From IMG/VR virus record IMGVR_UViG_3300027770_000034: a stretch of 64,000 nucleotides of DNA, one strand, 5' to 3'. This document shows positions 1 to 64,000 of this stretch, in pieces; the first letter of the stretch is position 1, and each line of letters begins with the position of its first letter. Made by a program: the position numbers and the translations under genes. Origin of the DNA: a virus (taxonomy: Duplodnaviria; Heunggongvirae; Uroviricota; Caudoviricetes). The notes under the pieces are model-generated. The model had not been told where the DNA came from and did no database searches. It saw only the letters and a program-made list of their open reading frames with translations.

Positions 1-169
1 CAATTGCAAAGGCAAGTAAAATTCTTAATTCATTAGATGAATCTAAGGAAAATAAGAAAGAAAAACTTGTTAACGAAGAGATGAGTAAGATGAAAAATTT
101 GATTTCTTATAGTAGAAAAACTCAGTAAAAATTCACAATTATAATTATTTAACTATATTCTCCATAGAT

Positions 170-634
170 ATGTCTATGGAGAATTTTTTTAATTGGATGT
201 CCAAACCAGTCCCTAAAGATGAAGTTATTATTTGGTTCAATGTTCATAATATGAATTATGAAAAAATTGAACTATTCGGTGATATTTTTAAATCACTGAA
301 TCAAATTGTGCTCGATACCTACATGGGTGATGATATTAAGGAAACAAAAATATCAATGACACTTGAGGATAAGGAACTACATTTTGAATGGTGTTGGAAA
401 AAAACTATTGATGACTTTATGAAAGAGGGGATTGAAATTAATTCCGAAGGAGAACATAAAAATTATTTTAAAGGATTTTATTTAGATACGTTTTATAATC
501 CCAATGAGAAAAATGTCAGAGATGAAATACCTACTTTCGTATATGATGTTTTTGATGTTGACAAACAATTTACAAAATCAGATTTAGACATATTAACCGA
601 ACTTTATAAGTTGTTGGAAAAAAATATAGAATGA
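170..634 (+). CDS. hypothetical protein
   Basis: 154-aa ORF; no recognisable motif. Coding periodicity and lack of competing ORFs support it. Confidence 0.5.
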   Translation: MSMENFFNWMSKPVPKDEVIIWFNVHNMNYEKIELFGDIFKSLNQIVLDTYMGDDIKETKISMTLEDKELHFEWCWKKTIDDFMKEGIEINSEGEHKNYFKGFYLDTFYNPNEKNVRDEIPTFVYDVFDVDKQFTKSDLDILTELYKLLEKNIE

Positions 635-715
635 AAAAAACCTCATTTCTATTTACACCAGCATAATAAAAGTTAATATTTTCATATTAATAAACAACTT
701 TAATAATTTCAAAAG

Positions 716-898
716 ATGGAAACATTAGAAAAAATCAAAGAATTAACTGAAGTTCTTTCTGTTGACAGTACCAAATTCTTCAAAGGAAATAAAAGTGCTG
801 GTACAAGAGCAAGAAAAACTGCACAAGAACTAAAGGCTCTCTTACAAAAACTAAGAGGTGAAATTCTAGAACACAACAAGACAGGCGAGAATGCATAA
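716..898 (+). CDS. histone H1-like small basic DNA-binding protein (Bacteroidetes type)
   Basis: 60-aa Lys/Arg-rich protein with FFKGNKSAGTRARKTAQELKALLQKLRGEIL. This matches the small histone-H1-like proteins common in Flavobacteria and Bacteroides (KGNKAAGTR..R...QELK.L.QE.R). Confidence 0.55.
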   Translation: METLEKIKELTEVLSVDSTKFFKGNKSAGTRARKTAQELKALLQKLRGEILEHNKTGENA

Positions 899-1079
899 TA
901 TTGAAACGATATATCTTTTTGTATTTGTATTCACAATATTAGTGTCATTAAAAAATGTCACAAAGTTTATAGGTGCCCTGTTACAGAAAGAACCAAAACC
1001 TTTGGTTTACAGTAACAGGGAACTTATATTTTTGGGGTTATCAATAAGTTACATAATCACATATATTATTTCAAGATGA
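891..1079 (+). CDS. small hydrophobic hypothetical protein
   Basis: 62-aa ORF that overlaps neighbours by 8 and 4 nt, suggesting translational coupling. Two hydrophobic segments. Confidence 0.3.
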   Translation: MHNIETIYLFVFVFTILVSLKNVTKFIGALLQKEPKPLVYSNRELIFLGLSISYIITYIISR

Positions 1080-1585
1080 GTTTTTACAAACAAATATTAC
1101 CATTTATTGAATATGTCCATTCAATAAGAAAACTTAAAAATTACTTAAGTTTTGACATGGTGTTTCCAACAAAATGGTCTTTACCAAAGAGTTTGGTAGA
1201 GGAAGGTCAAATCGTAGGATTTGAAACCGAAGGTGCTGACACAAAAGGAATTTCATTTGTTGCGGAAATTTCAGATACATCTGTCAATGAGATATTAACA
1301 AAAATTGCTAAGGTTATTAAATTAAATAAAGAAAAAGAGTTAAAAGAAAAACTTTTCCGTCAAACTGTTGAACAACTAAAACAAACATTTGAAAAAACAG
1401 ATTTGGAAAGACTTCAAAATCTTTATTTTGATTTTGACATTAACGAAGAAACTAATTTAGACATTCATGAGCCAAGCGAAACAGAACCAGAGGATAATAA
1501 ATTGGCTGGAGAGCGAGAAGAGAAAGGACCAAAGAGAACTAGACCTTCAAAAAAAGCTTCTGGTACAACAGATAACGAAGATTAA
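1076..1585 (+). CDS. hypothetical protein with basic C-terminal tail
   Basis: 169-aa ORF. C-terminus GPKRTRPSKKASG suggests nucleic-acid binding. Confidence 0.5.
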   Translation: MSFYKQILPFIEYVHSIRKLKNYLSFDMVFPTKWSLPKSLVEEGQIVGFETEGADTKGISFVAEISDTSVNEILTKIAKVIKLNKEKELKEKLFRQTVEQLKQTFEKTDLERLQNLYFDFDINEETNLDIHEPSETEPEDNKLAGEREEKGPKRTRPSKKASGTTDNED

Positions 1586-1624
1586 TAAAAAGGATATATT
1601 TCCTGAACCAAAAAAAATAAGTTT

Positions 1625-1870
1625 ATGGCAAAAGCTAAAAGTAATGATATTGGGGACTTAGAGAAATTAGCATTAATTGCTGAGTCAGTCCAAACAATTT
1701 TTATTGGAAAGGCAACAATTGTTTTTGAATTAGAAAAGAAAGAATACAAAAGAGTCATTAATCACTTTAGAGAGATAGACAGACAACACAAACAATTCTC
1801 AATTGATATTTCAGGAACTGAATTCCACTTTATTTTGGCTGAGGAGATGAAGAAGGAGGAAGAGAAGTAA
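1625..1870 (+). CDS. hypothetical protein
   Basis: 81-aa ORF. Confidence 0.4.
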   Translation: MAKAKSNDIGDLEKLALIAESVQTIFIGKATIVFELEKKEYKRVINHFREIDRQHKQFSIDISGTEFHFILAEEMKKEEEK

Positions 1871-2489
1871 ATTTTCTATATAAGATTTTTTTAGAGATAC
1901 CTTTAGATTCTAACAAATCATAAAGGTATTTTTTTTGCGGTGTTGAATGGTCCTTAACAAACAAACAATCCCCTCTTTTATTTTTGAAGAAATAAAGGGA
2001 CAAACAATCCAAGAATCTTTGAGACTCAGATTCAGATTTGGTGGTAAACAAATGAATTTTTTCTTCTTCCTGTACAATAATTTTATTATTGAGAGATGAT
2101 ATCATCTTCATACCAACACCTTTCAAATATTTTGAAATTAATTCCTGAGAAGTTATCTTCTTTTTCTTATCAATGTCGTAAATTGTTTCTTCTTTCTTAT
2201 ATGGTGCAATCTGAAATAAAGTCATACCATCTTCTTCTAGTTTAACCTTAACCGAACGACCAAACTCATCAGTAATATAAACAGGTATTAGTTGTCTTGA
2301 ACTCATTTCAACAATACCAAGTTCATATCTACATGGCTTTCCATTCTCCACTTCGGTATTGAAAATAACCTCATCAGATTTTTTTATTAAACCGTCATAA
2401 AAAAGTTTTGCCTTTTTATGTGTAATAAACTTCTTTATTATTCTTTTTCTGTTTTTATCCTTAAACAATACTACCATGTAGTTAGCCAT
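1830..2489 (-). CDS. hypothetical protein
   Basis: Minus-strand ORF. Start trimmed to the internal ATG (MANYMVV...) at 2487-2489, so it sits divergent from dnaJ with a 2-nt spacer rather than overlapping it by 80 nt. Confidence 0.45.
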   Translation of the reverse strand: MANYMVVLFKDKNRKRIIKKFITHKKAKLFYDGLIKKSDEVIFNTEVENGKPCRYELGIVEMSSRQLIPVYITDEFGRSVKVKLEEDGMTLFQIAPYKKEETIYDIDKKKKITSQELISKYLKGVGMKMISSLNNKIIVQEEEKIHLFTTKSESESQRFLDCLSLYFFKNKRGDCLFVKDHSTPQKKYLYDLLESKGISKKILYRKFTSLPPSSSPQPK

Positions 2490-2491
2490 AT

Positions 2492-3412
2492 ATGAAAGAT
2501 TACTACAAAATTTTAGAAGTTGAAGAGAATTCGTCCGATGACGACATAAAAAAAAGTTATAGGACTCTCTCAAAGAAATATCATCCAGATATGAATCCTG
2601 ATGGCGCGGAGAAGTTTAAAGAGATTGCTGAGGCTTATGAAATATTGGGTGACAAGACAAAAAGAACTCAATACAACACATCAAAAAGTAATCCATACGC
2701 GGGCACACCATTCCAAGATATATTTAATACAATGTTCACTCAACAGAACAACCCTAACTTTAGACATAGAAAATCCGTACCTGATAAAATAATTAAGTTA
2801 CAGGTTACTCCAATTGAATCATACAATGGAAATGAGAAAACTTTATACTATGTAAGAGATTTAGGTTGTAATATTTGTAGTGGGTCTGGTGGTGACCAAC
2901 AAGTTTGTACAACATGTAATGGAGCAGGATTCCAAGTAAGACAATTCGGAACAGGATTTATGGTTCAACAAGTAAGAACTCAATGTCAAACTTGTGGTGG
3001 TAAAGGATACACCTTAATTCATAAATGTTATTATTGTGATGGTAGAGGAACAAAACCTACATCCAATGAAGTTAAAATAACATTACCTCTTGGGGTGGAT
3101 AGTGGTCAGTATCTAAAACTACAAGACTTAGGTGATTATAGAAATGGTGAGTTTGGTGACCTAATTGTTCAAATAGAAGTTATAAACAAAGATGGTTATG
3201 AAAAAATAAACAACGATTTGATTTATAATCTTACGTTAAACTTAGATGAAATTCAACAAGACAAGTTTTTAATACCACATCCAGATGGTAACTTGAACAT
3301 GGATGCACCAAAAGTATTTGACACCTCAAGACCTTTAAGATTAAAAGGAAAAGGATATACTGGTGGGGATATGTATGTTAGACTGAATGTTAAGTTTGAA
3401 AGAACTACTTAA
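2492..3412 (+). CDS. dnaJ: DnaJ-like co-chaperone (J domain plus Cys-rich zinc-finger domain)
   Basis: N-terminal J domain: YYKILEV...KKSYRTLSKKYHPDMNPD...FKEIAEAYEILGDKTKR, with HPD motif. Four CxxCxGxG repeats (CNICSGSG, CTTCNGAG, CQTCGGKG, CYYCDGRG). Confidence 0.8.
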   Translation: MKDYYKILEVEENSSDDDIKKSYRTLSKKYHPDMNPDGAEKFKEIAEAYEILGDKTKRTQYNTSKSNPYAGTPFQDIFNTMFTQQNNPNFRHRKSVPDKIIKLQVTPIESYNGNEKTLYYVRDLGCNICSGSGGDQQVCTTCNGAGFQVRQFGTGFMVQQVRTQCQTCGGKGYTLIHKCYYCDGRGTKPTSNEVKITLPLGVDSGQYLKLQDLGDYRNGEFGDLIVQIEVINKDGYEKINNDLIYNLTLNLDEIQQDKFLIPHPDGNLNMDAPKVFDTSRPLRLKGKGYTGGDMYVRLNVKFERTT

Positions 3413-3550
3413 ACAAAGATATTAAATCTTTAACAATTTCAATACTACCATAGATAGTTGCAAACAAAACGTATGTACCTAAAACAATAACTCCAATATG
3501 TTTGTAGGAACTGGTTTTACTACATTTTTTACATTCTTTTTCTGCCATAA
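3410..3550 (-). CDS. possible small membrane protein with CxxC
   Basis: A 47-aa minus-strand ORF (MAEKECKKCSKTSSYKHIGVIVLGTYVLFATIY...) lies in the dnaJ-dam intergenic region. It is below the ORF-track cutoff and was read by eye. Confidence 0.25.
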
Positions 3551-3617
3551 TTTTAATTTATAATAAATAATACAAAAAAAATTTGCCTTTTCAATATTTT
3601 GTTTTATTATTAGTAAC

Positions 3618-4457
3618 ATGTTAAGTTATATAGGAGGAAAATCAAAAATTGGTAAATGGATAGTTCCATTCTACCCACAAGACATGGAAACATATGTTGA
3701 GACATTCGGTGGTATGTTTTGGTGTTTCTATAACACGGATTTGTCACAATATCCAAATTTAAAGAGAGTCGTTTATAATGACTTTAATCCATTGAACCAT
3801 AATCTTTTTAAGTGTGTTCAGAACCCATCAGAGCTCCAAAGAGCGTTGGATGGAATATCTGTTCAACAGTTGGGAGTTACAGTTACACCACCTGAATTCA
3901 AAGAGAAATTTGTGGAGTATCAAAGAGAATTGTTCAGTAGTGGATTTACAATAAACTATCCTGACTATGAGGTAGCCGCCAAATACGCATACGTCCTCAC
4001 ACAGGTCTTTTCTGGTAGTAAGCCTGAGACTTCATCGTTTATTGATTTGAAGGGAAAATACAGGTCCAAATACCTTTCATTTAGGGACAAATTATCAAAA
4101 CCTGCATGGATTGCACATTTTGATAAAATAACCCATGTTGAAAATTTAGATTTTGAAGATGTTATCAGAAAATATGATTCACCAACAACTTACATTTATT
4201 TGGACCCTCCCTATTGGAAGACTGAGAATTATTATAATAACCATGATTTTGACCGAGAAGACCATGAAAGACTTGGAAATGTTTTAAATTCAGTTCAAGG
4301 TAAATTTAGTCTATCATATTATGATTTTCCTTTATTACATGATTGGTTTCCCGAAAATACGTTCAGATGGGAACGTAAAGAATTTGCTAAAGCCGCTGCC
4401 GCGAAAAAAAATGTCAAACAAAATATGGGTGAAGAGCTGTTGATATTGAATTATTAA
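3618..4457 (+). CDS. dam: Dam-like N6-adenine DNA methyltransferase (D12 class)
   Basis: N-terminal YIGGKSKIGKWIVPFYP (SAM/Dam motif) and catalytic IYLDPPYW (DPPY) motif. Confidence 0.85.
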   Translation: MLSYIGGKSKIGKWIVPFYPQDMETYVETFGGMFWCFYNTDLSQYPNLKRVVYNDFNPLNHNLFKCVQNPSELQRALDGISVQQLGVTVTPPEFKEKFVEYQRELFSSGFTINYPDYEVAAKYAYVLTQVFSGSKPETSSFIDLKGKYRSKYLSFRDKLSKPAWIAHFDKITHVENLDFEDVIRKYDSPTTYIYLDPPYWKTENYYNNHDFDREDHERLGNVLNSVQGKFSLSYYDFPLLHDWFPENTFRWERKEFAKAAAAKKNVKQNMGEELLILNY

Positions 4458-4501
4458 CTATTTTTGCTTTCACAATATATTTATAATATAAATTAACGGT
4501 A

Positions 4502-5821
4502 ATGAGATTCACGTCAATATTAAGACAAGTAATACTTGAGCAATCAAGATTTGAAATTTTGAGAGATACCTTAACAAAGGCAACTCAAGATAAAGAGGGT
4601 AAAAAGGTTAAAGCTAGAATGACTCCCCAAGAGTTTTTGGCGATTGTACAAGCTGACCCTACAACCAAAATGAATAATATTGACCCTGAAACGGCTAATT
4701 CTAAAGAACTTGAGAAAATCAAGGCGGGAAAATATGTACAGTGGTTACTTAAAAATTATTTGACTCCAAAGACTGAAAGACAACTTGGTGACAGTGGATA
4801 TGAGAAAGAAGTAAAACAAGTTAAGGAAACTTTTATGGAGGATTTGTACAAAGTTACAGATGACCTTAAGAAGTTTGATAGATTTAAAGGAAAACTTCCA
4901 GCTGAGGCTAGAGATATTAATAAATTAACTCCTGATACATTGTATGATGCGGTTAAGGATTTTGATTTAACATTGGCATCAACAACAAAGGCTGAAAGAA
5001 AATCTGCAGAGGTTCATCCAGGTGCTAAGTTAATGTATGATGGTGATAATTGGAGAGTTATTGAAATTAAAGATAAAGGCGTTGTTGGTAAAGAGGCGGC
5101 TTGTTTCTATGGAGGTAATAACCAAGAGACAAGATGGTGTACATCAGCTCCAGGAGCTTCATGGTTTGATAGATATATCAAAGACGGTCCTTTATATGTT
5201 ATATTTAATCCAAATGATACAGATGTATCACCTACAACAGGATTACCTAAAAATCGTTATCAATTCCATTTCCCATCAAATCAATTCATGGATAAGGATG
5301 ACCGTCAACAAGATTTAGTTCAATTACTTAATGGACCAATGGCTGAGTTGAAAGATTTCTTTAAACCTGAGTTTGCTAAAGGATTGACTGTTGGTGGACA
5401 AAAGTTGGTTATTGATAGTTTCAGTCATGGAGCAATTGGTAAATTTATTGCACTTTATGGTTTAGATGATTTAATTAATAACTTACCTGATACTTTAGAA
5501 GAATTCCAAATTCAAAATAGAGATAATAAGAGTGACATCACTATTAAAATCCCTGAACAAATTGGAAGATTTAAAGACTTACATATGATTCTTTTGGATA
5601 ACTGTATTGAATCTGTTCCTGATGCGATTTGCACATTACCTAAACTTAGATTTTTAGCTCTAATTAATAATCCTAAGTTAACTTCAATTCCTGAATGTAT
5701 TGTAGACTTACCAAGTCTTTATTTCTTGAATTTGAAAGGTTCATCAAATGTTCAAGTACCTGAAGCAATTAAGGCTAAAGGAACTGACATGGGTGGAGGA
5801 ATGTGGGACCTTCAAGACTAA
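4502..5821 (+). CDS. hypothetical protein with shared Cys/Trp domain and C-terminal leucine-rich repeats
   Basis: Central CFYGGNNQETRWCTSAPG...DGPLYVIFN block is paralogous to the protein at 19349..21109. C-terminus has LRR-like LxxLxLxxNxKLTSIPE repeats. Confidence 0.6.
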   Translation: MRFTSILRQVILEQSRFEILRDTLTKATQDKEGKKVKARMTPQEFLAIVQADPTTKMNNIDPETANSKELEKIKAGKYVQWLLKNYLTPKTERQLGDSGYEKEVKQVKETFMEDLYKVTDDLKKFDRFKGKLPAEARDINKLTPDTLYDAVKDFDLTLASTTKAERKSAEVHPGAKLMYDGDNWRVIEIKDKGVVGKEAACFYGGNNQETRWCTSAPGASWFDRYIKDGPLYVIFNPNDTDVSPTTGLPKNRYQFHFPSNQFMDKDDRQQDLVQLLNGPMAELKDFFKPEFAKGLTVGGQKLVIDSFSHGAIGKFIALYGLDDLINNLPDTLEEFQIQNRDNKSDITIKIPEQIGRFKDLHMILLDNCIESVPDAICTLPKLRFLALINNPKLTSIPECIVDLPSLYFLNLKGSSNVQVPEAIKAKGTDMGGGMWDLQD

Positions 5822-5844
5822 TTCTTAACTAAAATTTTAATACC

Positions 5845-6126
5845 ATGAGTGTTGATGTTGAAATATACATGAATAACATTGTAAAATTCTTCAAAGAGAA
5901 TCCAAAAGATTTACTTAATCTAGTACCCAAAAGTAAAGAAGAAGAATTCTATGTTAAAATTCGTGAGATTGCTTTATTGAATGCCGAAAAAGGTGAAGAT
6001 GCAAATTTAACCCAAAAACAATTGACGGAAATTTGTGTTGTTTTAAATGGTAAGCATCCAATTATAGACAAAAAAATTAAAGGAATTTTCATTGAGACCA
6101 AATACGGTCAAATTTGTTTAAATTAA
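5845..6126 (+). CDS. hypothetical protein
   Basis: 93-aa ORF. Confidence 0.45.
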   Translation: MSVDVEIYMNNIVKFFKENPKDLLNLVPKSKEEEFYVKIREIALLNAEKGEDANLTQKQLTEICVVLNGKHPIIDKKIKGIFIETKYGQICLN

Positions 6127-6153
6127 TTTTTTGGCAGTTTAAAATATTGTCCT

Positions 6154-6161
6154 TATCTTTG
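6154..6161 (+). promoter_or_regulatory. Bacteroidetes-type -7 promoter element TATCTTTG
   Basis: TAnnTTTG consensus lies 19 nt upstream of the ATG at 6181. The same 8-mer recurs upstream of other genes in this window. Confidence 0.55.
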
Positions 6162-6180
6162 TATTCTTAAACAATAAGAT

Positions 6181-6930
6181 ATGTTATCAATAGAAACCCT
6201 ACAGGAAGTTGCCCCTTCAGTATTCGCAACAAGTCCATCACCCAAGATGTCTGACAAGTATACCTTCGTTCCAACAATTGAAGTTATTGAAAACTTTGAT
6301 AGAGAAGGTTGGAAGGTTTATTCAGCCAAACAAGTCGGTAAAGGAAATTATGCTCAACACGAGCTTCGCCTTCGTAATGGTGAATTACCTCAAGTTGGTG
6401 ATTCATTGATTGAGGCTGTAATCAGAAACTCTCATAATGGAATTAGTTCCTTCTCTGTGAGTTCAGGTTTACACAGATTGGTATGTTCTAATGGACTTAC
6501 CGTTCCTACCTCAGTTGCTGACGCAATTTCAGTTAGACACATGAATTTTGACTTGGGTATGGTGAGAGAAATCACAGACCAATTTGCTGAAAGATTACCT
6601 GTCATTCAGAGGTCTGTTGGAAAGATGGAAACAACATTCTTAAGTGAAGGACAACTAGTTGACTTCGTAAACAAATCAGCAATGATTCGTTGGGAAAAAG
6701 GTTCAATACCTAAGTTCAAATTAGAAGACTTCTTACGTCCCGAAAGAGATGGTGATGTTGGTAACAGTGTATGGAAGACCTTCAATGTAATTCAAGAAAA
6801 GTTCGTTCGTGGTGGAATGAAGTACAATTCAAAAAAAGGAAGAGTCGTTTCTATGAGAGAGTTGAAAAACTTTTATAACATCAACAAGGTTAACACGGGC
6901 TTGTGGGAGTTGGCAGAAACTTATTGTTAA
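6181..6930 (+). CDS. DUF932 domain protein
   Basis: N-terminus LSIETLQEVAPSVFATSPSPKMSDKYTFVPTIEVIENFDREGWKV...QHELRLR matches the DUF932 signature (APSIFA...S.RY.FIPT..V...L...G...). Confidence 0.55.
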   Translation: MLSIETLQEVAPSVFATSPSPKMSDKYTFVPTIEVIENFDREGWKVYSAKQVGKGNYAQHELRLRNGELPQVGDSLIEAVIRNSHNGISSFSVSSGLHRLVCSNGLTVPTSVADAISVRHMNFDLGMVREITDQFAERLPVIQRSVGKMETTFLSEGQLVDFVNKSAMIRWEKGSIPKFKLEDFLRPERDGDVGNSVWKTFNVIQEKFVRGGMKYNSKKGRVVSMRELKNFYNINKVNTGLWELAETYC

Positions 6931-6937
6931 AAATAGA

Positions 6938-6964
6938 TGGGAGACATTGTCTCCCATTTTTATT
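6938..6964 (+). terminator. Rho-independent terminator
   Basis: GGGAGACATTGTCTCCC hairpin followed by TTTTATTTT. Confidence 0.7.
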
Positions 6965-6969
6965 TTCCT

Positions 6970-6977
6970 TATCTTTG
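6970..6977 (+). promoter_or_regulatory. Bacteroidetes-type -7 promoter element TATCTTTG
   Basis: TAnnTTTG lies immediately upstream of ATGATG at 6980, so the mRNA may be leaderless or near-leaderless. Confidence 0.45.
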
Positions 6978-6979
6978 CA

Positions 6980-8614
6980 ATGATGAAAGAAGAAATCTAC
7001 AAAAAAAATTTTGAGAAATATACTTGTGTAAAATACAAAGACCAAAATCCGATTGGTAATAGAATAAAAGACATGTATGACCCGACTGAGAAACATCCAT
7101 TCTTTGAAATGGAAGAATCTTTTGAAGGGGAAGAGCATTTTAATAAAAACTTTTCCAATCAAATATATTCAGTAATGAAAACATATGTTATGTTGGTTGT
7201 TGAAAAAAATGGGGATAAAGTAGTATTCAAATTTTTCCAAGGTTCAAAATGGAGAAGAGAAGGTAAACCGTGGTTCAAGGTTGTTAAAGATGTAAATTAC
7301 ATTTCAGTTAATACCAAGACTGGAGATGTTTATCATGGTCATATAAAAAACTATCAGAAGAAAACAAAATGTTCTAAGATGATTAGAAGGAATTGTTTTT
7401 TTATGGACCCGCTCAACACAATTAAATCTCACGCTAAAAACATGTTAAGTCAATTTACGGATAAAGCTTATGAGGAGGTTATGATGGCGTTTTCTGAATT
7501 TATGTTTCAGATAGACCAAAGAAATGATTTTCAAAATTTAACATATGGGGATAGGTTATTTAGATTTTATTTGGACAAAAGAAACATTAAGTACCCAAAT
7601 AATTTTGGGATATATACACATGAATTTATGGGTCCTGAGATTAAAAAAATCTTAAAGAAAAATAATAATAGATTAGTAGATTCTTTAATGATAAAACATC
7701 AACTATCGGGCAAAAAACTAAAGAAAGCATTACATTCTTGTACTAGATTGAATATGGTTATTTATCAAACAGCAAGAAATTTATTCGGAGATGATTGGTT
7801 AAACCAAGATGATGATAATGTTATTATAGACTTATTAGATTCTGCAGTTGGTAACATAACTATACCACCATTATTCATTGAACTCATCTCAAAGGAAGAA
7901 TTAAAAAAGGTTTACAGGTTGTTTAAACAAGTATACATACATCAAGATTTAGATGCATTTACATTTCAAGACCATGTACGGATGTATGCTGAACTTAAAA
8001 TGTATGGGGAACAAGATTTAAAATGGACTTCATTTGAAGATAAAAATGAGTTTAGGGAGGAACACCTGGATTGGACCGATAGACTTCAACATTATAAACA
8101 AGGAGAGTATACCAGACACTATCCTGAATATATGTATGAGATGATATCTCAACCGTTATATGATGATTTTTATCCTGTGCTTTTAGATACAAGTTCAAAA
8201 TACAATGAGGAGAGTAGTTATCAGTCCAACTGTGTTAAAGGATATATTGGAAAGGCTGGTTGTTTAATTATTTCTGTGATATGTGGGAAGTTCTTGGTGC
8301 AAGAAAGGGCAACTATTGAATATCGGTTGACCATGAAGGATGGATTGGTACATGCTGATAGGGTTCAAAGTTTGGGTAAGTTCAATCAGAAATTGGAGAC
8401 TCATTGGGATACAGTTCTATTGAAATTGGATAAACAAGTATTATCTTGTGTAAGAGATGAAAGATTTGAATCTGTAAAACTGACCAAGAAATGTAACAAT
8501 GGGGTAATTCTTAATTCGGATACTTATTGGAACAACGATGGTAACTTGAGATGGGTGGTTCAAAATATTGACAACAGTTACAATTCATTTCTTTATCAAA
8601 ATATGGAATTTTAA
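6980..8614 (+). CDS. hypothetical protein
   Basis: Long ORF. Start moved to the first ATG after the terminator and promoter (MMKEEIYKK...). No recognisable domain. Confidence 0.55.
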   Translation: MMKEEIYKKNFEKYTCVKYKDQNPIGNRIKDMYDPTEKHPFFEMEESFEGEEHFNKNFSNQIYSVMKTYVMLVVEKNGDKVVFKFFQGSKWRREGKPWFKVVKDVNYISVNTKTGDVYHGHIKNYQKKTKCSKMIRRNCFFMDPLNTIKSHAKNMLSQFTDKAYEEVMMAFSEFMFQIDQRNDFQNLTYGDRLFRFYLDKRNIKYPNNFGIYTHEFMGPEIKKILKKNNNRLVDSLMIKHQLSGKKLKKALHSCTRLNMVIYQTARNLFGDDWLNQDDDNVIIDLLDSAVGNITIPPLFIELISKEELKKVYRLFKQVYIHQDLDAFTFQDHVRMYAELKMYGEQDLKWTSFEDKNEFREEHLDWTDRLQHYKQGEYTRHYPEYMYEMISQPLYDDFYPVLLDTSSKYNEESSYQSNCVKGYIGKAGCLIISVICGKFLVQERATIEYRLTMKDGLVHADRVQSLGKFNQKLETHWDTVLLKLDKQVLSCVRDERFESVKLTKKCNNGVILNSDTYWNNDGNLRWVVQNIDNSYNSFLYQNMEF

Positions 8615-8967
8615 TGAACAAACCAGAGTACATACAAAATTTAGAATCAAAAGAAGATGTCTTTTCAGTTATGGTTGGCCCAATCCTGAAAGGAGAATTT
8701 TTAAAATTTTTAAATGACAAGAAACTAACAAGAGTTTATGAAAAATCATCAATGAATGAAAGTGGTATTGTAAAATTTGAAGAGGTGATTTTCAAAAGCC
8801 AACAAAACTTTTATTTATGTATTGAAATAAAGGTAAACCCAAATGTGGATACAAGTTTCAATTTAACTATTTATTATAAAACAGGACAATACAGTGAGTT
8901 GTATTTGTTCTTATCACAATTATTAAAACAATATAAAAATGCAACAACTAACAACAGAACAACTTAA
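8614..8967 (+). CDS. hypothetical protein
   Basis: 117-aa ORF coupled to the upstream gene (ATGA overlap). Confidence 0.45.
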   Translation: MNKPEYIQNLESKEDVFSVMVGPILKGEFLKFLNDKKLTRVYEKSSMNESGIVKFEEVIFKSQQNFYLCIEIKVNPNVDTSFNLTIYYKTGQYSELYLFLSQLLKQYKNATTNNRTT

Positions 8968-9262
8968 ACAAAAAATGCAGAATGGGGAAGACTTTGTCTT
9001 GGACTTATTCGCAACATGGTGTGGACCTTGCAAAGTAATGTTAAACAATCTTTCAAAGGTTAATGAATCATTGATAAATGAATCGGCAGGAGCGCCAAAA
9101 TATAGTATCTACAAGTATGACATTGACACAGATAAAGAGTTTGTTATTACTGAGTTAGGTATTAGAAGTGTACCAACCATAAAAATATACAAAGGGGGTA
9201 AAGAGGTTTTTTCAAGACCAGGTGTTATGACTCCAGGAGAAGTATTAAGTTTATTAGATTAA
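8939..9262 (+). CDS. trx: thioredoxin
   Basis: Active-site WCGPC motif with a thioredoxin-fold-length protein of 107 aa. Confidence 0.8.
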   Translation: MQQLTTEQLKQKMQNGEDFVLDLFATWCGPCKVMLNNLSKVNESLINESAGAPKYSIYKYDIDTDKEFVITELGIRSVPTIKIYKGGKEVFSRPGVMTPGEVLSLLD

Positions 9263-9263
9263 T

Positions 9264-9566
9264 ATGAAAGACTTAAATGTAATAGTTTACACAATGAAAG
9301 GATGTCCTTTCTGTGACCAATTCAAGGAAATGTTAGTTAAAGAAAGTATTGAATTTTTTGACAGAGACATTGACAAGTATAAAGATGAGTATGATACCTA
9401 TTCAAAGATAACTGAAAATGATATGATACCAGCTTTACTAATAATTGAAGGAAATGGGAAAGACTATGAGTCATTCCTATATGCACCTGATAGAAACTAT
9501 ATGGAGCTAACTGAAGCTGTTGATATTATTAACCAACATAGAAAGAAAATCGGATTAATTAAATAA
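9264..9566 (+). CDS. glutaredoxin/NrdH-like redoxin
   Basis: N-terminal VYTMKGCPFCDQFKEML (CPxC redox motif) in a 100-aa protein. Confidence 0.7.
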   Translation: MKDLNVIVYTMKGCPFCDQFKEMLVKESIEFFDRDIDKYKDEYDTYSKITENDMIPALLIIEGNGKDYESFLYAPDRNYMELTEAVDIINQHRKKIGLIK

Positions 9567-10314
9567 TTAAAGAATCACCATTCTTTTTAATAAGAAAATC
9601 ATATTCAGAAAGTGGATTTGTGAGTTCAATACTCCAATCCACTTTTTTTATTTCAGTAGATAACCAACTCATGTCAAAATCAAAGTTATCTAACGCCCAA
9701 GACTGAATGGTCTCATCCTCCGATTCTAAAGAATTATTATATACGGAAAAAATTGGTGATTCGTCTTCATCTTTTTTAGTTGACAAATTAAATGTAAGGG
9801 TGGTAACAGGATAAGTTGGTGGAATATTGTAAAAAATATGTTTTCCATAATAGTACAATAATCTACCTTGTCCTAATGAATACCCATGAGGAAACTCAGA
9901 ACAAACTAATAAACTACTATCATCAACTTCTTTAATAAAGTAATCATAATCGCAAGAAATGTTATTCTCATTAAAGTGGTTTATTTGTTTATGGTGATAA
10001 GAACAGTTGTCTGTGTTATGGTAAGTGTAGGATAATTCATCAAATGGAATCATGTGTTGGTCGTACTCAATAAGGTCTAAAGTGTGCGTTATTTTATTAT
10101 CAGTCAAATATTCTGAAAATTTATTTGAAAATTCATTAGAGATATCTGATAAGTTTAATAATGTTTTAGATGTGGTTTTACCTTTTACCAAAATAAAATT
10201 TTTACAGTCTACAAGATTAATTATTGATTGTTCTTCCTGAGGTATCTTTGAAATTATAAAATCTGCAAATAGATTTATTAAAAAAATTCTGCTTAATTGT
10301 TTTTTTATTGTCAT
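9559..10314 (-). CDS. hypothetical protein
   Basis: 251-aa minus-strand ORF. Confidence 0.5.
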   Translation of the reverse strand: MTIKKQLSRIFLINLFADFIISKIPQEEQSIINLVDCKNFILVKGKTTSKTLLNLSDISNEFSNKFSEYLTDNKITHTLDLIEYDQHMIPFDELSYTYHNTDNCSYHHKQINHFNENNISCDYDYFIKEVDDSSLLVCSEFPHGYSLGQGRLLYYYGKHIFYNIPPTYPVTTLTFNLSTKKDEDESPIFSVYNNSLESEDETIQSWALDNFDFDMSWLSTEIKKVDWSIELTNPLSEYDFLIKKNGDSLII

Positions 10315-10440
10315 TTTCTTTTTCTTCTGTTATTTATTGTAGTCCAAATTATAGTAAATTTAAAAATAAAAAGGAATAAAACTTTTCTGTAAATAACAAT
10401 GTTTCATTGTATTTATAGATTAAGAGAGAAAAAATAGTCC

Positions 10441-12593
<2,153 letters not shown>

Positions 12594-12594
<1 letters not shown>

Positions 12595-14522
12595 TGGCTA
12601 ATGTAATTATATATCCACAAGGAAATGGTAGTATAACTGACCCATATGTGATGATGGACGACGGTACTGCAAAGATGGCGCTTGATGTTCAAAGTGGTCA
12701 AATTGTAATGTCATCTTCAACAAATGCTAGTTCAACTACAATTGCCAATACTATTATTTCAAGTGGTACGTCAGTAACAGGCAACTTATTTGTTGGTGGT
12801 ACCAAAATGATTGATAATACAGGTGTTTGGGTTGGTCCAACAGCTGGAATTAAAGGGGGTCAAGGTTCTCAAGGAGGACAAGGAGCACAAGGGGCAACAG
12901 GTTCTCAGGGTGCTACAGGTAATCAAGGGGCTCAAGGTGGTCAAGGTTCTCAAGGAGGACAAGGAGCACAGGGGAACATAGGTAACACAGGAGCCCAAGG
13001 TAATATAGGAGCTCAAGGTAGTACAGGAGCTCAAGGTTCGCAAGGGGCTCAAGGGGCTGCAACAGGAGCTCAAGGTAACACAGGAGCTCAAGGAGCTCAA
13101 GGTTCTCAAGGGGCTCAAGGAGCTTCACAAGGTGCTCAAGGTGCTCAAGGTAATACAGGAGCTCAAGGGGCTCAAGGGGCTCAAGGTGCTTCACAAGGTG
13201 CACAGGGTAATGTAGGTAATACAGGAGCTCAAGGTGCTCAAGGTGCTCAAGGTGCCTCACAAGGAGCCCAAGGAAATACAGGTAATACAGGAGCACAAGG
13301 AGCTCAAGGAGCCCAAGGTGCTTCAACAGGAGCTCAAGGAGCTATAGGTAATACAGGTGCTCAAGGTGCTCAAGGAGCTCAAGGGGCGTCAACAGGAGCT
13401 CAAGGAGCCCAAGGTGCTCAAGGTGGTACTGGTTCACAAGGTGCTCAAGGTGCTTCAACAGGGGCACAAGGAGCTCAAGGAGCACAAGGTGGTACTGGTT
13501 CACAAGGAGCTCAGGGTGCTGCAACAGGAGCTCAAGGAGCCCAAGGAGCACAAGGAGGAAAAGGTTCACAAGGAGCTCAGGGTGGTTCAACAGGTGCTCA
13601 AGGTGCTCAAGGAGCTCAAGGTGGTGGAGGTTCAACAGGTGCTCAAGGTGGTTCAACAGGAGCTCAAGGAGCTCAAGGAGCACAAGGAGGAGGAGGTTCA
13701 ACAGGTGCTCAAGGTTCTGTAACAGGAGCCCAAGGTGCTCAAGGTGGTGGAGGTTCAACAGGTGCTCAAGGTGGAAATACAGGAGCTCAAGGAGCACAAG
13801 GTGGTGGAGGTTCTGCAGGTGCGACAGGAGCTCAAGGTTCAACACCAGGTGCACCAGGAAATCAAGGAGCACAAGGCTCAACACAAGGAGCAACAGGTGC
13901 TGCGGGAAGTACTACAGGAGCTCAAGGTTCACAAGGTGGGGGAGGTCCAACAGGAGGTCAAGGAGCCCAAGGTTCTCAGGGAGGTGTAGGAGATGGTGGG
14001 AATACAGGCGCCACAGGTCCTACGGGTCCTCAAGGCTCAACAGGAGCTCAAGGAGGTGGTGGTCCACAAGGTGCTCAAGGAGGTCCAGGTGGTCAAGGTC
14101 CTCAAGGAGCTCAAGGTTCAACAGGACCTCAAGGTGCTCCAGGACCTCAAGGTGCTCAAGGTACTACAGGTCCTCCATCTGACATGAGACTGAAAGATAA
14201 TATCAAAAAAATTGATAATGTTTATTCTAAAACAAAAAGTGTTGAAGGTGTTAGTTTTATATGGGACCATGAGCATACAAAAATTAAAGATGACAAGAGT
14301 ATTGCAGTACAAGAAGCATTTAAAGGGCCAGCGATTGGTTTAATTGCTCAGCAAGTAGAAAATGTGGTTCCTGAATTAGTATTTACTGATGATGATGGAT
14401 TTAAATCAATTGAATATGGTGCGATGGTAAGTCTTGGATTTGGTTCAATACAAGAACAACAAAAAATAATTGATTCTATTTATCAAAGAATAAACAAACT
14501 TAAAGAATTAATAGGTGGCTGA
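12594..14522 (+). CDS. collagen-like tail fiber protein with C-terminal intramolecular-chaperone (Peptidase_S74) domain
   Basis: G-X-Y repeats, then [16 protein letters not shown]...GVSFIWD...[16 protein letters not shown]. Coupled to its neighbours (ATGG overlap). Confidence 0.8.
12840..14170 (+). repeat. collagen-like codon-periodic nucleotide repeat
   Basis: Same repeat class as in fiber gene 1. Confidence 0.9.
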
Positions 14523-16368
14523 AAATATAATAATAACTCCAGCGTCGGGTAAATTTGATTTTTATGATACTGCTAGTACGGTAACTACTTTGGTTATTGA
14601 AACAGGGTCAGTTAAATTTAAAAGAGGAGCAACAACTTACTTGGCTTTTAATTCAACTCAGCCAACAATCACAATTCCAAGTGCTGATTTAAGACTAGGT
14701 ACGTCTTTAATTAATACTTTTGGAACAATTATAGATAGTACAGGATGGAAAGGAGCCGCTCAACCAACAGGACCTCAAGGTAATACAGGAGCTCAAGGTA
14801 ATACAGGTAATACAGGTGCTCAAGGAGCTCAAGGTAATACAGGTAATACAGGTGCTCAAGGTAATATAGGTAATACAGGTGCTCAAGGTAATACAGGTGC
14901 TCAAGGAGCTCAAGGTGGTACAGGTGCCCAAGGTTCAACAGGTGCCCAAGGTTCAACAGGAGGACAAGGCTCTCAAGGAGGACAAGGTGCTCAAGGTGGT
15001 AAAGGTGCTCAAGGTTCAACAGGAGGTCAAGGTGCTCAAGGAGCTCAAGGAGGTACAGGTGCCCAAGGAGCTCAAGGTTCAACAGGAGGTCAAGGAGCTC
15101 AAGGAGCTCAAGGTGGTACAGGTGCTCAAGGTGCCCAAGGAGGAACAGGAGGTCAAGGAGCCCAAGGAGCTCAAGGAGGACAAGGAGCTCAAGGTGCTCA
15201 AGGAGGTACTGGAGGTCAAGGTGCTCAAGGTGCTCAAGGAGGACAAGGAGCCCAAGGAGGTAAAGGTACGACAGGAGGTCAAGGAGCTCAAGGTGCTCAA
15301 GGTGGTGGTGGAGCAATTGGAAACCAAGGAGCACAAGGAGGTCAAGGAGCTCAAGGTGCTCAAGGTGGTGGAGGTGCTACAGGTAACCAAGGTGCTCAAG
15401 GTGGACAAGGTTCACAAGGTACTGCAGGTGGTGGCGGAGCAACAGGTAACCAAGGAGCACAAGGAGGTCAAGGAGCCCAAGGAGCCCAAGGTGGTGGCGG
15501 AGCAACAGGTAACCAAGGAGCACAAGGAGGTCAAGGAGCCCAAGGAGCCCAAGGTGGTGGAGGAGCAACAGGAGCCCAAGGTTCACAAGGTGGACAAGGT
15601 TCACAAGGTGGTGGAGGAGCAACAGGAGCCCAAGGTTCACAAGGTGGACAAGGTTCACAAGGTGGTGGAGGTTCAACAGGAGCCCAAGGAGCTCAAGGTT
15701 CACAAGGAGGTCAAGGTTCACAAGGTGGACAAGGAGCTCAAGGAGGACAAGGTGCTCAAGGTTCACAAGGAGGACAAGGGTCTCAAGGTCCCGCTGGCGC
15801 AACAGGTGTTCCAGGTGGTTCACCAACAGGTGCTACTGGACCAAGAGGTTCACAAGGAGGGCAGGGAGCTCAAGGTGGTGGAGGACCAACAGGGGCACAA
15901 GGTTCACAAGGTGGAGGAGGTGGACAAGGAGCTCAAGGTGGTGGAGGTCCTCAAGGTGGACAAGGAGCTCAAGGTGGTGCAGGTCCCCAAGGAGCTCAAG
16001 GTAACCAAGGAGCTCAAGGATTAATTGGTCCTACAGGTCCTTCAGACATTAGATTTAAAAAAGACATTAGGCTTTTAAAAGATTCAATAAAGAAAATTAA
16101 AAAAATTAGAGGAGTTAGTTTCTTTTGGATTAAAGACGGTGAAAATCCTGATATAACAAAAAGAGATATTGGATTTATCGCTCAAGAATTGAAAGTAGCA
16201 TTACCTGAGGTAGTAGTTGGAGAAGAACCAAAATACCTTACTGTAAAATATCAAGATATAGTGGCACTTTGTATTGAAGCAATTAAAGAACAAGCATTTG
16301 TAATAGAAACAAGTTTAAATAAGTTAGAAAAATTAGAATTAATAGCAAAAGAAAAGGGACTAGTTTAA
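14515..16368 (+). CDS. collagen-like tail fiber protein with C-terminal intramolecular-chaperone (Peptidase_S74) domain
   Basis: G-X-Y repeats, then [15 protein letters not shown]...GVSFFW...[15 protein letters not shown]. Confidence 0.8.
14760..16030 (+). repeat. collagen-like codon-periodic nucleotide repeat
   Basis: Same repeat class as in fiber gene 1. Confidence 0.9.
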
Positions 16369-16381
16369 GTCCCTTTTTTTA
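16356..16381. terminator. bidirectional Rho-independent terminator
   Basis: GGGAC TAGTTTAA GTCCC plus T7. It lies between the convergent fiber operon (+) and the minus-strand gene block. Confidence 0.7.
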
Positions 16382-17217
16382 TTTATAATACTTTCAATTT
16401 CATCTTTTGTTTTATATAACATTGTTAAAAATCTTGGCCAGATTTTTGGATTATATTTTTTAATTAATTGAATATAATTTAAGAAATAAGGAATATCGTT
16501 CGGCATTTTAATGTAATCAGCCAAATGAGGGTTATTTGTAATTAGGTCATCCAACACTTTGCTAATTTCATTATCATTAACATACTCATCATTAATCTTG
16601 TAAAGAATATCAGTTGAGACTTTAGTAAGTTTTTCGCCTTTAGCGAAATATCTTAATATGTTTTTAAATGATTTATTAAGATATTTTCTATTATCTTCAT
16701 TTCTAATTCTTTCAGACCTTCTTTTAAATTCAAGAACTAAACCTTCCAAAAATTCATTTGTTATTGCAAAGAATTCAATTGGATGTCCCCAATATTGTTC
16801 ATCCGATTTTTCGTTATAAGTTGTTTGATATTTTTGATTTAATTTTGTTGTTTGAGTTGGGTCAATTGCATGAATCAATTCATGGTATAATGTTAAATAA
16901 AGATTCTTTTTTGATTCATAAAACTTTGGATTAACTTCAATGAAGACATCCATAGGGTCTCTTGAATCTTTTGGCTTGGTTCCCATATAACCGATATACT
17001 TTAATCTTGGATTAACTCTAAGTTGAACTTGTCCTTGAGTTCCGTCTTTTAAAGTTATTGGTATGTAGTCAACAATTGTTTTACCTTTGTATTCTATATT
17101 TCTGTCATTCCAAAGTTTATCTACAACAGAATGAATTTTGGCATAAGTCTTTGGGTCAAACTTATGTCTTTTTTGTTCGGTAATAACATCAGATAATATC
17201 GGTATGAATTTTATCAT
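16360..17217 (-). CDS. hypothetical protein with HExxH motif (putative zincin-like metallopeptidase)
   Basis: YHELIHAID motif. 285 aa. Confidence 0.45.
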
Positions 17218-18005
17218 TTATCTAAATCCGTGCTCCAATCTATTGGAATTCTTTTTGGTTTAATCTTTCCTGAATAAGAATCAAATGTTTCTTTAAAAGG
17301 AAGTTGGGCTTGTTTGATATCTTTGATTCTTGTCATGTCATCACCGATACCTGTAGATAAATATGCTTGAATCTCATCATCCACAACATTATCACCATAA
17401 CCCATTCCTGTTATCTTTTTGGCAACAGAGTTTCTAACACGAGGTTCCATTCTTTCAATATTTCTATATTGCTTTGCTTTATAAACTGAATTAACAAACC
17501 ATAACCCGTGAGCAACCTCATGAAAAATTAATGATGGGTCATCACCAGTTGATTGGTCAATACCAATAAGGTAATAGTTATCACCACCAACCTTGGATTT
17601 AATTGTATCAACAACACTGAACATAATTAAATCATAGAAATTAATGTCAGGAATTTTTGCAATACAAGATTCAATTGAAGTACATGGGACATTGTAACCA
17701 GCCCAATCTTCATGATATGAGAAATAATCCTTCTTTGTCTTCTCTTTATAAAACTTAACGTAGTCTTGCCATTTGAAACCTTGACCTCTAAATGAATCTG
17801 AATCTGATTCGTAGAATTCTTGGTATCTCATGAATACTCTGGCTCTTAACTTATCATCTTTAATGACAAGTGCATAAATCTTTGGATACATCTCAAACAA
17901 TTCAATCTGACCTAAGATGTTCTTAATATTCTTTGGCGGAGTTTTACGTGGGGTAAATCCTCTTTGTTCTTCAAGAATTCTTAATATGTTATTAACTATA
18001 TTCAC
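17214..18005 (-). CDS. hypothetical protein with HExxH motif (putative zincin-like metallopeptidase)
   Basis: IFHEVAHGLWF motif. 4-nt overlap with the downstream gene. Confidence 0.45.
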   Translation of the reverse strand: MNIVNNILRILEEQRGFTPRKTPPKNIKNILGQIELFEMYPKIYALVIKDDKLRARVFMRYQEFYESDSDSFRGQGFKWQDYVKFYKEKTKKDYFSYHEDWAGYNVPCTSIESCIAKIPDINFYDLIMFSVVDTIKSKVGGDNYYLIGIDQSTGDDPSLIFHEVAHGLWFVNSVYKAKQYRNIERMEPRVRNSVAKKITGMGYGDNVVDDEIQAYLSTGIGDDMTRIKDIKQAQLPFKETFDSYSGKIKPKRIPIDWSTDLDK

Positions 18006-19012
18006 TAAATGTATTCCTTGAAATATTCGTTTATGTTTTTATCTACCTTACGACTATCAGGATAATCAGGTGCTTGTGCACTTAGACAATCCCTGTCTTC
18101 TTTCATTATTTCTATAAAGTTTCCATGAAATTCTAAAGTACCTGAATTACCATACCCCTTATTGTTAAATAGATAGTCATTAACTTGTTCCTCAAAGTCT
18201 TTTATTGGTATTTTAAAGTATTGAATTTCAGTGTTCTTCTTATATGGGTGGGGTTTACTAATCCATTCACCATTACCCTCAAAATAAGTCTCTAATTCAC
18301 TCCATATTTCGGACCAAACTTCTTCTTCATATGCTGAATTATATGCAGAACTATGGATGGAATACAATTCACTTTTCAAATCACTCAATTGGTCATTAAG
18401 TAATTCTTTCATAGTTTCTTCATCGTCAATTATTCTTTTAACATTTTCCATATTCACCTCAACATATTCAGGATGACCTTGTTCTAATGCGATGAGTTGA
18501 AGCTCATCAGTGTCTGCAGATACTTGTTGACCATTTAAGATGTTGACAATATATTCACCAAGTCTTTTGTCATTCTCAGGTGTTAATTCTTCAATTACGT
18601 CACTATAAACATCTTGAGTTGTGTCCCAATAAGGTTCAAATGCGTCTCCATCACCAGATAAAATATTTTCAATCGTATCTCTTGACAAATCATATCTGTG
18701 ACCATCACAGAACAATTTTGCCAAATCACCTCTATCTGTAATTTCCAAGTAAGCATTACCATTTTCAAAAATTACATCACCCAATAAACTTGGAATCCAT
18801 TTATAATATTTTTCTCTATCGTTTTCATATAACCAAAGAAGATACTCGTTTTGCCAATGCTCACCGCCATCAGCATTCTTCGGGTCAACTTCACCCATAA
18901 GTCCTCTCTTCTTCAATATGTTGAAAAACGTATCATAGTCGTTAAAATACTTCTGAACGTCTAAGTCATTATTATTGAATTTTTCCACCATGTCATCCCA
19001 AGAATATTCCAT
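18005..19012 (-). CDS. hypothetical protein
   Basis: Start trimmed to the second ATG (MEYSWDD...). The first 9 codons of the longest ORF lie inside the terminator hairpin of the upstream gene. Confidence 0.5.
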   Translation of the reverse strand: MEYSWDDMVEKFNNNDLDVQKYFNDYDTFFNILKKRGLMGEVDPKNADGGEHWQNEYLLWLYENDREKYYKWIPSLLGDVIFENGNAYLEITDRGDLAKLFCDGHRYDLSRDTIENILSGDGDAFEPYWDTTQDVYSDVIEELTPENDKRLGEYIVNILNGQQVSADTDELQLIALEQGHPEYVEVNMENVKRIIDDEETMKELLNDQLSDLKSELYSIHSSAYNSAYEEEVWSEIWSELETYFEGNGEWISKPHPYKKNTEIQYFKIPIKDFEEQVNDYLFNNKGYGNSGTLEFHGNFIEIMKEDRDCLSAQAPDYPDSRKVDKNINEYFKEYI

Positions 19013-19026
19013 AACATATAAATACA

Positions 19027-19052
19027 AAAAAAGGGACATTTTATTGTCCCTT
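19027..19052 (-). terminator. Rho-independent terminator (minus strand)
   Basis: Minus-strand reading: GGGACAATAAAATGTCCC plus T7, downstream of the small ORF 19075..19260. Confidence 0.6.
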
Positions 19053-19074
19053 CTAATACTTTTTTCAAAATCAG

Positions 19075-19260
19075 TTATCCTTTAACCCAACCATTGGTGT
19101 TTGTTTTGTTTACGTTGTAGTATTTTTCTACAGTTTTTTTAATTGCAGATTTAATACTTTCGTTTTGGTTTTGTTTTGCCTGTTGTACTTGTTGCACCTC
19201 TTGAGGTGTTTGTGGCTGAGGAGGAGTTTGACCGCCATTACCTTTGCATCCGCATCCCAT
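19075..19260 (-). CDS. small Gln/Pro-rich hypothetical protein
   Basis: 61-aa protein beginning MGCGCKGNGG, followed by its own terminator. Confidence 0.35.
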   Translation of the reverse strand: MGCGCKGNGGQTPPQPQTPQEVQQVQQAKQNQNESIKSAIKKTVEKYYNVNKTNTNGWVKG

Positions 19261-19348
19261 GATTATTAAATTTTGTTTTGTTTATTATTATAAATATGTT
19301 TGTAATCCAATTATACAATACAAAAGATATTTATTAAATAAAAGTTGA

Positions 19349-21109
19349 ATGAAATTTTCAGAAATTATATTAGAAAACAGAATTGATGATTTTAAAAACA
19401 CTTATTCAAGGAAGTATACGCCAGAACAACTCAAAAAAATTATTGATTTAATTCCTCAAAAGTTTTTGATGTGGGTAGGTAAAAACTTTGATAGTGTTAA
19501 TTTCAATGAAAATTTTCCACCACTACAAAACGCCTTAAACACATTTGTAAAAATTGGGAGTAATCTTCCACAGACTGATTTGAATGAATACAAAAATGTT
19601 GGACAACTCATAGAGGCAATAAAAGATTATGAAGGTAAAGTCAGAAGAGAAGTTAAAAAAGTTGAAGGCGGGAATGTTGTTTATGAAGACCCAAGATTTT
19701 TTGTTGTTAATCCATTAACTCATCAATCATCATGTTATTATGGTAAGGGTACTAAGTGGTGTACCGCAGCAGATACCGATTATCAATTCAATCAATATAA
19801 TCAAGATGGGAAGTTATTTTATATTTTAGATAAAACTAAACAAACAAATGACCCTTACTATAAGATTGCAATACTTCAAAAGTTTAATGGGGATAATACG
19901 GTGTATGACGCTAAAGATGAAACAATAACTAACTTAAAAGAAATTTTTGGAGAAGAAAATTATAGTAATTTGAATTCATCTATTCAAACTTATCTTGAGG
20001 AACAATATAGTGAACAATTGAAAATATGGAGAGACAAAGATGCTGCCAAAAAGGAGAGAGAAAGAATAGAAAGGTTAAGACAACAAAGGGTGTTAGACCA
20101 AAGAACAGAAGAATCTGAAGAAAGAAGATTAGAGAATGAATGGGAATTGAATCCTAGTTGTCCTGAAGAAGGTTTGAAGGCACATGCTTTATTAGAATTT
20201 TTAGTTGATAATAATGACGTTGAGGCTTGGACAAACGAAGATAGAGCAGAAATTTTAAGATTTCAAAATGAAATTGAAAGACTTCAATCTGAATATGATA
20301 ATAGTGAAGATGTAAGAACAGATTTATTAGATGAAATTAGTGATTTAGAAGATGAGATTGAAAGTGTTAGTGAAAACAAAATTGATGTTTATAATATTAT
20401 TCCAAATGGAACCCACTATGATACAACAGAGTTTGAAGTTATTAATGCTGGTTTAGATGATAGAAGATATGCAGTAGGTAATGAAGATGAAATGCAAAGT
20501 AGTTCTTATGAAGCGGTTGAAAACTTAATTGACGACATTGGGTATGAAGGATTCAACGCAAGTTTCGCAAGACAACATATAGATGAAGACGCTGTTGCAG
20601 ATTATGCTGAAGAAACTTATGAAGATGATGTTAGACAAAATCCTGACGTTTATTTTGATGACAGTCAAAGACTATTGTCTGATGAGCAAGATGAAAAAAT
20701 TGGTATTTTGAAAATGAGAATATCTCAGACTCAGAAATTAATTTCTAATTTTGAAGAACAGGACGATGGTGAAGATGATGAATCAATTGAAGAAAAAATT
20801 GATGAATTAACTGATTTGATTGTTGAATATGAAGATGAGATTGATGAAATTGAAAATTCACCAGAAGGAGAATTTCCTAATGATTTAATTGATGATAAAG
20901 TTCAAGAATTGGTTAGTGATGTTAGACGTGACCCTGAATCGTTCATGAATGACTTTGGATTAGATTGGGAACATTATATTGATAAAGATGAATTTATTCA
21001 AGACGTTATTGACACAGACGGGTATGGACATACAATTAATAGTTACGATGGAAGCGCTGAAGAAGTAACTATTCAAGACCAGTTATTTTATGTAATGAGA
21101 ATTGATTAA
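19349..21109 (+). CDS. large acidic hypothetical protein with shared Cys/Trp domain
   Basis: 586 aa, very D/E-rich in the C-terminal half. CYYGKGTKWCTAADTDYQFNQYNQDGKLFYIL block is paralogous to the protein at 4502..5821. Confidence 0.55.
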   Translation: MKFSEIILENRIDDFKNTYSRKYTPEQLKKIIDLIPQKFLMWVGKNFDSVNFNENFPPLQNALNTFVKIGSNLPQTDLNEYKNVGQLIEAIKDYEGKVRREVKKVEGGNVVYEDPRFFVVNPLTHQSSCYYGKGTKWCTAADTDYQFNQYNQDGKLFYILDKTKQTNDPYYKIAILQKFNGDNTVYDAKDETITNLKEIFGEENYSNLNSSIQTYLEEQYSEQLKIWRDKDAAKKERERIERLRQQRVLDQRTEESEERRLENEWELNPSCPEEGLKAHALLEFLVDNNDVEAWTNEDRAEILRFQNEIERLQSEYDNSEDVRTDLLDEISDLEDEIESVSENKIDVYNIIPNGTHYDTTEFEVINAGLDDRRYAVGNEDEMQSSSYEAVENLIDDIGYEGFNASFARQHIDEDAVADYAEETYEDDVRQNPDVYFDDSQRLLSDEQDEKIGILKMRISQTQKLISNFEEQDDGEDDESIEEKIDELTDLIVEYEDEIDEIENSPEGEFPNDLIDDKVQELVSDVRRDPESFMNDFGLDWEHYIDKDEFIQDVIDTDGYGHTINSYDGSAEEVTIQDQLFYVMRID

Positions 21110-21136
21110 CCAAATAACCAATATTATATTTGTCAA

Positions 21137-21916
21137 ATGGGAAGAAAGAAAAAAACATCATTCAAACTAAGTCCTGAGTGGATGTTAAAAGAACCAATAG
21201 ATTTTGAATACAACAAATATACATTATTGGATTATCTCCAAAAGTGTGAGAAAAGATTCAATAATTTAGAAATATATCCTGACTTTGTTGAATTGTCCTT
21301 ACATTTAGCAAATATACAGTCCTTGGTTAAAGAGAATACTCTGCTTTTAACAAATAAGAAATTTGAATCTTGTGATGACGAAATTTTGGTTAAAGAACTT
21401 GTTGCCAAAAAACCAAGAGAGTTAACTAAAGATGAAGAAGGTGAGCTAGATAAAACAATTCGTTATTCGGGTAATAGGTTATTTGATGCATTCAATGCTG
21501 CAAAATCAATTTGGAATTTAGCCTACGACAATTTAGATATTTCAATTAAAAAAAATAAGAAAAACTTAAGTGGTGGTTTGGGTTACATATACTTTTATAA
21601 TAAAGAAGTTAACAAAGTCATGGTTTGGCAATATGAAATTAAAAAACCAAAAGGAGATAGAAGTAATGATAAAACTTATCTTAAATTAATTCACGAAGGA
21701 CAACCAAGTGATATAACACTACTTCATATCATTGAAACATTTTCTACATGGACGAATGTTGAAGGGTTTAAAGAATTTCCAATATTTGAAGCAAGATGTA
21801 CACAGCCATTCCCAATGGAAGAAACTCTCATACCAATCATGAAACGCAAAATTATGGCTTATGTCTTTCAAATAGTTAACTATGAAAAGATAAATAATTT
21901 TGACTCTGAAGAATAA
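21137..21916 (+). CDS. hypothetical protein
   Basis: 259-aa ORF. Confidence 0.5.
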   Translation: MGRKKKTSFKLSPEWMLKEPIDFEYNKYTLLDYLQKCEKRFNNLEIYPDFVELSLHLANIQSLVKENTLLLTNKKFESCDDEILVKELVAKKPRELTKDEEGELDKTIRYSGNRLFDAFNAAKSIWNLAYDNLDISIKKNKKNLSGGLGYIYFYNKEVNKVMVWQYEIKKPKGDRSNDKTYLKLIHEGQPSDITLLHIIETFSTWTNVEGFKEFPIFEARCTQPFPMEETLIPIMKRKIMAYVFQIVNYEKINNFDSEE

Positions 21917-21934
21917 TTCATTTATATTTTATAA

Positions 21935-22150
21935 ATGGGATTCAACAAAAGACATGTGGACCTTGATAACTGTATTGAGGCACTTAAAAACAATAATTTA
22001 AGAGGATATTACGGAAAAAGTGATATGTTATATTTTGAAGATGACTTATCTTCAAGAATACATGATTTATTTTTAGAGGGGAAAACTGATGCAGAAATTT
22101 TATTAATTATAAACCAAAACATGGAGGAACAAACCAATGAAGTGTATTAA
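21935..22150 (+). CDS. hypothetical protein
   Basis: 71-aa ORF. Confidence 0.4.
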   Translation: MGFNKRHVDLDNCIEALKNNNLRGYYGKSDMLYFEDDLSSRIHDLFLEGKTDAEILLIINQNMEEQTNEVY

Positions 22151-22376
22151 ATCAATCAGAACGTCTAAGGACGTAGAATTAGGTGACATCAAAAGAGTTG
22201 ATGACAAAACCGCAATGAACATGGTCGGCTTAAGCTGGCAATATGTTTCCAAAACAGAATGGAAATTATCAAGAGGTAAGAAAGTTGTTGAAGAAACTGC
22301 AACAGAACAAACCACAGAACAAGTGGAAAAGAAACCGTACAAGAAAGGTTCTAAACCAGAAAAGAAATCCAAGTAA
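22137..22376 (+). CDS. small Lys-rich hypothetical protein
   Basis: 79-aa ORF that overlaps the previous stop (ATGA). Basic K/E-rich tail. Confidence 0.35.
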   Translation: MKCIKSIRTSKDVELGDIKRVDDKTAMNMVGLSWQYVSKTEWKLSRGKKVVEETATEQTTEQVEKKPYKKGSKPEKKSK

Positions 22377-22493
22377 TGAAAAAGTTATTAAGAAAATTAG
22401 ACTGGATTTGGGATTATTATTTTGTATACTTCCTATACAATGGTAATAGAACACAAGATTACATTGATTACATGGAAAAAAAATGGGGAAAAA

Positions 22494-22718
22494 ATGAGTA
22501 AAGAAATGGTAAATGGACCTGCTCACTATGGTGGTGTAGATAATCCATATGAAGTAATTAAAGTTTGTGAAGCATGGGGATTAGATTTGGATGCATATCT
22601 TTTCAATGTAGTAAAGTATGTTGCAAGGGCGGGCAAGAAAGATAATACAAAAGAACTTGAAGACTTGAAAAAAGCCGCATTTTATTTAGACCGTAAAATT
22701 AAAAACTTAGAGAAATGA
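22494..22718 (+). CDS. DUF3310 family protein
   Basis: MSKEMVNGPAHYGG..YEVIKVCEAWGL..YLFNVVKYVARAGKK....DLKKAAFYLDRKI matches the phage DUF3310 signature (HY...IEVI...W.L.F..GNAIKYI.RAG.K......DL.KA.WYL.R). Confidence 0.6.
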   Translation: MSKEMVNGPAHYGGVDNPYEVIKVCEAWGLDLDAYLFNVVKYVARAGKKDNTKELEDLKKAAFYLDRKIKNLEK

Positions 22719-23152
22719 TTTATTGGTTAACAGGCCAACCTGGTGCAGGTAAGACTACTTTAGGAAATTGGTTAATAGCAGCATTACAGGGAGACGCAGT
22801 ATTGGTTGATGGCGATGACATCAGAGAAATCTTTGAGAATAAAGACTATAGTGAACAAGGACGTAGAAAGAATATTGAGTTAGCACAAAATATTTCTCAT
22901 TTTTTACACAATAAAAAAATGAACTCAGTAGTTTGCTTAGTGTCACCCTACAGAGACCAAAGAGAAAGTTTTAAAGAAAAGATAGGAAAAGATATTGTTG
23001 AACTTTACATCCATACCAATGAGATTAGAGGTAGAGAATCGTTTCATGTTGAAGGATATGAACAACCTTTAGAGAATTTTATTGATGTTGATACAACAAA
23101 TAAAAAAGTTTTTGATACCCTTCAAGAAATCAGAGTCAAATTAAAAATATAA
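22715..23152 (+). CDS. adenylyl-sulfate (APS) kinase-like P-loop kinase
   Basis: YWLTGQPGAGKTT...LVDGDDIRE...VVCLVSPYRDQRE parallels the APS kinase (CysC) segments IWLTGLSGAGKTT / LDGDNIRQGLN / VCITSFISPYxxDR. It is shorter than canonical CysC. Confidence 0.65.
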   Translation: MIYWLTGQPGAGKTTLGNWLIAALQGDAVLVDGDDIREIFENKDYSEQGRRKNIELAQNISHFLHNKKMNSVVCLVSPYRDQRESFKEKIGKDIVELYIHTNEIRGRESFHVEGYEQPLENFIDVDTTNKKVFDTLQEIRVKLKI

Positions 23153-23553
23153 TGAAAAAAATACATGTAGAGGGAGACCCTAAATTAAAAAACACTGGAG
23201 GTAAACAACACTCAATGGTTGTTGGACGATTTCAACCTTTTCACGACGGACATAAATGGTTGGTAAATCAATGTCTTGAAGACGGAAAGAATGTTCTCAT
23301 CCTTATTAGAGACATTGTACCTGACGAGAAAAATCCATTCACCGCATTAGAAGTTTCAAAAAATATTAATATGGAACTTTGGGATTATATTAATCAAGGT
23401 AGAGTTGTGGTGATGATTATTCCTGATATTGAATCAGTAAACTTTGGAAGAGGAGTTGGTTATGATATTATAGAACACATACCACCACAAGAAGTTAGTG
23501 AAATATCTGCAACAAAAATTAGGGAACAATTAAAACAAGAAGGTAAATTATAA
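23152..23553 (+). CDS. NMNAT-type (archaeal NadM-like) cytidylyltransferase-fold nucleotidyltransferase
   Basis: VVGRFQPFHDGHKWL (H-x-G-H motif), ENPFTALE and ISATKIREQL parallel archaeal NMN adenylyltransferase (GRFQPFHKGH ... NPFTAGER ... SGTEIRRRM). Translationally coupled to the APS-kinase-like gene by an ATAATG overlap. Confidence 0.65.
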   Translation: MKKIHVEGDPKLKNTGGKQHSMVVGRFQPFHDGHKWLVNQCLEDGKNVLILIRDIVPDEKNPFTALEVSKNINMELWDYINQGRVVVMIIPDIESVNFGRGVGYDIIEHIPPQEVSEISATKIREQLKQEGKL

Positions 23554-24401
23554 TGTTAGAAACAAATAAAATAATTAATGGGGATTGTATCAAAGTGATG
23601 GCAAGTCTTCCTGAGTCTTGTGTTGATTTGATAGTAACATCACCTCCATACAACGTGGGGATTGATTACGATAGTTATAACGATAAACAATCTATGGAAG
23701 ATTATTGGCAGTTTACTAAAGACTGGTTATCAGAGTCTTATAGGATTCTTAAAGACGACGGAAGAATTGCTGTAAACATTCCATACGAAGTTAACGTACA
23801 GGATAGGGGCGGGAGAATACTATTCATGTCTGAGTTTTATCAGATTATGAAGAATCTTGGATTTAAATTCTTTGGACTAGTAGACCTCAACGAACAGTCA
23901 CCACACAGAAGTAAAACCACTGCTTGGGGTTCATGGATGTCTCCGTCAGCACCTTATATCTACAACCCTAAAGAGTGTGTTATTCTTGGATACAAAAAGA
24001 ATCACATAAAGAAAGTTAAGGGTGAACCACAGTGGAAAGGGGAGTTGGTTGATTTAGAACAAGAAGATGGTACCATCAAACAGAAGATGATGTATCAAGA
24101 AGAAGATAAGAAAGAGTTTATGAGTTTGGTTTATGGTCAGTGGGAATACTTTGCAGATACTAAACAACAAACTAAAGCCACCTTTTCAATGGACATTCCA
24201 ATGAAGGCAATTAAGATTCTTACATACAGGAATGATTTAGTTCTTGACCCATTCACGGGTAGTGGTACTAGTTTAGTTGCTGCTGAAGTTAGTGGAAGAC
24301 GATGGTTAGGAATAGAATTAAGTGAAAGTTATAGTAAAGTGGCCAAAGATAGAGTCCAACATTTTATAAATAAAAATAGACAAATGGAATTAGGTATATA
24401 A
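23553..24401 (+). CDS. DNA methyltransferase, beta class (N4-cytosine or N6-adenine; SPPY motif)
   Basis: Motif IV VTSPPYNVG lies near the N-terminus and motif I LDPFTGSGTS near the C-terminus. This is the beta-class order, as in M.PvuII and M.RsrI. Confidence 0.8.
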   Translation: MLETNKIINGDCIKVMASLPESCVDLIVTSPPYNVGIDYDSYNDKQSMEDYWQFTKDWLSESYRILKDDGRIAVNIPYEVNVQDRGGRILFMSEFYQIMKNLGFKFFGLVDLNEQSPHRSKTTAWGSWMSPSAPYIYNPKECVILGYKKNHIKKVKGEPQWKGELVDLEQEDGTIKQKMMYQEEDKKEFMSLVYGQWEYFADTKQQTKATFSMDIPMKAIKILTYRNDLVLDPFTGSGTSLVAAEVSGRRWLGIELSESYSKVAKDRVQHFINKNRQMELGI

Positions 24402-24406
24402 TTAAA

Positions 24407-24428
24407 GGGTCATACGACCCTTTTTTTA
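24407..24428 (+). terminator. Rho-independent terminator
   Basis: GGGTCATACGACCC plus T7. Confidence 0.7.
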
Positions 24429-24459
24429 TTTATATGGATATTTATTAAGAAAAATACAG

Positions 24460-25590
24460 ATGGCTGAAATTATTATAAACGAAAGACAATTGGAGATACT
24501 CCAAAATTTAATCACAAAAGAAGAAAATCTAAAATTAGCCGAACAAAATTGGGCAAGATTCAACGATAAAGAAAAAGAAATGGTTGTTGAGATGATGAAA
24601 GTCTTGCACCCAAAAAAAGCCATGTTAATCAAAGAAGATAAATGGTATAATACTTTAGGTGATGTTGTGGGTATTTTTGACCCTACAGGTGTGGTAGATG
24701 CAATAAATGGTATTTCATATATAGGTCAAGGTGATTATTTATTTGGATTTTTATCATTTGTTTCAGCAATACCATATGCTGGTGATTTAATTGCAAAACC
24801 TGTGATGGGAGCATTAAAGATTGGTGCACCAAGTGCAAAGGCTTTAAATGGGGTTATGAAATTATCAAAGGCTGGTAAGTCAGCAGAAGCTGCGGCTGAA
24901 CTAGCTAAAATTTCTAAATCAGGAGGTATCGTAGGAAGTTTTGTTAGTGGTGTTGGAAAATATGCGGGAAAACTTAAAGATTTAGTTTTAAGAATCCCAA
25001 TGCCAGGTGGAATGAAAAGAACACTTACACAATGGATAGAGTTATTTGAAAAAGGTGCGGTTAAAGGAAAAACGGTTAGATACGGAGCAGGTGTTTTTGC
25101 AAAAAATATACCAAAGTTAAGTAAAGATGCCCAAATTGCAGGACTTCAAAAATTAATTAAGGCATCAAAAGAAAGTGGTTTATTTACATCTTATAGGACA
25201 ACCAAAGGTTTATTGTCGTGGAAAAGTGTTTTCAGAGGAATGCCTCAATTAATAGGAAGAAATGCTTCAGTTAGGTCTTTAATGAGACAAACTAAACTTT
25301 GGGCAGGATTTTTAGATTTTGTTGGATTAGGTAATTTTGTTGGTCCTGATGAGGCGTTGAAAGAAATGGGTCAAGAGCAATTAGAATCAAAATTCGCGGA
25401 ATATCAAAAAACACCCGAAGCTCAGCAATATGCACAAGAAACTTTTGGAGACGCGGAAGTTCCTGATACTCAAACACAACAATCAACAGCAAGTTCTTCT
25501 AAACCAACTAATTCAAAAAACCCTATTGGAGACTTTTTTAGTAGTATTTTTGGTGGAGCATCTAAAGGCGAATTTTTAGCCGCATTATAA
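24460..25590 (+). CDS. hypothetical Gly/Ala/Lys-rich protein with conserved N-terminal motif
   Basis: 376 aa. N-terminus MAEIIINERQLEILQNLI carries the I-I-x-[STN]-E-x-[QD]-[LF] motif that recurs in this window. Confidence 0.5.
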   Translation: MAEIIINERQLEILQNLITKEENLKLAEQNWARFNDKEKEMVVEMMKVLHPKKAMLIKEDKWYNTLGDVVGIFDPTGVVDAINGISYIGQGDYLFGFLSFVSAIPYAGDLIAKPVMGALKIGAPSAKALNGVMKLSKAGKSAEAAAELAKISKSGGIVGSFVSGVGKYAGKLKDLVLRIPMPGGMKRTLTQWIELFEKGAVKGKTVRYGAGVFAKNIPKLSKDAQIAGLQKLIKASKESGLFTSYRTTKGLLSWKSVFRGMPQLIGRNASVRSLMRQTKLWAGFLDFVGLGNFVGPDEALKEMGQEQLESKFAEYQKTPEAQQYAQETFGDAEVPDTQTQQSTASSSKPTNSKNPIGDFFSSIFGGASKGEFLAAL

Positions 25591-25602
25591 AAAAAATTAA
25601 AA

Positions 25603-25974
25603 ATGAAAGAAGAATTAACACTCAAATTATTACAAATTCAATTACAGTTCAAATTTTTGCATTGGCAAACATTTGGAGACGCTAAACATAAGGCTTATGG
25701 TGACATATATGATTTATTAGGTGACATCATAGATAAATTTGTAGAGGCTATGATGGGGAAATATGGTAGAGTTGAATTTGAACCTGAATTTTCAATCATG
25801 TTTCAAGATATTAAGTCATTAAGTGTACAAAACTTTATGGATGGAATTACTGAATTTTTAGTAGGTATGTCTGACCATTTAGATTCAAGATATGATAGTG
25901 ATTTATTAAATCTAAGAGATGAAATGTTGGCCGATATCAATCAATTAAAGTACAGACTTACATTAAAATATTAA
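25603..25974 (+). CDS. Dps/ferritin-like four-helix-bundle protein (tentative)
   Basis: LKLLQIQLQFKFLHWQTFGDAKHKAYGDIYDLLGDIIDKF resembles the Dps N-terminal helix pair (L..LLA....L..K...FHW.V.G..F..LH..FEE.Y.E....D.IAERI). It is shorter than typical Dps. Confidence 0.45.
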   Translation: MKEELTLKLLQIQLQFKFLHWQTFGDAKHKAYGDIYDLLGDIIDKFVEAMMGKYGRVEFEPEFSIMFQDIKSLSVQNFMDGITEFLVGMSDHLDSRYDSDLLNLRDEMLADINQLKYRLTLKY

Positions 25975-25975
25975 T

Positions 25976-26353
25976 ATGGTAAAAAAAGTAATAAGACTTA
26001 CAGAGAATGATTTAACTAATCTTGTTAAGAGAGTTATTTCAGAACAAAATCTTGAAAGAGAATTTGTTAGAGCTATTCAACGATTTTTAATATCTAAAAA
26101 AATTACAGGTGATAATAGACAACCCTTAGTTGTTGATGGTAAAACAGATAATAATTTAACATCACAAACTGCACAGGCAATATCAAAATATCAAGCGGCT
26201 ATCGGATGTCGTCGTACTGAGGGAGTGTGGGGTGAAGAAACTTGGAGCAAAATGCCTCCTAAAGACAAACAAGAATTAGAGGACTTTGTTGCGGAAGAAG
26301 GAGGGCTTATTGACCAATTTATAAATTGGATAGGTAAAAAATTCAGAGGGTAA
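25976..26353 (+). CDS. peptidoglycan-binding-domain protein with conserved N-terminal motif
   Basis: N-terminus MVKKVIRLTENDLTNLVKRVISEQ is shared with 58546 and 59712. C-terminus VVDGKTDNNLTSQTAQAISKYQAAIG...GVWGEETW fits the PG_binding_1 pattern. Confidence 0.55.
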   Translation: MVKKVIRLTENDLTNLVKRVISEQNLEREFVRAIQRFLISKKITGDNRQPLVVDGKTDNNLTSQTAQAISKYQAAIGCRRTEGVWGEETWSKMPPKDKQELEDFVAEEGGLIDQFINWIGKKFRG

Positions 26354-27766
26354 TTGAAAAAATTAATTAAAGAGAGTGGTATAAGAGACATTTCGGCTTT
26401 AAGGAAGAGATACCCTAAAGCCGAAATTTATTTTCACCAAGATTTAGATGGTGTTACCACTGCGATTGCGATGAAGAAATACCTTGAAAACAATGGTATT
26501 GATGTTGTGGGTGCTCATATTATACAATATGGTGATAAAGAGTTTTCAGTTAAAAAGAATGACGCTAGTGGTGATGTAATGCCAGTACTTGTTGATTTTG
26601 CACACGGAAAACCAATGTTCAAGATTCACACAGACCATCATGACAAACAAGTTGGTGCTGAAAAAGGAACTTCAAAATCTTTCAGACAAGCTCGTTCAAA
26701 TGTTGAAACAATATCTCAAGTTGTTTCACCTAAAAAATTGTTCCCAAGTTCAGATGTTTTATTAATTAATACAGTTGATTCTGCAGACTTCGCAAGACAA
26801 AACATTACGCCAGACGAAGTGGTAAACTACATCTATAGAATAGATAAAGATAAATCACTTCAAAGAAATAAATTGTTATTAGGATTTGTTATTAACAAAT
26901 TAATATTAGCATTTAAAAACAAACCAGGATTTTTAGAAAGACTTGTTATGGATTCAGAACCTTCGCTAATGAATATTTTGAACAACATTAAAGAATGGAT
27001 GAAAGATACTAACGCACCTGAGCCAGAAGAATTACAAAGAAATGCAGAAGACTATAAAGAAAAAATGAAGGGATTTCCCGAAGTACAAGACAATATTATT
27101 TACCAATACGGTGGAGGTAGTATGTTCAAGCCTGGGTCATATGACAGGTATACCCCATTTAGAAATAATCCTGATGCAGACTTTCTCATTATGGTTTGGC
27201 CGATGGGGTTGGTACAGGCTTCATGTAATCCGTTTAAAAAGGATAGGGAACTTAAGGATGTTAACCTTGGCGAGATTGCCCAAGAGGTTATATCAAGGTG
27301 GGAAGGCCAACTTAAAGAAAAGAAAATACCGTTATCATCAATAAAGTGGATTAGTGAAACAAGTGTTAACCCTGAGAGTATTGGGTTTACGTTCCAAGAT
27401 TTTGATGCGATTTATGGCGGAAAATTTATTGGTGTACCTAACGGAGAAGAGGCATTGATGAGAATTAAAGAAATGATGGAAAAACCATTTAAAGATTTAA
27501 CGGATAGAGAAAAGAACATATTAGATAATGTATTGATAAATGCTTGGGATTTAATTCAGGCAAACTCAGGTGGACATAAGTGTATAACTAATATCAGCGG
27601 ATTAAATTATTTGGGTAGAGGTACAAGACCTCCTCAAGGGACGTATCGTTATGACTCAGAGAAAGAAGACCATCCTTATGTTAAATTTACAAAAATGATT
27701 GCTCAGGAGTTCAGAAAAAAACTCCAAGAAAAGATTGAGGAATCCAAACAGTCTGTTGAATCTTAA
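26354..27766 (+). CDS. DHH-family phosphoesterase
   Basis: Motif I FHQDLDGVTTAIAM (H-x-D-x-D-G) and motif III IHTDHHDKQ (DHH). 470 aa. Confidence 0.65.
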   Translation: MKKLIKESGIRDISALRKRYPKAEIYFHQDLDGVTTAIAMKKYLENNGIDVVGAHIIQYGDKEFSVKKNDASGDVMPVLVDFAHGKPMFKIHTDHHDKQVGAEKGTSKSFRQARSNVETISQVVSPKKLFPSSDVLLINTVDSADFARQNITPDEVVNYIYRIDKDKSLQRNKLLLGFVINKLILAFKNKPGFLERLVMDSEPSLMNILNNIKEWMKDTNAPEPEELQRNAEDYKEKMKGFPEVQDNIIYQYGGGSMFKPGSYDRYTPFRNNPDADFLIMVWPMGLVQASCNPFKKDRELKDVNLGEIAQEVISRWEGQLKEKKIPLSSIKWISETSVNPESIGFTFQDFDAIYGGKFIGVPNGEEALMRIKEMMEKPFKDLTDREKNILDNVLINAWDLIQANSGGHKCITNISGLNYLGRGTRPPQGTYRYDSEKEDHPYVKFTKMIAQEFRKKLQEKIEESKQSVES

Positions 27767-27784
27767 TTAATTATTTTTTATATT

Positions 27785-28330
27785 TTGTGTATGTCAAATA
27801 AAGTATACACAAAGAAAGGAGATGACGGAAGTACGAGTCTTTTGTCAGGAAGAAGAATCTCAAAAATGACTTCAGAAATTAAAGCTGTTGGGGTTTTAGA
27901 TGAATTAAATTCATTCATAGGTTTATTAAGGAGTGAATTGGTATATTCTGAAGCTTCATTTGAAATGATTCAATGGAATCTATTCAATGCAGGGTCCACA
28001 ATCATTAATGATAATAATGTTGAACTAACTGAGATAAATTCTGAGGATTCAAAAACTCTTGAAGATTGGATGGATAAGATGAATGAAGAACTTCCAGTAT
28101 TAAAAAACTTTATATTACCCAAAGGAAATAGAGTTGTGAGTTTGGCTCACATTTGTAGAACGGTGTGTAGACGAGCTGAAATTACGGTTCTTGAATGTAT
28201 TGTTCTTGACAACTTTGTCAAGTTAAATCCTATTACAATTTATTTAAACAGACTAAGTGATTTCTTTTTTGTTTTGGCAAGATACCTTTCACATAAAGAT
28301 AATATTGAAGAAACTATTTGGAAAAACTAA
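27785..28330 (+). CDS. PduO-type ATP:cob(I)alamin adenosyltransferase family protein
   Basis: KVYTKKGDDGSTSLLSGRRISK....KAVGVLDELNSFIG parallels PduO/MMAB (IYTKTGDKG.TSL..G.RV.K....EA.G..DELNS.IG). Confidence 0.75.
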   Translation: MCMSNKVYTKKGDDGSTSLLSGRRISKMTSEIKAVGVLDELNSFIGLLRSELVYSEASFEMIQWNLFNAGSTIINDNNVELTEINSEDSKTLEDWMDKMNEELPVLKNFILPKGNRVVSLAHICRTVCRRAEITVLECIVLDNFVKLNPITIYLNRLSDFFFVLARYLSHKDNIEETIWKN

Positions 28331-28674
28331 AAGATATATTCTACAGAATCACCAGGTTGTATATTCAAGTCTTCACAAGTGCCACCTTCTAATTCTAAAA
28401 CAATATTACCTCTTCCACAATATGACAGACAAGGGTCTTCATTACAAGGAGGACAATCAAAATGAATATTCACAATAACATTATTTTTTATTATGATGAT
28501 ATCAAGTGGTATGATACAATTCTTCATCCAAAAACATTGTTTCTTTCCACCCATTAAAAATAGCAGACCGTCAAACGTAGAGTCAAATCTCTTATACATC
28601 ATACCGATGGCTTGAGATTTTTTATCTACTAAAGTTTTGACATTAAAAATATTATCATTAATTTTAACTTTCAT
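28327..28674 (-). CDS. DUF192 family protein
   Basis: Start trimmed to MKVKINDN. MGGKKQCFWMKNCIIPLDIIII...NIVLELEGGTCEDLNIQPGDSV matches DUF192 (GLM.......GMLF.F......FWMKNT..PLDI.F......VLEL.AG.....GI..GD.V). Confidence 0.6.
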   Translation of the reverse strand: MKVKINDNIFNVKTLVDKKSQAIGMMYKRFDSTFDGLLFLMGGKKQCFWMKNCIIPLDIIIIKNNVIVNIHFDCPPCNEDPCLSYCGRGNIVLELEGGTCEDLNIQPGDSVEYIF

Positions 28675-28688
28675 ATATAATAAATACC

Positions 28689-29108
28689 ATGGATAAAAAA
28701 AGATACGTAGGAGTGGTGGTAAAACATCAAAACAAACTTCTTTTATGTAAAAGAAACAATTTGGGTTCATTCCCTGGAATGTGGTCAATACCTGGAGGTA
28801 AGTTAGAAGAGAATGAAACTACTCAAGAAGGAGCCAAAAGAGAATTCTTTGAAGAGACAGCATTAAACATTAATGACGTTGAATTAACATTTGTTGGTTT
28901 AATACCACGACATACCAGAGATGGTAAGAAGGTTAAAGGGTTCATGTATGTATATTTATTGAACGTAGAGTTTCCATTATATCCTGATTTATTAAATGCA
29001 ATAGATGGGGAAGAACATACAGAGTGTGGGTACTTTACATTAGAAGAAATTAAACCTGAAACATCAGGTGAGTATTTTTATAAACTTGCTGAAATAATTC
29101 TATCATGA
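28689..29108 (+). CDS. Nudix hydrolase
   Basis: Nudix box GGKLEENETTQEGAKREFFEETAL (G-x5-E-x7-REUxEExGU). Confidence 0.8.
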   Translation: MDKKRYVGVVVKHQNKLLLCKRNNLGSFPGMWSIPGGKLEENETTQEGAKREFFEETALNINDVELTFVGLIPRHTRDGKKVKGFMYVYLLNVEFPLYPDLLNAIDGEEHTECGYFTLEEIKPETSGEYFYKLAEIILS

Positions 29109-29221
29109 AAATATTATTCATTGTTTGGTTTGTAGTGTCAATTGTTGCCAATGTATGGGCATACATTCATATGACCAAAAAAGCGAAAGAAGAAATAAAA
29201 AAATTAAATAATTTAAAATGA
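29105..29221 (+). CDS. small hydrophobic peptide (38 aa)
   Basis: MKILFIVWFVVSIVANVWAYIHMTKKAKEEIKKLNNLK. ATGA overlap with the Nudix stop. Single TM helix. Below the ORF-track cutoff and read by eye. Confidence 0.3.
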   Translation: MKILFIVWFVVSIVANVWAYIHMTKKAKEEIKKLNNLK

Positions 29222-29355
29222 ATCTATTAATTGGTATAGGTATAGTAATGTTTATTTTTGCTGTGTACTGTTGTATTGACATGAACAGACAATTAAAAAA
29301 AATTGTTGAAAAACTTGATAATTAAAAAAAAAGTTATTACCTTTGTAAGACTTTG
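29218..29355 (+). CDS. small hydrophobic peptide (about 45 aa), uncertain
   Basis: MNLLIGIGIVMFIFAVYCCID... coupled by ATGA to the previous peptide. Its C-terminal codons run into promoter P1. Confidence 0.2.
29337..29344 (+). promoter_or_regulatory. -7 promoter element TACCTTTG (P1)
   Basis: TAnnTTTG consensus at the start of the ORF-free island. Confidence 0.4.
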
Positions 29356-29424
29356 ATGAAAATGGAGATATTTATATTTCCACACCTGAAAAGGTGAACA
29401 TCCCCAAAAAAAAGTTTCATAAAA

Positions 29425-29456
29425 ATTTGACGGTGTCAAAACTGTTGATTACCTTT
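29425..29456 (+). promoter_or_regulatory. strong promoter P2 (TTTGAC, 18-nt spacer, TACCTTTG)
   Basis: gatttgac/aatttgac upstream element plus -7 TAnnTTTG. Near-identical in architecture to P3 and P4. Confidence 0.6.
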
Positions 29457-29461
29457 GTGAG

Positions 29462-29519
29462 ACAACCTTATCCCACAAGTGAAAAGATTGAGAGATTTCA
29501 GTAACTTGTGGGGTTTTTT
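29462..29519 (+). ncRNA. candidate small RNA (about 55-60 nt) ending in an intrinsic terminator
   Basis: Transcript predicted from P2: GAGACAACCTTATCCCACAAGTG...CTTGTGGGGTTTTTT. CCACAAGT...ACTTGTGG hairpin plus T6. No ORF. Confidence 0.4.
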
Positions 29520-29629
29520 ATCGGATGTTGTTTAGCTCTTTAAAAATTTGATTACACCCGCTGGTACAACCAGCGCATGACGTGGATAGGTGACCGTGGG
29601 GAAGTGGGATTGTAATCATTAAGATATAT

Positions 29630-29702
29630 CGTGAGGTAGAGCAGTGGTAGCTCGGAAGGCTCATAACCTTTAGGTCGCGAGTTCGAATCTCGCCCTCGCA
29701 AC
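29630..29702 (+). tRNA. tRNA-Met (CAU anticodon), initiator-like C1:A72 mismatch
   Basis: Cloverleaf read by hand. Acceptor CGTGAGG/CCTCGCA has a C1-A72 mismatch. D arm GAGC-AGTGGTA-GCTC. Anticodon stem GAAGG/CCTTT with loop CTCATAA. T arm GCGAG-TTCGAAT-CTCGC. No encoded CCA. Confidence 0.85.
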
Positions 29703-29710
29703 AAAAAAGA

Positions 29711-29742
29711 TTTGACGAATTGAAAAGTTCTTCTTATCTTTG
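29711..29742 (+). promoter_or_regulatory. strong promoter P3 (TTTGAC, 18-nt spacer, TATCTTTG)
   Basis: Lies immediately downstream of the tRNA. Same architecture as P2 and P4. Confidence 0.55.
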
Positions 29743-29865
29743 AAAAACAAACGACGAGAGTTGTTTGTTCTTTGAAATGATAACCGAATAAACCTGTCCT
29801 ATTACGAGTAGGGGGTCTTAAGAATTATTCGTTGTATTATCGGCTCAAAAAAACTTACAAAAAGA

Positions 29866-29897
29866 TTTGACAGTTTCAAAACTTTCATTTACCTTTG
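29866..29897 (+). promoter_or_regulatory. strong promoter P4 (TTTGAC, 18-nt spacer, TACCTTTG)
   Basis: gatttgacagtttcaaaactttcatttacctttg. Drives transcription into the ORF-free GC-elevated region. Confidence 0.55.
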
Positions 29898-29904
29898 TAA
29901 GACA

Positions 29905-30916
29905 AGTGAAGAGAAGGGGTAGTAAAGGTTCCAAGTTTACTTGGTCGTAAAGTTTCCCCTTTTCTTCATTCTTTAAAAAGTTCTTTGAATAAAAATATTG
30001 TCTGTTCAGAATGTTTGATGATGAGACCTTCGGGTTGATTTTGAGTAACAAACTGATAAGATATATTGGGCGGTCTATAGTCCATAAAATAAACCATGAA
30101 AGTGGTATAAAGTGATTTGTTCTTGATTGGAACGGTTGCGGCTTCGGAAACGGAGCTCGAGTAGACAAACGAGATATCATCTGACCTTTAGTATTGAGGG
30201 TAACACTGTAGGGAAAGTGGTTAGATGACTAAGCGATGTGGGTCGTTTAGTTGAGGTGGGAACACCGATAAGAATAACTCGTAGGGCTGTTGTAAGAAGT
30301 ATGGTCGTCCAACTATACAATTGCGGAGTTCAATATTAGAGTAGATTTAAAACCGAAAGGTAAGAGTTCGTACAGGTGGTGCTGTTGTTCTCCTTATCAG
30401 AGACCTACCAAGGTTTCAGTTATGAAATAGACTCAAAGTATGGAGGTCGGGAGACTTCAAGGTGTAGTTCAGCATTGTCTCGTTCAAAAGATGGGGCATC
30501 TGGTTTGACGAACCGCTACATCTATCATCCACAAATCAAACTTTTACTTTCAAATGGTGAAAACTAAAATAAATAAAAGGAAAAGTGTTCGTCAGTCGTG
30601 GTAGACAGGTCACTACTTAGTCATGAGTTGTTCATGGCCGTAAAGGGTCCCAAACCCGATACGATTGTTTTGAAAGTTCTCTAATCCCGCAAGGATGAGT
30701 TTGGGTGGCAACCTAGAAGAGTGATGAGTAAGAATAGAGTATATTACGACTTTAGGATTGGTTAATCTAATTGACCGTGACTGAGAGGTACTTCTCAAAA
30801 GGAAGTGGAAATCGGAGGAAACAATAATCTCCTGTAAAGTCTCTCACAAGATGGTGTATTCTCAACCTATTTTGCCTTAACCCTGTCCGTTTCTACGGAT
30901 GGGGTTTTTTGTTTTT
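29905..30916 (+). ncRNA. candidate large structured non-coding RNA (about 1 kb)
   Basis: About 1 kb with no plus-strand ORF above 63 aa in an otherwise roughly 90 percent coding genome. GC visibly above the surrounding sequence. Many local hairpins with tetraloops: GACCTTCGGGTTG, CGGCTTCGGAAACGG, ACCGAAAGGT and TCCCGCAAGGA. A long stem GAAGAGAAGGGG...CCCCTTTTCTTC sits at the 5' end. Ends in a strong intrinsic terminator. Confidence 0.45.
30881..30916 (+). terminator. Rho-independent terminator
   Basis: CCCTGTCCGT TTCT ACGGATGGGG hairpin plus TTTTTTGTTTTTT. Confidence 0.65.
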
Positions 30917-30932
30917 TGATATATTTATTATT

Positions 30933-31649
30933 ATGAATTTAAATAACGATAAATTAGTAATAGAAGAGCTTTCAAGGATGAAATCTCTTTTTGGATATGA
31001 AAGAGGTAAAGTTATCTCTGAACAAGTTGTTTCTAATACACCTAACTATGGATTTAAAAATCCATATGGATTTACCACAACAACACCCTCTCCTTCAGCA
31101 CCTGCAGAAAAAACTTTACCTGATGTAACCGTTAAGAGTACTTTAACTCCAAGACAAAAAAACATTAATAATGCTTTTTGTGCCGTTAAAAATGGTGCTA
31201 TTGTAAATCCTTCATCGGCAAATAATGGAGTAAAATGGGTTGATTTTATTACGACTTATAAGGTTACAACGGCAGAAATTGCGACATCTCAAAAAAAATG
31301 TCCTAATAGTGAAGTCGCGGTCAAAACTAAAACACCAAGAAAACCAGACCCAAAGGTTATTGAATTACAAAAAACATTGGTTGGTACAATAGTTAAAGGA
31401 AGAAAATTTACTGATGATGATGTTGATGGGTTTATGGGACCAATAACAAGAGCCGCTCAACAACAAATGACACAACAAAAGAGTCAAGACCAATTAAAAC
31501 AACCAGCAACTCAAGATGCAGTAGTTACACAACCTCAACAAAATGATGTAGTTACACAAGAACCACCACCAGAGCCAGGACAAACTGGAGATTATAAAAA
31601 TGGTTGGTATTGGAATGAAAAAAGTCAAGAATGGTATCAACCTCAATAA
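30933..31649 (+). CDS. hypothetical protein, Thr/Pro/Gln-rich
   Basis: Start moved to the ATG after the terminator T-run (MNLNNDK...). Low-complexity Q-rich C-terminus. Confidence 0.5.
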   Translation: MNLNNDKLVIEELSRMKSLFGYERGKVISEQVVSNTPNYGFKNPYGFTTTTPSPSAPAEKTLPDVTVKSTLTPRQKNINNAFCAVKNGAIVNPSSANNGVKWVDFITTYKVTTAEIATSQKKCPNSEVAVKTKTPRKPDPKVIELQKTLVGTIVKGRKFTDDDVDGFMGPITRAAQQQMTQQKSQDQLKQPATQDAVVTQPQQNDVVTQEPPPEPGQTGDYKNGWYWNEKSQEWYQPQ

Positions 31650-31654
31650 TATAA

Positions 31655-31680
31655 AACCCTCCACATCGGAGGGTTTTTTG
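31655..31680 (+). terminator. Rho-independent terminator
   Basis: CCCTCC ACATC GGAGGG plus T6. Confidence 0.7.
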
Positions 31681-31705
31681 TTTTGGTTAAATGAAAAAAA
31701 AGTCG

Positions 31706-31713
31706 TATCTTTG
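31706..31713 (+). promoter_or_regulatory. Bacteroidetes-type -7 promoter element TATCTTTG
   Basis: Lies 23 nt upstream of the ATG at 31737. Confidence 0.5.
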
Positions 31714-31736
31714 TCATATAACAAAACTTAAAATAT

Positions 31737-32282
31737 ATGTTTGACAAATTAATTGACCTCGTGGTAACCTTTATTCATGACATTCTTCCATTTAAAATCG
31801 TTGACCAATGGGAAGCTGGTGTTCATCTTAAAACAGGTAGATTCCATCGTGTAGTTTCTCCTGGATTAAATTGGAAAATACCTTTCTTTGATAAAATTTG
31901 GGTAACACCAATCATCACTCAAACCGTGAATTTAAGTCCTCAAACTTTAACCACATTGGATGAACGTTCTGTGGTTCTAACTTCAATAGTTAGGTACCAT
32001 GTGGTTAACGTACAAAGTTTTTTATTGAATGTAATGCATGCCAATGACGTATTAATTGATATGACTCAGGGAATTATTCGTGATATCGTTGAGACTACTA
32101 ACTGGGATGATTTAGTTGACTTAACAAACATAGTTACACCTGCGGTAAATGATGAAGTTGCTAAATGGGGTATTGTTGTTGAAGCGGTTAAATTTCCTGA
32201 CTTAGGTGAAATTAAAACTTACCGTATAATTGGTGACGTAAATCAAAAAGGTACTGTACAAACCGTAACAGGTATTGAATAA
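31737..32282 (+). CDS. SPFH/band-7 domain protein
   Basis: FKIVDQWEAGVHLKTGRFHRVVSPGLNWKIPFFDKIWVTPIITQTV matches the start of the SPFH domain (V.EGE.GVV.RFGK......PGLHF.IP.ID.V..V..R.Q). Confidence 0.65.
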   Translation: MFDKLIDLVVTFIHDILPFKIVDQWEAGVHLKTGRFHRVVSPGLNWKIPFFDKIWVTPIITQTVNLSPQTLTTLDERSVVLTSIVRYHVVNVQSFLLNVMHANDVLIDMTQGIIRDIVETTNWDDLVDLTNIVTPAVNDEVAKWGIVVEAVKFPDLGEIKTYRIIGDVNQKGTVQTVTGIE

Positions 32283-32336
32283 TTATTTTGTAAATTAAAA
32301 TAAAATAACTATTTTTGTATTCTAAATCACTACAAC

Positions 32337-32618
32337 ATGAATATGGCATCCCACACTATCAAGATTCAACACGAGACCTTTGGAGTACTTTTGAACGAAA
32401 CATTTGTAAATGGAACTCAATTCAAATTGTTTTTGAAGATGGTTCAAGGGTGTGTAGAACTTAAAAATGATTTGACATTCTTCAATGGTGTGGACTTCTT
32501 TGTTCACGTACCACACAAACACTTGGTTAATTCAATTATCACAACTAATGTTGATACTTACACTTTAGCTGAGCATCTTATTAATAAATCTAAAATGGAG
32601 GCGTTAGAAACAAAATGA
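32337..32618 (+). CDS. hypothetical protein
   Basis: 93-aa ORF. Confidence 0.45.
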   Translation: MNMASHTIKIQHETFGVLLNETFVNGTQFKLFLKMVQGCVELKNDLTFFNGVDFFVHVPHKHLVNSIITTNVDTYTLAEHLINKSKMEALETK

Positions 32619-32908
32619 GTACACTTAAAAATTTAATAAAAATTGCCGCGATGGGTGCTGTGGTATACGGTGCTTACAAGTATGGTAAAAGTGTTGGTGA
32701 TAAATCAATACAACCTGAAAAAAAAGAAAACCCATTTCCTGAACTTACCAAATATCCATTTGTTGAAGTTGATGAAAGTGAAACTGAAATACAACAGGTT
32801 ACTGAGTTAATTCAAGAACTTAGAACCAAACCAAACAAGACACAAAAAGATAGATACAATATTGAGCTACTTGAAGTTAAACTTAAACAATTAAAAAGTA
32901 AAAAATGA
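32615..32908 (+). CDS. hypothetical membrane-anchored protein
   Basis: N-terminal hydrophobic helix LIKIAAMGAVVYGAYKYG. Coupled to its neighbours. Confidence 0.45.
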   Translation: MSTLKNLIKIAAMGAVVYGAYKYGKSVGDKSIQPEKKENPFPELTKYPFVEVDESETEIQQVTELIQELRTKPNKTQKDRYNIELLEVKLKQLKSKK

Positions 32909-33198
32909 TTACAATAGAAAATATTATTGAATGGTCACAACCACATCCTCTTGACGGAGGTAAAATGACTCGTATTCATAACGATGAAATTGAATTTTCA
33001 ATCGTGGGAGGAAGAAGTGGATTATACGGCGACTTTAAAGATGATTTTGAGGTTGCGGTTATTGATAAAAAAAATGGTGAATTTGTCACAAAGTTTTTCA
33101 AACCCGAACTTAGCGATGATGTTATTGGTTATATGAAAAAAGAAGATTTGGAAGAATTTGTTAATCAAATATTCAAAAAAGGTTTCCAAGTTAATTAA
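32905..33198 (+). CDS. hypothetical protein
   Basis: 97-aa ORF. Confidence 0.45.
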   Translation: MITIENIIEWSQPHPLDGGKMTRIHNDEIEFSIVGGRSGLYGDFKDDFEVAVIDKKNGEFVTKFFKPELSDDVIGYMKKEDLEEFVNQIFKKGFQVN

Positions 33199-33210
33199 AA
33201 CTTGGTGGTG

Positions 33211-33264
33211 GAGGCTGTCTAAACCAGACGGCCCTAAAGGAGAGACTTTGGTCTCTCTTTTTTT
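33211..33264. terminator. bidirectional tandem-hairpin terminator
   Basis: GGCTGTCTAAACCAGACGGCC hairpin, then GAGAGAC TTTG GTCTCTC plus T7. Lies between convergent genes. Confidence 0.65.
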
Positions 33265-33775
33265 ATACGTTATTAACAATATCTCTTTGGTCATCCCACC
33301 AAACACCAAACCCACAATTCTTGTAAACTAATTTGTTACAATCTTCTCTGATATCATCAACCATTGTATCAAAGTCATCCCAATCTCCCATACCAACCCA
33401 ATCAGCTATTTCTTGAATTGTTCTGTAACTTTCATTACCATCATCATCTCTGAAAAAAATATTAGTATCACCCCAAGTCCAATCACACAATACAGTTGTT
33501 TCATCGTTGTCTAAATCAAGACGTGGATTATGTAATTTGATGTAGGCGTATTGTTGAGGGTCATCTAAATCTTGGATTTTTATACCTTCAGGTGTTGAAA
33601 TTTTATCAAGTGCTTTTTCTGTGAACTCATCGGCTTTCTCCTGTCCGATTTCTGCGACTAAATCAGGAAGAAATTCTTCTAAGTCGTAATCAACCATTTT
33701 GGCAATAGATTGTACGTCAGGATTTGGATACCCAACTTTATTTAATACTTTCAAAAATCTATTTAAGTCACTCAT
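33263..33775 (-). CDS. acidic hypothetical protein
   Basis: 170 aa, D/E-rich. Confidence 0.5.
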   Translation of the reverse strand: MSDLNRFLKVLNKVGYPNPDVQSIAKMVDYDLEEFLPDLVAEIGQEKADEFTEKALDKISTPEGIKIQDLDDPQQYAYIKLHNPRLDLDNDETTVLCDWTWGDTNIFFRDDDGNESYRTIQEIADWVGMGDWDDFDTMVDDIREDCNKLVYKNCGFGVWWDDQRDIVNNV

Positions 33776-34626
33776 CTTTTTTGGTATGCTCTCATATTAT
33801 CTTCTCTTGTGTCTAAGTACATTTCGTTATCTAAAAACATCTTAGGATTATCATTGTAGTAAGAACAATAAATTTCATTGGTATTAACCCAATCGGCAAA
33901 ACGCATCCACTTCTCTTCAATCTTTAGTTTTATATAATCATCCCTTAGACTGTCAAAATCATATTCGCTCATTGTGATGTCGGTATCTCCTTCTGTGTAT
34001 TCACATCTGTCTTTAATTTGTTTGTTCCAAGTTACGATAAAATATCTTTCATAATCGTAATCGTCAGTTTCAATTTGACCGTTTCCGTCGCATTCGTCAC
34101 AAGTTTCTATGCCACCACGACAGTTATCGCAATTCATTGTTCCATCTCCACCACATTCATCACATGAAACAACTCCATCTCCATCACAGTCATCACATTT
34201 TACCATCTCACCACCATCACCATCTTCTACTTCTCCACTTCCACTACATTGAGGACATTCCATTTCACCTGAAGTATCACATACGTCACAATCAACTTTA
34301 CCATCACCATCACATACGTCACAACTAAGTTCACCATTTCCACCACAGTTATCACAATCTTCTTTGTGGTTATCTCCTGAGTTATAAAAAAGAACTGCAA
34401 ATCCAATTTGATTCAACATTTTATCTCCAAGGTTGAATGAATCTGTTTGTCCCAACGAATAACAGTAAAATGTTAATTTAAGTGCATTTTCAGGAGACAT
34501 ATGTTGGAAATAGTCCTTTTGTTTTCTCATCAAATGAACCAAACTGTAATAGGTGTCCTGTGGAGTTGAATTATTCATTAATAACTCCGTAATATTCTTG
34601 GCTAATCTTTTAAATTTGTCACTCAT
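33772..34626 (-). CDS. Cys-rich protein with many CxxC(x)GxG zinc-finger-like repeats
   Basis: CDNCGGNGELSCDVCDGDGKVDCDVCDTSGEMECPQCSGSGE...CDDCDGDGVVSCDECGGDGTMNCDNCRGGIETCDECDGNGQ. At least 12 CxxC pairs in DnaJ-zinc-finger-like spacing. Confidence 0.55.
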   Translation of the reverse strand: MSDKFKRLAKNITELLMNNSTPQDTYYSLVHLMRKQKDYFQHMSPENALKLTFYCYSLGQTDSFNLGDKMLNQIGFAVLFYNSGDNHKEDCDNCGGNGELSCDVCDGDGKVDCDVCDTSGEMECPQCSGSGEVEDGDGGEMVKCDDCDGDGVVSCDECGGDGTMNCDNCRGGIETCDECDGNGQIETDDYDYERYFIVTWNKQIKDRCEYTEGDTDITMSEYDFDSLRDDYIKLKIEEKWMRFADWVNTNEIYCSYYNDNPKMFLDNEMYLDTREDNMRAYQKR

Positions 34627-34627
34627 A

Positions 34628-35020
34628 TTATTCTGTTGTGTAAGTAAACTTATAACCTAAATCAAAAATATGTTTTTCGTCAACTTTGTATTCTATTGAA
34701 AAAACCATAGGGTCTGTGGCGAAACAATTTGAGTTTTTTCCTTCAACTATTTTACCGTCTTCGGTTATAACATATTCACTTAAGATATCTCTTAGTTTTT
34801 CGGACATTCTTTGAATATCATGGGCGAAAGAATACATTTCAAATTCTAAGGAACCATTATAATCAAATTTGACATCAACATCGTAATTTGCTAATTTAGT
34901 ATGATTTTGGTCAATATAATCAAATTCAACGTAAACGTTCATGACTTCAAACATTTTAGGTTTGGCATTCATGATAATCAAATATTTTAGTTTTTCCGAT
35001 AAAACTTCTTCGTTAATCAT
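34628..35020 (-). CDS. hypothetical protein
   Basis: 130-aa ORF coupled to the downstream gene. Confidence 0.5.
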   Translation of the reverse strand: MINEEVLSEKLKYLIIMNAKPKMFEVMNVYVEFDYIDQNHTKLANYDVDVKFDYNGSLEFEMYSFAHDIQRMSEKLRDILSEYVITEDGKIVEGKNSNCFATDPMVFSIEYKVDEKHIFDLGYKFTYTTE

Positions 35021-35078
35021 GTTAATAAATACCTTTATTTTATATTAGTGACATCATATATTTTAAAAAACTAATTTT

Positions 35079-35501
35079 ATGTCAATTAAAGTAACTTTAA
35101 CTGAAAAAGAAATCCTTGATACACCAAACGATGCTATGTTGGGTGAGTTAACAAGAAACAAATACTGGCAAGCCAGAAGGGACCACGAAGGACCTCAATA
35201 TGATGACGAACACTTCGCTATGGTTATCGGAGATGACGGTCTTGTTAAGTCTATAATTCGTCCTTATAGGTGTTCTATCTGTGGTGGGGACACTTCAGAA
35301 GTTGAATATGATTATTTGGTTGGTTATGACCATTTGGGTTGTGTTCTTAAAGAAGAATCAGAAAGACCTGATAATTTTGACAAATGTGTTATCTGTGGAA
35401 AAGAAACACCATACCTACGTTCTACTCACATTGACTTAAGAGAAGGTTATGTTGAGGGCGGAGGACAAGGATGTTATCAACCAAACATTTGTGGTAAGTA
35501 A
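35079..35501 (+). CDS. zinc-ribbon hypothetical protein
   Basis: Two CxxC pairs, RCSICGGDT and DKCVICGKET. Confidence 0.5.
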   Translation: MSIKVTLTEKEILDTPNDAMLGELTRNKYWQARRDHEGPQYDDEHFAMVIGDDGLVKSIIRPYRCSICGGDTSEVEYDYLVGYDHLGCVLKEESERPDNFDKCVICGKETPYLRSTHIDLREGYVEGGGQGCYQPNICGK

Positions 35502-36070
35502 TGGGTTCGGGTATACCAGGGTATAACATATCTCAAAAATATAAATGTTTTTGGGTAGCTCCAAGTAGAACAGGAAGTAGAACCGTTGCGCAGATTTTAA
35601 CTCATTATGGTTTTAAATTTAATGGTGAACCTGTTTTTTATTATGAATCTTACAATTACAGTCACATCACCACAGATGTAAATCAATATCCAGATTATGA
35701 TTTCATCTGTAATGCGAGAAATCCTTATGGTAGAGTTTATTCTCATTTTCAAAATTACGGTGATAAGTTCAAACTTAAAACTAAAAGTAATTTTAGGGAG
35801 TACGTTGAGATGAAAATGTGGAAAGAAAATAGTCTACATTATCCAGTCTTAACAAAAAAACCTGACTATATTCTCAGACTTGAACACCTAAAGGAAGACT
35901 TAATGAAGATACCTTTTATTCTTGATAAGTTAACCGAAAGACAGTTAGATTTATATTTGGAACATGGGAAAACCCTTGAACCTTGGGAACCTCATTATGA
36001 CGATGATATTAAAGAAATTGTATATGAGGACTTCAAAGACCATTTTTATTTTTTTAATTATGAAAAATAA
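35501..36070 (+). CDS. PAPS-dependent sulfotransferase-like protein
   Basis: 5'-PSB-like loop WVAPSRTGSRTV (P-x-R-T-G-S). 3'-PB-like ARNPYGRVYS (R-N-P plus Ser at position 8, as in RNPKDVAVS). Paralog of 45926..46573. Confidence 0.6.
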   Translation: MGSGIPGYNISQKYKCFWVAPSRTGSRTVAQILTHYGFKFNGEPVFYYESYNYSHITTDVNQYPDYDFICNARNPYGRVYSHFQNYGDKFKLKTKSNFREYVEMKMWKENSLHYPVLTKKPDYILRLEHLKEDLMKIPFILDKLTERQLDLYLEHGKTLEPWEPHYDDDIKEIVYEDFKDHFYFFNYEK

Positions 36071-36095
36071 TTTTGGCTGGTAAATTTAGGTTCCT

Positions 36096-36103
36096 TATCT
36101 TTG
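36096..36103 (+). promoter_or_regulatory. Bacteroidetes-type -7 promoter element TATCTTTG
   Basis: ttccttatctttgtattcacaaaac. An identical 25-mer recurs at 36646. Confidence 0.5.
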
Positions 36104-36124
36104 TATTCACAAAACACAAGATAT

Positions 36125-36595
36125 ATGACAAACACACCAACAATCCCAGTAGTAAAGTTAACAACAGGTACATTAGCAGGAGACGTTTTCTACGGCTCTT
36201 TTGACACCACAGTAAAGAACAAAAGAATCTCTGTTATGGTTTCTAACCATATCAAAGATGTAAATCAAGAATATGAATTCCGTATTGCTAACAAATGTCA
36301 GGCGGGGTTTGTTAATATCCATGACAGTAAAGGTACTGCATCTGACATGATGAGAGGATGGTCTAAAAATTCTCTTGTTAACATCCAAGTAAAACATACA
36401 TGGGAGAATGGAACTGTGGTTTGGCACAATGTATTCACAACTAAAGGAGGTAAATGGTATTCAATTGACCGTGGATTTCTTGAGGTAATGACGGTGGGAA
36501 CTATGAGACAATCTTTTCCTGATATGTGTGATATGAAATTGTGGGAGTTGGTTAACACAAAAACTTGGGCGGACAGAGCCTTCGTTCAAAATTAA
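36125..36595 (+). CDS. hypothetical protein
   Basis: Start set at the ATG downstream of the promoter (MTNTPTIPVV...). Confidence 0.5.
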   Translation: MTNTPTIPVVKLTTGTLAGDVFYGSFDTTVKNKRISVMVSNHIKDVNQEYEFRIANKCQAGFVNIHDSKGTASDMMRGWSKNSLVNIQVKHTWENGTVVWHNVFTTKGGKWYSIDRGFLEVMTVGTMRQSFPDMCDMKLWELVNTKTWADRAFVQN

Positions 36596-36605
36596 TAAAA
36601 ATAAA

Positions 36606-36627
36606 GTCCCCGAAAGGGGATTTTTTA
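36606..36627 (+). terminator. Rho-independent terminator
   Basis: TCCCC GAAA GGGGA plus T6. Confidence 0.7.
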
Positions 36628-36651
36628 TTTTGCCATATTGTATGGATTCAT

Positions 36652-36659
36652 TATCTTTG
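36652..36659 (+). promoter_or_regulatory. Bacteroidetes-type -7 promoter element TATCTTTG
   Basis: ttcattatctttgtattcacaaaacgataaaattATG. Confidence 0.5.
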
Positions 36660-36680
36660 TATTCACAAAACGATAAAATT

Positions 36681-37421
36681 ATGACTACTACCACTACCAC
36701 ATTAGACAGAGTTCGCAACTACCAAGGTGACAACTCATTTGTATTGAAAATGAAAACCGTTGTTTCAAAATACGGTGGATTAACCGAGAAACAAATGCAA
36801 GCGGTTGAGAAATGTCTCAACGCAACTGCCAAAGTTAATATGGAAGAACTTCCTGAAGACCTTAAACGCATCGTGGATTACACAGGAGAAAATTCCTTCG
36901 TTAAGGACATTGCGGTAAAATTAAAACAATACGGTTCTTTGACTGAAAATCAAAAGTCTTTCGCTGTTAAACAAATCCAAAAGGAAGAGGACAAAGAGAA
37001 AACCATCCGTATGAATTGGCCGACCATTGGTGAGACAATCAAGTTAGGTCGTAAGGTTGGAGTTCAATTGAAGGAGAAGTATAACTTACAGTTCAATCCA
37101 ATTTTGATTGACATCACAGCATTAAAGGCGGTATCACCTAAAGCGGTTCTATTCACAGGGAAGATGACTGTTAAACGTGGTAAGGTTTGTACATGTTGTA
37201 TGAAAACTTTAACCGATGAGTTTTCAATGTTAACAGGTTTAGGTAAGATTTGTGCTGGTCATATGAGAGTTGAATATATCACAGATGCGTCACAAGCAGA
37301 CCGTTTTCGTGAAGATTATTTAAAAAGAGTTGAAGAAATCGGTGAAATGGAATTTTGGGTCCCAAGGTCCCAAATCAAGAAATGGGACGGTATGACCGAG
37401 GCAATTTTAAGAACGATGTAG
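36681..37421 (+). CDS. hypothetical protein
   Basis: Start at the ATG downstream of the promoter (MTTTTTTLD...). Confidence 0.5.
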   Translation: MTTTTTTLDRVRNYQGDNSFVLKMKTVVSKYGGLTEKQMQAVEKCLNATAKVNMEELPEDLKRIVDYTGENSFVKDIAVKLKQYGSLTENQKSFAVKQIQKEEDKEKTIRMNWPTIGETIKLGRKVGVQLKEKYNLQFNPILIDITALKAVSPKAVLFTGKMTVKRGKVCTCCMKTLTDEFSMLTGLGKICAGHMRVEYITDASQADRFREDYLKRVEEIGEMEFWVPRSQIKKWDGMTEAILRTM

Positions 37422-37428
37422 TTCAAAA

Positions 37429-37449
37429 ACCCCACTTAGGGGTTTTTTC
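37429..37449 (+). terminator. Rho-independent terminator
   Basis: CCCC ACTTA GGGG plus T6. Confidence 0.7.
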
Positions 37450-37550
37450 ATTTTTATAAAGATATTTATTAAGGAATATGAATCCCATCCGCCTTTCCAA
37501 AAGAATAGGTGAATGGGATTTTTATTTAATAAACATTAAACAAAACGAGA

Positions 37551-38000
37551 ATGAAGAAAAAATTTTTGTTGTTTTTTGCTATCGTATGTTCGCTAGTATC
37601 GTTCGGACAAAACCACAAACAGGGATGGGATGTCTCAGTGGGACCGACATTATTTGCACCGATGGCAAAGAACGTTGATTGGAACTCCAAGGCTTGGGGT
37701 CAAACTGTGAAATTCAATAAGAATAACATGGTTGTAACTTTAGGTTTTATGCAGGACAAGAACAATTTTGTTGTTGCACCTGTGTTAGTTGGGGGTCGAA
37801 AGCACCTTAATCATAACCTATATTTAGGTCTTGATGCTGGTGTTACTTTTTTCCACGGTCAAAAGGGACAATTTACTTATGTTCCTTCCCTTGGTTACAA
37901 GATAAACAAAAAATGGTGCTTAGAACAATCACTTCTAAGGACTGTTAAGGATGGTAAGACTTCCAACCGTGTAGGATTTGGATTGCTTTACAATCTTTAA
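37551..38000 (+). CDS. secreted or outer-membrane protein with Bacteroidetes-type signal peptide
   Basis: MKKKFLLFFAIVCSLVSFGQ signal peptide. Alternating hydrophobic pattern and a C-terminal aromatic residue (..LLYNL) suggest a small beta-barrel. Confidence 0.5.
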   Translation: MKKKFLLFFAIVCSLVSFGQNHKQGWDVSVGPTLFAPMAKNVDWNSKAWGQTVKFNKNNMVVTLGFMQDKNNFVVAPVLVGGRKHLNHNLYLGLDAGVTFFHGQKGQFTYVPSLGYKINKKWCLEQSLLRTVKDGKTSNRVGFGLLYNL

Positions 38001-38026
38001 AGTCAAAAAAAAAACAAAAAATTCAT

Positions 38027-38133
38027 ATGGAGCAACTAGAATTTTTATGGCATTGGCATTTCCTATTAGGGGTGCTTGTCGGAATTGTGGTGGGACCACA
38101 TGTTCACAAACTTGTTTCAAAATTTAAGAAATA
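38027..38133 (+). CDS. small hydrophobic peptide (35 aa), uncertain
   Basis: MEQLEFLWHWHFLLGVLVGIVVGPHVHKLVSKFKK, followed directly by a terminator. Confidence 0.3.
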
Positions 38134-38142
38134 AGTAAAAGA

Positions 38143-38167
38143 CCCCCGATTTTCGGGGGTTTTTTAT
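38143..38167 (+). terminator. Rho-independent terminator
   Basis: CCCCCGATTTTCGGGGG plus T6. Confidence 0.75.
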
Positions 38168-38187
38168 TGTCTTAAGTATTTATAGAC

Positions 38188-39186
38188 ATGAAGTATGTAA
38201 TCTCAGAAAAACAACTTAAAACATTTTTAAATGAGGGTAAGGAACCATCCACTCCAATTATTTTAAAACTGTTCAAAGTATTAGACGAAGAGAAGAAGAA
38301 AAAGAAAAAAAGAGCTGAGATTCTTGAGGTGATTGAAAATTTATCACCATACATGAATATACCTGCTGATTATTCGTTGTATCTGTTAGAGTTATATCTT
38401 TTAAACTACAGAAAGGATGGGGACTATTCAGGATTAACAAAAGATAATTTTGTTGACCCAAGAAAACAACAAGGTAAAACTACCTCAAACACAAAAGCAA
38501 ATTTATATACTGTTGCTCAAATGCCATTCAAAGGAAATAATCTTGTCGGACAGTGGAGAAAAGATTATAATGGTAATCCTTATTATGAAGTTGTTTCTTA
38601 CAATTGGTACCCTGTTTACCTATTCAAAGACGATAAGTGGTATGAAGTTACTGGTAGATATTCATCTTCAACATCAAAACAAATGAATAATGCAAATCCT
38701 GTTGAATGGAGTGGTGAGTTACAAGAGGTGGTTTATTTATTATCACAAGAAGAGATGAAGATGTTAAAACAAGGGGCTACTCATGAGGAAGTAATGAAAC
38801 ATAAGTTAAAGAAACTTAAAGAGTTTGAGCCAGAATTAACCAAAAGAAAGAAAACTGCAAAAGTTTATAAATGGCACGGAGAAGCTGAAACAGCCAACGC
38901 AAATATTAAATTTAAAATTAAATCAGTTGAAGAAGAAGGTGATAAGGCGATTGTTACAGTTGATATTCTTGACGTAGTTCACAGGGGAGATGATGGAGAA
39001 GAACCTACCCCACAAAACTATTTGAAAGGGGAAATGAAGGGAATGAATAAAGAAATTGCTGAGGAGAAAGTTAAAGTTAAAATTATGGAGATTCTTAGAG
39101 ATTACATGGCAACAAGATTTAGACAGAATGGTGAAGACCCACCAATACAAAACATATTTTTCAAATATAATCATTTAAAAAAATAA
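38188..39186 (+). CDS. hypothetical protein with conserved N-terminal motif
   Basis: N-terminus MKYVISEKQLKTFL. 332 aa. Confidence 0.5.
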   Translation: MKYVISEKQLKTFLNEGKEPSTPIILKLFKVLDEEKKKKKKRAEILEVIENLSPYMNIPADYSLYLLELYLLNYRKDGDYSGLTKDNFVDPRKQQGKTTSNTKANLYTVAQMPFKGNNLVGQWRKDYNGNPYYEVVSYNWYPVYLFKDDKWYEVTGRYSSSTSKQMNNANPVEWSGELQEVVYLLSQEEMKMLKQGATHEEVMKHKLKKLKEFEPELTKRKKTAKVYKWHGEAETANANIKFKIKSVEEEGDKAIVTVDILDVVHRGDDGEEPTPQNYLKGEMKGMNKEIAEEKVKVKIMEILRDYMATRFRQNGEDPPIQNIFFKYNHLKK

Positions 39187-39191
39187 TTAAA

Positions 39192-39217
39192 ACCCTCAAT
39201 TTGATTGGGGGTTTTTT
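39192..39217 (+). terminator. Rho-independent terminator
   Basis: CCCTCAATTTGATTGGGGG plus T6. Confidence 0.65.
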
Positions 39218-39245
39218 ATTTCTTATCATTGTAAAAAATAAAATT

Positions 39246-39449
39246 ATGACACCACATTTACAAGAACTAATAGACAACAACGAAGTATCTGAAATAGAAA
39301 TTGTTGAGTTTTTATCTACATTAAAAAAACTTTCCAAGAACAATGTTATGGATAGTAAAAATTTCCAATTGGTGTTAGACCATTTTGGTTTGAAAGAGAA
39401 AGAAGGATGGATTAAATTTGGTGATGATGTCAAATATAAATTAGACTAA
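39246..39449 (+). CDS. hypothetical protein
   Basis: Start moved past the terminator T-run (MTPHLQELID...). Confidence 0.45.
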   Translation: MTPHLQELIDNNEVSEIEIVEFLSTLKKLSKNNVMDSKNFQLVLDHFGLKEKEGWIKFGDDVKYKLD

Positions 39450-39778
39450 TGACACACCATAAAAGACATCAACAGATGATGTTTGATATTTTAAACAATT
39501 TTGACTTTCAAAAGGTTCACGACACCATGAAATGTCTTAACTGGACTTGGTACCCAAAAGGTATTCCAACAGCGGATTATATTGTATTTAGTGCTCGTGA
39601 AAAGATTGAGTCGGTAATCAAAAATTGTTTGTTAGATGCTAAACCAGACCAAGAATATTTTGTATCAAGTGGTGGATTAAAGGCAACTGCAATTAAAGAT
39701 GACTATGGACAAATTACTTTTCTTGAATTAGAATTTATATTAACTAGTTGGGAATTGAATGACCCTTATGAAATATGA
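39449..39778 (+). CDS. hypothetical protein
   Basis: 109-aa ORF coupled to its neighbours (ATGA overlaps). Confidence 0.45.
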   Translation: MTHHKRHQQMMFDILNNFDFQKVHDTMKCLNWTWYPKGIPTADYIVFSAREKIESVIKNCLLDAKPDQEYFVSSGGLKATAIKDDYGQITFLELEFILTSWELNDPYEI

Positions 39779-41022
39779 AAACAAAAAAACCAAGTGCAAT
39801 AGTTTACGGATGGTATAAAGAAGGCGAAGAGATATTAATCTCTGACATTTATTTTGAAGAAGGTTTAGAGGATGAAGTTGTTGTTTACGCTCTCCCATAT
39901 ACTAACGATGTTGTTGGTGATTTTTCAAAATATCAACCCGACCTTATCATTTCGTTTTTTGATGAGATTAATGTTCCGCACTATTATTTAAAACAACTCC
40001 ATATTCATTTTGATGAGATGCATGGGGATAATGTATTAGCAAATATAATTGTTTGCCAAACTGTTTTTAGACATACAAAAGTTATTAGACCAAGATTTTC
40101 AGTCTTTACTCCAACATATAAAACAGGAGAAAGAATCAAAAGAACTTATCAAAGTTTGGTTAATCAAACATTTTCTAATTGGGAATGGGTTGTTGTTGAT
40201 GATTCTCCTGATGACGAAACTTGGAAAATTTTACAAGAGATTTCCAATTATGATTACCGTGTAAAGTTACACAAAATATATCCAGTATCAGGTGGTAATG
40301 TTGGACTTGCAAAACACAGGGCGGCAATGCTTGGTGACGGTGATTGGTTGGTTGAGTTAGACCACGACGATTATTTAATTAGCACTTGTTTAGAAACCTG
40401 TAATGACGCCATCTTGAAACATCCTGATGGGGGATTTTTATATACAGATGTATGTGAACTTTATGAGGATGGTGAGATGAAATCATATGACCATGATTGG
40501 TCAGGTAATTGGTATGGAAGACCTGACAACTTTTTTGATTTTGGATATGCGGGACATAGTTGGGTTAATGCGGATGGAAAAGATTACTTATCTCATTGGT
40601 ACCCCGATATCAACCCACTAACGATTAGATTCAACATCTCAATGCCAGACCACGTAAGAATGTGGGAACGTAACCTTTATCATCAAATCGGTGGACATAA
40701 TAAAAATACACCTGTTGCAGATGATTTGGAAATGATTATTAGAAGTTTCTTACACACACGATTTATTCACGTAAAACGTATGTTATATTTACAATACAAC
40801 AATAGAAATAGTACCGTTGATAATAACGCACAAGATATAAACCGAAGAGCAAGATTAATAAGAGATTATTATGATATTGCAATTCACAATCGTATTACTG
40901 AATTAGGGTTTGAAGATTGGTGTTGGAATGAAGATAGGCAACATTCACATAAATTCCAAAACCACCAACCTGAAAAAAGATTTTACGATAAAGAAGAAGT
41001 AATGAATTACATTTATGAATAA
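39775..41022 (+). CDS. family 2 glycosyltransferase
   Basis: PRFSVFTPTYKTGERIKRTYQSLVNQTFSNWEWVVVDDSPDDETW is the classic GT2 N-terminal signature, with DxD LDHDD. Confidence 0.8.
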   Translation: MKTKKPSAIVYGWYKEGEEILISDIYFEEGLEDEVVVYALPYTNDVVGDFSKYQPDLIISFFDEINVPHYYLKQLHIHFDEMHGDNVLANIIVCQTVFRHTKVIRPRFSVFTPTYKTGERIKRTYQSLVNQTFSNWEWVVVDDSPDDETWKILQEISNYDYRVKLHKIYPVSGGNVGLAKHRAAMLGDGDWLVELDHDDYLISTCLETCNDAILKHPDGGFLYTDVCELYEDGEMKSYDHDWSGNWYGRPDNFFDFGYAGHSWVNADGKDYLSHWYPDINPLTIRFNISMPDHVRMWERNLYHQIGGHNKNTPVADDLEMIIRSFLHTRFIHVKRMLYLQYNNRNSTVDNNAQDINRRARLIRDYYDIAIHNRITELGFEDWCWNEDRQHSHKFQNHQPEKRFYDKEEVMNYIYE

Positions 41023-42172
41023 GAAAACCAAAATATGTTTAAACGCAATGGTTGGCAATGAAGCCAAGACCATTCTAAGAATGCTAGAGTCAGTGGCTCT
41101 TCACATAGATTATTGGGTCATCCAATGCAATGGCAAAGAAGATAATACAAGTCAAATTATTAACGAATTTTTTGACGAACAAGGAATTCCTGGATTTACT
41201 TATGAAACTGATTGGAATTATCCAGGATTTAATAGAGACCACACTCTTCAAGAAGCACTTAAAGCTGACCACGGATGTGATTGGATTTTAAGAATGGATG
41301 CTGATGAGAGACTTCACGTTGATGAGGATTTTGATTGGTCATTACTTGATGATACATCAGTACAGAGTTATAATATGGGCGCTGAGGCTGGAGATACAAA
41401 ATATTTCAGAACATGGTTTTGGAATAGTAAGTTACCATGGTTCTTTCAACATGACAAAAGACACGAAACAATTCATTTACCTGAAATTGGTGAAGGGTTC
41501 CAAAGAAATAATATGCCTTGGGGATTTAGACACAAGGTATCACAAGATGGTGAGACTTGGCACGTACCAAGAAAGTTTTTGAATGATGCTTTAGAATTAG
41601 AAAAAGATAAAGTTGTTGGGTATAAAGTTTTAGAAGATTATTATCATTTGTGGTATATTGCTAAAAGTTATGCCGATAGTTATGGAAATCCAGATGAATT
41701 ACCTTTTGGTAAAATTCATTCTGATGAATATGCCAGACGTTCAATATGGTACTACGAAAGATTCTTAGAATTAACACATGATTGGAGTAATTCAAAAACT
41801 GCTAAAGGTAAAGACGAAATGTGTTATTATGCGTTGATTATGATGGCACATGCACATAGTTTTATTGGAAATATAAAAGAAGCTGAAGAACATTTTTTAT
41901 TGGCTGAACAATTTCAACCTGAAAGAAATGAACACTTGGTTTACTTGTGTATCTTTTTAGAAAATGAGGGAAGACAAAATGATATGATGCAATATATTGA
42001 CAAAATGTTACAATCCGAAAGAGTAAATCCGTTTCCAAATCTAAGTTTTTTAATTGAAAACAGGGCTTATTATAATACAGGAGATTATCTAATTAAACTT
42101 AAAGAAAAAATTCAAAAAAAATCCGAAGAGTTTTCAATTAATTTAGATTCCATTACTTTTGATTTCAAATGA
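41015..42172 (+). CDS. GT2-like glycosyltransferase with C-terminal TPR-like region
   Basis: N-terminus KICLNAMVGNEAKTILRMLESV resembles the ISLCMIVKNEE signature of TPR-containing GT2 enzymes. C-terminal helical-repeat region. Overlaps neighbours by 8 and 4 nt. Confidence 0.55.
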   Translation: MNKKTKICLNAMVGNEAKTILRMLESVALHIDYWVIQCNGKEDNTSQIINEFFDEQGIPGFTYETDWNYPGFNRDHTLQEALKADHGCDWILRMDADERLHVDEDFDWSLLDDTSVQSYNMGAEAGDTKYFRTWFWNSKLPWFFQHDKRHETIHLPEIGEGFQRNNMPWGFRHKVSQDGETWHVPRKFLNDALELEKDKVVGYKVLEDYYHLWYIAKSYADSYGNPDELPFGKIHSDEYARRSIWYYERFLELTHDWSNSKTAKGKDEMCYYALIMMAHAHSFIGNIKEAEEHFLLAEQFQPERNEHLVYLCIFLENEGRQNDMMQYIDKMLQSERVNPFPNLSFLIENRAYYNTGDYLIKLKEKIQKKSEEFSINLDSITFDFK

Positions 42173-43284
42173 TTTTAATGAAAAAACCATATGATTACTT
42201 AATAGTTGGAGCGGGACCTTATGGTTCCGTTTCTGCGTATGAATTAACCAAGAGAGGTAAGAAATGTTTGGTCATAGATAAACGTGATGTTATTGGTGGT
42301 AATTGTTATACTGAAAACGTAAACAATATTCATGTTCACAAATACGGAGCACACATATTTCATACCAACGACAAATATATTTGGGATTACGTAAATCAGT
42401 TTGCCGAATTTAAACAATATACACATAATGTTATTGCGAATTACAAAGGAGAAATGTACACACTCCCATTTAATATGTGGACATTCAATCAATTGTGGGG
42501 TGTTAAAACTCAAGAAGAAGCCGAAGCAATCATTGAAAAACAAAAATACAAAGGTAAAATTCAAAACCTTGAAGACCAAGCAAGGTCAATGGTTGGCGAT
42601 GATGTATACGAAAAACTTATCAAAGGGTATACAGTCAAACAATGGGATAAGCCATGTTCAGAGTTACCACCATCAATCATCAAAAGACTCCCAGTAAGAT
42701 TTACTTGGGATAGTAACTACTTCAACGACAAGTATACTGGGATGCCTGTTGGGGGTTATACTCAAATATTTGAAAAGATGTTAAATTGTTGTGAGGTTAA
42801 GTTGGGTGTAGATTATTTTGAAAATAGGGATTATTATGATAGTCTTGCCGACAAAGTTATCTACACAGGACCAATTGATAGATATTTTGATTACCAGTTT
42901 GGTAAGTTAGAATATAGGAGCCTAAAATGGGAAACAGAAATACTTGAGAAAGATAATTTCCAAGGAGTTCCCGTGGTAAACTATACTGACTTAAAGATTT
43001 CATATACAAGAATATTAGAACATAAGTGGTTTGACCATCAGAACCAAAAGGGTACAATTATTAGTTATGAATATCCTGCCGCTTACGATGGTAAGAATGA
43101 ACCATATTACCCTATTAGAGACGATAAAAACACTCAGGTCTATACCAAGTATCAAGAACTAACTAAACCTCTTAAAAACGTTTATTTTGGGGGTAGATTG
43201 GCGACGTATGTTTATTATGATATGCATCAAATAATTGCTCAGGCATTAAAGATGATAGGGCACCTTGACGAATCTGAAAAATAG
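42169..43284 (+). CDS. glf: UDP-galactopyranose mutase
   Basis: YDYLIVGAGPYGSV (FAD Rossmann GxGxxG), KCLVIDKRDVIGGNCYTE, IHVHKYGAHIFHTNDKYIWDYV and LPFNMWTFNQLWG parallel Glf along its whole length. Confidence 0.9.
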   Translation: MILMKKPYDYLIVGAGPYGSVSAYELTKRGKKCLVIDKRDVIGGNCYTENVNNIHVHKYGAHIFHTNDKYIWDYVNQFAEFKQYTHNVIANYKGEMYTLPFNMWTFNQLWGVKTQEEAEAIIEKQKYKGKIQNLEDQARSMVGDDVYEKLIKGYTVKQWDKPCSELPPSIIKRLPVRFTWDSNYFNDKYTGMPVGGYTQIFEKMLNCCEVKLGVDYFENRDYYDSLADKVIYTGPIDRYFDYQFGKLEYRSLKWETEILEKDNFQGVPVVNYTDLKISYTRILEHKWFDHQNQKGTIISYEYPAAYDGKNEPYYPIRDDKNTQVYTKYQELTKPLKNVYFGGRLATYVYYDMHQIIAQALKMIGHLDESEK

Positions 43285-43308
43285 ACTATATTTTAAAAAA
43301 AAAATAAC

Positions 43309-43749
43309 ATGACAATCAAACAAGCCTTAAAGTACAAGAATAAACTTGTATCTAAAATGAATATTGAATTTAACAGAGCTCACCAATACAATTCAGTTGA
43401 GGATGGAGAAAAAAGACCATACTCTGCCAGTGATTCACTTTCAAAATATTTTGAATTGAGTAATGAATTGGTTGAATTAAAAACCAAATTACATAAAGCA
43501 AACGCTGAGGTTTATGATAAGATATTTCTTTTATCTGAACTTAAATCAAGAATTAGTAAGTTACAAATTTTAGATTGTAATGAAGGTAAAGTTTCTGATA
43601 GATTCAGTCGTATACATGGAGACGCTCCTGTAGTTAAAACTGCTCAAATTACAATCTTAGAAAGAGATATGTTGGTTCAAGAAATTGAGTCAAAAATTGA
43701 AGAAGTTCAAGAAGAATTGGACTTACATAATGCAACTACTGAGATTTAA
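43309..43749 (+). CDS. coiled-coil hypothetical protein
   Basis: 146 aa with heptad-like K/E-rich segments. Confidence 0.45.
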   Translation: MTIKQALKYKNKLVSKMNIEFNRAHQYNSVEDGEKRPYSASDSLSKYFELSNELVELKTKLHKANAEVYDKIFLLSELKSRISKLQILDCNEGKVSDRFSRIHGDAPVVKTAQITILERDMLVQEIESKIEEVQEELDLHNATTEI

Positions 43750-43964
43750 TATATTGGGGTTAGGTTTAAAGGAAAATTGTTTATTGATTGTTCGCTTCAT
43801 GTGAACTTTACAACATATAATCTGAAAAATGTGATGCAAGACATTGATTCGTATTCAAACTTCAACAGTCAACATTTCAAGTTTCATCATTCTATTCTTT
43901 TAAAACTCATTCAAACTTAAACTTTTGAACTTTTTACTTAACCCTTTTTTTCCTTTCTTTATTC

Positions 43965-44390
43965 ATGATATTTATAATCATGAAACTCGTTCTAAAAAAT
44001 TCAAACAAATTATTTGACACAACTCAAAATGAGACTGTTAAAGAGTTTGTTAAATTTATCAGAAAACAATTACCCCTTCAAAAAGACACCACTGTTACTT
44101 TTTTAGAAAAACGTGACCAATCAATGACTACAGGCGTTAGGAGACCTAATAGTGAAATTTTTGTGTTGACCTCCAAAAGATTATTAATTGATGTGTTAAG
44201 AACTTTAGCCCACGAATGGGTACATGAATACCAACATCAAAAAATGGGACTTGAGGACGACAAACCTGTGCAGGATATTGGTGGTAAAGTAGAAAACATG
44301 GCAAATGCTTTGGGTGGTATTATGGTAAAAAAGTTTGAAAAAGAGTTCCCTAAATATGAAAACGCATTATACGGAGAACATGAATCTTAA
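43965..44390 (+). CDS. SprT-like HExxH zinc-metallopeptidase-like protein
   Basis: RTLAHEWVHEYQH motif. Confidence 0.45.
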   Translation: MIFIIMKLVLKNSNKLFDTTQNETVKEFVKFIRKQLPLQKDTTVTFLEKRDQSMTTGVRRPNSEIFVLTSKRLLIDVLRTLAHEWVHEYQHQKMGLEDDKPVQDIGGKVENMANALGGIMVKKFEKEFPKYENALYGEHES

Positions 44391-44994
44391 CGAACAAATC
44401 TCAAGAATCAGAGGATTAATTTATGAGTTGGCACCACATTCAAGTGGGGTTCAAGAATTTATTGCTAAAGTCCAAGAGAAACCAGAACTTTTGAAACATA
44501 TGAATTTCAGAAACATAGAAGATTTATTAGATTATATTGACAACGCTAATTACGAAGAGTTTTCTCAATTAAGAGATGAAGTTAATCATTTTATTAGTAG
44601 AAGAAAAAAATACTTCCAAAGTGAAATGGATGAGTTTGAAAGGGCTGCACAAGATTTAAGTAGAGATGAAGGAATTGAAATATCTGTTAATCAATTATTA
44701 GATGCGTTTGAAAAATCCAAAGAAGTTAAAATATCTAATGATGTTTGGAGTAGACTAGAGAATACTGAATCTAATCAAATCAAGAAAGGTGAAATAAATA
44801 AAGTTATTGCTTTAGCCAAACAATATAACAAACAACATCCAAAAGAACTTAAGAAGGCATTATTAAGTGGAGATTACAGAAGACCACTTATCTTAAAGTT
44901 TGGTGATAGATATCATTTAGTTGCTGGTAACACAAGATTATGTACTGCAGCAGCTCTTGGAATACAACCACAAGTTTTAATAGGTGAAATTTAA
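44380..44994 (+). CDS. ParB-like nuclease domain protein
   Basis: C-terminal HLVAGNTRLCTAAALGI matches the ParB/Srx GxxR..A motif. Start placed at the internal ATG (MNLNEQ...). Confidence 0.55.
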   Translation: MNLNEQISRIRGLIYELAPHSSGVQEFIAKVQEKPELLKHMNFRNIEDLLDYIDNANYEEFSQLRDEVNHFISRRKKYFQSEMDEFERAAQDLSRDEGIEISVNQLLDAFEKSKEVKISNDVWSRLENTESNQIKKGEINKVIALAKQYNKQHPKELKKALLSGDYRRPLILKFGDRYHLVAGNTRLCTAAALGIQPQVLIGEI

Positions 44995-45278
44995 TTATAA
45001 GGTTCAAAAATAAGAGAACATTCCTCATCTTCAAGAATAATTCTTTCGGCTTCTTCTTCTCTTAAAGCAATTGTTGATTCAACTTGACCTGAATTACTTA
45101 ATAGATTTACAATCCAAAGACCTGCTTGGTGTTTAGTTAACTCAATAAGACTTCCTGGCATAAGTCCCATCTCCATAAGCCTTAATCTCATACACACCTT
45201 ACAATTTTCACATTCAATTTTTTCAGGAACATTTTTAATAAGAAATATTTGTCCTGCGTTTTGGTTTTTTAAAATCAT
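44991..45278 (-). CDS. FeoA-domain (SH3-like) protein
   Basis: RLRLMEMGLMPGSLIELTKHQ...STIALREEEAERIIL parallels FeoA (R..L.SLGMLPGS...V.R......I......SLVLRK.DLALLEV). Confidence 0.55.
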   Translation of the reverse strand: MILKNQNAGQIFLIKNVPEKIECENCKVCMRLRLMEMGLMPGSLIELTKHQAGLWIVNLLSNSGQVESTIALREEEAERIILEDEECSLIFEPYN

Positions 45279-45333
45279 CCTTAATAAATATAATTCATTT
45301 GAAATATAGGAAAAGTTTTCTTATTATTGTAGT

Positions 45334-45699
45334 ATGAAGTACAGAACAAGAAAACTTATTAAACCAGAAGACTTAAACCCAAGAAGAACATTGTTTGGCG
45401 GAAAGGTTCTTCAATGGATTGATGAAGAAGCGTCCATCTTTGCAATATGTCAATTGAATAGTCCAAATATAGTGACAAAAGCAATGTCGGCAATAAATTT
45501 TGTTTCCACGGCAGTTGTTGGTGATATAATTGAATTTGGGATGGAACTTGTTAAAGTTGGAAATACATCAATAACTATGGCTTGTGATGTTAGAAACAAA
45601 ATAACAAAACAATCTATTGTAAAAATAGATGAAATTGTTTTTGTACTTTTAGATGAAAACGGAAAACCTACACCTCACGGAAAAAATAAAGAAATATGA
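45334..45699 (+). CDS. hotdog-fold acyl-CoA thioesterase
   Basis: DLNPRRTLFGGKVLQWIDEEASIFAI...IVTKAMSAINFVSTAVVGDIIEF matches the acyl-CoA hydrolase (BFIT/COG1607) signature. Confidence 0.7.
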   Translation: MKYRTRKLIKPEDLNPRRTLFGGKVLQWIDEEASIFAICQLNSPNIVTKAMSAINFVSTAVVGDIIEFGMELVKVGNTSITMACDVRNKITKQSIVKIDEIVFVLLDENGKPTPHGKNKEI

Positions 45700-45929
45700 A
45701 AGAATTAGACTTACACGGATTATCACATGAAGAAGTTTGGGATGTTGTTGAAAACTTCGTACTAATGAACTCAGAAGAATTACCTTTAAAAATTATTACA
45801 GGTAATTCAGACAGAATGAAAGAGATTGTTACAGGAGTGTTGGACTCTTATGACTACGTGTATGAAACACCTGCACATAACGGAGGAGAAATAATTGTTT
45901 TAGAAGATAGAGATACAATATTTGATTAA
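45696..45929 (+). CDS. Smr domain protein
   Basis: ELDLHGLSHEEVWDVVENFV......LPLKIITGNS parallels Smr (LDLHGL...EA...L..FL..A...G.....IIHGKG). Confidence 0.7.
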   Translation: MKELDLHGLSHEEVWDVVENFVLMNSEELPLKIITGNSDRMKEIVTGVLDSYDYVYETPAHNGGEIIVLEDRDTIFD

Positions 45930-46573
45930 CTTTTCCAAGAGTCTTTATCATATCCAAACAGTTCAAATGAATCTGGATGATTATAATATACTAAATCGGC
46001 TAAAGATTGGTCATAGTATTTTTTCCAATAATCTCCTCCCTCATTAATTGAATTGTTCAATCTTATTTTGGTTAAAGTTTCCAATTCGCCTGACAAATTA
46101 AATCCATGGTTGGGAACAAATGGTAATTTTAACCAATCTTCGTATAAATGTTCTAATCTTATAATATAATCAGGTTTTCTTTGATGAAAACATTGACAAC
46201 AACCGTCAACATCAAATGGATTTTGCATCATATTTTCAACCCTAGATTTCAAAAATTGATAAATGAATGAAAAATCATTATGTTTACTAAATTCACCATC
46301 ATTTATACCTGACCTTGAAATAATCATTGAATAAGGATTTCTTACTGATATAACAAATTTATAATCCCAATGATTCTCAAAAAAATTACAAGTGTGATTA
46401 TGTCTAACTCCTGTTTTAAAATTAGATAATTTTTTTGTTTCCAAATTTAAATCTGCAGATTGAAAACCCAACATATCCAAAATAGTGGTGAAATGAGTGG
46501 ACCCAGTTCTTTCAGGAGTCCAACAAAAAAATTTGTATTTTTCAGAAATATTTATCGGTTTAATATGATTCAT
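45926..46573 (-). CDS. PAPS-dependent sulfotransferase-like protein (paralog)
   Basis: FFCWTPERTGSTHF (P-x-R-T-G-S-T), SVRNPYSMIISRS (R-N-P plus Ser at position 8) and YIIRLEHLYEDWLKLPF parallel 35501..36070. Confidence 0.6.
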   Translation of the reverse strand: MNHIKPINISEKYKFFCWTPERTGSTHFTTILDMLGFQSADLNLETKKLSNFKTGVRHNHTCNFFENHWDYKFVISVRNPYSMIISRSGINDGEFSKHNDFSFIYQFLKSRVENMMQNPFDVDGCCQCFHQRKPDYIIRLEHLYEDWLKLPFVPNHGFNLSGELETLTKIRLNNSINEGGDYWKKYYDQSLADLVYYNHPDSFELFGYDKDSWKS

Positions 46574-46576
46574 ACA

Positions 46577-46780
46577 ATCAAAAATATGACAACAAATAAT
46601 AAAGAAAACAGAATAGATGGAATTTATATTCCATTAAAAGTTGGAGATATAATTTACACAGGTAGATTTAGAAATAAGAAAACAACTGTAAAAACAATTG
46701 GTAAAGATGAATACGGAATGCCAACTGTTAACGGAAAGAGAGTTATGAACTTTAGGATATTGTCTGAAGATAAAAATTAG
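46577..46780 (+). CDS. small hypothetical protein
   Basis: Start placed at the ATG after the convergent gene (MTTNNKENRIDG...). 67 aa. Confidence 0.4.
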   Translation: MKNMTTNNKENRIDGIYIPLKVGDIIYTGRFRNKKTTVKTIGKDEYGMPTVNGKRVMNFRILSEDKN

Positions 46781-47194
46781 TTACCACTCAAAAAATGTGT
46801 TTGTATTTGTTGATTCGTAGTTTAAGATAAACGGCATTCCCGTTGATTTACGTATCATTCGTTCCAAATCATAAGTTAAGTCATCCGCATCAAAATCTCC
46901 TCGTCTTATTGAAGAATAGTATACCATGAGTTTTACACTCATGTATTTCTCTTCCTGTTCTCTATTACTGTGTTTTATTGTAACCCACTCCGCTTCAGTA
47001 ACTTTAACTTTTTCAAGCTGTTCAATTTGTTTACAAGATTCGTCTCCAACATCTCCTTGATAATCATCGGCACCATTATCACAAACTCTACGAATATAAT
47101 CCATTCTATTATCAATAAGGTCTTGAAAAAATTGGATATGTTTTTGTGATTCCAAAATTACATTGTATTGAGATTCGTTTATTACGTACTTCAT
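46781..47194 (-). CDS. hypothetical protein with conserved N-terminal motif
   Basis: N-terminus MKYVINESQYNVIL. Confidence 0.5.
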   Translation of the reverse strand: MKYVINESQYNVILESQKHIQFFQDLIDNRMDYIRRVCDNGADDYQGDVGDESCKQIEQLEKVKVTEAEWVTIKHSNREQEEKYMSVKLMVYYSSIRRGDFDADDLTYDLERMIRKSTGMPFILNYESTNTNTFFEW

Positions 47195-48321
47195 TAGTTG
47201 CTGGAAATTATAAATCTTACTTTATCCAAAGGATATCCTTCTTGTGAGATAGGGCTTGTTGATGTTAATCCCATCATATTTGCAATTGATGCAAACTCTT
47301 TTTTAAAGTTTTCTAATTGTGTTCTATAATCAATATCATCAGGATTAAACCATTTAGGCAATTTAGGATTTAATAGAACAATCCATTCAGTGTGACTACC
47401 TTTAGAGTCATCCTTCATATCACTACCCCAACCTTGAGGAGTTACCTTAGTAACTTCAACACCTTTGAGGTTATCAACAGGTGAATGTTTCATTGTATAT
47501 TTAAAAATGACATCAACCACTTTTTGGAATGCTGCGTCATATTTTAAACTATTTGGGTCTCTGATGTATTTTGGTGCATCACTCATTATCTTTTTGAGAT
47601 AATGGATGGGGTCAAAATATTCTTTAAGTCTTTCTAATTGTGATTCGGTTACAATGTATTTCTTTTTGGACTCATTAACTTCATCAATTAGCATTGATTC
47701 ATAAGGGATACCAAGTTCATCTAAACTCCACAATATTTGATTATACTTTCCATCATATAAATTCTTTGCGAAATCCTTACCTTCCCAATGTTTGGGGGAT
47801 GCAAAACGAGTTATTGCAGTATGAATCCAACTATCTTCGGGTGAATGTTTAATGTTGTATAAGGTAATAAGGTGAGTATAAGGTCTTTTTAGGAATTTCT
47901 TATAGTTTTTAGAACTTGAATCACCTTCAATTGCTGGTGTAATGAATACAGCGCCAGCGTTAATTAATTTATTAACATCAAATGGTAATCTTTCAGGGGC
48001 TTCGTTTCTACCCTCTATATAATCATAAACAACTGATTCAGATATAGATTCAGATTCATCACACTTTTTTGCTGTGGAACCAACATAAACATCCAAACCA
48101 ATCCACTTTTTAATTTCTTGTTTTACGCCTTCTCTAATCATTCTTGCAACAAACCCTGGCTTAGTGTTAGCTTCTTTTATGTAATCAATATCTAAAACTA
48201 CAATAACTTGAATGGAATCTTCACCATCGTCGGGAACAACCGTATAACCGCAAACACCATCTACCTCTTTATCAGATAAAAATGCTTCAAGTAATTTAAT
48301 TGTTTTCTCACGACTGTCCAT
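47194..48321 (-). CDS. hypothetical protein (internal copy of the conserved motif)
   Basis: 375 aa. Internal KKKYIVTESQLERLKEY resembles the N-terminal motif family. Confidence 0.5.
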   Translation of the reverse strand: MDSREKTIKLLEAFLSDKEVDGVCGYTVVPDDGEDSIQVIVVLDIDYIKEANTKPGFVARMIREGVKQEIKKWIGLDVYVGSTAKKCDESESISESVVYDYIEGRNEAPERLPFDVNKLINAGAVFITPAIEGDSSSKNYKKFLKRPYTHLITLYNIKHSPEDSWIHTAITRFASPKHWEGKDFAKNLYDGKYNQILWSLDELGIPYESMLIDEVNESKKKYIVTESQLERLKEYFDPIHYLKKIMSDAPKYIRDPNSLKYDAAFQKVVDVIFKYTMKHSPVDNLKGVEVTKVTPQGWGSDMKDDSKGSHTEWIVLLNPKLPKWFNPDDIDYRTQLENFKKEFASIANMMGLTSTSPISQEGYPLDKVRFIISSN

Positions 48322-48347
48322 GATAATAAATACTCAATGAATTAGTA

Positions 48348-49151
48348 ATGCAAGGTATGATATTTATTAATGTGAGACAACTAATTAAGAATATATTAAA
48401 GGAGGAAACACAACAAGATTTATCACCTGCAATCAAGGAATTATTAAAGGCAAGTATTGGTCCCAAATACAAAAAAATTATTTGCACCTTTGATGCTATT
48501 CCACCATGGAAGGCGCTAACAAACTCTGAAGATTATCAAATTATGGTTAGTGTTGTTGGTGGACCTGGTTCAAAACGTTGGCCAAACACACAAGACAAAG
48601 TTAGAGAAAGAGATGATATTGTGAATGATGTATGGCATACCGTTTATAATTTCATGGGTCTTAGTACGGATGTATTTTTAAGAAATGTTATGTCATGTGA
48701 TGAAGTAATAACTGAGTCATCCAACGAAAGATTAGAGAAATTGGTAGGTGATTACATAACAATGAGTTACCCAACAGCCAAAAAGTTTAGACTTGCACCT
48801 CATGGTGTAAATGGGTCAATTACAACATTTACTTTACCTGACCCTCAAGATGAGAAAGACAATTTAATTTTTAAATTTGATGTTTTTGGAAAGCCTGAAT
48901 ATAATATAAATCCTGAGTTTTTTAATTCAATTAAGTCTTTGTTCGGTGAAAAAAAGAATATGAAGAAATTAATCTTAAAGTGGTTCGAGGAAAAGGAGGT
49001 TGATGAGGATTTAATAGAAAATTCTGACACACACAAACAAGAACAGAACGAATCGGAATTAACTGAGAGATGTTGGAAAGGGTATACTCAAAAAGGAATG
49101 AAGACAATGTTCGGTAAGAGATATCCCAACTGTGTTAAAGCAAAGAAATAA
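48348..49151 (+). CDS. hypothetical protein
   Basis: 267-aa ORF. Confidence 0.5.
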   Translation: MQGMIFINVRQLIKNILKEETQQDLSPAIKELLKASIGPKYKKIICTFDAIPPWKALTNSEDYQIMVSVVGGPGSKRWPNTQDKVRERDDIVNDVWHTVYNFMGLSTDVFLRNVMSCDEVITESSNERLEKLVGDYITMSYPTAKKFRLAPHGVNGSITTFTLPDPQDEKDNLIFKFDVFGKPEYNINPEFFNSIKSLFGEKKNMKKLILKWFEEKEVDEDLIENSDTHKQEQNESELTERCWKGYTQKGMKTMFGKRYPNCVKAKK

Positions 49152-49963
49152 TGAAAAAACTATTACTAATTTTATTACTATCACCAATGATGGTATTCTC
49201 TCAGGATTCAAAGAACAGAGAGATGCAGATGCAAGTAAACAATTTACAACCACCTCCACCACCGCCACCTCCAGGACAGAAAGGTTCCTTGGTTAAAACA
49301 AATGCGTTCTTAACGTCATCTGATTTTGTATTCTTACAAAAACCAACATATGTTGGTGGATGGCTACAGGCAGTATCATTAGGTGCTGGAAGACAATCAA
49401 TGAATGGAGTCTATTCATATGGGGGAAACGGTTTTGTTACAACAGATGGTTCTCAGGTGGGGTTATCAGGATTTGTATCCAAAGGTGATAACAATTTATT
49501 TGTCTCTTATGTTAAATTGGCTAAGAGCAAAACAACAACATTAACTTATGTAAGACTATACAAAGGAAAATGGAATAAAGGATTTGGTATTAATTTATCA
49601 TCATCGTTTAGTCAAGTTGTTGATTCCGATTCAATACCACCAATGCACATTGTGGCACCTTCAGTAATGTTCTTTATCAATAGAACATACAACGTCGGCA
49701 AATTCACAATAACACCAGACTTATTACTTAGTTATTCAAATCCATATTTTGATGCGGGAAAAAACTCAGTTACATTCTTAGGTGCGGAAAGATGGGTGGG
49801 TTTTGAGTATGACCCAACGTTCAATGCATTAGTTGGAACATCAGTGGGGTACAAACTATCAAAGAGATTTACATTACTATTGGCGTACAGAGGAAACATT
49901 AATACAAATCCAAAGTTCGGGTTAATGAATAACATATCCATAGGAAACAAATTTAACCTATAA
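49151..49963 (+). CDS. secreted protein with signal peptide and poly-proline linker
   Basis: MKKLLLILLLSPMMVFSQ signal peptide, then NLQPPPPPPPPGQKG. The body is S/T/G-rich with beta-strand-like alternation. Confidence 0.5.
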   Translation: MKKLLLILLLSPMMVFSQDSKNREMQMQVNNLQPPPPPPPPGQKGSLVKTNAFLTSSDFVFLQKPTYVGGWLQAVSLGAGRQSMNGVYSYGGNGFVTTDGSQVGLSGFVSKGDNNLFVSYVKLAKSKTTTLTYVRLYKGKWNKGFGINLSSSFSQVVDSDSIPPMHIVAPSVMFFINRTYNVGKFTITPDLLLSYSNPYFDAGKNSVTFLGAERWVGFEYDPTFNALVGTSVGYKLSKRFTLLLAYRGNINTNPKFGLMNNISIGNKFNL

Positions 49964-49986
49964 TCTATTTATAACAAAACAAAACT

Positions 49987-50595
49987 ATGAAAAAACTATT
50001 ATTAGTGTTGGCGGTGTTGGGTTTAACAACAACAGCGTTCACTCAAAAAATCTACAAAGAAAGAGCATTAACAATCGTTGTAGGAAAGTTTGCATTCTGT
50101 GGTGCATCAGCAGCAAAACCAACAGGAAAAATAATTACCGTAGAAGGTAGAAAGTTTTTAGAAGGAGTTGCAGCTTGTCCTGTAATGGATGGTCCTTCAG
50201 TTGCAAATACAATTTTGGTTCCTACACCTTCAATTACACCTGATGGTACAGATAGGACTGTATGGTCTTATTTTTGGTATTATGATAGTGTTCCTCAAGC
50301 ACCAACATGGGATAAGTTACCAACGGTAAATAGAACATTTGTTATCTCAAGAGGACCTGAAGGTGGAATGAGTAATATGTGGTGTATGCCTTGTAAGGTA
50401 TTACCAAATAAAGTTAACGGTGTAACAATTGCAGAATGTTACGGTCCACTTAATGAATTGGCATTCCCAATGAGAAAAGCATTAAGAGCTCATCCAGGTC
50501 AAACATCAGTAACACAAGCACCAATAGGAGCAACATATCCTGTGGGAACAATTATACCTGTGAATACGATTAAGGATATAAAGAGTAAGAAATAA
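49987..50595 (+). CDS. secreted protein with signal peptide
   Basis: MKKLLLVLAVLGLTTTAFTQ signal peptide. Confidence 0.5.
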   Translation: MKKLLLVLAVLGLTTTAFTQKIYKERALTIVVGKFAFCGASAAKPTGKIITVEGRKFLEGVAACPVMDGPSVANTILVPTPSITPDGTDRTVWSYFWYYDSVPQAPTWDKLPTVNRTFVISRGPEGGMSNMWCMPCKVLPNKVNGVTIAECYGPLNELAFPMRKALRAHPGQTSVTQAPIGATYPVGTIIPVNTIKDIKSKK

Positions 50596-50596
50596 T

Positions 50597-50686
50597 ATGA
50601 AAGCGATAGAAATTGTAGTAATCGGATTATACTATGTATTAGTATTCGGATTACTTAGAACACTTTTGAAATTAATATCAAAATAA
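50597..50686 (+). CDS. small hydrophobic peptide (29 aa), uncertain
   Basis: MKAIEIVVIGLYYVLVFGLLRTLLKLISK. ATATGA overlap with the previous stop. A terminator follows. Confidence 0.25.
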   Translation: MKAIEIVVIGLYYVLVFGLLRTLLKLISK

Positions 50687-50691
50687 TTTGA

Positions 50692-50718
50692 ACCCTCACC
50701 TAACGGTGGGGGTTTTTA
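50692..50718 (+). terminator. Rho-independent terminator
   Basis: CCCTCACC TAAC GGTGGGGG plus T5. Confidence 0.65.
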
Positions 50719-50747
50719 TTTCATAATTGTTTCTTATTATTACCAAT

Positions 50748-51155
50748 ATGTCAAAGAACGTCATGGAGCATCAGAGCTCAAACAAAAGCAAATCAATTAA
50801 CGGGAATGATTTTGAGAGAACATTCACCGAAAGAACGGGGTTAGTAATTGTCCCTGATTCAGATAAACCCAAATTTACAAATTGTCACGGAGAAGAACAA
50901 ATCGTGGACTATGACTTCTCCACAATCATAAGTGGGGTAACATATTACATAGATGTTACAACAACCTTCAGGAGTGATAGACTAAAACAGAAATCATATA
51001 ATGCCTTGGTAATGAAAATAATCCTCAAGAAAGAATGTAAGTTCTATACAGTAGTTAAATCATTTACAGAGAACGGAAAGACCAAGAACCCAAAGTTAAT
51101 AGAAGGAATAGATGGGGTAATGGAATTAGATGAATTTATTAAATTAATACAATAA
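50748..51155 (+). CDS. hypothetical protein
   Basis: Start at MSKNVMEH. Confidence 0.45.
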   Translation: MSKNVMEHQSSNKSKSINGNDFERTFTERTGLVIVPDSDKPKFTNCHGEEQIVDYDFSTIISGVTYYIDVTTTFRSDRLKQKSYNALVMKIILKKECKFYTVVKSFTENGKTKNPKLIEGIDGVMELDEFIKLIQ

Positions 51156-51430
51156 TGAAACCAATATACAGAATAGTTAAACACACATATTACAAAGAGT
51201 GTAATGTTAAAGGAGAACACTATACCGTCCAACGTTATAAAAAATTCTTATGGTGGAAATATTGGTCCACATTAACTCAAACAGATTGTTCGTGGGGAGA
51301 TTGTTATAAAGCGGATATAAAGTTTGATACAGAATCAGAAGCAATATATGCAATCAAGAAGTTAGAGAATGGAAACCTTGCACAAGGATGGACAGAAGAA
51401 ATATCATCTGTATTAGACTTTAACAAGTAG
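51155..51430 (+). CDS. hypothetical protein
   Basis: 91 aa. ATAATG coupling. Confidence 0.45.
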   Translation: MKPIYRIVKHTYYKECNVKGEHYTVQRYKKFLWWKYWSTLTQTDCSWGDCYKADIKFDTESEAIYAIKKLENGNLAQGWTEEISSVLDFNK

Positions 51431-52171
51431 TTCCCACTTATAATCTGAGGTAAGAACAATCGCTGTAAAGTTTTCAACCCAATCACCTGAATTATAATAT
51501 TGGATTCCATTAATCTCTTTCATTACTGGAATATGGATATGGCCACAGATAACGCCATTACATGATTTTCTTTTGCCGTACTGAACAGCATTCTCTTCAA
51601 AGTCATTGATAAAACTCAATGCTTTTTTAAAGTTTTCTTTAATTCTTTTGGAGATACTATAATAAGGAAGTTTTCTCCACTCTCTATATTTGTTATAGAT
51701 TGTATTCAACCTTAGAGCCAGGTCATAACCCATTGAGCCAATCTGAGTAAGTAATTTAAACTTGGATGTAAAGATATCAATTTGGTCACCATGAAATACA
51801 AGATATCTTCTATTGTTGAACACATCATCTCCCATCCATTCTTTAACATCAATAATATATTCATCTGCGAATTGTATATTGCCTATTTCCATACCAAAGA
51901 ATTCACGGATATCATCGTCATGATTCCCACGAAGATAAATCACGGGAACATGACGAGATATATCTAATATCTTGGTAATGACTTTTGTATGTTTATTTTT
52001 CCATTTGCTACCACGTCTAAGTGCATCAAAGTCAATAATGTCACCATTTAATATTAGAAGGTCGGTCCTCATGGAATCAAGGAAGTCCAATATCTTTTGT
52101 GGTTTGCAATCTTTCATGCCCAAATGAAGGTCGGACATAATAACGGTTTTATATCCAGTAGTTGTGGTCAT
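51413..52171 (-). CDS. LpxH-like calcineurin-type metallophosphoesterase
   Basis: IMSDLHLG, LILNGDIID, IYLRGNHD, LVFHGDQID, VICGHIHIP and YNSGDW parallel the LpxH motif series DLHL / GDLFE / GNRD / HGD / GHTH. Confidence 0.7.
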   Translation of the reverse strand: MTTTTGYKTVIMSDLHLGMKDCKPQKILDFLDSMRTDLLILNGDIIDFDALRRGSKWKNKHTKVITKILDISRHVPVIYLRGNHDDDIREFFGMEIGNIQFADEYIIDVKEWMGDDVFNNRRYLVFHGDQIDIFTSKFKLLTQIGSMGYDLALRLNTIYNKYREWRKLPYYSISKRIKENFKKALSFINDFEENAVQYGKRKSCNGVICGHIHIPVMKEINGIQYYNSGDWVENFTAIVLTSDYKWELLVKV

Positions 52172-52847
52172 TCTTAAAAAATTCAGGATTGTTTTTATTG
52201 ATATAAGATAAAAAGGACATCTTCATCATATACAATAGACCTTTCTTTTTAAAGCGTCTATCTGTTGTATATATCTTATGTTTTGACACATGAAACTTAT
52301 CAGGAGATATCTTCATGCTCAAATGAAAGTCTTCGGCAAATTTATCATCATTAACAAATCCACCGACCTTATTGAATTCCGATATGTCAAAGAGCATAAA
52401 ACCACCAATGGCACATGGAGCACTCCAAATGGTAATGTTTCTAAAGAATTCAAAGATGGGGAAGATAAAAGAATACTTACCTCTACATCTGAACCTACAA
52501 GTTAACAAATGTTTCTTACTGTCGTTCATATAGTTAATCACCTCATCAATAGTGTTAACGTCAACAAGAAACATATCAGCATCCAAGAATAAAACATAAG
52601 GGGTGGTACATAACGAAGCACCGTTATTTCTGGCAATGCTCGGAAGACCACCATCAGCAATGACGATATCTAAGTTCTTGTATTTCCCCGAATTAACAAT
52701 CTCAATAGTATTATCGTCAGAAGAATCACAGATTATAACTTTAGTTCCGTTTATATAATGTTGTTTGTTTAAATGACCGAGAGTAACATCAATTAAGTCA
52801 CTCTCATTTTTGGTGGGGATAACCACAGTAAGAAAATTTTTAATCAT
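52149..52847 (-). CDS. family 2 glycosyltransferase
   Basis: LTVVIPTKNESDLIDVTLGHLNKQ...KVIICDSSDDNT and DxD LFLDAD. Coupled to the LpxH-like gene. Confidence 0.75.
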   Translation of the reverse strand: MIKNFLTVVIPTKNESDLIDVTLGHLNKQHYINGTKVIICDSSDDNTIEIVNSGKYKNLDIVIADGGLPSIARNNGASLCTTPYVLFLDADMFLVDVNTIDEVINYMNDSKKHLLTCRFRCRGKYSFIFPIFEFFRNITIWSAPCAIGGFMLFDISEFNKVGGFVNDDKFAEDFHLSMKISPDKFHVSKHKIYTTDRRFKKKGLLYMMKMSFLSYINKNNPEFFKNDHNYWI

Positions 52848-52892
52848 ACAGATAAATAGGAAATCACTATATCATCTGATGTTAACTTATTA

Positions 52893-53216
52893 TTAAATGG
52901 CGGTGGAATTACATTCAGTTTCCAATGGTACAAGAACATCTTCATAAGTGGAATTCTTACCCATAACATACACGGGGAGACTGTCAAACCAATTATCATA
53001 AACCATCCCAGCAATATTTTTATCACAACTGAACAGGTCCATCAATTTATCTATATTTGGTAATCTATTAATATGAGACTTACTATTATCTTTCAAACGA
53101 TAGCACTTGGTTTCATCCATAATATATACAAGGCTACCAAACTTACACTTATATACATAAGCTTTAGGATAGGTTGTATTCAGATATAAAAGCATAAGTT
53201 TTCTCATACCATACAA
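52893..53216 (-). CDS. hypothetical protein
   Basis: 107-aa ORF. Confidence 0.45.
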   Translation of the reverse strand: MYGMRKLMLLYLNTTYPKAYVYKCKFGSLVYIMDETKCYRLKDNSKSHINRLPNIDKLMDLFSCDKNIAGMVYDNWFDSLPVYVMGKNSTYEDVLVPLETECNSTAI

Positions 53217-53811
53217 AGATATGAAAAAAAGGGTGATATTAGAAATATAAAAAATTCAGTATAAATACTGATGTTTTATTGGAAAAAGTTGTATATTTTT
53301 GTGATATAAAAACAAATAACTTATGAATGAAGAATTAATACTTAAATGTTATGTAGTAGTATCTTGTAGTATGAATGAAGGATATTATTTTGATAATTCT
53401 TATGTCTTTAAAAACAAAATGGATGCTGAAAAGTATATTGAACAATTAGACAGTGAAGATACTTTTGATATAGTAGAATTAAACTTTATTGATTAAAAAT
53501 AAATAATATGAAACAAGTTATATTTTTAATACTTGCATACACAGGTGGTATGTTAGTTGAGAAATTAAGAAATCATTATAAAAACAAATAATATGAAATT
53601 AAGTTTAGAATTATTTGACATATACATAGAAAAAAAAGGTAGATGTTGGTTTTCATTATTGGAAATCAATAATGACGAATGCCTACTTTATATTGAATGG
53701 GGACAAAGAGGATTTATCCAAATCAGTTTCTTATTTGGACTAATTAAAAATTATTAATATAAAAAAAGCGTGGGGTTAAACGTCAGCCGAACAACGACAG
53801 ATTAAATATAG

Positions 53812-54594
53812 ATGATATTTATTTATATGGTATATAATGATGTATTAAGATTAGGTGAAGGGATTGTAATCCCATCTTCACATGATGCACCATATATTTT
53901 CCCACCATCAAATCCTAAACTTATTGAATTAATCCAAAAAGAAGCTAAGAATGGATATTATTATGAAGGTTGTGGTGAAGATAATTGTGGTGCTGGAGAA
54001 GGAAGAGAAAAGTCATTTCTTCAATCCATAAATGCACCAATAAAAAATAATGGCTCGTTTGATGATTTAAATCTCGGATACTATAATGGATATGTTTTGT
54101 TTTCCAATATAGAGGCAAACAAAGAAACCTTAAATAAGTTATTGTCTATTTCTGGTGATACCGTTAAAGACGTTATTATAAACGCAGCAAAACAAGGTAT
54201 CGCAACACAAAATAGTAAGCCTGTATCACATATAGATTATTTTATAAGATTATTAGAAAATAACTTTACTGAAGAACAATTAAATCAAGAATCCACAGAG
54301 GAAAACATTATACAATTCCTTAAAGATGGGGAAAATATAATGTGGGGAAGTTATGATATTAATACAGGAGGTCCCAAAGGGTCATTATCCGAATATGCTA
54401 AGAAAGCCACACATCTTAGAAGAAAGAATTTAAAGAATAAAATATCAAAAGGAGGAATTGCTTTTATAGGTGATGGACACATTCCTGAAATAAAAATAGA
54501 TTTTCCCGAATCTGAAGTTATAGGAACACTTGTAGATAATACAAAAATTCAAGAACAAGTTTATAGGATAAAACAAATGATGAGTATTATATAG
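53812..54594 (+). CDS. hypothetical protein
   Basis: 260-aa ORF. Confidence 0.5.
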   Translation: MIFIYMVYNDVLRLGEGIVIPSSHDAPYIFPPSNPKLIELIQKEAKNGYYYEGCGEDNCGAGEGREKSFLQSINAPIKNNGSFDDLNLGYYNGYVLFSNIEANKETLNKLLSISGDTVKDVIINAAKQGIATQNSKPVSHIDYFIRLLENNFTEEQLNQESTEENIIQFLKDGENIMWGSYDINTGGPKGSLSEYAKKATHLRRKNLKNKISKGGIAFIGDGHIPEIKIDFPESEVIGTLVDNTKIQEQVYRIKQMMSII

Positions 54595-54695
54595 ATTATA
54601 GTATATGTCCATAATATCATACAATTCATACAAAGATATGAAATTAATTTGAATAAAATAAGATTTGATTGTATCAGGTGGGGGAATCAAAAAAA

Positions 54696-55055
54696 TTAGC
54701 AGCGTTCTCTACCATCAAAATAAAACTCGGTGCACTCAACATAAAAATAATCCTTTAATAAGTCATGCATTTCATCGTACTCAATACTACCAATACTCTC
54801 ATCATCATAAAAATAAGGATGAAGACCGTCCATTAACACAGTAAAGAATTTCTTTTCAAACTTTTCGTAATCATCAATTCTACAAATATCAGACTCCATA
54901 AGCTCAAAGGCCTCTTTCAATTCCTCTTTAACCAAATTAAATCTTCTCTTAATCCAAAAGAGAGACTTCTGATTAATGACTCTATCATATTGTTCTTCTG
55001 TTATTATTATTTTCATAAGATTAAACGGTGAATATATCAACATAGTCACGACCAT
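54696..55055 (-). CDS. hypothetical protein
   Basis: 119-aa ORF. Confidence 0.45.
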   Translation of the reverse strand: MVVTMLIYSPFNLMKIIITEEQYDRVINQKSLFWIKRRFNLVKEELKEAFELMESDICRIDDYEKFEKKFFTVLMDGLHPYFYDDESIGSIEYDEMHDLLKDYFYVECTEFYFDGRERC

Positions 55056-55308
55056 TCGTAACTTTATTATCCAAAGAGGACATTTTAAAAAGAGTTCTTA
55101 TATCATTCTGTATTTCTCTCTCGTCATTAACGGTATTAGTTCTTAAAAAGACTCTATACCTTCTAACGCCTCTAAAAAAATCCGACGTAATATCAATATC
55201 TTCTATCTCAGGATACTTTGGCATAACGATGGTCTCAATTATTCTCCTAAGAACATCTTCTTTTTCTTTCCAATTAATCATGATAATAAATACTTTATGA
55301 TTATACAA
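55021..55308 (-). CDS. hypothetical protein (paralog of 55558..55854)
   Basis: LRRIIETIVMPKYPEIEDIDI parallels LKKILNIMVPEKYPMVSRIQV in the next gene. Confidence 0.45.
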   Translation of the reverse strand: MYNHKVFIIMINWKEKEDVLRRIIETIVMPKYPEIEDIDITSDFFRGVRRYRVFLRTNTVNDEREIQNDIRTLFKMSSLDNKVTNGRDYVDIFTV

Positions 55309-55557
55309 TTAATTCACTCAGTTCGGGACAAAAACAATCCACTACACTACGTTCCGTGGATGTCCCTCACTTCCTTCATTAATAGTATAATCCTGTACCA
55401 AAATTATAATAACCTGTTGTGGATAAATTATAATAACGTGTCATATAAGGGATAACCGCATCGGTAACATGTGTCGTATAAGACGCATTAACTCGTGATG
55501 TATGCTCATTCACCATGTCTCCGACATTCATGTCGGGAACATCCTTTAAATTCATCA

Positions 55558-55854
55558 TTACCAATGTTCGGGGTTAAAGAAAACAACCCGTAAAGTTTCA
55601 TCACCTTTTAAAACATAACGTGACACCTCTTCTATATAATCGCGAACGTCTGAACTTCTTAATCTTTCTAACTCTTCAGGACCAACTCCCAAATATATGA
55701 GATAATTAATACCATTACTATATTCGGATGAATCATCAATTACCTGAATACGTGAAACCATAGGATACTTCTCAGGTACCATTATATTAAGAATCTTTTT
55801 AAGTGCAATATATGTGTTGTCCATAATAGTAAATATATATCCCCCACCAAACAT
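55558..55854 (-). CDS. hypothetical protein (paralog of 55021..55308)
   Basis: 98 aa. Shared KYP-containing segment. Confidence 0.45.
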   Translation of the reverse strand: MFGGGYIFTIMDNTYIALKKILNIMVPEKYPMVSRIQVIDDSSEYSNGINYLIYLGVGPEELERLRSSDVRDYIEEVSRYVLKGDETLRVVFFNPEHW

Positions 55855-56469
55855 ATTGTCCCCACTCCTTATCAGTCGGGGGTGATAAACACCCCACTAT
55901 ATGAGTGAACATATGAGATGGTGATGTAATGTGTCAGCCCCTAACTTTACCAAACCACCCTACGGGTCAAGCTATAAGTTGACTTTTGACAATAAATAAG
56001 TTGTAGACATGACTACAAAAATTAGGACTTCGTCTTAAAACTATAGTCATAACTATAACCACATTTTCCCACTCTCACTTCGTTCGGTGGGGTTCCACCA
56101 CCATACATGAGATGTTCGCCCTTGGGGACTCCCTTAGGGTCGGTCTACGACACTGTAATCACCCATACGAGGAGACATCTTAGACAAGATTTCGTTGAAG
56201 AAATACTCTCTAAGGTTCCCTAAAGGGAACTCCACGGCTCTCACACTTACTATTCCTTTTTTAGCCAAGTTTCTTATATACTAAAAAACTGGTCGTGGCG
56301 GGGTCACTACAGGGGAAAAAGTGGTCTTTTAACATACGTGGGGACTATTTCGGTGGTAAAAAGTGGGATTATATGTTAGTGAGTGTAGGTCCAAAAGTGG
56401 GGTGAGGGATTATCCCCATCGTAACGAGTCCCCTGACATTATGACAAAACCAAATATTTCCCTATAAAG

Positions 56470-56478
56470 TTATCCACA
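56470..56478 (+). promoter_or_regulatory. DnaA-box-like 9-mer TTATCCACA (within 13-mer AAAGTTATCCACA)
   Basis: Exact match to the bacterial DnaA box consensus. First of five copies between 56.4 and 58.0 kb. Confidence 0.5.
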
Positions 56479-56527
56479 TCCCCACCTTTTTTTCCACCCT
56501 GTCATAGCGTCATGTGGAAAACTTAAT

Positions 56528-56536
56528 TGTGGATAA
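56528..56536 (-). promoter_or_regulatory. DnaA-box-like 9-mer (inverted orientation, TGTGGATAA)
   Basis: Reverse complement TTATCCACA, 50 nt from the first box. Confidence 0.5.
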
Positions 56537-56548
56537 GTTTATTTTTAT

Positions 56549-56836
56549 ATGTTCCTAACTTATACTTTATGGTACATGGACAAACTGACATATGAATTAA
56601 CTCACTTAGAGCAAGACCGTATAAGGATTATTGTTACTATGATGGGTGGGGAAGTGGAACTCGGTACACTATATTTTGAGAAAGCCAAGAGGTCCTTCTC
56701 AAGGAAACCTGTGGGGATGGACCAATGGGCGTGTGTGGATGCGAAGGTGGAAGGGTTGTATATTCATGGTGGGGATAACATTACTCCCAAGGATATTGTG
56801 GCACATTGCCAAGCATTGATTAAAGCTTCTGTTTAA
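56549..56836 (+). CDS. hypothetical protein
   Basis: 95-aa ORF in the GC-elevated region. Confidence 0.4.
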   Translation: MFLTYTLWYMDKLTYELTHLEQDRIRIIVTMMGGEVELGTLYFEKAKRSFSRKPVGMDQWACVDAKVEGLYIHGGDNITPKDIVAHCQALIKASV

Positions 56837-57242
56837 TATCATTCCAACAAACACTATAGAGATTCTCCATACCACGTGCTTCCAACTCCTGAGGATGTTT
56901 ATCATACCCCACCTTTGACAAGACATTATTATACCAACGAAGGTTCTGTAGGTAGTGAGCATATTCATGAAGGACAGCACGGACCACACACTTAACGGTG
57001 GGGGAATAATTCCTGAACACCATAATGGTCCGAGTATTATAATCATATACACCACAGGCGGGGATGGACTTAACCCCACGAGTACGAACACTATAGTTAA
57101 CAGGTCGAGACTTGGTCCCCACATTTGTTTCGCACCATCTAATTGTCTCGCACACGATGGACCTAATCTGACGAACGGTTAGTTCAGAGGTTGGGGTCTT
57201 TAAGTATGTCTTCATGTCACGAAGATACGAAATATCCCCCAC
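56820..57242 (-). CDS. SprT-like zinc metallopeptidase
   Basis: AVLHEYAHYLQ (HExxH) followed by HPQELEARGME. The upstream GV..Y......IMVF architecture is typical of SprT/WLM-like proteins. Confidence 0.55.
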   Translation of the reverse strand: MGDISYLRDMKTYLKTPTSELTVRQIRSIVCETIRWCETNVGTKSRPVNYSVRTRGVKSIPACGVYDYNTRTIMVFRNYSPTVKCVVRAVLHEYAHYLQNLRWYNNVLSKVGYDKHPQELEARGMENLYSVCWNDIKQKL

Positions 57243-57424
57243 AAAAATAAATTTGTTTATATGGAGAAAAGGGCGTACCTTTGTATTACGCCCTGACCAT
57301 TAATTGGTGGGGTGACAACAGCCTACCTCTGATTTCTTCAGCTGACAACTTGCCCCCGCCCGTTCTACACTCCCGCTTCGAACAATACAAAGGAACGACT
57401 ATTTATTGATATAACCAAATAAAG

Positions 57425-57433
57425 TTATCCACA
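57425..57433 (+). promoter_or_regulatory. DnaA-box-like 9-mer TTATCCACA (13-mer AAAGTTATCCACA)
   Basis: Abuts the ATG at 57433. Confidence 0.5.
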
Positions 57434-57891
57434 TGGCAGTAGACTATCCAATGACATACGAACAACTCATAGACAACTATGAGTTTAAGATTGCAAAGAA
57501 AATGCTCCTAAGAGAATACCCATGGATTAAAGACGTGGTTATAAGAGAAGATGAGATAAACAAATGGAACCTTATCTTCTTGGACGTTACCATTGACCCA
57601 TATGAGTTGGGGAGACAAGAGGATTGGACCGTTGCAAGATACTTGGATAGAAGCATTAGAGAGGTCGGTGAGTATTGGTCCCCATACTTATCCACGTTCT
57701 ATAAAGATGTTATGTGGGAAGACGCAAGACCACTACAAGATAGTATTAACAAGTCACTTGAATCAATCCATACTTCCCCCGCCCTTCCCGAAGAACTACG
57801 TCTACCTGGCACAAGAAAGTTTCAGGTGGGTTCATGGTATACTTACCCCACCAGCATCACCCCCGAAGATACAACCAATAGTTCAGACTAA
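57433..57891 (+). CDS. hypothetical protein
   Basis: 152-aa ORF. Confidence 0.45.
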   Translation: MAVDYPMTYEQLIDNYEFKIAKKMLLREYPWIKDVVIREDEINKWNLIFLDVTIDPYELGRQEDWTVARYLDRSIREVGEYWSPYLSTFYKDVMWEDARPLQDSINKSLESIHTSPALPEELRLPGTRKFQVGSWYTYPTSITPEDTTNSSD

Positions 57892-57900
57892 CAAACTTAT

Positions 57901-57909
57901 TTATCCACA
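57901..57909 (+). promoter_or_regulatory. DnaA-box-like 9-mer TTATCCACA
   Basis: Fourth copy. Confidence 0.5.
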
Positions 57910-57950
57910 TTAGTGGTTGACAACATGACAGGAGGGGAGGGTCAATAAAG

Positions 57951-57959
57951 TTATCCACA
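57951..57959 (+). promoter_or_regulatory. DnaA-box-like 9-mer TTATCCACA (13-mer AAAGTTATCCACA)
   Basis: Fifth copy, followed by poly-C tracts. Confidence 0.5.
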
Positions 57960-57961
57960 CA

Positions 57962-58045
57962 CTGCCCCCTATACCCCCCTCTTGGGTGGGGATAACCCCC
58001 CCTCCCCCCGTATCCCCCCTTACTATACTGTCAGAATGTCATTTG
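57962..58045. repeat. homopolymeric C/G tract cluster
   Basis: CCCCCT ATACCCCCCT ... GGGGATAACCCCCCCTCCCCCCGTATCCCCCCT ... TTTGGGGGG. This is exceptional in an AT-rich genome. Confidence 0.8.
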
Positions 58046-58120
58046 GGGGGTATAATACCTTGAGTTACGCAAATAAATTTTTGGGAAAAAAAATGACCTT
58101 TCTTGGGTATTTATTTGAAT

Positions 58121-58438
58121 ATGAAATACATTATATCTGAATCAAGATTTGAAAGTTTGATATTGAATTATCTTAATGATTCATTGAAAAATATTAAATC
58201 ACATTCCGAAGAGATTGATGGTGAAGAATATAATTGGTGGGGTACTGAAGGCACTCCTGTATTTGTTCTTAAACATGTTAAAGATAAACTTGGAATTGCA
58301 TTTGATGAACAATATGTTTCTTCAATGTGTGATTTATTTGGGATATCCGATTACGAGGTTAAAACTTATATTTTAAGATGGATTAACTCAGAGTTGGATA
58401 TTCACCCTGAATTCACAATTAAACAAGAAATGTTTTAA
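58121..58438 (+). CDS. small hypothetical protein with conserved N-terminal motif
   Basis: MKYIISESRFESLILNYLN. A terminator follows directly. Confidence 0.45.
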   Translation: MKYIISESRFESLILNYLNDSLKNIKSHSEEIDGEEYNWWGTEGTPVFVLKHVKDKLGIAFDEQYVSSMCDLFGISDYEVKTYILRWINSELDIHPEFTIKQEMF

Positions 58439-58452
58439 GATTTATAAAACAA

Positions 58453-58483
58453 GACCCTCTTCAATTACGAAGGGGGTTTTTTC
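58453..58483 (+). terminator. Rho-independent terminator (repeat family A)
   Basis: AAGACCCTCTTC AATTAC GAAGGGGG plus T6. Near-identical to the terminator at 59062. Confidence 0.75.
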
Positions 58484-58545
58484 ATTTAAAAATTTTTTTG
58501 GAAAAAAATGACCTTTTGAATATATTTATAATAAAATAATTTAGC

Positions 58546-59049
58546 ATGGGAAAAATAGTAAGATTAACAGAACAAGATTTAGTTCGTTTGGTAAATAGAG
58601 TAATTAAAGAACAATCATTATCCGATTATGCTTCTGAATTAGGTAAGAAAGTAAAATCGTATGGTCAAAACTTAGCAGGAAAACTTCCTCCGTATTGGGG
58701 AAAATTAAAAAACATGAACCCTAAACCAACAGTGGAGAAATCAAATCTTTTACAAAAAACTTTGGGAGGTGCTGCAGAAATGTTACAGTGGGAGAATGGA
58801 GATAATGTCTTGGGTGTACATTCGGACGGAACGGTTGAAATCCTTATTGGAGCTGGTGTAGCAGGTCCTAATGGTTTATCAGCTAAACAACAAAAACAAA
58901 TGGATTCTGTTGGAAGTATTTTGAGAACTTTTGGTATGACTCCTAAATGGGAACAATTACATGAAGGACAAATGTATGTTGAGATTAAAGGTTTGAACCC
59001 AAATCAAATATTCACCTTGGTGAATACCTCCTCAAAGTTCCTTAAATAA
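58546..59049 (+). CDS. hypothetical protein, IRLTExDL N-terminal family
   Basis: MGKIVRLTEQDLVRLVNRVIKEQS, shared with 25976 and 59712. Confidence 0.5.
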   Translation: MGKIVRLTEQDLVRLVNRVIKEQSLSDYASELGKKVKSYGQNLAGKLPPYWGKLKNMNPKPTVEKSNLLQKTLGGAAEMLQWENGDNVLGVHSDGTVEILIGAGVAGPNGLSAKQQKQMDSVGSILRTFGMTPKWEQLHEGQMYVEIKGLNPNQIFTLVNTSSKFLK

Positions 59050-59061
59050 TAAAAATATTAA

Positions 59062-59092
59062 GACCCTCTTCCGAAACGAAGGGGGTTTTTTA
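59062..59092 (+). terminator. Rho-independent terminator (repeat family A)
   Basis: AAGACCCTCTTC CGAAAC GAAGGGGG plus T6. Confidence 0.75.
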
Positions 59093-59138
59093 ATTTAAAA
59101 TTTTTGGGAAATTTTTATATTTATTAGAAACTAAAAAT

Positions 59139-59654
59139 ATGAATACAAGTTATAGTAAGATTAGACACATACAAGAAGCTAATCAAAGATTGGAAAGAAG
59201 AATACTATCAGAACAAGTTGATGGGATGGAAGAATTTAAACAAGAACTACAAAACGTTGGTGAACCAATGAGTGATGAAGAAATACAAGAACTTCAACCT
59301 GACTGTCCAATATCTTCTGAAGTACCTGAACATGAAGATGTTGTAAGAAAATTTCAAGAGGAACTTAAAACTATGAGTATCCCTGAAATCAAAAACAAGA
59401 TTAAAGAATTAAAAGCACAACAGAAAAATAATTCAGTACAAGAACAGCCTTCTGCTATTGGAATTGATAGTGGTACACTTAATAGGGCGGGTATTGGATT
59501 TGCAAAAGGTGTTGTTGGATTATTGATTCTATTATGTATTATTGAATTATTCAAAAAAATATTTGGTGGTAGAGAAAGAGTAAGAACAAGTAAAGAATGT
59601 AGACAAAGAAACAGATTGGTTAGACGATACGGACTCCGTGGAGCAACAATGTAA
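59139..59654 (+). CDS. hypothetical protein with C-terminal TM helix
   Basis: Acidic N-terminal half. GIGFAKGVVGLLILLCIIELF hydrophobic segment, then a basic tail. Confidence 0.45.
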   Translation: MNTSYSKIRHIQEANQRLERRILSEQVDGMEEFKQELQNVGEPMSDEEIQELQPDCPISSEVPEHEDVVRKFQEELKTMSIPEIKNKIKELKAQQKNNSVQEQPSAIGIDSGTLNRAGIGFAKGVVGLLILLCIIELFKKIFGGRERVRTSKECRQRNRLVRRYGLRGATM

Positions 59655-59660
59655 TTTTGA

Positions 59661-59690
59661 AACCTCTTCAGAAATGAAGGGGTTTTTTAT
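59661..59690 (+). terminator. Rho-independent terminator
   Basis: CCTCTTCA GAAA TGAAGGGG plus T6. Confidence 0.75.
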
Positions 59691-59711
59691 TTTCAAAACT
59701 ATTTATATTAT

Positions 59712-60260
59712 ATGAAAAAGATTATAAGACTTACAGAATCTGATTTGACTAGAATAGTTGAAAAAGTTATTAACGAATCAAGATATGATGATAACATAAT
59801 TTCCGAACAAGCAACTAGTTTTGGTGCTGTGTTTCCAAGTGTTTATATGTTAACATCAAAGGATGTAAAAACACAACCATTGATGGGGGGAACTAATAAT
59901 ACAAATATTATTTATCTTGAAAAGAAAGATGCAAATGGAAAACCTGTTCCTAATACAAAATTTTCATACAAACTTACAGGCAAATATAAGTTCATACCAT
60001 TTAACATTATTCTTAGAAATGTTTTTAGAGATTCTGCAGGAGTATTGAGAGCAGAGGCGTTACCGAGTAATGGAATAGTAAAGGCGGCAATGCAAGCATT
60101 GATAGGAAAGAAATACTTATCTCCCGATGGCTGGTTAAAAATTGCGGCACCTGCAGATAAACTTAATGATGCATTGGTTCAACTACATCAGAACAAGGGT
60201 TCAAGCGCCGAGTTGGAGTTGAATGGTGGTGTGGACATAACATTAAAACAAGTTCAATAA
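59712..60260 (+). CDS. hypothetical protein, IRLTExDL N-terminal family
   Basis: MKKIIRLTESDLTRIVEKVINES. Confidence 0.5.
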   Translation: MKKIIRLTESDLTRIVEKVINESRYDDNIISEQATSFGAVFPSVYMLTSKDVKTQPLMGGTNNTNIIYLEKKDANGKPVPNTKFSYKLTGKYKFIPFNIILRNVFRDSAGVLRAEALPSNGIVKAAMQALIGKKYLSPDGWLKIAAPADKLNDALVQLHQNKGSSAELELNGGVDITLKQVQ

Positions 60261-60267
60261 AATTTAA

Positions 60268-60296
60268 ACCCTTCTTAACTGAGGGGTTTTTTATTT
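60268..60296 (+). terminator. Rho-independent terminator
   Basis: CCCTTC TTAACT GAGGGG plus T6. Confidence 0.7.
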
Positions 60297-60324
60297 TCAA
60301 GACTATTTATTATAAATTAAAATT

Positions 60325-60966
60325 ATGAAACATATATTGAATGATTTAACGGAACAAGAAAAAAATGCAATCCGTGAACAACATACAGGTGGTATGAAAG
60401 TAATCACTGAGAATTTCTCTAAATTGACTAACTCAAAACTTGGGGATTCTAAACCGTTTGTTAATGAACAACCGATGCCTTACAAACCAAGTGCTGCGGC
60501 AGTAAGTATGAGTAAACCAATTATAGGTATGTTACCTCAGATAAAAGCATGTGTTGCTCAAGGAGGATATCCTAAACTTGCTGAGTTCTTAAAGAAACAA
60601 GAAAATAAGCAATTGGATAATATTGTTATAGATATGCTTATGACTTTTTCGGTTAAAAAAGACCCTCAAGCTTCTAGTGAAATAGGTAAATTAATTGAGT
60701 GTTTGAAAAAAACAACAGGTACAAGTACAGTTCAAAACAAAGGTGTTAACGAACAAGTTAAACCTGTCGCACAAACAGGGTATGTTAGAAATCCCCGAGG
60801 ATATACAAAACCGACTCAATTTGTTCCATGTGCAAGTCTTGGAATTAAAAGTTTAGGAAGTTGTGATTCAAAAACAAAGAGACCTGTAGATTACTGTTCA
60901 GCGTTAGGAGTTAAGACACCAGGTTATTGTTTTACGGATAATAAACAACCTGTACCGAATTCGTGA
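60325..60966 (+). CDS. hypothetical protein
   Basis: 213-aa ORF. Cys-rich C-terminus. Confidence 0.45.
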   Translation: MKHILNDLTEQEKNAIREQHTGGMKVITENFSKLTNSKLGDSKPFVNEQPMPYKPSAAAVSMSKPIIGMLPQIKACVAQGGYPKLAEFLKKQENKQLDNIVIDMLMTFSVKKDPQASSEIGKLIECLKKTTGTSTVQNKGVNEQVKPVAQTGYVRNPRGYTKPTQFVPCASLGIKSLGSCDSKTKRPVDYCSALGVKTPGYCFTDNKQPVPNS

Positions 60967-60990
60967 GTTGTTAAAGAAAAACTTATACAA

Positions 60991-61018
60991 ACCCCACCTC
61001 GTAAGTGGGGTTTTTTTA
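60991..61018 (+). terminator. Rho-independent terminator
   Basis: CCCCACCTCGTAAGTGGGG plus T7. Confidence 0.75.
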
Positions 61019-61056
61019 TGTGGGTATATTAGAAATATATTTCCAATTGTTTAACA

Positions 61057-61947
61057 ATGTGTAAAGTAGAACCTTACTATTATGTAAAGTTAGAAATATA
61101 TTTCCAAAACATGACCCCATCTTTCAAATGGACCCCAATTGTGGAAAAAAAATTTTTTGGATATTTTAATAAAAATGTCTTATGTTTGCTTCAAAGTGAA
61201 CATATGAGTAAATTAGAATTAGCACTGTCAAAGTATTACAAGAGAAAGGAAACGAATCCTCCATATCATTTAACTCTTCAAGAATTTGTAATTGATTGTT
61301 TTTTGGATTATTCTCCATCAAGTTATGGTAAGTATATTCAAGAAAAGATTATAAACTCTTGTATTGTTGAGGATGTGAATATTAAAAGAATATCTGATAA
61401 AGATAATAAGGGGGATTGTGAATTGGTATATCCTCTTAGCTCATTAAATACTTTTTACATAAAGGACAGCAAAAAAATACCATTCACATGGACTCCATCT
61501 CAAAAGTTTGTTATTAGAAAGAATTATGAAATCAAGGTTTCATATTTGGGGAAGAATAATTGTTATACACTTAGGAACATAAGACCATATCAAACTGTGA
61601 GTGGGGGATATATCATTTGTTTGATAGATTGTGTTTCAGATTTCCAACCAAATTTTTATCTTGTGGATGAGAATGTAATTTTTAAAAATCTTACTCTTAG
61701 TCATATGAATGGGGTTAGTTCGGAACACACAAATAATTCTTTTGAAAACTATGGTGCATCTATTGGTGATGGGAATCATAGTCATTCTATTTTGAAAAAT
61801 CATAATCAACTGAAAGGTACAACATTGGAAGATTTGATTTCCTATCTCAAAGAAAACCAAGAGGGAATGAAAACTGAATTCTTAAAAAGGAAAGATGAGT
61901 TGTTAGTTGAATTCAATGAAGGATGTGAAAGGTATTTGGCAAGATAA
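61057..61947 (+). CDS. hypothetical protein
   Basis: 296-aa ORF. The true start may be the ATG at about 61108 (MTPSFKW). Confidence 0.45.
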   Translation: MCKVEPYYYVKLEIYFQNMTPSFKWTPIVEKKFFGYFNKNVLCLLQSEHMSKLELALSKYYKRKETNPPYHLTLQEFVIDCFLDYSPSSYGKYIQEKIINSCIVEDVNIKRISDKDNKGDCELVYPLSSLNTFYIKDSKKIPFTWTPSQKFVIRKNYEIKVSYLGKNNCYTLRNIRPYQTVSGGYIICLIDCVSDFQPNFYLVDENVIFKNLTLSHMNGVSSEHTNNSFENYGASIGDGNHSHSILKNHNQLKGTTLEDLISYLKENQEGMKTEFLKRKDELLVEFNEGCERYLAR

Positions 61948-62062
61948 TATTTAAACAAATAATATGGATTATTCTATGATTATATTTTTTGGAATGACCA
62001 TCATTATTTTTGGTGGGACAATAATACATGAATTTCTTTCTGAGAGAAAAAAGAAATAATAT

Positions 62063-62284
62063 ATGAATAAACAGATATTCAAGAGATGTCCCACCCTTGG
62101 GGAGTATCATGGTATGGCTCTTCCGTATGTTAAATCTCAAGAAGAGTATAGGGAGTTTTATAACCAACATAAAGAAATAATTGATATGGAAGCTCAGGTA
62201 TATAGTGAGATATTCAACGATAGGAAGACAATGGGTGGTAATGACGAAATACATAAAATGAATTACGATGAGAGAAACAATTGA
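62063..62284 (+). CDS. small protein ending in GGNDEIHKMNY repeat unit
   Basis: First of three tandem, diverging copies of a unit whose C-terminus is L/M-GGN-x-x-IHK. Confidence 0.35.
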   Translation: MNKQIFKRCPTLGEYHGMALPYVKSQEEYREFYNQHKEIIDMEAQVYSEIFNDRKTMGGNDEIHKMNYDERNN

Positions 62285-62453
62285 TGTTATAAAACAACAA
62301 TATACATTTTTACACCCCGACGGTAGTGTGTGGTTTGATTTATCGGAGGATGTAAAGAGATTTGAAACTTTTCGTATTAGACACAATTTGGGTGGGAATA
62401 AAGGAATACATAAAATAAATTATAGTGAATCCAAGAGAACAGAAAATAATTAA
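62268..62453 (+). CDS. small protein ending in GGNKGIHKINY repeat unit
   Basis: Second copy. A third degenerate copy (LGGNDGIHKCGAE) ends at about 62545. Confidence 0.35.
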   Translation: MRETIDVIKQQYTFLHPDGSVWFDLSEDVKRFETFRIRHNLGGNKGIHKINYSESKRTENN

Positions 62454-62555
62454 TAAGAGAAGGGAAGAATTGATTCTTTATACTAGGTATTTGATTAGGA
62501 TAAGTTTGGGCGGCAATGATGGAATACACAAGTGTGGGGCAGAATAAATTCATCT

Positions 62556-62690
62556 TTTGACCAGATATTCGCCGACGGAACCGACTCCGTCGGTATTTTC
62601 CCCCGTTTTTTTGACCGACCGTCCCCGACCGACTTCGTCGGTTCGGTCCTTGTCCCTTCTTAATGACCACCTCATTATGACCATCTAAAA
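62556..62690. repeat. GC-rich inverted-repeat island
   Basis: CGCCGACGGAACCGACTCCGTCGG and GACCGACCGTCCCCGACCGACTTCGTCGGTTCGGTCC contain several CCGACGG/CCGTCGG and CGACCGA/TCGGTCG inverted repeats. ORF-free. Confidence 0.7.
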
Positions 62691-62729
62691 AAATTGTCCG
62701 TCTCGTTTTAATTTTATATCTTTATTATA

Positions 62730-63497
62730 ATGAAAAAAATAATTGATGAACTTATAAATTGTTCCATTAAGGGTGTGGATGTTTATCGGTGGAAGAATGC
62801 CACATGGTTAATCTTTACTGATGAAACGAGATGGGTTGTTGAGTTGACCGATGAGGGAACCTTATGGTATAACTATAAATTCTTTAAGGATATATTCAAA
62901 TATGTTTCAATAACCGTTGGAACCGAAATGGATGGGTATATTATTCAGTGGGCTAATGATTATTTCTATAAGGACTGTGCTCATCGTTCGGCAGCCTTTC
63001 CTCGGGATGTAGGTAGATACGAAACCTTCAAGGTTGTTGAAAATGGAATTAAGGAGACTAAAGAACGTGGTAAGAATCATGGTGATGAATTTGAATGGCA
63101 TACTCGTGCTGTGATTGGTAAAGGTATTAAAGAAGTATATGATTCAAGTTCAACTCATAGACAGATGAGAGCTGAGAATTTAATTCCTAAAATTGTTAAG
63201 GGTGTTAAACCAAATATTATATATTCAGAACAAACAGGAGTGTATGACCCCGACTGTAACGGAAATAAAACTGAGATATGGAGGATTGTTGAAGAAGTCA
63301 AACCTAATGTTGTATTCCACGGAATTGATGAAAAGTATATGTCATTTGTGCCATCATGCAATGCAAACAATACGGATATTTCTTTAATTGTTAAAGGTGG
63401 AATAAAAAATATCTATCCCGACCAAAATTCGGGAGAGTATGATTGGTCTGATGAGTTTGAAGCTGGCAAGGTTATTGAAGGTGGACTAAAATTATAA
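62730..63497 (+). CDS. hypothetical protein
   Basis: 255-aa ORF. Confidence 0.5.
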   Translation: MKKIIDELINCSIKGVDVYRWKNATWLIFTDETRWVVELTDEGTLWYNYKFFKDIFKYVSITVGTEMDGYIIQWANDYFYKDCAHRSAAFPRDVGRYETFKVVENGIKETKERGKNHGDEFEWHTRAVIGKGIKEVYDSSSTHRQMRAENLIPKIVKGVKPNIIYSEQTGVYDPDCNGNKTEIWRIVEEVKPNVVFHGIDEKYMSFVPSCNANNTDISLIVKGGIKNIYPDQNSGEYDWSDEFEAGKVIEGGLKL

Positions 63498-63500
63498 TGC

Positions 63501-63725
63501 ATGAAAGATTTAATATTTGAGGTTGATGATTATTTTGGTGAATCCTACATGAAAAAATATCAAGTTGATATGGGTAACCTTAAGGACCGAATTATGGGAG
63601 TACGTAATAAAGCGTGGAGTCCATGGAAAGATTTGACAATGGAAGCGTTGGATTATTATCTAATGTTCATACCTGATTTAATGAGTAAAAGAAATAAAAT
63701 AATACATGTCCAAACTGTTCCATAG
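63501..63725 (+). CDS. hypothetical protein
   Basis: 74-aa ORF coupled to the upstream gene. Confidence 0.45.
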   Translation: MKDLIFEVDDYFGESYMKKYQVDMGNLKDRIMGVRNKAWSPWKDLTMEALDYYLMFIPDLMSKRNKIIHVQTVP

Positions 63726-64000
63726 TTTTTTTGATTCATTTCGGGTTAAAAACGAATCACCAACTATTGTTCATATTGGTAGAAATAGTATTGGCTCCAT
63801 TGAATTTTTTCCGTCTGATAAAAATCCATTCATGGAAGATTATGGCTATGTTCGTGTTTATGATAACGGTGAACTATTTGTTGATGAACATTTGGCTAAA
63901 TTGATTACCTATACCGATTCACATAGTGAGTTCATGGAATTCTGTTTTGATTTATGGAAGAAAAAAACAAATCAAAAAATTTACCCCAATTGTGTTATTA

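What the first reader, a model, noticed from the sequence alone, without database searches (positions are those of the whole stretch)
22715..27766. Candidate phage-encoded sulfation pathway: APS-kinase-like gene coupled to a mini nucleotidyltransferase, a DHH phosphoesterase and two distant sulfotransferase paralogs
The protein at 22715 aligns segment by segment with APS kinase (P-loop, LDGDxIR, SPY..DR), the enzyme that makes PAPS. It is translationally coupled to a 133-aa HxGH nucleotidyltransferase of the NMNAT and sulfate-adenylyltransferase superfamily. That small enzyme could be a novel APS-forming enzyme. Alternatively the pair may form a split NadR-like NAD salvage unit. Elsewhere in the window are two paralogous proteins (35501..36070 and 45926..46573) carrying both PAPS-binding sulfotransferase signatures, P-x-R-T-G-S-T and R-N-P-x5-S. 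A DHH-family phosphoesterase (26354..27766) also sits nearby. In bacteria, NrnA-type DHH enzymes are the pAp phosphatases that remove the sulfotransferase by-product. Together this would be a near-complete viral sulfation pathway (PAPS synthesis, sulfotransfer, pAp recycling). I am not aware of this combination being described for phages. Plausible targets are the phage's own galactofuranose glycans or the host surface.
Basis: partly seen in the sequence, partly recalled or inferred. Interest (0 to 1): 0.8.

Follow-up and report, generated by a model that had tools for sequence, protein, structure and literature searches.

The report
Phage sulfation module with mini nucleotidyltransferase
A large freshwater phage carries a shortened APS kinase, a tiny NMNAT-like nucleotidyltransferase that travels with APS kinases and sulfotransferases in many uncultured microbes and other phages, and two compact sulfotransferases, which suggests that the phage makes its own activated sulfate and that the small enzyme may be an unrecognised kind of ATP sulfurylase.

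Summary
The 22715 protein belongs to the APS kinase family: it passes the Pfam cutoff and its best solved relatives are APS kinases. Its lid is shortened and it scores below NCBIfam's equivalog cutoff. The 133-aa nucleotidyltransferase (NTase) is closest to archaeal NMNAT, not to ATP sulfurylase, and lacks about 25 residues of NMNAT.

The NTase's associations are the main result.
- Of 48 multi-domain relatives, 31 are fused to APS kinase, in both orders, and some of those kinases are full-length.
- In 47 of 77 bacterial or archaeal loci a kinase is fused to it or lies just upstream.
- Those loci are capsule-type, with Pfam-verified sulfotransferases and, in Flavobacteriales, a CysQ-like phosphatase. 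None has Sat or CysDN motifs.
- Related phages place a sulfotransferase paralog two genes upstream of the kinase.

The DHH protein keeps the DHH and GGH motifs, but nothing ties it to pAp recycling.

Verdict: PAPS supply plus sulfotransfer is well supported. The NTase as an APS-forming enzyme is plausible but unproven.

The parts
22422..22718 (+). DUF3310 protein. It is the first gene of the overlapping chain and is conserved directly upstream of the kinase in this phage lineage. Its role is unknown.
   Evidence: Pfam DUF3310, 54.2 bits. Present in 78 of 80 related IMG/VR loci. ATGA overlap with the kinase start.
22715..23152 (+). Mini APS-kinase-family P-loop kinase (145 aa) with a shortened lid. 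It is the inferred APS 3'-kinase that makes PAPS.
   Evidence: Pfam APS_kinase 56.5 bits (cutoff 21.1). TIGR00455 61.6 bits, below its cutoff of 138.7. Best PDB hits are APS kinases. In the alignment with canonical CysC, the P-loop, D32-G-D34, R37, R50, S-P78, R83, R105 and YExP are kept and about 18 lid residues are missing. The same mini form lies in Marinimicrobia loci that carry a sulfotransferase.
23152..23553 (+). Mini HxGH nucleotidyltransferase (133 aa) derived from archaeal-type NMNAT. It is a candidate sulfate adenylyltransferase that would form APS.
23553..24401 (+). N6/N4 DNA methyltransferase, the last gene of the overlapping chain. It is context only and is probably not part of the sulfation function.
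   Evidence: Pfam N6_N4_Mtase, 122 bits. Conserved after the NTase in 78 of 80 related loci.
26354..27766 (+). Divergent DHH-superfamily phosphoesterase (470 aa). Its subfamily and substrate are unresolved, and a link to pAp recycling is not shown.
   Evidence: Pfam DHH 19.6 bits, below the 28.1 cutoff; no DHHA1 hit. Invariant H28/D30/D32, D81, D94-H95-H96, D142 and G406-G407-H408. No PDB match by sequence or profile. More than 4000 homologs, the top 120 at 80% identity or more. Homologs occur in 635-735 kb megaphage records that gave no kinase match.
35501..36070 (+). Compact sulfotransferase-like protein, paralog 1 (189 aa).
45926..46573 (-). Compact sulfotransferase-like protein, paralog 2 (215 aa).
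   Evidence: 31% identical to paralog 1, E 1e-22. Carries PERTGST and RNPYSMIIS. In 18 of the 80 related phage loci fetched, hits scoring best to this paralog occur within 10 kb of the NTase; in most of them one lies two genes upstream of the kinase.
39775..43284 (+). Glycan genes lying between the two sulfotransferase paralogs: GT2, GT2 and UDP-galactopyranose mutase. They are a possible source of the acceptor, by inference only.
   Evidence: Glycos_transf_2 66 bits; Glyco_tranf_2_4/Glycos_transf_2 weak, below cutoff (25.5 and 21.3 bits); GLF 259 bits.

Best explanation
The window comes from a large freshwater phage that carries its own supply of activated sulfate and its own sulfotransferases.

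Proposed mechanism:
1. The 133-aa NMNAT-derived nucleotidyltransferase condenses ATP with sulfate to give APS. This step is inferred.
2. The translationally coupled mini APS kinase phosphorylates the 3'-OH of APS to give PAPS. Family membership is shown; the activity is inferred.
3. The two compact sulfotransferase paralogs move the sulfuryl group to an acceptor. The fold (modelled for paralog 1) and the PAPS-binding motifs in both paralogs are shown; the acceptor is unknown. It may be a glycan built by the GT2/GT2/UDP-galactopyranose mutase genes that lie between the paralogs.

The kinase-NTase pair is a conserved two-gene unit. It also occurs fused, in either order, in other phages. In uncultured bacteria and archaea it sits in capsule-type loci with sulfotransferases and, in Flavobacteriales, with a CysQ-like phosphatase.

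The DHH phosphoesterase is a conserved gene of this phage lineage whose part in the pathway is not established.

My sub-estimates: about 0.8 that the kinase and the sulfotransferase-like proteins form a PAPS-dependent sulfation module, and about 0.45 that the NTase is itself the ATP sulfurylase.
For: Kinase:
- Pfam APS_kinase 56.5 bits. Best solved relatives are APS kinases.
- Catalytic and APS-contact positions are conserved against canonical CysC.

Link between NTase and kinase:
- phrog_10255 is a fused kinase-NTase family.
- Of 48 multi-domain cluster representatives of the NTase family, 31 carry APS_kinase.
- These include full-length canonical domains at 139-231 bits, in both orders.
- In GTDB genomes a kinase is fused (5), directly upstream (39) or within two genes (3) in 47 of 77 loci.

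Link to sulfation:
- A Pfam-verified sulfotransferase lies within 8 kb in 26 of 49 kinase-bearing loci, against 1 of 31 without a kinase.
- Neighbours are CapD, DegT, UDP-glucose dehydrogenase, Wza, Wzi, GT4 and Bac_transf genes.
- Flavobacteriales loci read CysC, NTase, Inositol_P (CysQ-like, 168 bits), Wzx, then two or three Sulfotransfer_1/3 genes.
- No Sat, CysD or CysN motifs occur in any of the 80 loci or in the window.

Phage evidence:
- In 18 of 80 related IMG/VR loci a gene scoring best to paralog 2 lies within 10 kb of the NTase. In most of them the order is sulfotransferase paralog, one small ORF in the DUF3310 position (some loci have one or two more ORFs), kinase, NTase, methylase.
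- An unrelated phage contig has a fused APSK-NTase followed by a Sulfotransfer_2 gene.
- Another has an NTase-APSK fusion followed by a gene that matches this window's sulfotransferase family HMM.
- A 636-kb phage-like contig has the pair plus a weak Sulfotransfer_2 gene 3 kb away.

Sulfotransferase paralogs: invariant motifs and, for the modelled paralog 1, a sulfotransferase fold.

NTase versus NMNAT: the NTase lacks about 25 residues of NMNAT. From memory of the NMNAT structures, that stretch holds nicotinamide-binding residues.
Against: - It fails the Pfam ATP-sulfurylase cutoff and lacks the GRDHAG motif.
- Thirty of 77 cellular loci have the NTase with no kinase nearby, in housekeeping contexts.
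- Candidate-phyla-radiation (CPR) fusions sit beside guanylate kinase and a NUDIX protein.
- Xylella phage Salvo has a fused kinase-NTase but no detectable sulfotransferase in 50 of its 55.6 kb.
- The kinase scores below NCBIfam's equivalog cutoff and has a truncated lid.
- The sulfotransferase paralogs fail Pfam cutoffs.
- In this window the paralogs lie 12 and 22 kb from the pair.
- Whether the host or the cellular carriers have Sat or CysDN elsewhere could not be checked.
- Many of the cellular loci are related Marinimicrobia, so the counts are not independent.
Confidence: 0.55

Rival explanations
1. Only the kinase and the sulfotransferases form the sulfation module. The phage takes APS made by the host's own sulfurylase and converts it to PAPS. 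The NTase does something else that merely travels with APS kinase, such as a regulatory, scaffolding or nucleotide-recycling role, or adenylylation of another small anion.
For: The NTase is NMNAT-like and not Sat-like. It occurs without a kinase in 30 of 77 cellular loci. Viral cysC alone is commonly listed as an auxiliary gene.
Against: Repeated fusion in both orders to canonical APS kinase argues for consecutive steps in one pathway. In the loci with CysC, a CysQ-like gene and sulfotransferases, no Sat or CysDN motif was found and the NTase is the only candidate seen for the sulfurylase step.
Confidence: 0.2
2. The pair makes a different 3'-phosphorylated nucleoside-diphosphate donor, by analogy with the Campylobacter O-methyl phosphoramidate pathway. 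There a CysC-like kinase (Cj1415) phosphorylates the product of a nucleotidyltransferase (Cj1416). The sulfotransferase-like proteins would then transfer that other group.
For: The loci are capsule loci, as in Campylobacter. A GATase gene lies next to the kinase-less NTases, and Cj1417 is a GATase-type enzyme (own knowledge). cj1415-cj1418 are required for MeOPN synthesis (PMC3907429).
Against: The neighbours are Pfam-verified sulfotransferases (Sulfotransfer_5 at 164 bits; Sulfotransfer_1/3; Sulfotransfer_2) and a CysQ-like pAp phosphatase. No glutamine kinase or amidohydrolase partner appeared among the conserved neighbour families of the kinase-bearing loci, or among the window ORFs that were scanned. 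Many of the fused kinases are canonical CysC at up to 231 bits.
Confidence: 0.07
3. A split NadR-like or NadM-like NAD salvage unit: the NTase is an NMN adenylyltransferase and the kinase is a ribosylnicotinamide or NAD kinase, perhaps working with the Nudix gene at 28689-29108.
For: The closest solved relatives of the NTase are NMNATs, including NadM-Nudix and NadR. A Nudix gene lies 5 kb downstream. CPR fusions lie next to a NUDIX protein.
Against: The kinase matches APS kinase and not RNK: AAA_28 scores only 15 bits. The NTase is far below the NMNAT equivalog cutoffs (34.6 against 181) and lacks about 25 residues of NMNAT. Partner genes are CysC, CysQ-like and sulfotransferases. The Nudix protein is most like MutT.
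Confidence: 0.05
4. A nucleotide or DNA-modification function tied to the DUF3310 and DNA methylase genes of the same overlapping chain. The sulfotransferase-like genes would be unrelated passengers.
For: DUF3310, kinase, NTase and methylase form one conserved overlapping chain. In Xylella phage Salvo the fusion sits among MazG-like and topoisomerase genes with no sulfotransferase found.
Against: It does not explain the cellular capsule-locus context, the CysQ-like gene, or the sulfotransferases adjacent to the pair in independent phages.
Confidence: 0.06

Closest known systems
Bifunctional PAPS synthases and Sat-CysC fusions (human PAPSS1/2; Aquifex aeolicus SAT/APS kinase, PDB 2gks)
   Different: The NTase here is 112-160 aa and descends from archaeal NMNAT. 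It has no PUA-like domain, no GRDHAG motif and no significant match to the Sat family model. The window's kinase lacks part of the lid.
Bacterial PAPS-supply-plus-sulfotransferase gene clusters with cysQ, cysC, cysD and cysN beside a sulfotransferase (for example the Bacteroides thetaiotaomicron BT0412-BT0416 cluster; own knowledge, not found in the paper library)
   Same: An APS kinase, a pAp phosphatase and sulfotransferases lie together, as in the Flavobacteriales loci L057, L058, L064 and L066.
   Different: No CysDN motif was found in those loci, and the mini NTase is the only candidate seen for the sulfurylase step. The phage window has no CysQ-type gene.
Archaeal-type NMN adenylyltransferase / NadM (PDB 1f9a, 1ej2, 2qjt)
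   Different: About 25 residues between the IPDIE strand and GYE(V/I) are replaced by a family-specific (S)VNYGRxVGY loop with invariant G99 and nearly invariant R100 (at least 90% of sequences). Scores are far below the equivalog cutoffs. Gene partners are CysC and sulfotransferases, not NAD genes.
Campylobacter jejuni MeOPN donor pathway (Cj1415 CysC-like kinase with the Cj1416 nucleotidyltransferase)
   Same: A CysC-family kinase works on the product of a nucleotidyltransferase inside a capsule locus (own knowledge; genes named in PMC3907429).
   Different: The neighbours here are sulfotransferases and a CysQ-like phosphatase. No glutamine kinase or amidohydrolase was found next to the kinase-bearing pairs.
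Viral cysC and viral sulfotransferase reported singly as auxiliary metabolic genes in viromics surveys
   Same: cysC is listed for large freshwater phages (bioRxiv 10.1101/2020.02.13.942896). Sulfotransferase is listed as a viral auxiliary gene (PMC8290583).
   Different: Those are catalogue entries for single genes. In the paper searches I ran I found no description of the coupled mini NTase, of its fusions with APS kinase, or of its linkage to sulfotransferases.

Membership tests
APS kinase (CysC; Pfam PF01583, NCBIfam TIGR00455) | P-loop GxxGxGK[ST] and the (L/V)DGDxxR motif | tested here: met
   GQPGAGKT and VDGDDIR are present. D32, G33, D34 and R37 are invariant in the alignment with canonical CysC domains.
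APS kinase (CysC; Pfam PF01583, NCBIfam TIGR00455) | Score above the curated family cutoff | tested here: inconclusive
   The Pfam cutoff is passed (56.5 against 21.1). The NCBIfam equivalog cutoff is not (61.6 against 138.7).
APS kinase (CysC; Pfam PF01583, NCBIfam TIGR00455) | Complete lid segment (RDxKGLYKKARxGEIxxFTGI) between the core and YExP | tested here: not met
   Fourteen lid residues plus four more upstream are absent. The same short form occurs in Marinimicrobia and MGIII archaea next to the NTase.
APS kinase (CysC; Pfam PF01583, NCBIfam TIGR00455) | Phosphorylates the 3'-OH of APS | not testable with these tools
   Needs an enzyme assay or cysC complementation.
ATP sulfurylase (Sat; Pfam PF01747) | Match to the family model above its cutoff | tested here: not met
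   15.7 bits against a cutoff of 24.3. No sulfurylase among the PDB profile hits at E<=1.
ATP sulfurylase (Sat; Pfam PF01747) | QxRNPxHxxH and GRDHAG motifs, and a PUA-like N-domain | tested here: not met
   The protein has GRFQPFHDGH and a different conserved loop, NFGRGVGY. It has no GRDHAG and, at 133 aa, no extra domain.
ATP sulfurylase (Sat; Pfam PF01747) | Nucleotidylyltransferase (HIGH) fold shared with Sat | tested here: met
ATP sulfurylase (Sat; Pfam PF01747) | Forms APS from ATP and sulfate | not testable with these tools
   Only gene fusion and gene neighbourhood evidence is available.
Archaeal-type NMNAT / NadM | GRFQPFHxGH and ISxTxIR signature motifs | tested here: met
   Both are present and nearly invariant in the family.
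Archaeal-type NMNAT / NadM | Full-length core including the segment between the IPDIE strand and GYEV, and a score above the equivalog cutoff | tested here: not met
   Forty-four NMNAT residues (1f9a 66-109) correspond to 19 profile positions. TIGR01527 scores 34.6 against 181.2 and NF002243 scores 38.4 against 127.
PAPS-dependent sulfotransferases | 5'-phosphosulfate-binding loop and 3'-phosphate-binding R...S motif | tested here: met
   P21-x-R23-T24-G-S26 and R73-N74-P75...S81 are invariant in 27 sequences, with H55 also invariant. hhalign aligns the RNP...S stretch in register with Pfam-verified sulfotransferases.
PAPS-dependent sulfotransferases | Score above a Pfam sulfotransferase cutoff | tested here: not met
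   Sulfotransfer_3 scores 14.3 bits against 27. Twelve of 27 relatives hit Sulfotransfer_1 only weakly (best E 6e-4).
PAPS-dependent sulfotransferases | Sulfotransferase fold | tested here: met
NrnA-type DHH/DHHA1 pAp phosphatase | DHH motifs I-IV and the DHHA1 GGGH motif | tested here: inconclusive
   The motif residues are invariant. Pfam DHH is below its cutoff and there is no DHHA1 hit.
NrnA-type DHH/DHHA1 pAp phosphatase | Detectable similarity to NrnA or CnpB enzymes | tested here: not met
   No PDB hit at E<=10 with the sequence, and only one unrelated hit (E 2.6) with the family profile. NCBIfam gives only RecJ at E about 0.1.
NrnA-type DHH/DHHA1 pAp phosphatase | Co-occurrence with PAPS-pathway genes outside this lineage | tested here: not met
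   Homologs occur in megaphage records that gave no kinase match. The single NTase-DHH/DHHA1 fusion (P0453) is a different DHH subfamily (pairwise E 0.022).

The most novel reading that the evidence does not exclude
The NMNAT-derived mini nucleotidyltransferase (112-160 aa, with a conserved GRxQPxHxGH ... YGRxVGY ... ISATxIR pattern) is a third, previously unrecognised class of ATP sulfurylase. It would have displaced Sat or CysDN next to APS kinase in Marinimicrobia (SAR406), marine group III archaea, Flavobacteriia, CPR bacteria and several phage lineages. With it, this phage would run a self-contained route from sulfate to PAPS to a sulfated product.
Probability: 0.42. Interest if true: 0.85.

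Novelty: new variant of a known kind. Interest (0 to 1): 0.72.

Why it matters
Sulfate activation is thought to rest on two enzyme types, Sat and CysDN. A third, very small type would change how sulfur assimilation and polysaccharide sulfation are read from genomes of abundant uncultured marine and freshwater microbes. At present these genes are annotated only as 'cytidyltransferase-like' or 'hypothetical'.

For phage biology it would show that a virus can bring its own PAPS supply together with its own sulfotransferases. That points to sulfated glycans or other sulfated products made during infection, with possible effects on adsorption, superinfection exclusion or host surface properties.

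A 130-aa sulfurylase paired with a 145-aa APS kinase would also be a compact tool for regenerating PAPS in biocatalysis.

Tried and rejected
- Megablast of the region against phage records found nothing.
- tblastn of the sulfotransferase paralog against phage records found nothing.
- PHROGs and NCBIfam gave no hits for the sulfotransferase paralogs or the DHH protein beyond noise.
- Sequence and profile searches of the sulfotransferase family against PDB sequences gave only chance hits. Only fold comparison resolved it.
- The DHH protein had no PDB match by sequence or profile.
A narrower alignment worked.
- hhalign of the viral sulfotransferase family against the Sulfotransfer_5 family found nothing. 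Against Sulfotransfer_1/3 it found only the 26-column 3'-PB stretch.
- The NadR-like reading was rejected. The kinase is APS-kinase-like, the NTase is truncated relative to NMNAT, and the neighbours are sulfation genes.
- A eukaryotic giant-virus origin was considered at first (AT-rich, collagen repeats, paralog families). It was dropped because of pervasive overlapping start/stop codons, DUF3310, tail-fibre-like genes, and homology of the DHH-like gene to the 635-735 kb megaphage records.
- I looked for a sulfotransferase in Xylella phage Salvo, which has the fused kinase-NTase. None was found in 50 kb.
- The literature searches I ran found no description of a mini NTase fused to APS kinase or of a phage PAPS pathway.

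Full report
**What is in the window**

The kinase (22715-23152), the NTase (23152-23553) and the DHH protein (26354-27766) are on the plus strand. So is the first sulfotransferase-like gene (35501-36070). The second (45926-46573) is on the minus strand.

Four genes form one overlapping chain: DUF3310, kinase, NTase and an N6/N4 DNA methylase. Their junctions read ATGA, TAATG and TAATG.

The same DNA occurs on freshwater-lake metagenome contigs of up to 81 kb. Related IMG/VR contigs reach 321 kb. The DHH protein has tblastn matches in 635-735 kb 'uncultured phage' records. Overlapping gene starts, DUF3310 and collagen-like fibre genes fit a large tailed phage. The host is unknown.

**The kinase**

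- It matches Pfam APS_kinase at 56.5 bits, above the 21.1 cutoff.
- Its best solved relatives are archaeal and bacterial APS kinases (7yq0, E 1.8e-11).
- It scores below NCBIfam's equivalog cutoff (61.6 against 138.7).
- Aligned with canonical CysC domains, it keeps the P-loop, DGD, R37, an aromatic residue at Y46, R50, N53, S-P78, R83, R105 and YExP.
- It lacks 14 lid residues plus four more upstream.
- The roles I assign to these residues come from memory of the Penicillium and human APS kinase structures.
- The family is large: 2674 hits, mostly about 145 aa.

**The nucleotidyltransferase**

- It passes the Pfam CTP_transf_like cutoff and scores only 15.7 bits on ATP-sulfurylase.
- A profile of 31 relatives hits archaeal NMNAT and NadM at E 6e-12 and hits no sulfurylase.
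- That alignment replaces 44 NMNAT residues with 19 positions. These carry a family-specific loop, (S)VNYGRxVGY, with invariant G99 and nearly invariant R100.
- The AF2 model is confident (pLDDT 91.4).
- So the enzyme descends from NMNAT and has lost a segment which, from memory of the NMNAT complexes, holds nicotinamide-contacting residues.

**What the NTase travels with**

This is the decisive evidence.

- PHROG 10255 is a fused kinase-NTase family. It is found in Xylella, Xanthomonas and Stenotrophomonas phages.
- An exhaustive search found 461 cluster representatives at E<=1e-10.
- Among the 48 multi-domain proteins in the top 150, 31 carry APS_kinase. Every other partner was seen in only one or two of them.
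- The fusions occur in both orders. They include full-length canonical APS kinases at 139-231 bits.
- In one genome per GTDB species, 172 loci encode a relative. They come from Marinimicrobia, Flavobacteriales, MGIII archaea, Nitrospiraceae, Thermodesulfobacteriota/Dadabacteria and CPR bacteria.
- Of the 77 loci analysed with an NTase ORF, a kinase is fused in 5, directly upstream on the same strand in 39, and within two genes in 3.

**Link to sulfation**

- The kinase-bearing loci are capsule-type loci with CapD, DegT, UDP-glucose dehydrogenase, Wza, Wzi, GT4 and Bac_transf genes.
- They also hold a Sulfotransfer_5 gene scoring 164 bits.
- Flavobacteriales loci read CysC, NTase, a CysQ-like Inositol_P phosphatase (168 bits), Wzx, then two or three Sulfotransfer_1/3 genes.
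- A verified sulfotransferase lies within 8 kb in 26 of 49 kinase-bearing loci, against 1 of 31 others. Fisher's test gives p = 1.6e-6, but the loci are not phylogenetically independent.
- No Sat, CysD or CysN motif occurs in any of these loci or in the window.

**Phage-side support**

- In the 80 closest IMG/VR relatives, the block DUF3310-kinase-NTase-methylase is conserved.
- In 18 of them a gene scoring best to paralog 2 lies within 10 kb of the NTase. In most it sits two genes upstream of the kinase.
- An unrelated phage contig has a fused canonical APSK-NTase followed at once by a Sulfotransfer_2 gene.
- Another has an NTase-APSK fusion followed by a gene that matches this window's sulfotransferase family HMM (E 2.6e-7).
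- A 636-kb contig has the pair (NTase 52% identical) with a weak Sulfotransfer_2 gene 3 kb downstream.

**The sulfotransferase paralogs**

- They are 31% identical.
- They belong to a family of 66 proteins with no Pfam assignment.
- In 27 aligned members, PxRTGS, H55 and RNPY...S81 are invariant. The R-to-S spacing of eight matches the 3'-phosphate-binding motif of cytosolic sulfotransferases (own knowledge).
- Twelve of 27 members hit Sulfotransfer_1 weakly.
- The AF2 model of paralog 1 is confident (pLDDT 90.9).
- The Foldseek list is dominated by sulfotransferases, but at weak E-values.
- The two genes flank two GT2 glycosyltransferases and a UDP-galactopyranose mutase. A Galf-containing glycan is therefore a reasonable but untested acceptor.

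**The DHH protein**

- Its DHH motifs I-IV and a C-terminal GGH are invariant down to 27% identity.
- Pfam DHH is below its cutoff, DHHA1 is not detected, and nothing in the PDB matches.
- It is one of the most conserved genes of the lineage: the top 120 hits are 80% identical or more, out of about 4100.
- Homologs occur in megaphage records that gave no kinase match.
- One NTase-DHH/DHHA1 fusion exists (P0453), but its DHH part is a different subfamily.
- I therefore do not count the DHH gene as a demonstrated part of the pathway.

**Points that do not fit**

- Thirty cellular loci have the NTase with no kinase nearby, among housekeeping genes.
- CPR fusions sit by guanylate kinase and a NUDIX protein.
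- Phage Salvo has the fusion but no detectable sulfotransferase.
- The NTase may therefore have a wider or different chemistry.
- Its sulfurylase role rests on fusion and neighbourhood evidence only.

**Novelty**

- Viral cysC and viral sulfotransferases have each been listed as auxiliary genes.
- I found no description of the mini NTase, of its fusion to APS kinase, or of a phage PAPS-plus-sulfotransferase module.
- Public annotations call the NTase 'cytidyltransferase-like' or 'hypothetical'.

**Verdict**

- My estimate is about 0.8 that the kinase and the sulfotransferase-like proteins form a PAPS-dependent sulfation module.
- It is about 0.45 that the NTase is itself the APS-forming enzyme.
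- There is no positive evidence for the DHH protein as the pAp phosphatase.

Noticed in passing
window 30460-30868 (+): A full-length GOLLD RNA (Rfam RF02032, 328 bits against a gathering score of 150, model positions 1-416). It lies about 760 nt downstream of a tRNA-Met, in an ORF-poor stretch.
   Followed up: no
window 29630-29702 (+): A tRNA-Met (CAT anticodon), found by both ARAGORN and Rfam.
   Followed up: no
window 10441-12594, 12594-14522, 14515-16368 (+): Three tandem collagen-like ORFs (GAQGNTG-type Gly-X-Y repeats; 717, 642 and 617 aa). Their G+C is 44-48% against about 31% elsewhere. Their globular C-termini resemble each other by eye. A gene in a related contig, apparently in the corresponding region, carries Peptidase_S74. 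They are probably tail fibres.
   Followed up: partly
window 25976-26353, 58546-59049, 59712-60260 (+): Three otherwise different proteins start with the same motif, (K)(I/V)(I/V)RLTE.DL..(I/L)V.(K/R)VI.E. This may be a shared targeting or packaging signal. The first protein also has weak endolysin and PG-binding hits.
   Followed up: partly
window 27785-28330 (+), 28327-28788 (-), 28689-29108 (+): A PduO-type cob(I)alamin adenosyltransferase (164 bits), a DUF192 gene (named from related records) and a MutT-like Nudix hydrolase lie just after the DHH gene.
   Followed up: no
window 39775-43284 (+), 51413-52847 (-): Glycan-related genes: GT2, GT2 and UDP-galactopyranose mutase (GLF, 259 bits), and on the other strand a Metallophos phosphoesterase and another GT2.
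   Followed up: partly
L001-L004 (e.g. L002 6817-7029) and one fused representative in alignment A7: A small DUF2061 membrane protein lies directly downstream of the NTase on the 636-kb contig, and is fused to an NTase relative elsewhere. Its role is unknown. A link to anion transport is only a guess.
   Followed up: no
L060-L090 (Thermodesulfobacteriota/Dadabacteria) and L054, L055, L063 (Nitrospiraceae): A 152-190 aa subfamily of the NTase stands alone, with no kinase nearby. In the Thermodesulfobacteriota/Dadabacteria loci it is in a conserved housekeeping neighbourhood: GATase class I, Leu/Phe-tRNA protein transferase, L31, methyltransferase, ALAD and UbiD/UbiX/UbiA. Its function may differ from that of the kinase-coupled forms.
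   Followed up: partly
window 2492-3412 (+), 8939-9566 (+): By eye, a DnaJ-like protein with a J-domain and CxxCxGxG zinc-finger repeats, and two small thioredoxin- or glutaredoxin-like ORFs (translations). None was scanned against profile libraries.
   Followed up: no

Follow-up and report, generated by a model that had tools for sequence, protein, structure and literature searches.

A full-length GOLLD RNA gene in a phage genome within a putative island of rRNA-leader-like transcription units

The window analyzed here is a 64,000-nucleotide stretch of DNA from a virus of the class Caudoviricetes (IMG/VR record IMGVR_UViG_3300027770_000034). The product of one of its segments, the region 29330–30916, which is flanked by tail-fibre and NUDIX genes, is not evident from the open reading frames. 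This raises the question of what the segment encodes and how it could be expressed. The original prediction regarded it as an island of RNA genes with four consensus promoters, a tRNA, a terminated small RNA and a large structured RNA of about 1 kb, possibly of a new or divergent kind. One neighbouring protein has relatives among the ORFs of LR745206 and LR756502, two huge uncultured phages with GOLLD RNA genes of their own. A megablast search with 24 kb against INPHARED gave no match; the only links, to these two phages, were at the protein level. We hold it highly likely that the island belongs to a phage with a Bacteroidota host and that it comprises a canonical GOLLD gene within three stable-RNA units with rRNA-type leaders, preceded by one short unit.

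Identity and extent of the large RNA

Comparison of the region 29200–31000 with the Rfam covariance models revealed a match to the GOLLD family (RF02032) at 30460–30868. The match scores 328 bits (gathering score 150, E-value 3.1e-93) and extends over positions 1–416 of the 416 model positions with only two non-canonical pairs. Apart from GOLLD, only the tRNA was found. In a permissive scan of the same region (E ≤ 10) everything beyond these two was noise below 27 bits. RNase P RNA, tmRNA, group I and group II introns, ROOL and known ribozymes, none of which gave a gathering-score match in 29200–31000, were therefore rejected. The original prediction had likewise recognized no RNase P, tmRNA or intron. 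It had named GOLLD only as an analogy, and its proposal of a new or divergent large RNA has to be withdrawn: the large RNA of the island is GOLLD, an already known kind of RNA, and not a new family.

The RF02032 model covers only the 3′ half of the molecule, so readers and annotation pipelines can take the 5′ 400 nt for new. The lack of an Rfam match of their own in these 400 nt, together with the known hallmarks that were not recognized by eye, would fit a new large RNA family, unrelated or distantly related to GOLLD. This explanation has a negligible probability, as the 3′ half reaches 328 bits over the full model and the 5′ half aligns with GOLLD env-38 and with 58 homologues. GOLLD env-38 forms a closed 14-mer nanocage made of RNA only, the structure of which was determined by cryo-EM (PDB 9MEE; Kretsch et al. 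2025, PMC12286853). Positions 2–808 of env-38 align end to end with 30067–30862 of the window at 70% identity; the env-38 sequence used for the alignment has 813 nt, and the published construct about 831–833 nt. The 400 nt upstream of the Rfam match are the GOLLD 5′ domain (30066–30459, plus strand), as is indicated by the alignment with the 5′ half of env-38, by covariation, and by blastn similarity to the GOLLD loci of LR745206 and LR756502. The conserved part of the 3′ domain follows at 30460–30868 on the same strand, and an A-rich variable linker within it (about 30525–30595) aligns to an unpaired region of the model. The window thus contains a full-length GOLLD gene of the env-38 sub-group, located at about 30066–30868 and approximately 803 nt long, with the order 5′ domain, linker, 3′ domain in about 800 nt in all.

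Related loci were fetched from IMG/VR with a motif of the 5′ domain (n = 118). The GOLLD homologues are 796–848 nt long in about 105 of the 118 loci, and the homology among the relatives has sharp boundaries at 30063 and about 30868. The window sequence and 58 non-redundant viral homologues were combined into an alignment of 59 sequences. RNAalifold predicted 186 pairs in this alignment, 137 of them with compensatory changes, across both domains; the covariation term amounts to −49 kcal/mol. The homologue covariation suggested with the original prediction hence shows a conserved RNA structure. The sequence CGAAAGG at about 30351–30357, corresponding to the L11a-type GAAA loop, is nearly invariant among the homologues (alignment columns 364–369). 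A further loop reads GCAA in the window and UCGAA in others of the homologues, a GC-to-CG switch as published for L21a (alignment columns 778–786). In the env-38 cage, contacts are made by the L11a GAAA loop and by a self-complementary GC/CG dinucleotide in L21a (PMC12286853); its cap is formed by the 5′ domain. The env-38 helix names used here were assigned by alignment, without the structure file, and exact residue numbering is not carried over.

The same alignment bears on the possibility that the segment encodes a protein, in a frameshifted gene or on the minus strand. The longest plus-strand ORF in 29330–30916 encodes 63 aa, and the only longer ORF of the island is a 111-aa ATG ORF on the minus strand (29845–30180), which might be such a gene. 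Its frame is closed in the relatives with 88–93% identity, where the stop-free stretch at this site measures 47–89 aa, and in the window the ORF straddles the P4 promoter and the leader that follows it. The variation among the homologues is that of covarying base pairs, their indels are not multiples of three, and no conserved reading frame with synonymous-site bias was seen across them. The protein-gene explanation is thus practically untenable, and the claim that the island has no credible coding potential is confirmed.

The GC content is 0.39–0.42 over 30.0–30.9 kb versus about 0.30 in the flanks. The GC-elevated structured segment of the original prediction is therefore real; its start lies at about 30066 and not at 29.9 kb, as the stretch 29905–30065 is a leader. 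The strong terminator expected at its end is present at 30879–30916 on the plus strand and consists of a 12-bp hairpin (30879–30906) and a T-run, with a fold energy of −18.5 kcal/mol (z −6.1). The expectation of a large, ornate and terminated phage RNA next to a tRNA proved correct, with GOLLD as the RNA in question.

Promoters, leaders and small RNA modules

The promoter pattern TTTG-N20-TANNTTTG occurs nine times in the 64-kb window, versus 1.0 copies expected, and none of 100 shuffled sequences reached nine. Three copies lie within the island (29426–29457, 29711–29742 and 29866–29897), and every one of them begins with TTTGAC. Except for the promoter modules, no island element is repeated elsewhere in the window. 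The first of the four proposed promoters, P1, is represented by the −7 box TACCTTTG only (29338–29345, plus strand). The box is conserved in the relatives, and the 15-mer TTACCTTTGTAAGAC around it (29337–29351) is identical to the copy in P4. P1 is not matched by the above pattern and has no −33 TTTG at the consensus spacing, so the island contains three full promoters and one partial promoter rather than four.

P1 is followed by module A (29351–29410, plus strand), a small RNA element conserved in the relatives. It is composed of hairpin 1 (29363–29382) with the invariant AUAUUUAU, hairpin 2 (29383–29396) with a GAAA loop, the sequence GAACAUCCCC and an A-run. An nhmmer search located module A upstream of GOLLD in 33 loci; the distance is 333–865 nt, and the strand is the same in all of them. 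All four pairs of hairpin 2 show compensatory changes, and 98.7% of the cells are paired; for hairpin 1 only 77% are paired.

The second promoter, P2 (29426–29457, plus strand), is a full Bacteroidota-type promoter with the structure TTTGAC-N18-TACCTTTG, and its module shares 81% identity over 59 nt with that of P4. Module B (29470–29520, plus strand) lies directly downstream. It is a terminator-like element consisting of an 11-bp hairpin (29470–29514; fold energy −17.3 kcal/mol, z −3.1) and U6, and takes the place of boxB in the tRNA unit's leader. The element is present in 30 loci, and its stem covaries, for example CCCACAAG/CUUGUGGG versus CCUACAAC/GUUGUGGG. A boxA-type motif, GCTCTTTAA (29535–29543, plus strand), is located after module B and before module C and the tRNA. 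Module C (29549–29619, plus strand) is an element of about 70 nt with very high conservation that lies 9–23 nt 5′ of the tRNA. It was found only in the window and 14 close relatives, each time directly 5′ of tRNA-Met. Its core CCCGCUGG..CCAGCGCAUGACGUGGAUAGGUGAC is almost invariant, with two substitutions in one relative, and its outer stem occurs in two variants, GAUUACACCC/GGGAUUGUAAUC and AACUACCC/GGGUAGUU. Inspection of module C by eye as a degenerate tRNA or as an HDV-like or other ribozyme gave no convincing fold, and the module has no Rfam match.

The predicted tRNA was confirmed as tRNA-Met(CAT), probably of the initiator type, at 29630–29702 on the plus strand (ARAGORN and Rfam, 63.7 bits). 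It ends 364 nt before GOLLD begins, and most relatives also have a tRNA-Met upstream of GOLLD. Bacterial initiator tRNA(fMet) is distinguished by an unpaired 1:72 position, an A11:U24 pair and an anticodon stem whose three lowest pairs are all G-C. The tRNA of the window has a C1xA72 mismatch, A11:U24 and, with A29-U41, G30-C40 and G31-C39, two of the three G-C pairs. Among the 74 GOLLD-linked tRNA-Met genes, the 1:72 position is unpaired in about 62 (C:A in 44, C:U in 15), and the full GGG/CCC is found in 12.

The original prediction assigned to P2 a short transcript ending at a terminator. The hairpin and U6 exist as described; the free-standing small RNA is doubtful. Under this explanation P2 would produce a terminated sRNA of approximately 60 nt (29464–29520), and the tRNA would be transcribed from elsewhere. 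With its 11-bp GC-containing hairpin and U6, the element has the classical form of an intrinsic terminator; it looks efficient, which agrees poorly with read-through to the tRNA, and it is kept in 30 loci. However, no promoter of either type was found from 29520 to the tRNA, and the sRNA would consist of little beyond its own terminator hairpin. Moreover, the relatives show the order hairpin, boxA-type motif within about 10–20 nt, then tRNA, which is also the order before GOLLD and before 16S. We consider the sRNA the less likely of the explanations. The lack of a separate tRNA promoter and the recurrence of the hairpin–boxA–tRNA order in the relatives favour a role of module B in the tRNA unit, as its leader hairpin or as an attenuator. 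The element could act as a leaky terminator, as an attenuator, or as the 3′ end of an sRNA of roughly 60 nt; as an attenuator it could be both leader hairpin and sRNA end.

The third promoter, P3 (TTTGAC-N18-TATCTTTG, 29711–29742, plus strand), is conserved in the relatives. Its leader (29748–29775, plus strand) contains a hairpin (29748–29767) overlapping the boxA-type motif TGTTCTTTGA (29766–29775). Module D (29778–29845, plus strand) is a small RNA, conserved in the relatives, in which a long closing stem is topped by an apical hairpin of 5 bp with the 7-nt loop UUACGAG. It was identified in 18 loci, its stem covaries (U-A to C-G), and its fold has a z score of −2.6. Positions 3–4 of the loop are variable, and U-U..G-A-G is mostly retained. 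P3 had been thought to drive the 1-kb segment together with P4. It has its own small RNA instead, and this is followed by P4.

The fourth promoter, P4 (TTTGAC-N18-TACCTTTG, 29866–29897, plus strand), is the promoter of GOLLD. A P4-like promoter is found within 300 nt upstream of GOLLD in 54 of 102 GOLLD loci, and in 13 of these 54 its 3′ end is 26–38 nt from the GOLLD 5′ end. Module E (29905–29970, plus strand), a 15-bp leader hairpin with the internal loops UAGUAAAGGUU and UCGUAAAGUUU, follows in the boxB position. Several stable hairpins had been foreseen for the island, and this one has a fold energy of −29 kcal/mol (z −4.9) and a covarying stem. It is present in 16 loci, nearly always directly after a promoter. 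The boxA-type motif GTTCTTTGA, inside the extended AAAAAGTTCTTTGAAT, is located at 29980–29988 on the plus strand before GOLLD. Alignment with the relatives revealed a 70-nt leader insertion downstream of it (29993–30062, plus strand), which carries the hairpin GAGACCUUCGGGUUG between ATATT repeats. The insertion is missing in six close relatives (L055, L060, L035, L006, L051 and L064), where GOLLD begins directly after GTTCTTTGA.TAAAAATATT. The dedicated strong promoter and the clean terminator together define a predicted primary GOLLD transcript.

Modules A, C, D and E have no Rfam family match (29200–31000, E ≤ 10). These conserved small RNAs of the island are not represented in Rfam and, judged by sequence, would be further unnamed members of the RNA operon.

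The boxA-type motif

The window copies of the motif [GT][TC]TCTTT[GA]A start at 29535, 29767 and 29980. The copy at 29535 contains GCUCUUUA, the core of the E. coli rrn boxA, and the relatives have AGTTCTTTAA at the site of GCTCTTTAA. The E. coli rrn boxA is UGCUCUUUA (PMC2724277). The motif is present within 200 nt upstream of GOLLD, on the GOLLD strand, in 97 of 103 loci (53 of 56 non-redundant loci); on the opposite strand it is found in two loci, and the background is 0.17 per kb per strand. It also lies within 150 nt upstream of the tRNA-Met in 32 of 72 GOLLD-linked tRNA-Met genes.

The same motif occurs in Bacteroidota rRNA operons. The commonest 8-mers in 92 Bacteroidota rrn leaders are TACCTTTG and GTTCTTTG/TTCTTTGA. 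The motif is found on the rRNA strand in 47 of the 92 16S leaders, versus 5 of 92 in antisense. In 13 of 30 rrn loci it is present in the 16S–23S spacer, and inside 16S it never occurs. (A)GTTCTTTGA(A) is thus a motif of Bacteroidota rRNA leaders and spacers. The rrn leader and the 16S–23S spacer are also the known locations of boxA (PMC10250234). Formation of the rRNA antitermination complex requires boxA, and boxA suffices for it (PMC2724277, PMC10250234). BoxC and a leader-trailer helix are dispensable for antitermination in E. coli (PMC2724277). BoxA also shields further non-coding transcripts from Rho, and this holds for Bacteroidetes as well (PMC7665894). Based on sequence and position, we regard the motif as a putative boxA-type element.

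The motif might instead be an RNase processing site, a degenerate −7 box of a second start before GOLLD, or the site of another factor. It does resemble the P3 −7 box TATCTTTGA (TAnnTTTG compared with GTTCTTTG), and a distance of only 11–18 nt to the GOLLD 5′ end, as seen in many loci, would also suit a start or a processing site. The distance nevertheless varies widely, from 11 to 122 nt, and no suitably spaced −33 TTTG is found upstream of 29980. A distribution over rrn leaders and 16S–23S spacers is that of boxA and would be unexpected for a promoter box, and the 29535 copy is identical to the E. coli boxA core in GCUCUUUA. These other functions are possible but rather unlikely, and a boxA-type element is the preferred assignment. 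The GOLLD loci of phiCbK, Vibrio phage PG07 and mycobacteriophage PegLeg, which come from other host phyla, show no such motif in the roughly 1.4 kb before the GOLLD 3′ domain, so the boxA-type leader is not general to GOLLD.

Comparison with known systems and proposed expression

The closest known system is env-38. Both RNAs are of the same length class (about 803 nt in the window versus 831–833 nt), consist of a 5′ domain, a variable A-rich linker and a 3′ domain, and have a GAAA loop at the L11a position and GC in an L21a-type loop. Both are located downstream of a tRNA-Met in environmental, aquatic phage-like sequence (env-38: PMC12286853). Aligned with the 813-nt env-38 sequence, the RNA of the window is some 17 nt shorter around the P11 region, and the 160-nt predicted transcribed leader of the window, comprising hairpin, boxA-type motif and 70-nt insert, lies outside the published env-38 construct. 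The 14-mer of env-38 was established by cryo-EM, whereas the GOLLD of the window is known here from its sequence. By analogy, given the 70% identity, it may also self-assemble into a multimeric RNA-only nanocage. GOLLDs with different helices form 12-mers and not 14-mers (PMC12990946). The Streptococcus agalactiae GOLLD (12-mer, PDB 9L0R) and the Lactobacillus brevis prophage GOLLD have the same conserved 3′ domain and, like the window, a phage or prophage context beside tRNAs. They lack P9, P11a–c and P21b, and their 5′ domains are divergent (PMC12990946), whereas the RNA of the window is built like env-38. Since they come from Firmicutes hosts, their promoters, unlike those of the window, are not of the Bacteroidota type. 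ROOL, another large and ornate RNA of phages and prophages, is also encoded near tRNAs and assembles into a cage of RNA only. It is unrelated to GOLLD in sequence and fold, and the window has no Rfam ROOL match.

The leader organization resembles that of the rRNA operon leader (rrnTAC) and of the lambda nut sites, where a promoter, a hairpin and a boxA-type motif precede a long untranslated structured RNA. The rrn leader (promoter, boxB hairpin, boxA, boxC) has rRNA as its cargo, whereas in the window a phage tRNA, a small RNA and GOLLD take the place of the rRNA. In contrast to the lambda nut sites, no N-like phage protein is implied. Another boxA case, published in 2020 (PMC7665894), concerns a long non-coding, non-ribosomal transcript that is protected from Rho, also in Bacteroidetes; it is a host locus with other cargo, while the window is phage DNA.

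We propose that the island is expressed as follows. The short P1 unit would yield module A and has no boxA. Each of the P2, P3 and P4 units would consist of a strong promoter with an rrn-type −7 box (TACCTTTG or TATCTTTG), a leader hairpin at the site of boxB, a boxA-type motif ((A)GTTCTTTGA(A) or GCTCTTTAA) and a stable RNA. P2 would drive module C and the initiator-type tRNA-Met, P3 the small RNA module D, and P4 GOLLD, with transcription ending at the strong intrinsic terminator. The boxA would load host NusB/NusE, and hence the rRNA antitermination complex, onto RNA polymerase. The long untranslated RNA could then escape Rho and fold co-transcriptionally, and the GOLLD product would self-assemble into a multimeric cage during infection. 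For the phage of the window, we infer the transcript ends, processing and abundance from this arrangement. The chances appear evenly balanced that Bacteroidota phages of the env-38 clade express GOLLD and the initiator-type tRNA as mimics of an rRNA operon that recruit the NusB/NusE antitermination and RNA-chaperone complex of the host, with rRNA-like rates, protection from Rho and co-transcriptional folding. The rRNA-style boxA leader suggests how phages make a long untranslated RNA in a host containing Rho.

Three side findings may be new: the promoter–hairpin–boxA units, the motif before GOLLD in 97 of 103 loci, and the probable initiator type of the tRNA. The locus and its roughly 100 relatives offer testable handles on GOLLD, namely the promoter and terminator, the boxA leader and the pairing with an initiator-type tRNA-Met, which is nearly constant in this clade. 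In pull-down assays cited by Kretsch et al., GOLLD bound bacterial ribosomes (PMC12286853). Together with the constant pairing of GOLLD with a putative initiator tRNA gene, this hints that the cage might act on translation initiation or on ribosomes.

GOLLD in the RNA island

A cmscan search of the whole window with the Rfam set at the gathering threshold identified GOLLD (RF02032) at 30460–30868, with a score of 328 bits (threshold 150) and an E-value of 3e-93. The match spans the full model and contains only two non-canonical pairs. A permissive Rfam scan added nothing credible to this result. Since the Rfam GOLLD model is limited to the conserved 3′ domain, the 400 nt upstream were tested separately. 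The sequence of the cryo-EM construct of env-38, a GOLLD RNA with a 14-mer nanocage structure, was taken from the supplement of Kretsch et al. 2025 (PMC12286853). This construct aligns end to end with window 30067–30862 at 70% identity; in comparison with env-38, the window RNA is about 17 nt shorter around the P11 region. Scanning IMG/VR with the conserved 5′-domain motif yielded 118 loci, about 105 of which contain full-length GOLLD homologues with sharp homology limits at 30063 and about 30868. After the redundancy cut (<95% identical), 58 sequences of 796–848 nt each were retained. The RNAalifold consensus of these 58 homologues and the window comprises 186 pairs, and compensatory double changes are seen in 137 of them, in both domains. 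The sequence CGAAAGG, with its GAAA loop at the L11a position, is nearly invariant among the aligned homologues, and a GCAA loop in some members corresponds to UCGAA in others, which is a GC-to-CG switch. The L11a GAAA loop and the L21a GC-to-CG switch are the env-38 loops of reported functional importance (PMC12286853).

On the basis of the RF02032 match, the env-38 alignment, the covariation of the homologues and the kept loops, the large RNA is identified as a GOLLD of the env-38 type, canonical and full-length. The original prediction of a new or divergent large ncRNA is thus not upheld, and a new family is ruled out by the RF02032 score and the end-to-end env-38 alignment. Its expectation of a large ornate RNA beside a phage tRNA was correct, as GOLLD lies downstream of a tRNA-Met(CAT) gene. 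The flagged RNA is an already known one, a strong Rfam GOLLD member and a close relative of env-38, and is therefore of low interest as a discovery. As the number of subunits, 12 or 14, differs among GOLLDs with different helices (PMC12990946), no stoichiometry is claimed for the window GOLLD.

The segment of about 1 kb assigned to the large RNA is real, but it starts near 30066 and not at 29.9 kb. Its GC content is elevated as claimed, 0.39–0.42 over 30.0–30.9 kb versus about 0.30 in the flanks. The strong terminator expected at its end was located at 30879–30906, followed by a T-run (fold z-score −6.1), and closes the island. ORFs on the plus strand of 29330–30916 reach at most 63 aa. A single longer frame, of 111 aa on the minus strand (29845–30180), was rejected as a gene, since it is stop-free over only 47–89 aa in relatives at 88–93% identity. 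The island can be regarded as essentially ORF-free, as proposed.

Promoters and boxA-type leaders

Nine matches to the Bacteroidota promoter pattern TTTG-N20-TANNTTTG were counted in the window, where 1.0 would be expected; none of 100 shuffles gave as many. Three copies, each in the TTTGAC form, lie in the island at 29426, 29711 and 29866. The first island promoter, P1, consists of the −7 box alone, and its 15-mer (29337–29351) is identical to that of P4, the GOLLD promoter. Of the four consensus promoters originally described, three are therefore full and the first is partial. It had also been suggested that both P3 and P4 drive the large RNA; P4 is kept as the predicted GOLLD promoter, while P3 leads into a separate small RNA, module D. 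Further matches to the pattern, at 6130, 31682, 36072 and 57252, are located ahead of protein genes. Their −33 element is TTTGG or TTTGT, not TTTGAC, and within the window the TTTGAC form is confined to the RNA island.

The alignment shows that the island arrangement as a whole, and not GOLLD alone, is conserved in 17 close relatives. A motif recurs after the leader hairpins: GCTCTTTAA at 29535, TGTTCTTTGA at 29766 and AAAAAGTTCTTTGAAT at 29975. Its boxA-type copies at 29535–29543, 29767–29775 and 29980–29988 have the form (A)GTTCTTTGA(A) or GCTCTTTAA. From 120 Bacteroidota 16S loci that were fetched, the 92 with a leader of at least 420 nt were used for the leader analysis. Besides A-runs, the top 8-mers in these leaders are the −7 box TACCTTTG and GTTCTTTG/TTCTTTGA/TCTTTGAA. 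The pattern [GT][TC]TCTTT[GA]A is found on the rRNA strand in 47 of the 92 leaders, mostly 90–200 nt ahead of 16S, and on the opposite strand in five. In 30 loci that included the spacer, the sense-strand motif was confined to the leader and the 16S–23S spacer (13/30), and none was detected inside 16S. Leader and 16S–23S spacer are the known locations of rrn boxA (PMC10250234). A processing site or a promoter-like box is an alternative reading of the motif.

The boxA-type reading was also examined at the GOLLD loci. Against a background of 0.17 occurrences per kb per strand, the motif is present on the GOLLD strand in the 200 nt preceding the GOLLD 5′ end at 97 of 103 loci (53 of 56 non-redundant) and on the opposite strand at two. 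In E. coli, the rrn boxA reads UGCUCUUUA (PMC2724277), and GCUCUUUA occurs exactly in the copy at 29535. The −7 boxes of the island (TACCTTTG) are the commonest rrn −7 box of Bacteroidota. In contrast, three phages of other host phyla, phiCbK (L241), Vibrio phage PG07 (L242) and PegLeg (L243), lack the boxA-type motif in about 1.4 kb upstream of GOLLD. The comparison with rrn loci shows that the GOLLD units carry predicted host rrn-type promoter and boxA-type signals.

Because the motif and the −7 boxes match Bacteroidota rrn, the island reads as a short P1 unit, with module A and without boxA, followed by three units that appear rrn-leader-like. Unit 2 runs from P2 through hairpin B, boxA and module C to the tRNA, and unit 3 from P3 through a hairpin and boxA to small RNA D. 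Unit 4 comprises P4, hairpin E, boxA, a 70-nt insert, GOLLD and the terminator.

We propose that the nascent putative boxA-type motif would draw NusB/NusE and the remaining rRNA antitermination complex. This complex shields untranslated RNA from Rho and is a proposed folding chaperone (PMC7665894, PMC10250234). The GOLLD transcript would be freed at the intrinsic terminator and, by analogy with env-38, which self-assembles at nanomolar concentrations (PMC12286853), would then self-assemble into a multimeric cage. Published ideas for GOLLD cages include the encapsulation of tRNAs, ribosomes or other cargo (PMC12286853). One prophage GOLLD builds up during lytic growth, yet is dispensable. In the literature accessible to the search, no paper tied GOLLD to boxA or antitermination, and no GOLLD link was found for an initiator-type tRNA partner or for the unnamed small RNAs. 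These three features, the rrn-style boxA leader, the tRNA partner of apparent initiator type and the small RNAs without a name, are modest but testable side findings.

The tRNA-Met gene and the small modules

The predicted tRNA was identified by both ARAGORN and Rfam as tRNA-Met(CAT) at 29630–29702. In most related loci, GOLLD is preceded on its own strand by a tRNA-Met(CAT), typically at a distance of 88–670 nt, and env-38 is likewise downstream of tRNA-Met (Kretsch et al., PMC12286853). The window tRNA has C1xA72, A11:U24, G30-C40 and G31-C39. The anticodon stem of the GOLLD-linked tRNA-Met has two or three G-C pairs at its base, and position 1:72 is unpaired in about 62 of 74 such genes. 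Judged by these features, the GOLLD-linked tRNA-Met appears to be of the initiator type.

No promoter of its own was found for the tRNA-Met gene. The P2 product, described originally as a terminated sRNA, would contain little beyond the hairpin at 29470–29514 and U6. In relatives the boxA-type motif comes next after this hairpin, ahead of the tRNA, at a motif-to-tRNA distance of 10–22 nt without module C and 86–109 nt with it. Because of this order and the missing tRNA promoter, the hairpin is better interpreted as part of the tRNA unit, either its leader hairpin or an attenuator; a short by-product RNA is possible.

Modules A, C and D have no Rfam match in the permissive scan. Module A (29351–29410) follows the P1 −7 box and is found in 33 GOLLD loci. 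Its hairpin 2 (29383–29396, GAAA loop) shows compensatory changes in all four pairs. The module also contains AUAUUUAU, which is invariant, and the C-rich, single-stranded GAACAUCCCC. Module C (29549–29619), of about 70 nt, occurs in the window and 14 close relatives, always directly 5′ of the tRNA at 9–23 nt, and resembles no known family. It is nearly invariant (n=15); the core CAUGACGUGGAUAGGUGAC differs in one relative only, and the outer stem exists in two co-varying versions. Its segment GUGGAUAG is partly complementary to CUAUCAUCCAC (30517–30527) at the GOLLD linker start, which may be chance. Module D (29778–29845), the small RNA from P3, is found in 18 loci. A long closing stem carries an apical hairpin that resembles an anticodon arm in shape (5 bp, 7-nt loop U-U-N-N-G-A-G). 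The two N positions of the loop vary among close relatives (ACG, AAG, AGG, UAG, GAG), and the stem covaries. An extra hairpin follows module D in some relatives.

The internal loops of the leader hairpin E (29905–29970), UAGUAAAGGUU and UCGUAAAGUUU, are similar to each other. A related motif, GGUUGAC..GUCGUAAAAUCGAGGUUCC, lies at other positions in relatives (L086, L021, L055, L013, L032, L060, L111, L047, L077, L098), where it follows the tRNA, P3 or P4. The 70-nt insert between boxA and GOLLD (29993–30062) contains the hairpin GAGACCUUCGGGUUG and has ATATT direct repeats at both flanks. About half of the close relatives carry the insert, whereas L055, L060, L035, L006, L051 and L064 lack it.

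Phage and host context

The window is phage DNA, with collagen-like tail-fibre genes at 10441–14522 and a NUDIX hydrolase gene just upstream of the island. Judging from the promoter type and the comparison with rrn loci, the host is probably a member of the Bacteroidota. No close relative of the window was found among deposited phage genomes. A neighbouring 470-aa ORF (26354–27766), for which PHROG gave no match, shares 45% and 39% identity with ORFs of LR745206.1 and LR756502.1, respectively. These uncultured phages of 635–642 kb both contain GOLLD (287 and 275 bits), and the window may derive from a large phage within that broad group. In the mycobacteriophage PegLeg, GOLLD is located in a tRNA/tmRNA cluster beside an HNH endonuclease gene, and in phiCbK a tRNA-Gly is annotated within the coordinates of the GOLLD 3′ domain.

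Follow-up and report, generated by a model that had tools for sequence, protein, structure and literature searches.

A vertically inherited UDP-galactopyranose mutase and glycosyltransferase cassette of a freshwater jumbo phage as a candidate protein glycosylation system

A phage cassette that couples two family-2 glycosyltransferases (GT2a and GT2b) to a UDP-galactopyranose mutase (UGM) is an old, vertically inherited module under selection. We propose, at a probability of about one half, that its enzymes attach a Galf-containing glycan to proteins in the cytoplasm, probably to those of the virion; phage DNA stays a serious alternative target. The cassette lies in a 64 kb stretch of DNA, here called the window, which is part of a freshwater jumbo myophage of ~320 kb and covers ~20% of its genome. 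The host is probably a member of the Bacteroidota.

Organization of the cassette and its flanking genes

The features of the cassette region are as follows.

35501 to 36070, + strand: sulfotransferase-like paralogue of cluster c7, upstream of the cassette, with PxRTGS and RNPY motifs
39189 to 39215, + strand: terminator-like hairpin, a 12-bp stem followed by a T run, closing the upstream gene
39246 to 39449, + strand: small ORF, first of the co-directional run, 67 aa (ATG at 39246) or 82 aa (TTG at 39201)
39449 to 39778, + strand: 109-aa ORF of cluster c11, coupled to GT2a, its position kept in 24 loci
39775 to 41022, + strand: GT2a, predicted soluble family-2 (GT-A) glycosyltransferase (Pfam PF00535, 66 bits)
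41015 to 42172, + strand: GT2b, predicted GT-A domain with a C-terminal TPR domain (AF2 model, Foldseek and profile matches)
42169 to 43284, + strand: UGM/Glf, predicted UDP-galactopyranose mutase (TIGR00031, PDB 1I8T)
43309 to 43749, + strand: downstream neighbour c10, syntenic with the cassette
43965 to 44390, + strand: downstream neighbour c14, with an HExxH motif, syntenic with the cassette
44335 to 44994, + strand: downstream neighbour c17, syntenic with the cassette
45926 to 46573, − strand: second sulfotransferase-like paralogue of cluster c7, downstream of the cassette

The sequence-only reading had described three coupled genes for two GT2 enzymes and a UGM, and their coordinates, coupling and enzyme assignments were all borne out. 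GT2a runs 8 nt into GT2b (41015-41022), and GT2b 4 nt into UGM (42169-42172, ATGA). Because the upstream 109-aa ORF also shares 4 nt (ATGA) with the start of GT2a, at least four genes are coupled. The hairpin at 39189-39215 marks the start of the cassette transcription unit, and hairpins of the same type are located at 37425-37447 and 38142-38160. A family search with the small ORF at 39246-39449 gave no match. The neighbours c10, c14 and c17 keep synteny with the cassette in 18-28 loci and had no Pfam match at E < 0.01; a ParB assignment for c17 was rejected, since Pfam gave no ParB match. Some members of the c7 family match Pfam Sulfotransfer_1/2/3 (best 6.6e-5), and the best PDB matches are SULT4A1 and SULT1C2 at E = 0.1-0.2. 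With low to moderate confidence, c7 is a possible glycan-tailoring sulfotransferase.

The predicted enzymes of the cassette

The UGM passes the TIGR00031 equivalog model at 415.7 bits (cutoff 303.75), contains a GLF domain (E = 3e-77) and shares 57% identity with E. coli Glf (PDB 1I8T, 467 bits). The checked active-site and catalytic positions are all intact and invariant in 22 lineages, which speaks against a pseudo-enzyme, and both specificity positions (His65, Lys172) are UGM-type. To the level that sequence allows, the enzyme is thus predicted to convert UDP-Galp to UDP-Galf. Among 50,697 phage records, 90 contain a glf homologue, in several cases with an annotation, and the UGM scores 455 bits with phrog_9677. 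Phage-borne glf is uncommon but already known, and its earlier description as rare was overstated. No GT2b homologue was found in the Rhizobium and Aeromonas phages that have UGM, and the UGM of Rhizobium phage RL38J1 stands alone with no adjoining glycosyltransferase; UGM is therefore a donor-supply module that different phages combine with different transferases.

GT2a matches Pfam Glycos_transf_2 at 66 bits (cutoff 23) and thereby, like the UGM, passed the HMM check; GT2b (25.5) remained under the Pfam GT2 cutoff of 27.5. In GT2a the catalytic part is preceded by an N-terminal domain of ~100 aa, the DHDD (DxD) motif is invariant among relatives, and the PDB profile matches are chondroitin and heparosan synthases, TarP and TarS. 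Its AF2 model (pLDDT 54) is too poor to use. GT2b consists of a GT-A domain (residues ~1-175) with an invariant DAD motif and a TPR domain (~187-371). The GT2-TPR label given to it earlier holds, as this predicted architecture was confirmed by the AF2 model (pLDDT 75), by a profile search (consensus TPR proteins at E = 2e-12, GmaR at 7e-5) and by Pfam TPR_1/TPR_2 matches in close relatives. When the model was compared with the PDB by Foldseek, the best matches were SunS/ThuS, over the full length and at E = 6e-12, with the next class at 1e-5. The TM-score against SunS is only 0.39, probably because the domain orientation differs. Among solved structures the best sequence match of GT2b is GmaR, and the relatives of its fold in BFVD include many giant viruses (NCLDV) and other large phages. 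No membrane segments were predicted in GT2a or GT2b. Both proteins are strongly acidic throughout the lineages, with a pI of 5.1-5.5 and a net charge of about −20. We propose GT2b as the acceptor-recognising, initiating transferase and GT2a as the elongating one.

Conservation and gene context across related loci

Of 24 independent lineages, 19 have the cassette in colinear order, and GT2b and UGM have diverged together, as their distances are correlated (r = 0.80, Mantel p = 0.0005). Codon usage and GC content of the cassette deviate from those of the remaining phage genes by no more than 0.8 SD, and no flanking repeats were found at the cassette. For these reasons the cassette is not a recent pickup, and the passive acquisition considered previously can be set aside. 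The module has GT2b as its invariant core: the gene occurs in 111 of 113 related loci, which had been chosen with GT2b as the query. Its partners vary and comprise GT2a, UGM, GT-B transferases, methyltransferases, prolyl-hydroxylase-like oxygenases and DUF6445; the methyltransferases in multi-GT islands are of the FkbM and class I, sugar-type kinds. The oxygenase of cluster c37 is located upstream of GT2a in three loci (L007, L026, L060) and between GT2b and UGM in a fourth (L011). It matches Pfam 2OG-FeII_Oxy_3 at 4e-19, and its PDB matches are HIF-PHD, EGLN and P4H, with no TET/JBP and no AlkB among them, which assigns it to the type of the protein prolyl hydroxylases.

The immediate neighbours of the GT island in about 16 loci are genes for a T4-type neck protein and for the large terminase, and in Tunturi_5 a GT2b relative lies between a nucleotidyltransferase and a tail-fibre module. 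One large sub-clade (L047-L054, L071-72, L078, L082-85, L092-99) has a replication context, with the order RecA-exo-DnaB-RNR-Trx-GT2b-UGM-2OG oxygenase-MazG-Mom-Mom-GT4-PolB, and in other freshwater lineages of the clade genes for dCMP deaminase, NUDIX and kinase proteins are found nearby. In jumbo phages the neighbourhood of a gene counts for little, whichever target it points to.

Collagen-like fibres and a second glycosyltransferase locus

Two further loci of the window are relevant here.

10441 to 16368, + strand: three tandem collagen-like tail-fibre genes (717, 642 and 617 aa; tail-fibre PHROGs)
51413 to 52171, − strand: predicted calcineurin-type metallophosphoesterase (Pfam Metallophos, E = 2e-13), coupled to GT2c
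52149 to 52847, − strand: GT2c, predicted small soluble GT2 with a DAD motif (Pfam PF00535, 57 bits)

Each of the three fibres, which had been noted before, has 136-144 GXY triplets, and Thr occupies the Y position in 68, 24 and 27 of these, respectively; the repeats are GXT-rich and BclA-like. Bacillus BclA is a collagen-like glycoprotein, and collagen-like repeats are known as glycan acceptors. The fibre genes lie 24 kb from the cassette in this window, and no oxygenase is present in the 64 kb; in three other loci (L040, L088, L107) collagen-like ORFs are located a few genes from the GT island. By this analysis, the collagen-like fibres are candidate acceptors only. The earlier suggestion that they are glycosylated stands insofar as a phage protein is the favoured target, whereas the choice of the fibres draws on analogy and weak hints.

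At the second locus the metallophosphoesterase and GT2c ORFs overlap by 23 nt, and both genes are conserved together in L022. GT2c has no predicted membrane segments. The coupling described before is thus correct, but an LpxH equivalog was rejected: the LpxH models score 26-34 bits, far under their cutoffs of 134-190, so that "LpxH-like" denotes a superfamily resemblance only.

Proposed function and alternative targets

In the proposed mechanism, UGM would draw on the host UDP-galactopyranose pool to produce UDP-galactofuranose, which GT2a or GT2b would use. GT2b, with its GT-A and TPR domains, would recognise a protein acceptor and add the first sugar, and GT2a, a plain soluble GT2, would extend the glycan. 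The acceptor would most likely be a virion protein, the leading candidates being the collagen-like tail fibres and the neck region, and a glycan coat on the particle could affect adsorption, stability or recognition. Because the partners of GT2b differ, the glycan, and possibly also a hydroxylated attachment site, would differ among lineages. The multi-GT islands with methyltransferases, and possibly sulfotransferases, point to a complex glycan. A protein target is suggested by the fold match of GT2b to SunS/ThuS, by its sequence match to GmaR and by the recurrence of the putative prolyl hydroxylase in or beside the cassette. The acidic GT2a and GT2b, with no predicted membrane segments, and the occurrence of the GT2b fold family in giant viruses are also consistent with it. 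The neck and terminase adjacency, the nearby collagen-like ORFs and the Tunturi_5 context speak for the virion. Against a protein target stand the low SunS TM-score, the documented GT-A-fold DNA glycosyltransferases of phages and the sub-clade that has GT2b-UGM amid RecA, DnaB, RNR and PolB, beside two Mom-family genes. A substrate gene of the glycocin type is absent.

If DNA were the target, GT2b and/or GT2a would transfer Galf from UDP-Galf to a hydroxylated or hydroxymethylated pyrimidine, and the hypermodified genome would be shielded from host nucleases. DNA base glycosylation was absent from the alternatives listed by the sequence-only reading. The only role proposed in print for a phage UGM is of this kind: RL38J1 DNA carries galactose-proximal hexosylated 5-hydroxycytosine, with UGM as the proposed UDP-Galf source (PMC13326640). 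In addition, GT-A-fold DNA glycosyltransferases are widespread in viromes, often near polymerases, helicases and sugar-modifying genes (bioRxiv 10.1101/2023.12.21.572611). The replication and Mom genes of the sub-clade and the dCMP deaminase, NUDIX and kinase genes of other freshwater lineages also speak for this reading. However, Pfam searches of the 76 window ORFs (~20% of the genome) revealed no ThyA-like base hydroxylase or hydroxymethylase and no TET/JBP-type 5mYOX, and tblastn of E. coli ThyA against the window and the first 63 loci found nothing. The cassette-linked oxygenases are instead of the prolyl-hydroxylase type, GT2b has a protein-binding TPR domain and matches peptide glycosyltransferases, and both transferases are strongly acidic. 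The UGM-bearing phages that have no GT2b homologue, or in RL38J1 no adjoining transferase, and the moraphage core list, which has dUTPase but neither dCMP hydroxymethylase nor dCTPase, argue in the same direction. We therefore consider DNA hypermodification rather unlikely, though still to be taken seriously.

The host cell offers two other targets. Galf side chains could be added at the cytoplasmic face to lipid-linked O-antigen, capsule or another envelope intermediate, altering the cell surface for superinfection exclusion or to keep progeny from re-adsorbing to lysing cells. UGM is typical of O-antigen and capsule loci, the nearest characterised relatives of GT2a are K4CP, heparosan synthase, TarP, TarS and GalT1, several secreted or outer-membrane-like proteins are encoded in the window, and PHROG labels of "GtrB-like O-antigen conversion" were obtained with weak scores only. 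Nevertheless, membrane segments were predicted in none of the five enzymes, and the 64 kb window contains no flippase, polymerase, ABC exporter, priming phosphoglycosyltransferase, GtrA/GtrC or integrase. Transferases of lipid-linked glycans do not have the TPR architecture of GT2b, the phage lineage resembles lytic jumbo phages of the T4 type, and the module, a core one that is passed on vertically, spans hosts whose surface glycans presumably differ. The polysaccharide remodelling or seroconversion envisaged earlier is accordingly improbable. Slightly more doubtful still is that a cytoplasmic protein of the host is glycosylated, perhaps once it has been hydroxylated, in takeover or anti-defence, comparable to effector glycosyltransferases and EF-Tu prolyl hydroxylation. 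All evidence for a protein acceptor counts equally here, and the PDB matches of the c37 oxygenase include 4IW3, which we take to be the Pseudomonas prolyl hydroxylase studied with EF-Tu; but islands in which several transferases and methyltransferases occur together speak for a structural glycan of some complexity and not for one regulatory sugar, and the GT island repeatedly adjoins structural genes.

Comparison with known systems

The proposed glycosylation of virion proteins can be compared with several described systems. In RL38J1/Pootjesviridae (PMC13326640) a phage UGM, about 45% identical to the one described here, is likewise proposed to supply UDP-Galf for a phage glycoconjugate. In that system GT-B-like transferases act on 5-hydroxycytosine in DNA, a ThyA-like 5hodCMP synthase is encoded as well, and the UGM gene is an isolated one; here, UGM is coupled to a GT2-TPR and a GT2, and no base-hydroxylating enzyme was found in the window. 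The aquatic jumbo "moraphages" (PMC12619734) resemble the present phage in shared features: freshwater origin, genomes of at least 200 kb, T4-type structural genes, predicted Bacteroidota/Flavobacteriales hosts, DnaJ, glutaredoxin and core glycosyltransferases, the last as four orthogroups with no assigned role. Their published maximum genome is 307 kb, whereas the contigs of the present analysis reach 317-348 kb, and neither UGM nor the TPR architecture nor the cassette appears in that paper; dUTPase is in its core gene list, dCMP hydroxymethylase and dCTPase are not.

The glycocin S-glycosyltransferases SunS/ThuS (PDB 7MSN, 7MSK) are, as is predicted for GT2b, soluble enzymes with a TPR that binds the peptide acceptor. 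The same combination of a cytoplasmic soluble transferase with an acceptor-binding TPR occurs in GmaR, which adds O-GlcNAc to flagellin and carries its GT at the N terminus, ahead of the TPR (PMC9638930), and in FlmG, of which the TPR domain was shown by experiment to bind the protein substrate (PMC7591256). Identity of GT2b to these proteins is only 14-16%, with a TM-score of 0.39, and the catalytic domain of FlmG is GT-B instead of GT-A. Unlike all of them, GT2b comes from a phage, in which its gene is coupled to those of UGM and another GT2, and it has no glycocin precursor, flagellin or antirepressor domain in its setting.

According to PMC12619734, which cites Freeman et al. 2023, mycobacteriophages (Che8-type) use their own GT2 enzymes to modify capsid and tail-tube C-termini. 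Likened by description, these enzymes are a precedent for the cytoplasmic glycosylation of virion proteins, although in actinobacterial hosts and not in the probable Bacteroidota host considered here. To our knowledge, no UGM or TPR-bearing transferase has been reported for them. Mimivirus has the collagen hydroxylase/glycosyltransferase L230 and fibril glycans, and chloroviruses have a glycosylated capsid. We know of no Galf in these giant-virus glycans, and L230 is a lysyl hydroxylase-GT fusion unlike the cassette enzymes. By description, giant viruses nevertheless do what we propose for the present phage, in that their own cytoplasmic glycosyltransferases and sugar-nucleotide enzymes decorate virion proteins.

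An intact UDP-galactopyranose mutase and two glycosyltransferases in one cassette

All three ORFs of the cassette were found exactly where the sequence-only reading had placed them and as it had described them. The genes overlap tightly: an upstream 109-aa ORF shares 4 nt with GT2a, GT2a shares 8 nt with GT2b, and GT2b shares 4 nt with UGM, the gene for the UDP-galactopyranose mutase. The features of this region and of the second glycosyltransferase locus are as follows.

39189-39215, strong terminator-like hairpin upstream of the cassette run
39775-41022, + strand, GT2a, family-2 glycosyltransferase of 415 aa (PF00535, 66 bits)
41015-42172, + strand, GT2b, 385 aa, GT-A domain plus TPR
42169-43284, + strand, UGM, 371 aa, TIGR00031 equivalog
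51413-52847, − strand, overlapping genes for a calcineurin-type phosphoesterase and the soluble glycosyltransferase GT2c (Pfam Metallophos and Glycos_transf_2)

Sigma-70-like promoter matches occurred at chance level only, and the T4 late-promoter motif TATAAATA had 15 matches where 8.7 were expected, none of them 5' of the cassette. The phosphoesterase had been called LpxH-like, a label that does not hold since both LpxH models score it far under their cutoffs (34.2 bits against 134, and 25.7 bits against 190); it meets the generic Metallophos family only.

The mutase scored 415.7 bits with TIGR00031 (cutoff 303.75), which covers residues 8-363, and also matched PF03275 (E = 3e-77), so that glf passes the HMM check that had been proposed for it. 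An FAD-binding Rossmann region is present at its N-terminus (NAD_binding_8, E = 4e-23), and the protein shares 57% identity with the Glf of E. coli. All checked active-site positions are the same as in E. coli Glf and are invariant across 22 independent lineages of the clade; for these we used H56, Y151, W156, R170, Y181, R278, E298, Y311, Y346 and D348, which we take to be the E. coli active-site list from the E. coli and Klebsiella structures. With this site intact, a pseudo-enzyme is rejected. Poulin et al. are said to have found in 2014 that the C. jejuni UNGM carries Arg59 and Arg168 where a UGM has His and Lys. Both of these specificity positions are of the UGM type in the window (His65 and Lys172) and in all 22 lineages, which is the pattern predicted for a UDP-Gal rather than a UDP-GalNAc enzyme, and the predicted activity is the interconversion of UDP-Galp and UDP-Galf. 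The sequence-only reading went too far in calling a phage-borne glf rare: a glf homologue was found in 90 of 50,697 phage records, and the family has its own PHROG (9677). The carriers are Rhizobium, Agrobacterium and Aeromonas T4-like phages, S. suis prophages, a Lactobacillus phage and faecal contigs, and none of the glf-bearing phages among these records has a GT2b homologue.

GT2b resembles peptide and protein glycosyltransferases

GT2a and GT2c exceed the Pfam Glycos_transf_2 cutoff of 23.3 bits (66 and 57 bits), and their DxD-type motifs (DHD/DHDD and DAD) are present and invariant. The Pfam GT2 scores of GT2b, 21.3 and 25.5 bits, lie under the cutoffs of 23.3 and 27.5, and its DAD motif is likewise invariant. 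In an AlphaFold (AF2) model of GT2b (pLDDT 75), an N-terminal GT-A fold is followed by a C-terminal helical-repeat domain, and every top Foldseek match of this model is a GT2 enzyme. The best full-length matches were SunS/ThuS (7MSN, 7MSK), which are peptide S-glycosyltransferases, with E = 6e-12, the next class following at 1e-5. The GT2b family profile matches consensus TPR proteins (E = 2e-12) and GmaR (7e-5), a flagellin glycosyltransferase that is the closest sequence relative of GT2b among solved structures, and several close relatives of GT2b have Pfam TPR matches. The model, the profile and these relatives support the earlier label of GT2b as a GT2-TPR protein. SunS/ThuS and GmaR are peptide or protein glycosyltransferases that combine GT-A with TPR, and GT2b, modelled as a soluble polypeptide of the same two parts, shares their layout. 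In FlmG, the TPR domain has been shown experimentally to bind the protein substrate (PMC7591256). Sugar transfer to a protein side chain is a predicted activity of GT2b. No cognate substrate gene of the known kinds (a glycocin precursor with its exporter, or flagellin) was found in the window or the related loci.

Both GT2a and GT2b are devoid of TM segments and strongly acidic across all lineages. The AF2 model of GT2a was poor (pLDDT 54), too low for a fold search. Transferases that act on phage DNA belong to a JGT/TarP-like GT-A class or a T4 BGT-like GT-B class; GT2a matches TarP at 1e-8, one among many generic GT2 matches, and TarP is not among the best 50 Foldseek matches of GT2b. The GT2b fold family is common in giant viruses. 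Among phage records, GT2b matched only Tunturi_5, a jumbo phage of Tunturiibacter, and three records from huge-phage metagenomes, with identities of 26-33%; in Tunturi_5 the relative is flanked by a nucleotidyltransferase and a tail-fibre module.

The cassette is resident and its surroundings are modular

The three cassette genes all fall within 0.8 SD of the other window genes in codon adaptation, GC and GC3, and no flanking repeats surround the cassette. The order GT2a-GT2b-UGM is colinear in 19 of 24 dereplicated lineages drawn from the first 63 loci while the flanks turn over, and in pairwise comparison the divergence of GT2b tracks that of UGM (r = 0.80; Mantel p = 0.0005). A recent passive pickup is rejected on these grounds. 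Of the features that had been named as speaking against the proposal, a mutated UGM site, host-like codon usage and flanking repeats do not apply. Together with the UGM active site and the invariant DxD motifs, the phage-like composition, the colinearity and the co-divergence argue that the cassette is a functional, resident module.

A profile search widened the collection to 113 loci, in which GT2b was found 111 times, GT2a 82 times and UGM 77 times, counts that are conditioned on GT2b since it was the query. The following arrangements were distinguished.

Gene arrangements in loci related to the cassette
A (window clade): GT2a-GT2b-UGM
B: DUF6445-GT2a-GT2b-small ORF-GT1-GT9-like, then neck protein, 257-aa ORF and large terminase
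C: RecA-exo-DnaB-RNR-Trx-GT2b-UGM-2OG oxygenase-MazG-Mom-Mom-GT4-PolB
D and E: GT2a-GT2b-DUF6445, or DUF6445-DUF6445-GT2b-UGM-GT2a, with P4H-like genes close by
F: DUF6445-GT2a-555-aa ORF-GT2b-UGM-GT9-like

In three lineages GT2a and a class-I SAM methyltransferase form one fused protein, one locus (L040) encodes a 978-aa protein in which GT1 is joined to FkbM and class-I methyltransferases, and two lineages keep GT2a-GT2b without UGM. On the simplest reading, GT2b is the acceptor-specific enzyme and the remaining genes supply and tailor the glycan.

The commonest immediate neighbour of GT2b in the distant relatives is a gene for DUF6445 (about 192 aa), found at 694-1281 in L064, at 8179-8757 in L040 and in 32 more loci, and absent from the window. 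Its invariant residues H84, D86, H167 and R181 form an HxD...H...R pattern as in 2OG/Fe(II) dioxygenases. Such an assignment is unproven: hhalign gave 1.4% probability against the P4H-like family, and a PDB profile search was empty.

Phage lineage and host

The window sequence recurs at 100% identity on JGI freshwater-lake contigs, and GT2b relatives occur on IMG/VR contigs of 317-348 kb. Since a nucleotide search with 39000-44000 found no match in the 50,697 phage records, the clade has no close relative deposited there. A T4-type neck protein (830-850 aa) and the large terminase adjoin the same genes in relatives. Against 185,579 species genomes, the GT2b profile found only two relatives, in Bacteroidota MAGs (Saprospirales and Weeksellaceae); both are evidently phage contigs, so there is no cellular context to learn from.

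Three window genes (37551-38000, 49151-49963 and 49987-50595, all + strand) encode signal peptides ending in Gln (...FGQ, ...FSQ, ...FTQ), a form typical of Bacteroidota. Two of these proteins resemble small outer-membrane beta-barrels, and none has a Pfam match. These signal peptides, a T9SS-type C-terminus recognised by eye on a neighbour protein in relatives, and the two MAG matches are signs of a Bacteroidota host. Moraphages are freshwater jumbo phages with Bacteroidota hosts, a DnaJ and four core glycosyltransferase orthogroups of open function (PMC12619734); the window is likened to them by descriptive traits only, the marker genes falling beyond it.

Other genes and elements of the window

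Paralogues of a sulfotransferase-like protein cluster (c7) lie on either side of the cassette, at 35501-36070 (+) and 45926-46573 (−). They carry the motifs PxRTGS and RNPY (5'- and 3'-PAPS-binding), their Pfam Sulfotransfer_1/2/3 matches are weak, and the cluster is present in 19 related loci, often in two copies on both sides of the glycosyltransferases. Of three tightly packed genes at 22715-24401 (+), the first encodes a P-loop kinase of 145 aa that resembles APS kinases, the second a 133-aa cytidylyltransferase-like protein with an HxGH motif, and the third an N4/N6 DNA methyltransferase. The first two (22715-23553) could serve sugar activation or PAPS synthesis, and with low confidence this pair and the c7 paralogues may decorate the cassette glycan with sulfate or other groups. 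A second, Dam-like methyltransferase is encoded at 3618-4457.

A full DnaJ homologue (2492-3412, +) has a J domain, a CxxCxGxG zinc-finger region and a C-terminal domain; a 284-aa protein with six CxxCxGxG repeats and without a J domain (33772-34626, −) is encoded 5' of the cassette in about 35 loci. Three tandem paralogues of about 95 aa (32337-33198, +; clusters c5, c50 and c27) precede the cassette in most freshwater lineages, and a FeoA-domain protein and a 4HBT thioesterase (44991-45699) are kept near it in several. The product of the conserved neighbour c17 (44335-44994) looked ParB-like by eye and has no ParB match in Pfam, so that an idea modelled on the ParB-dependent thymidine dioxygenase system (PMC13229309) was dropped. 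A cob(I)alamin adenosyltransferase is encoded at 27785-28330 (+; Pfam E = 6e-48) and counts, with the FeoA-domain protein and the thioesterase, among the auxiliary metabolic genes. A full-length GOLLD RNA (RF02032) lies at 30460-30868 (+), about 760 nt 3' of a tRNA-Met gene (29630-29702); it covers model positions 1-416 of 416 and scores 328 bits, the gathering score being 150. RNAs of the GOLLD family are large and structured and have been described from lake metagenomes and from a Lactobacillus prophage. GC rises locally to 0.43 at 56000-58000, where ORFs overlap on both strands (56699-57242, −; 57433-57913, +) and no Rfam match was found.

What the cassette may glycosylate

We give a probability of about one half to the reading that the cassette glycosylates protein, probably of the virion. 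It is favoured by the SunS/ThuS and GmaR matches, by the soluble, acidic glycosyltransferases, by the fold family shared with giant viruses and by several neighbours in related loci. An oxygenase of the prolyl-4-hydroxylase/PHD type (cluster c37), without similarity to TET/JBP or AlkB, directly precedes GT2a in three lineages and separates GT2b from UGM in another (L011), and a second cluster (c94) belongs to the same Pfam family. In about 16 loci the genes next to the glycosyltransferase island code for neck and terminase proteins, and collagen-like ORFs lie near it in L040, L088 and L107. The sequence-only reading had leaned towards virion fibres, and it is partly supported in that protein glycosylation is the favoured reading; glycosylation of DNA had not been considered there.

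That the phage's own DNA is the acceptor is doubtful, although it deserves serious weight. The sole function put forward for a phage UGM in the literature is the supply of Galf for glycosylated 5-hydroxycytosine in the Rhizobium phage RL38J1 (PMC13326640), and DNA glycosyltransferases with a GT-A fold occur in phages (bioRxiv 10.1101/2023.12.21.572611). In arrangement C, GT2b-UGM sits amid replication genes and beside two Mom-family genes (PF25680, E = 1e-45 to 2e-48; 12997-14536 in L052, with equivalents in L047, L054, L071, L078 and L085), and in this one sub-clade MazG, a GT4-like gene and PolB accompany the Mom pair just 3' of GT2b-UGM, which suggests a DNA-modification system there. Such clustering is, however, absent from the window and from the lineages that adjoin neck and terminase genes, the cassette-linked oxygenases are of the P4H type, and the UGM of RL38J1 is a solitary gene whose partner enzymes are of the GT-B type. 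Of the enzymes that would create the acceptor hydroxyl, neither a ThyA-like nor a TET/JBP one came up in a Pfam scan of the window, which is about 20% of the genome, and tblastn with E. coli ThyA had no match there or among the first 63 loci. Remodelling of the host envelope is quite unlikely: the cassette comes without export or priming machinery, a membrane anchor or signs of lysogeny, Pfam found no flippase, GtrC or integrase family in the window, and PHROG GtrB-like matches reached only 20-31 bits. These missing families and the lack of TM segments do not fit a Gtr-type seroconversion module, in which a temperate phage carries a membrane-anchored GtrB-type bactoprenol glycosyltransferase with a GtrA flippase and a GtrC transferase. 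Modification of a host protein is less likely still.

Under the favoured reading of virion protein glycosylation, the collagen-like fibres are a candidate acceptor. The three fibre genes reported earlier are real, and their GXY repeats are GXT-rich, Thr occupying Y in 68 of the 144 triplets of fibre 1, which is reminiscent of BclA. The fibres lie 24 kb from the cassette with no direct link found between the two, and the window has no oxygenase gene. The fibre genes (10441-12594, 12594-14522 and 14515-16368, +) have a GC content of 44-48% against 31% in the rest of the window; since their GC3 is very low (0.09-0.12), this is forced by Gly, Ala and Pro codons and does not reflect foreign origin. 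Their C-termini contain an S74-type intramolecular-chaperone-like segment, judged by eye and by PHROG tail-fibre C-terminal matches.

Significance and comparison with known systems

Neither the families of the components nor the notion of virus-encoded glycosylation is new, and virion glycosylation by viral enzymes is well studied in giant viruses and was recently shown in mycobacteriophages; to our knowledge it is unexplored in large aquatic phages infecting Bacteroidota. Undescribed so far are the cassette of UGM, GT2-TPR and GT2, the modular way in which it has evolved around GT2b, and its presence in nearly all of an abundant clade of jumbo phages. Lake and marine viromes are rich in the module, each glycosyltransferase being represented by 770-937 protein clusters. 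It is compact and testable, the TPR-bearing transferase being the fixed core and the sugar-supply and tailoring genes being exchangeable. If the acceptor is a virion protein, phages would have a new route for varying their surface chemistry, with a sugar that is antigenic and not found in animals. If it is DNA, Galf-based hypermodification would gain a further phage group and a transferase class that is new to it. With either acceptor, the core glycosyltransferases of these jumbo phages, so far unassigned, would receive a function.

A more specific proposal, which we regard as speculative and unlikely to hold in full, is that this widespread clade of uncultured jumbo phages builds a Galf-containing, lineage-variable (methylated, possibly sulfated) virion O-glycan, for example on the collagen-like fibres, which the TPR-guided GT2 would initiate, preceded in some lineages by a prolyl-hydroxylase-like step. 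We know of no galactofuranosylated virus particle described before; if the proposal is true, such a glycan would be the equivalent, in phages, of the glycocalyx on BclA or on mimivirus fibrils.
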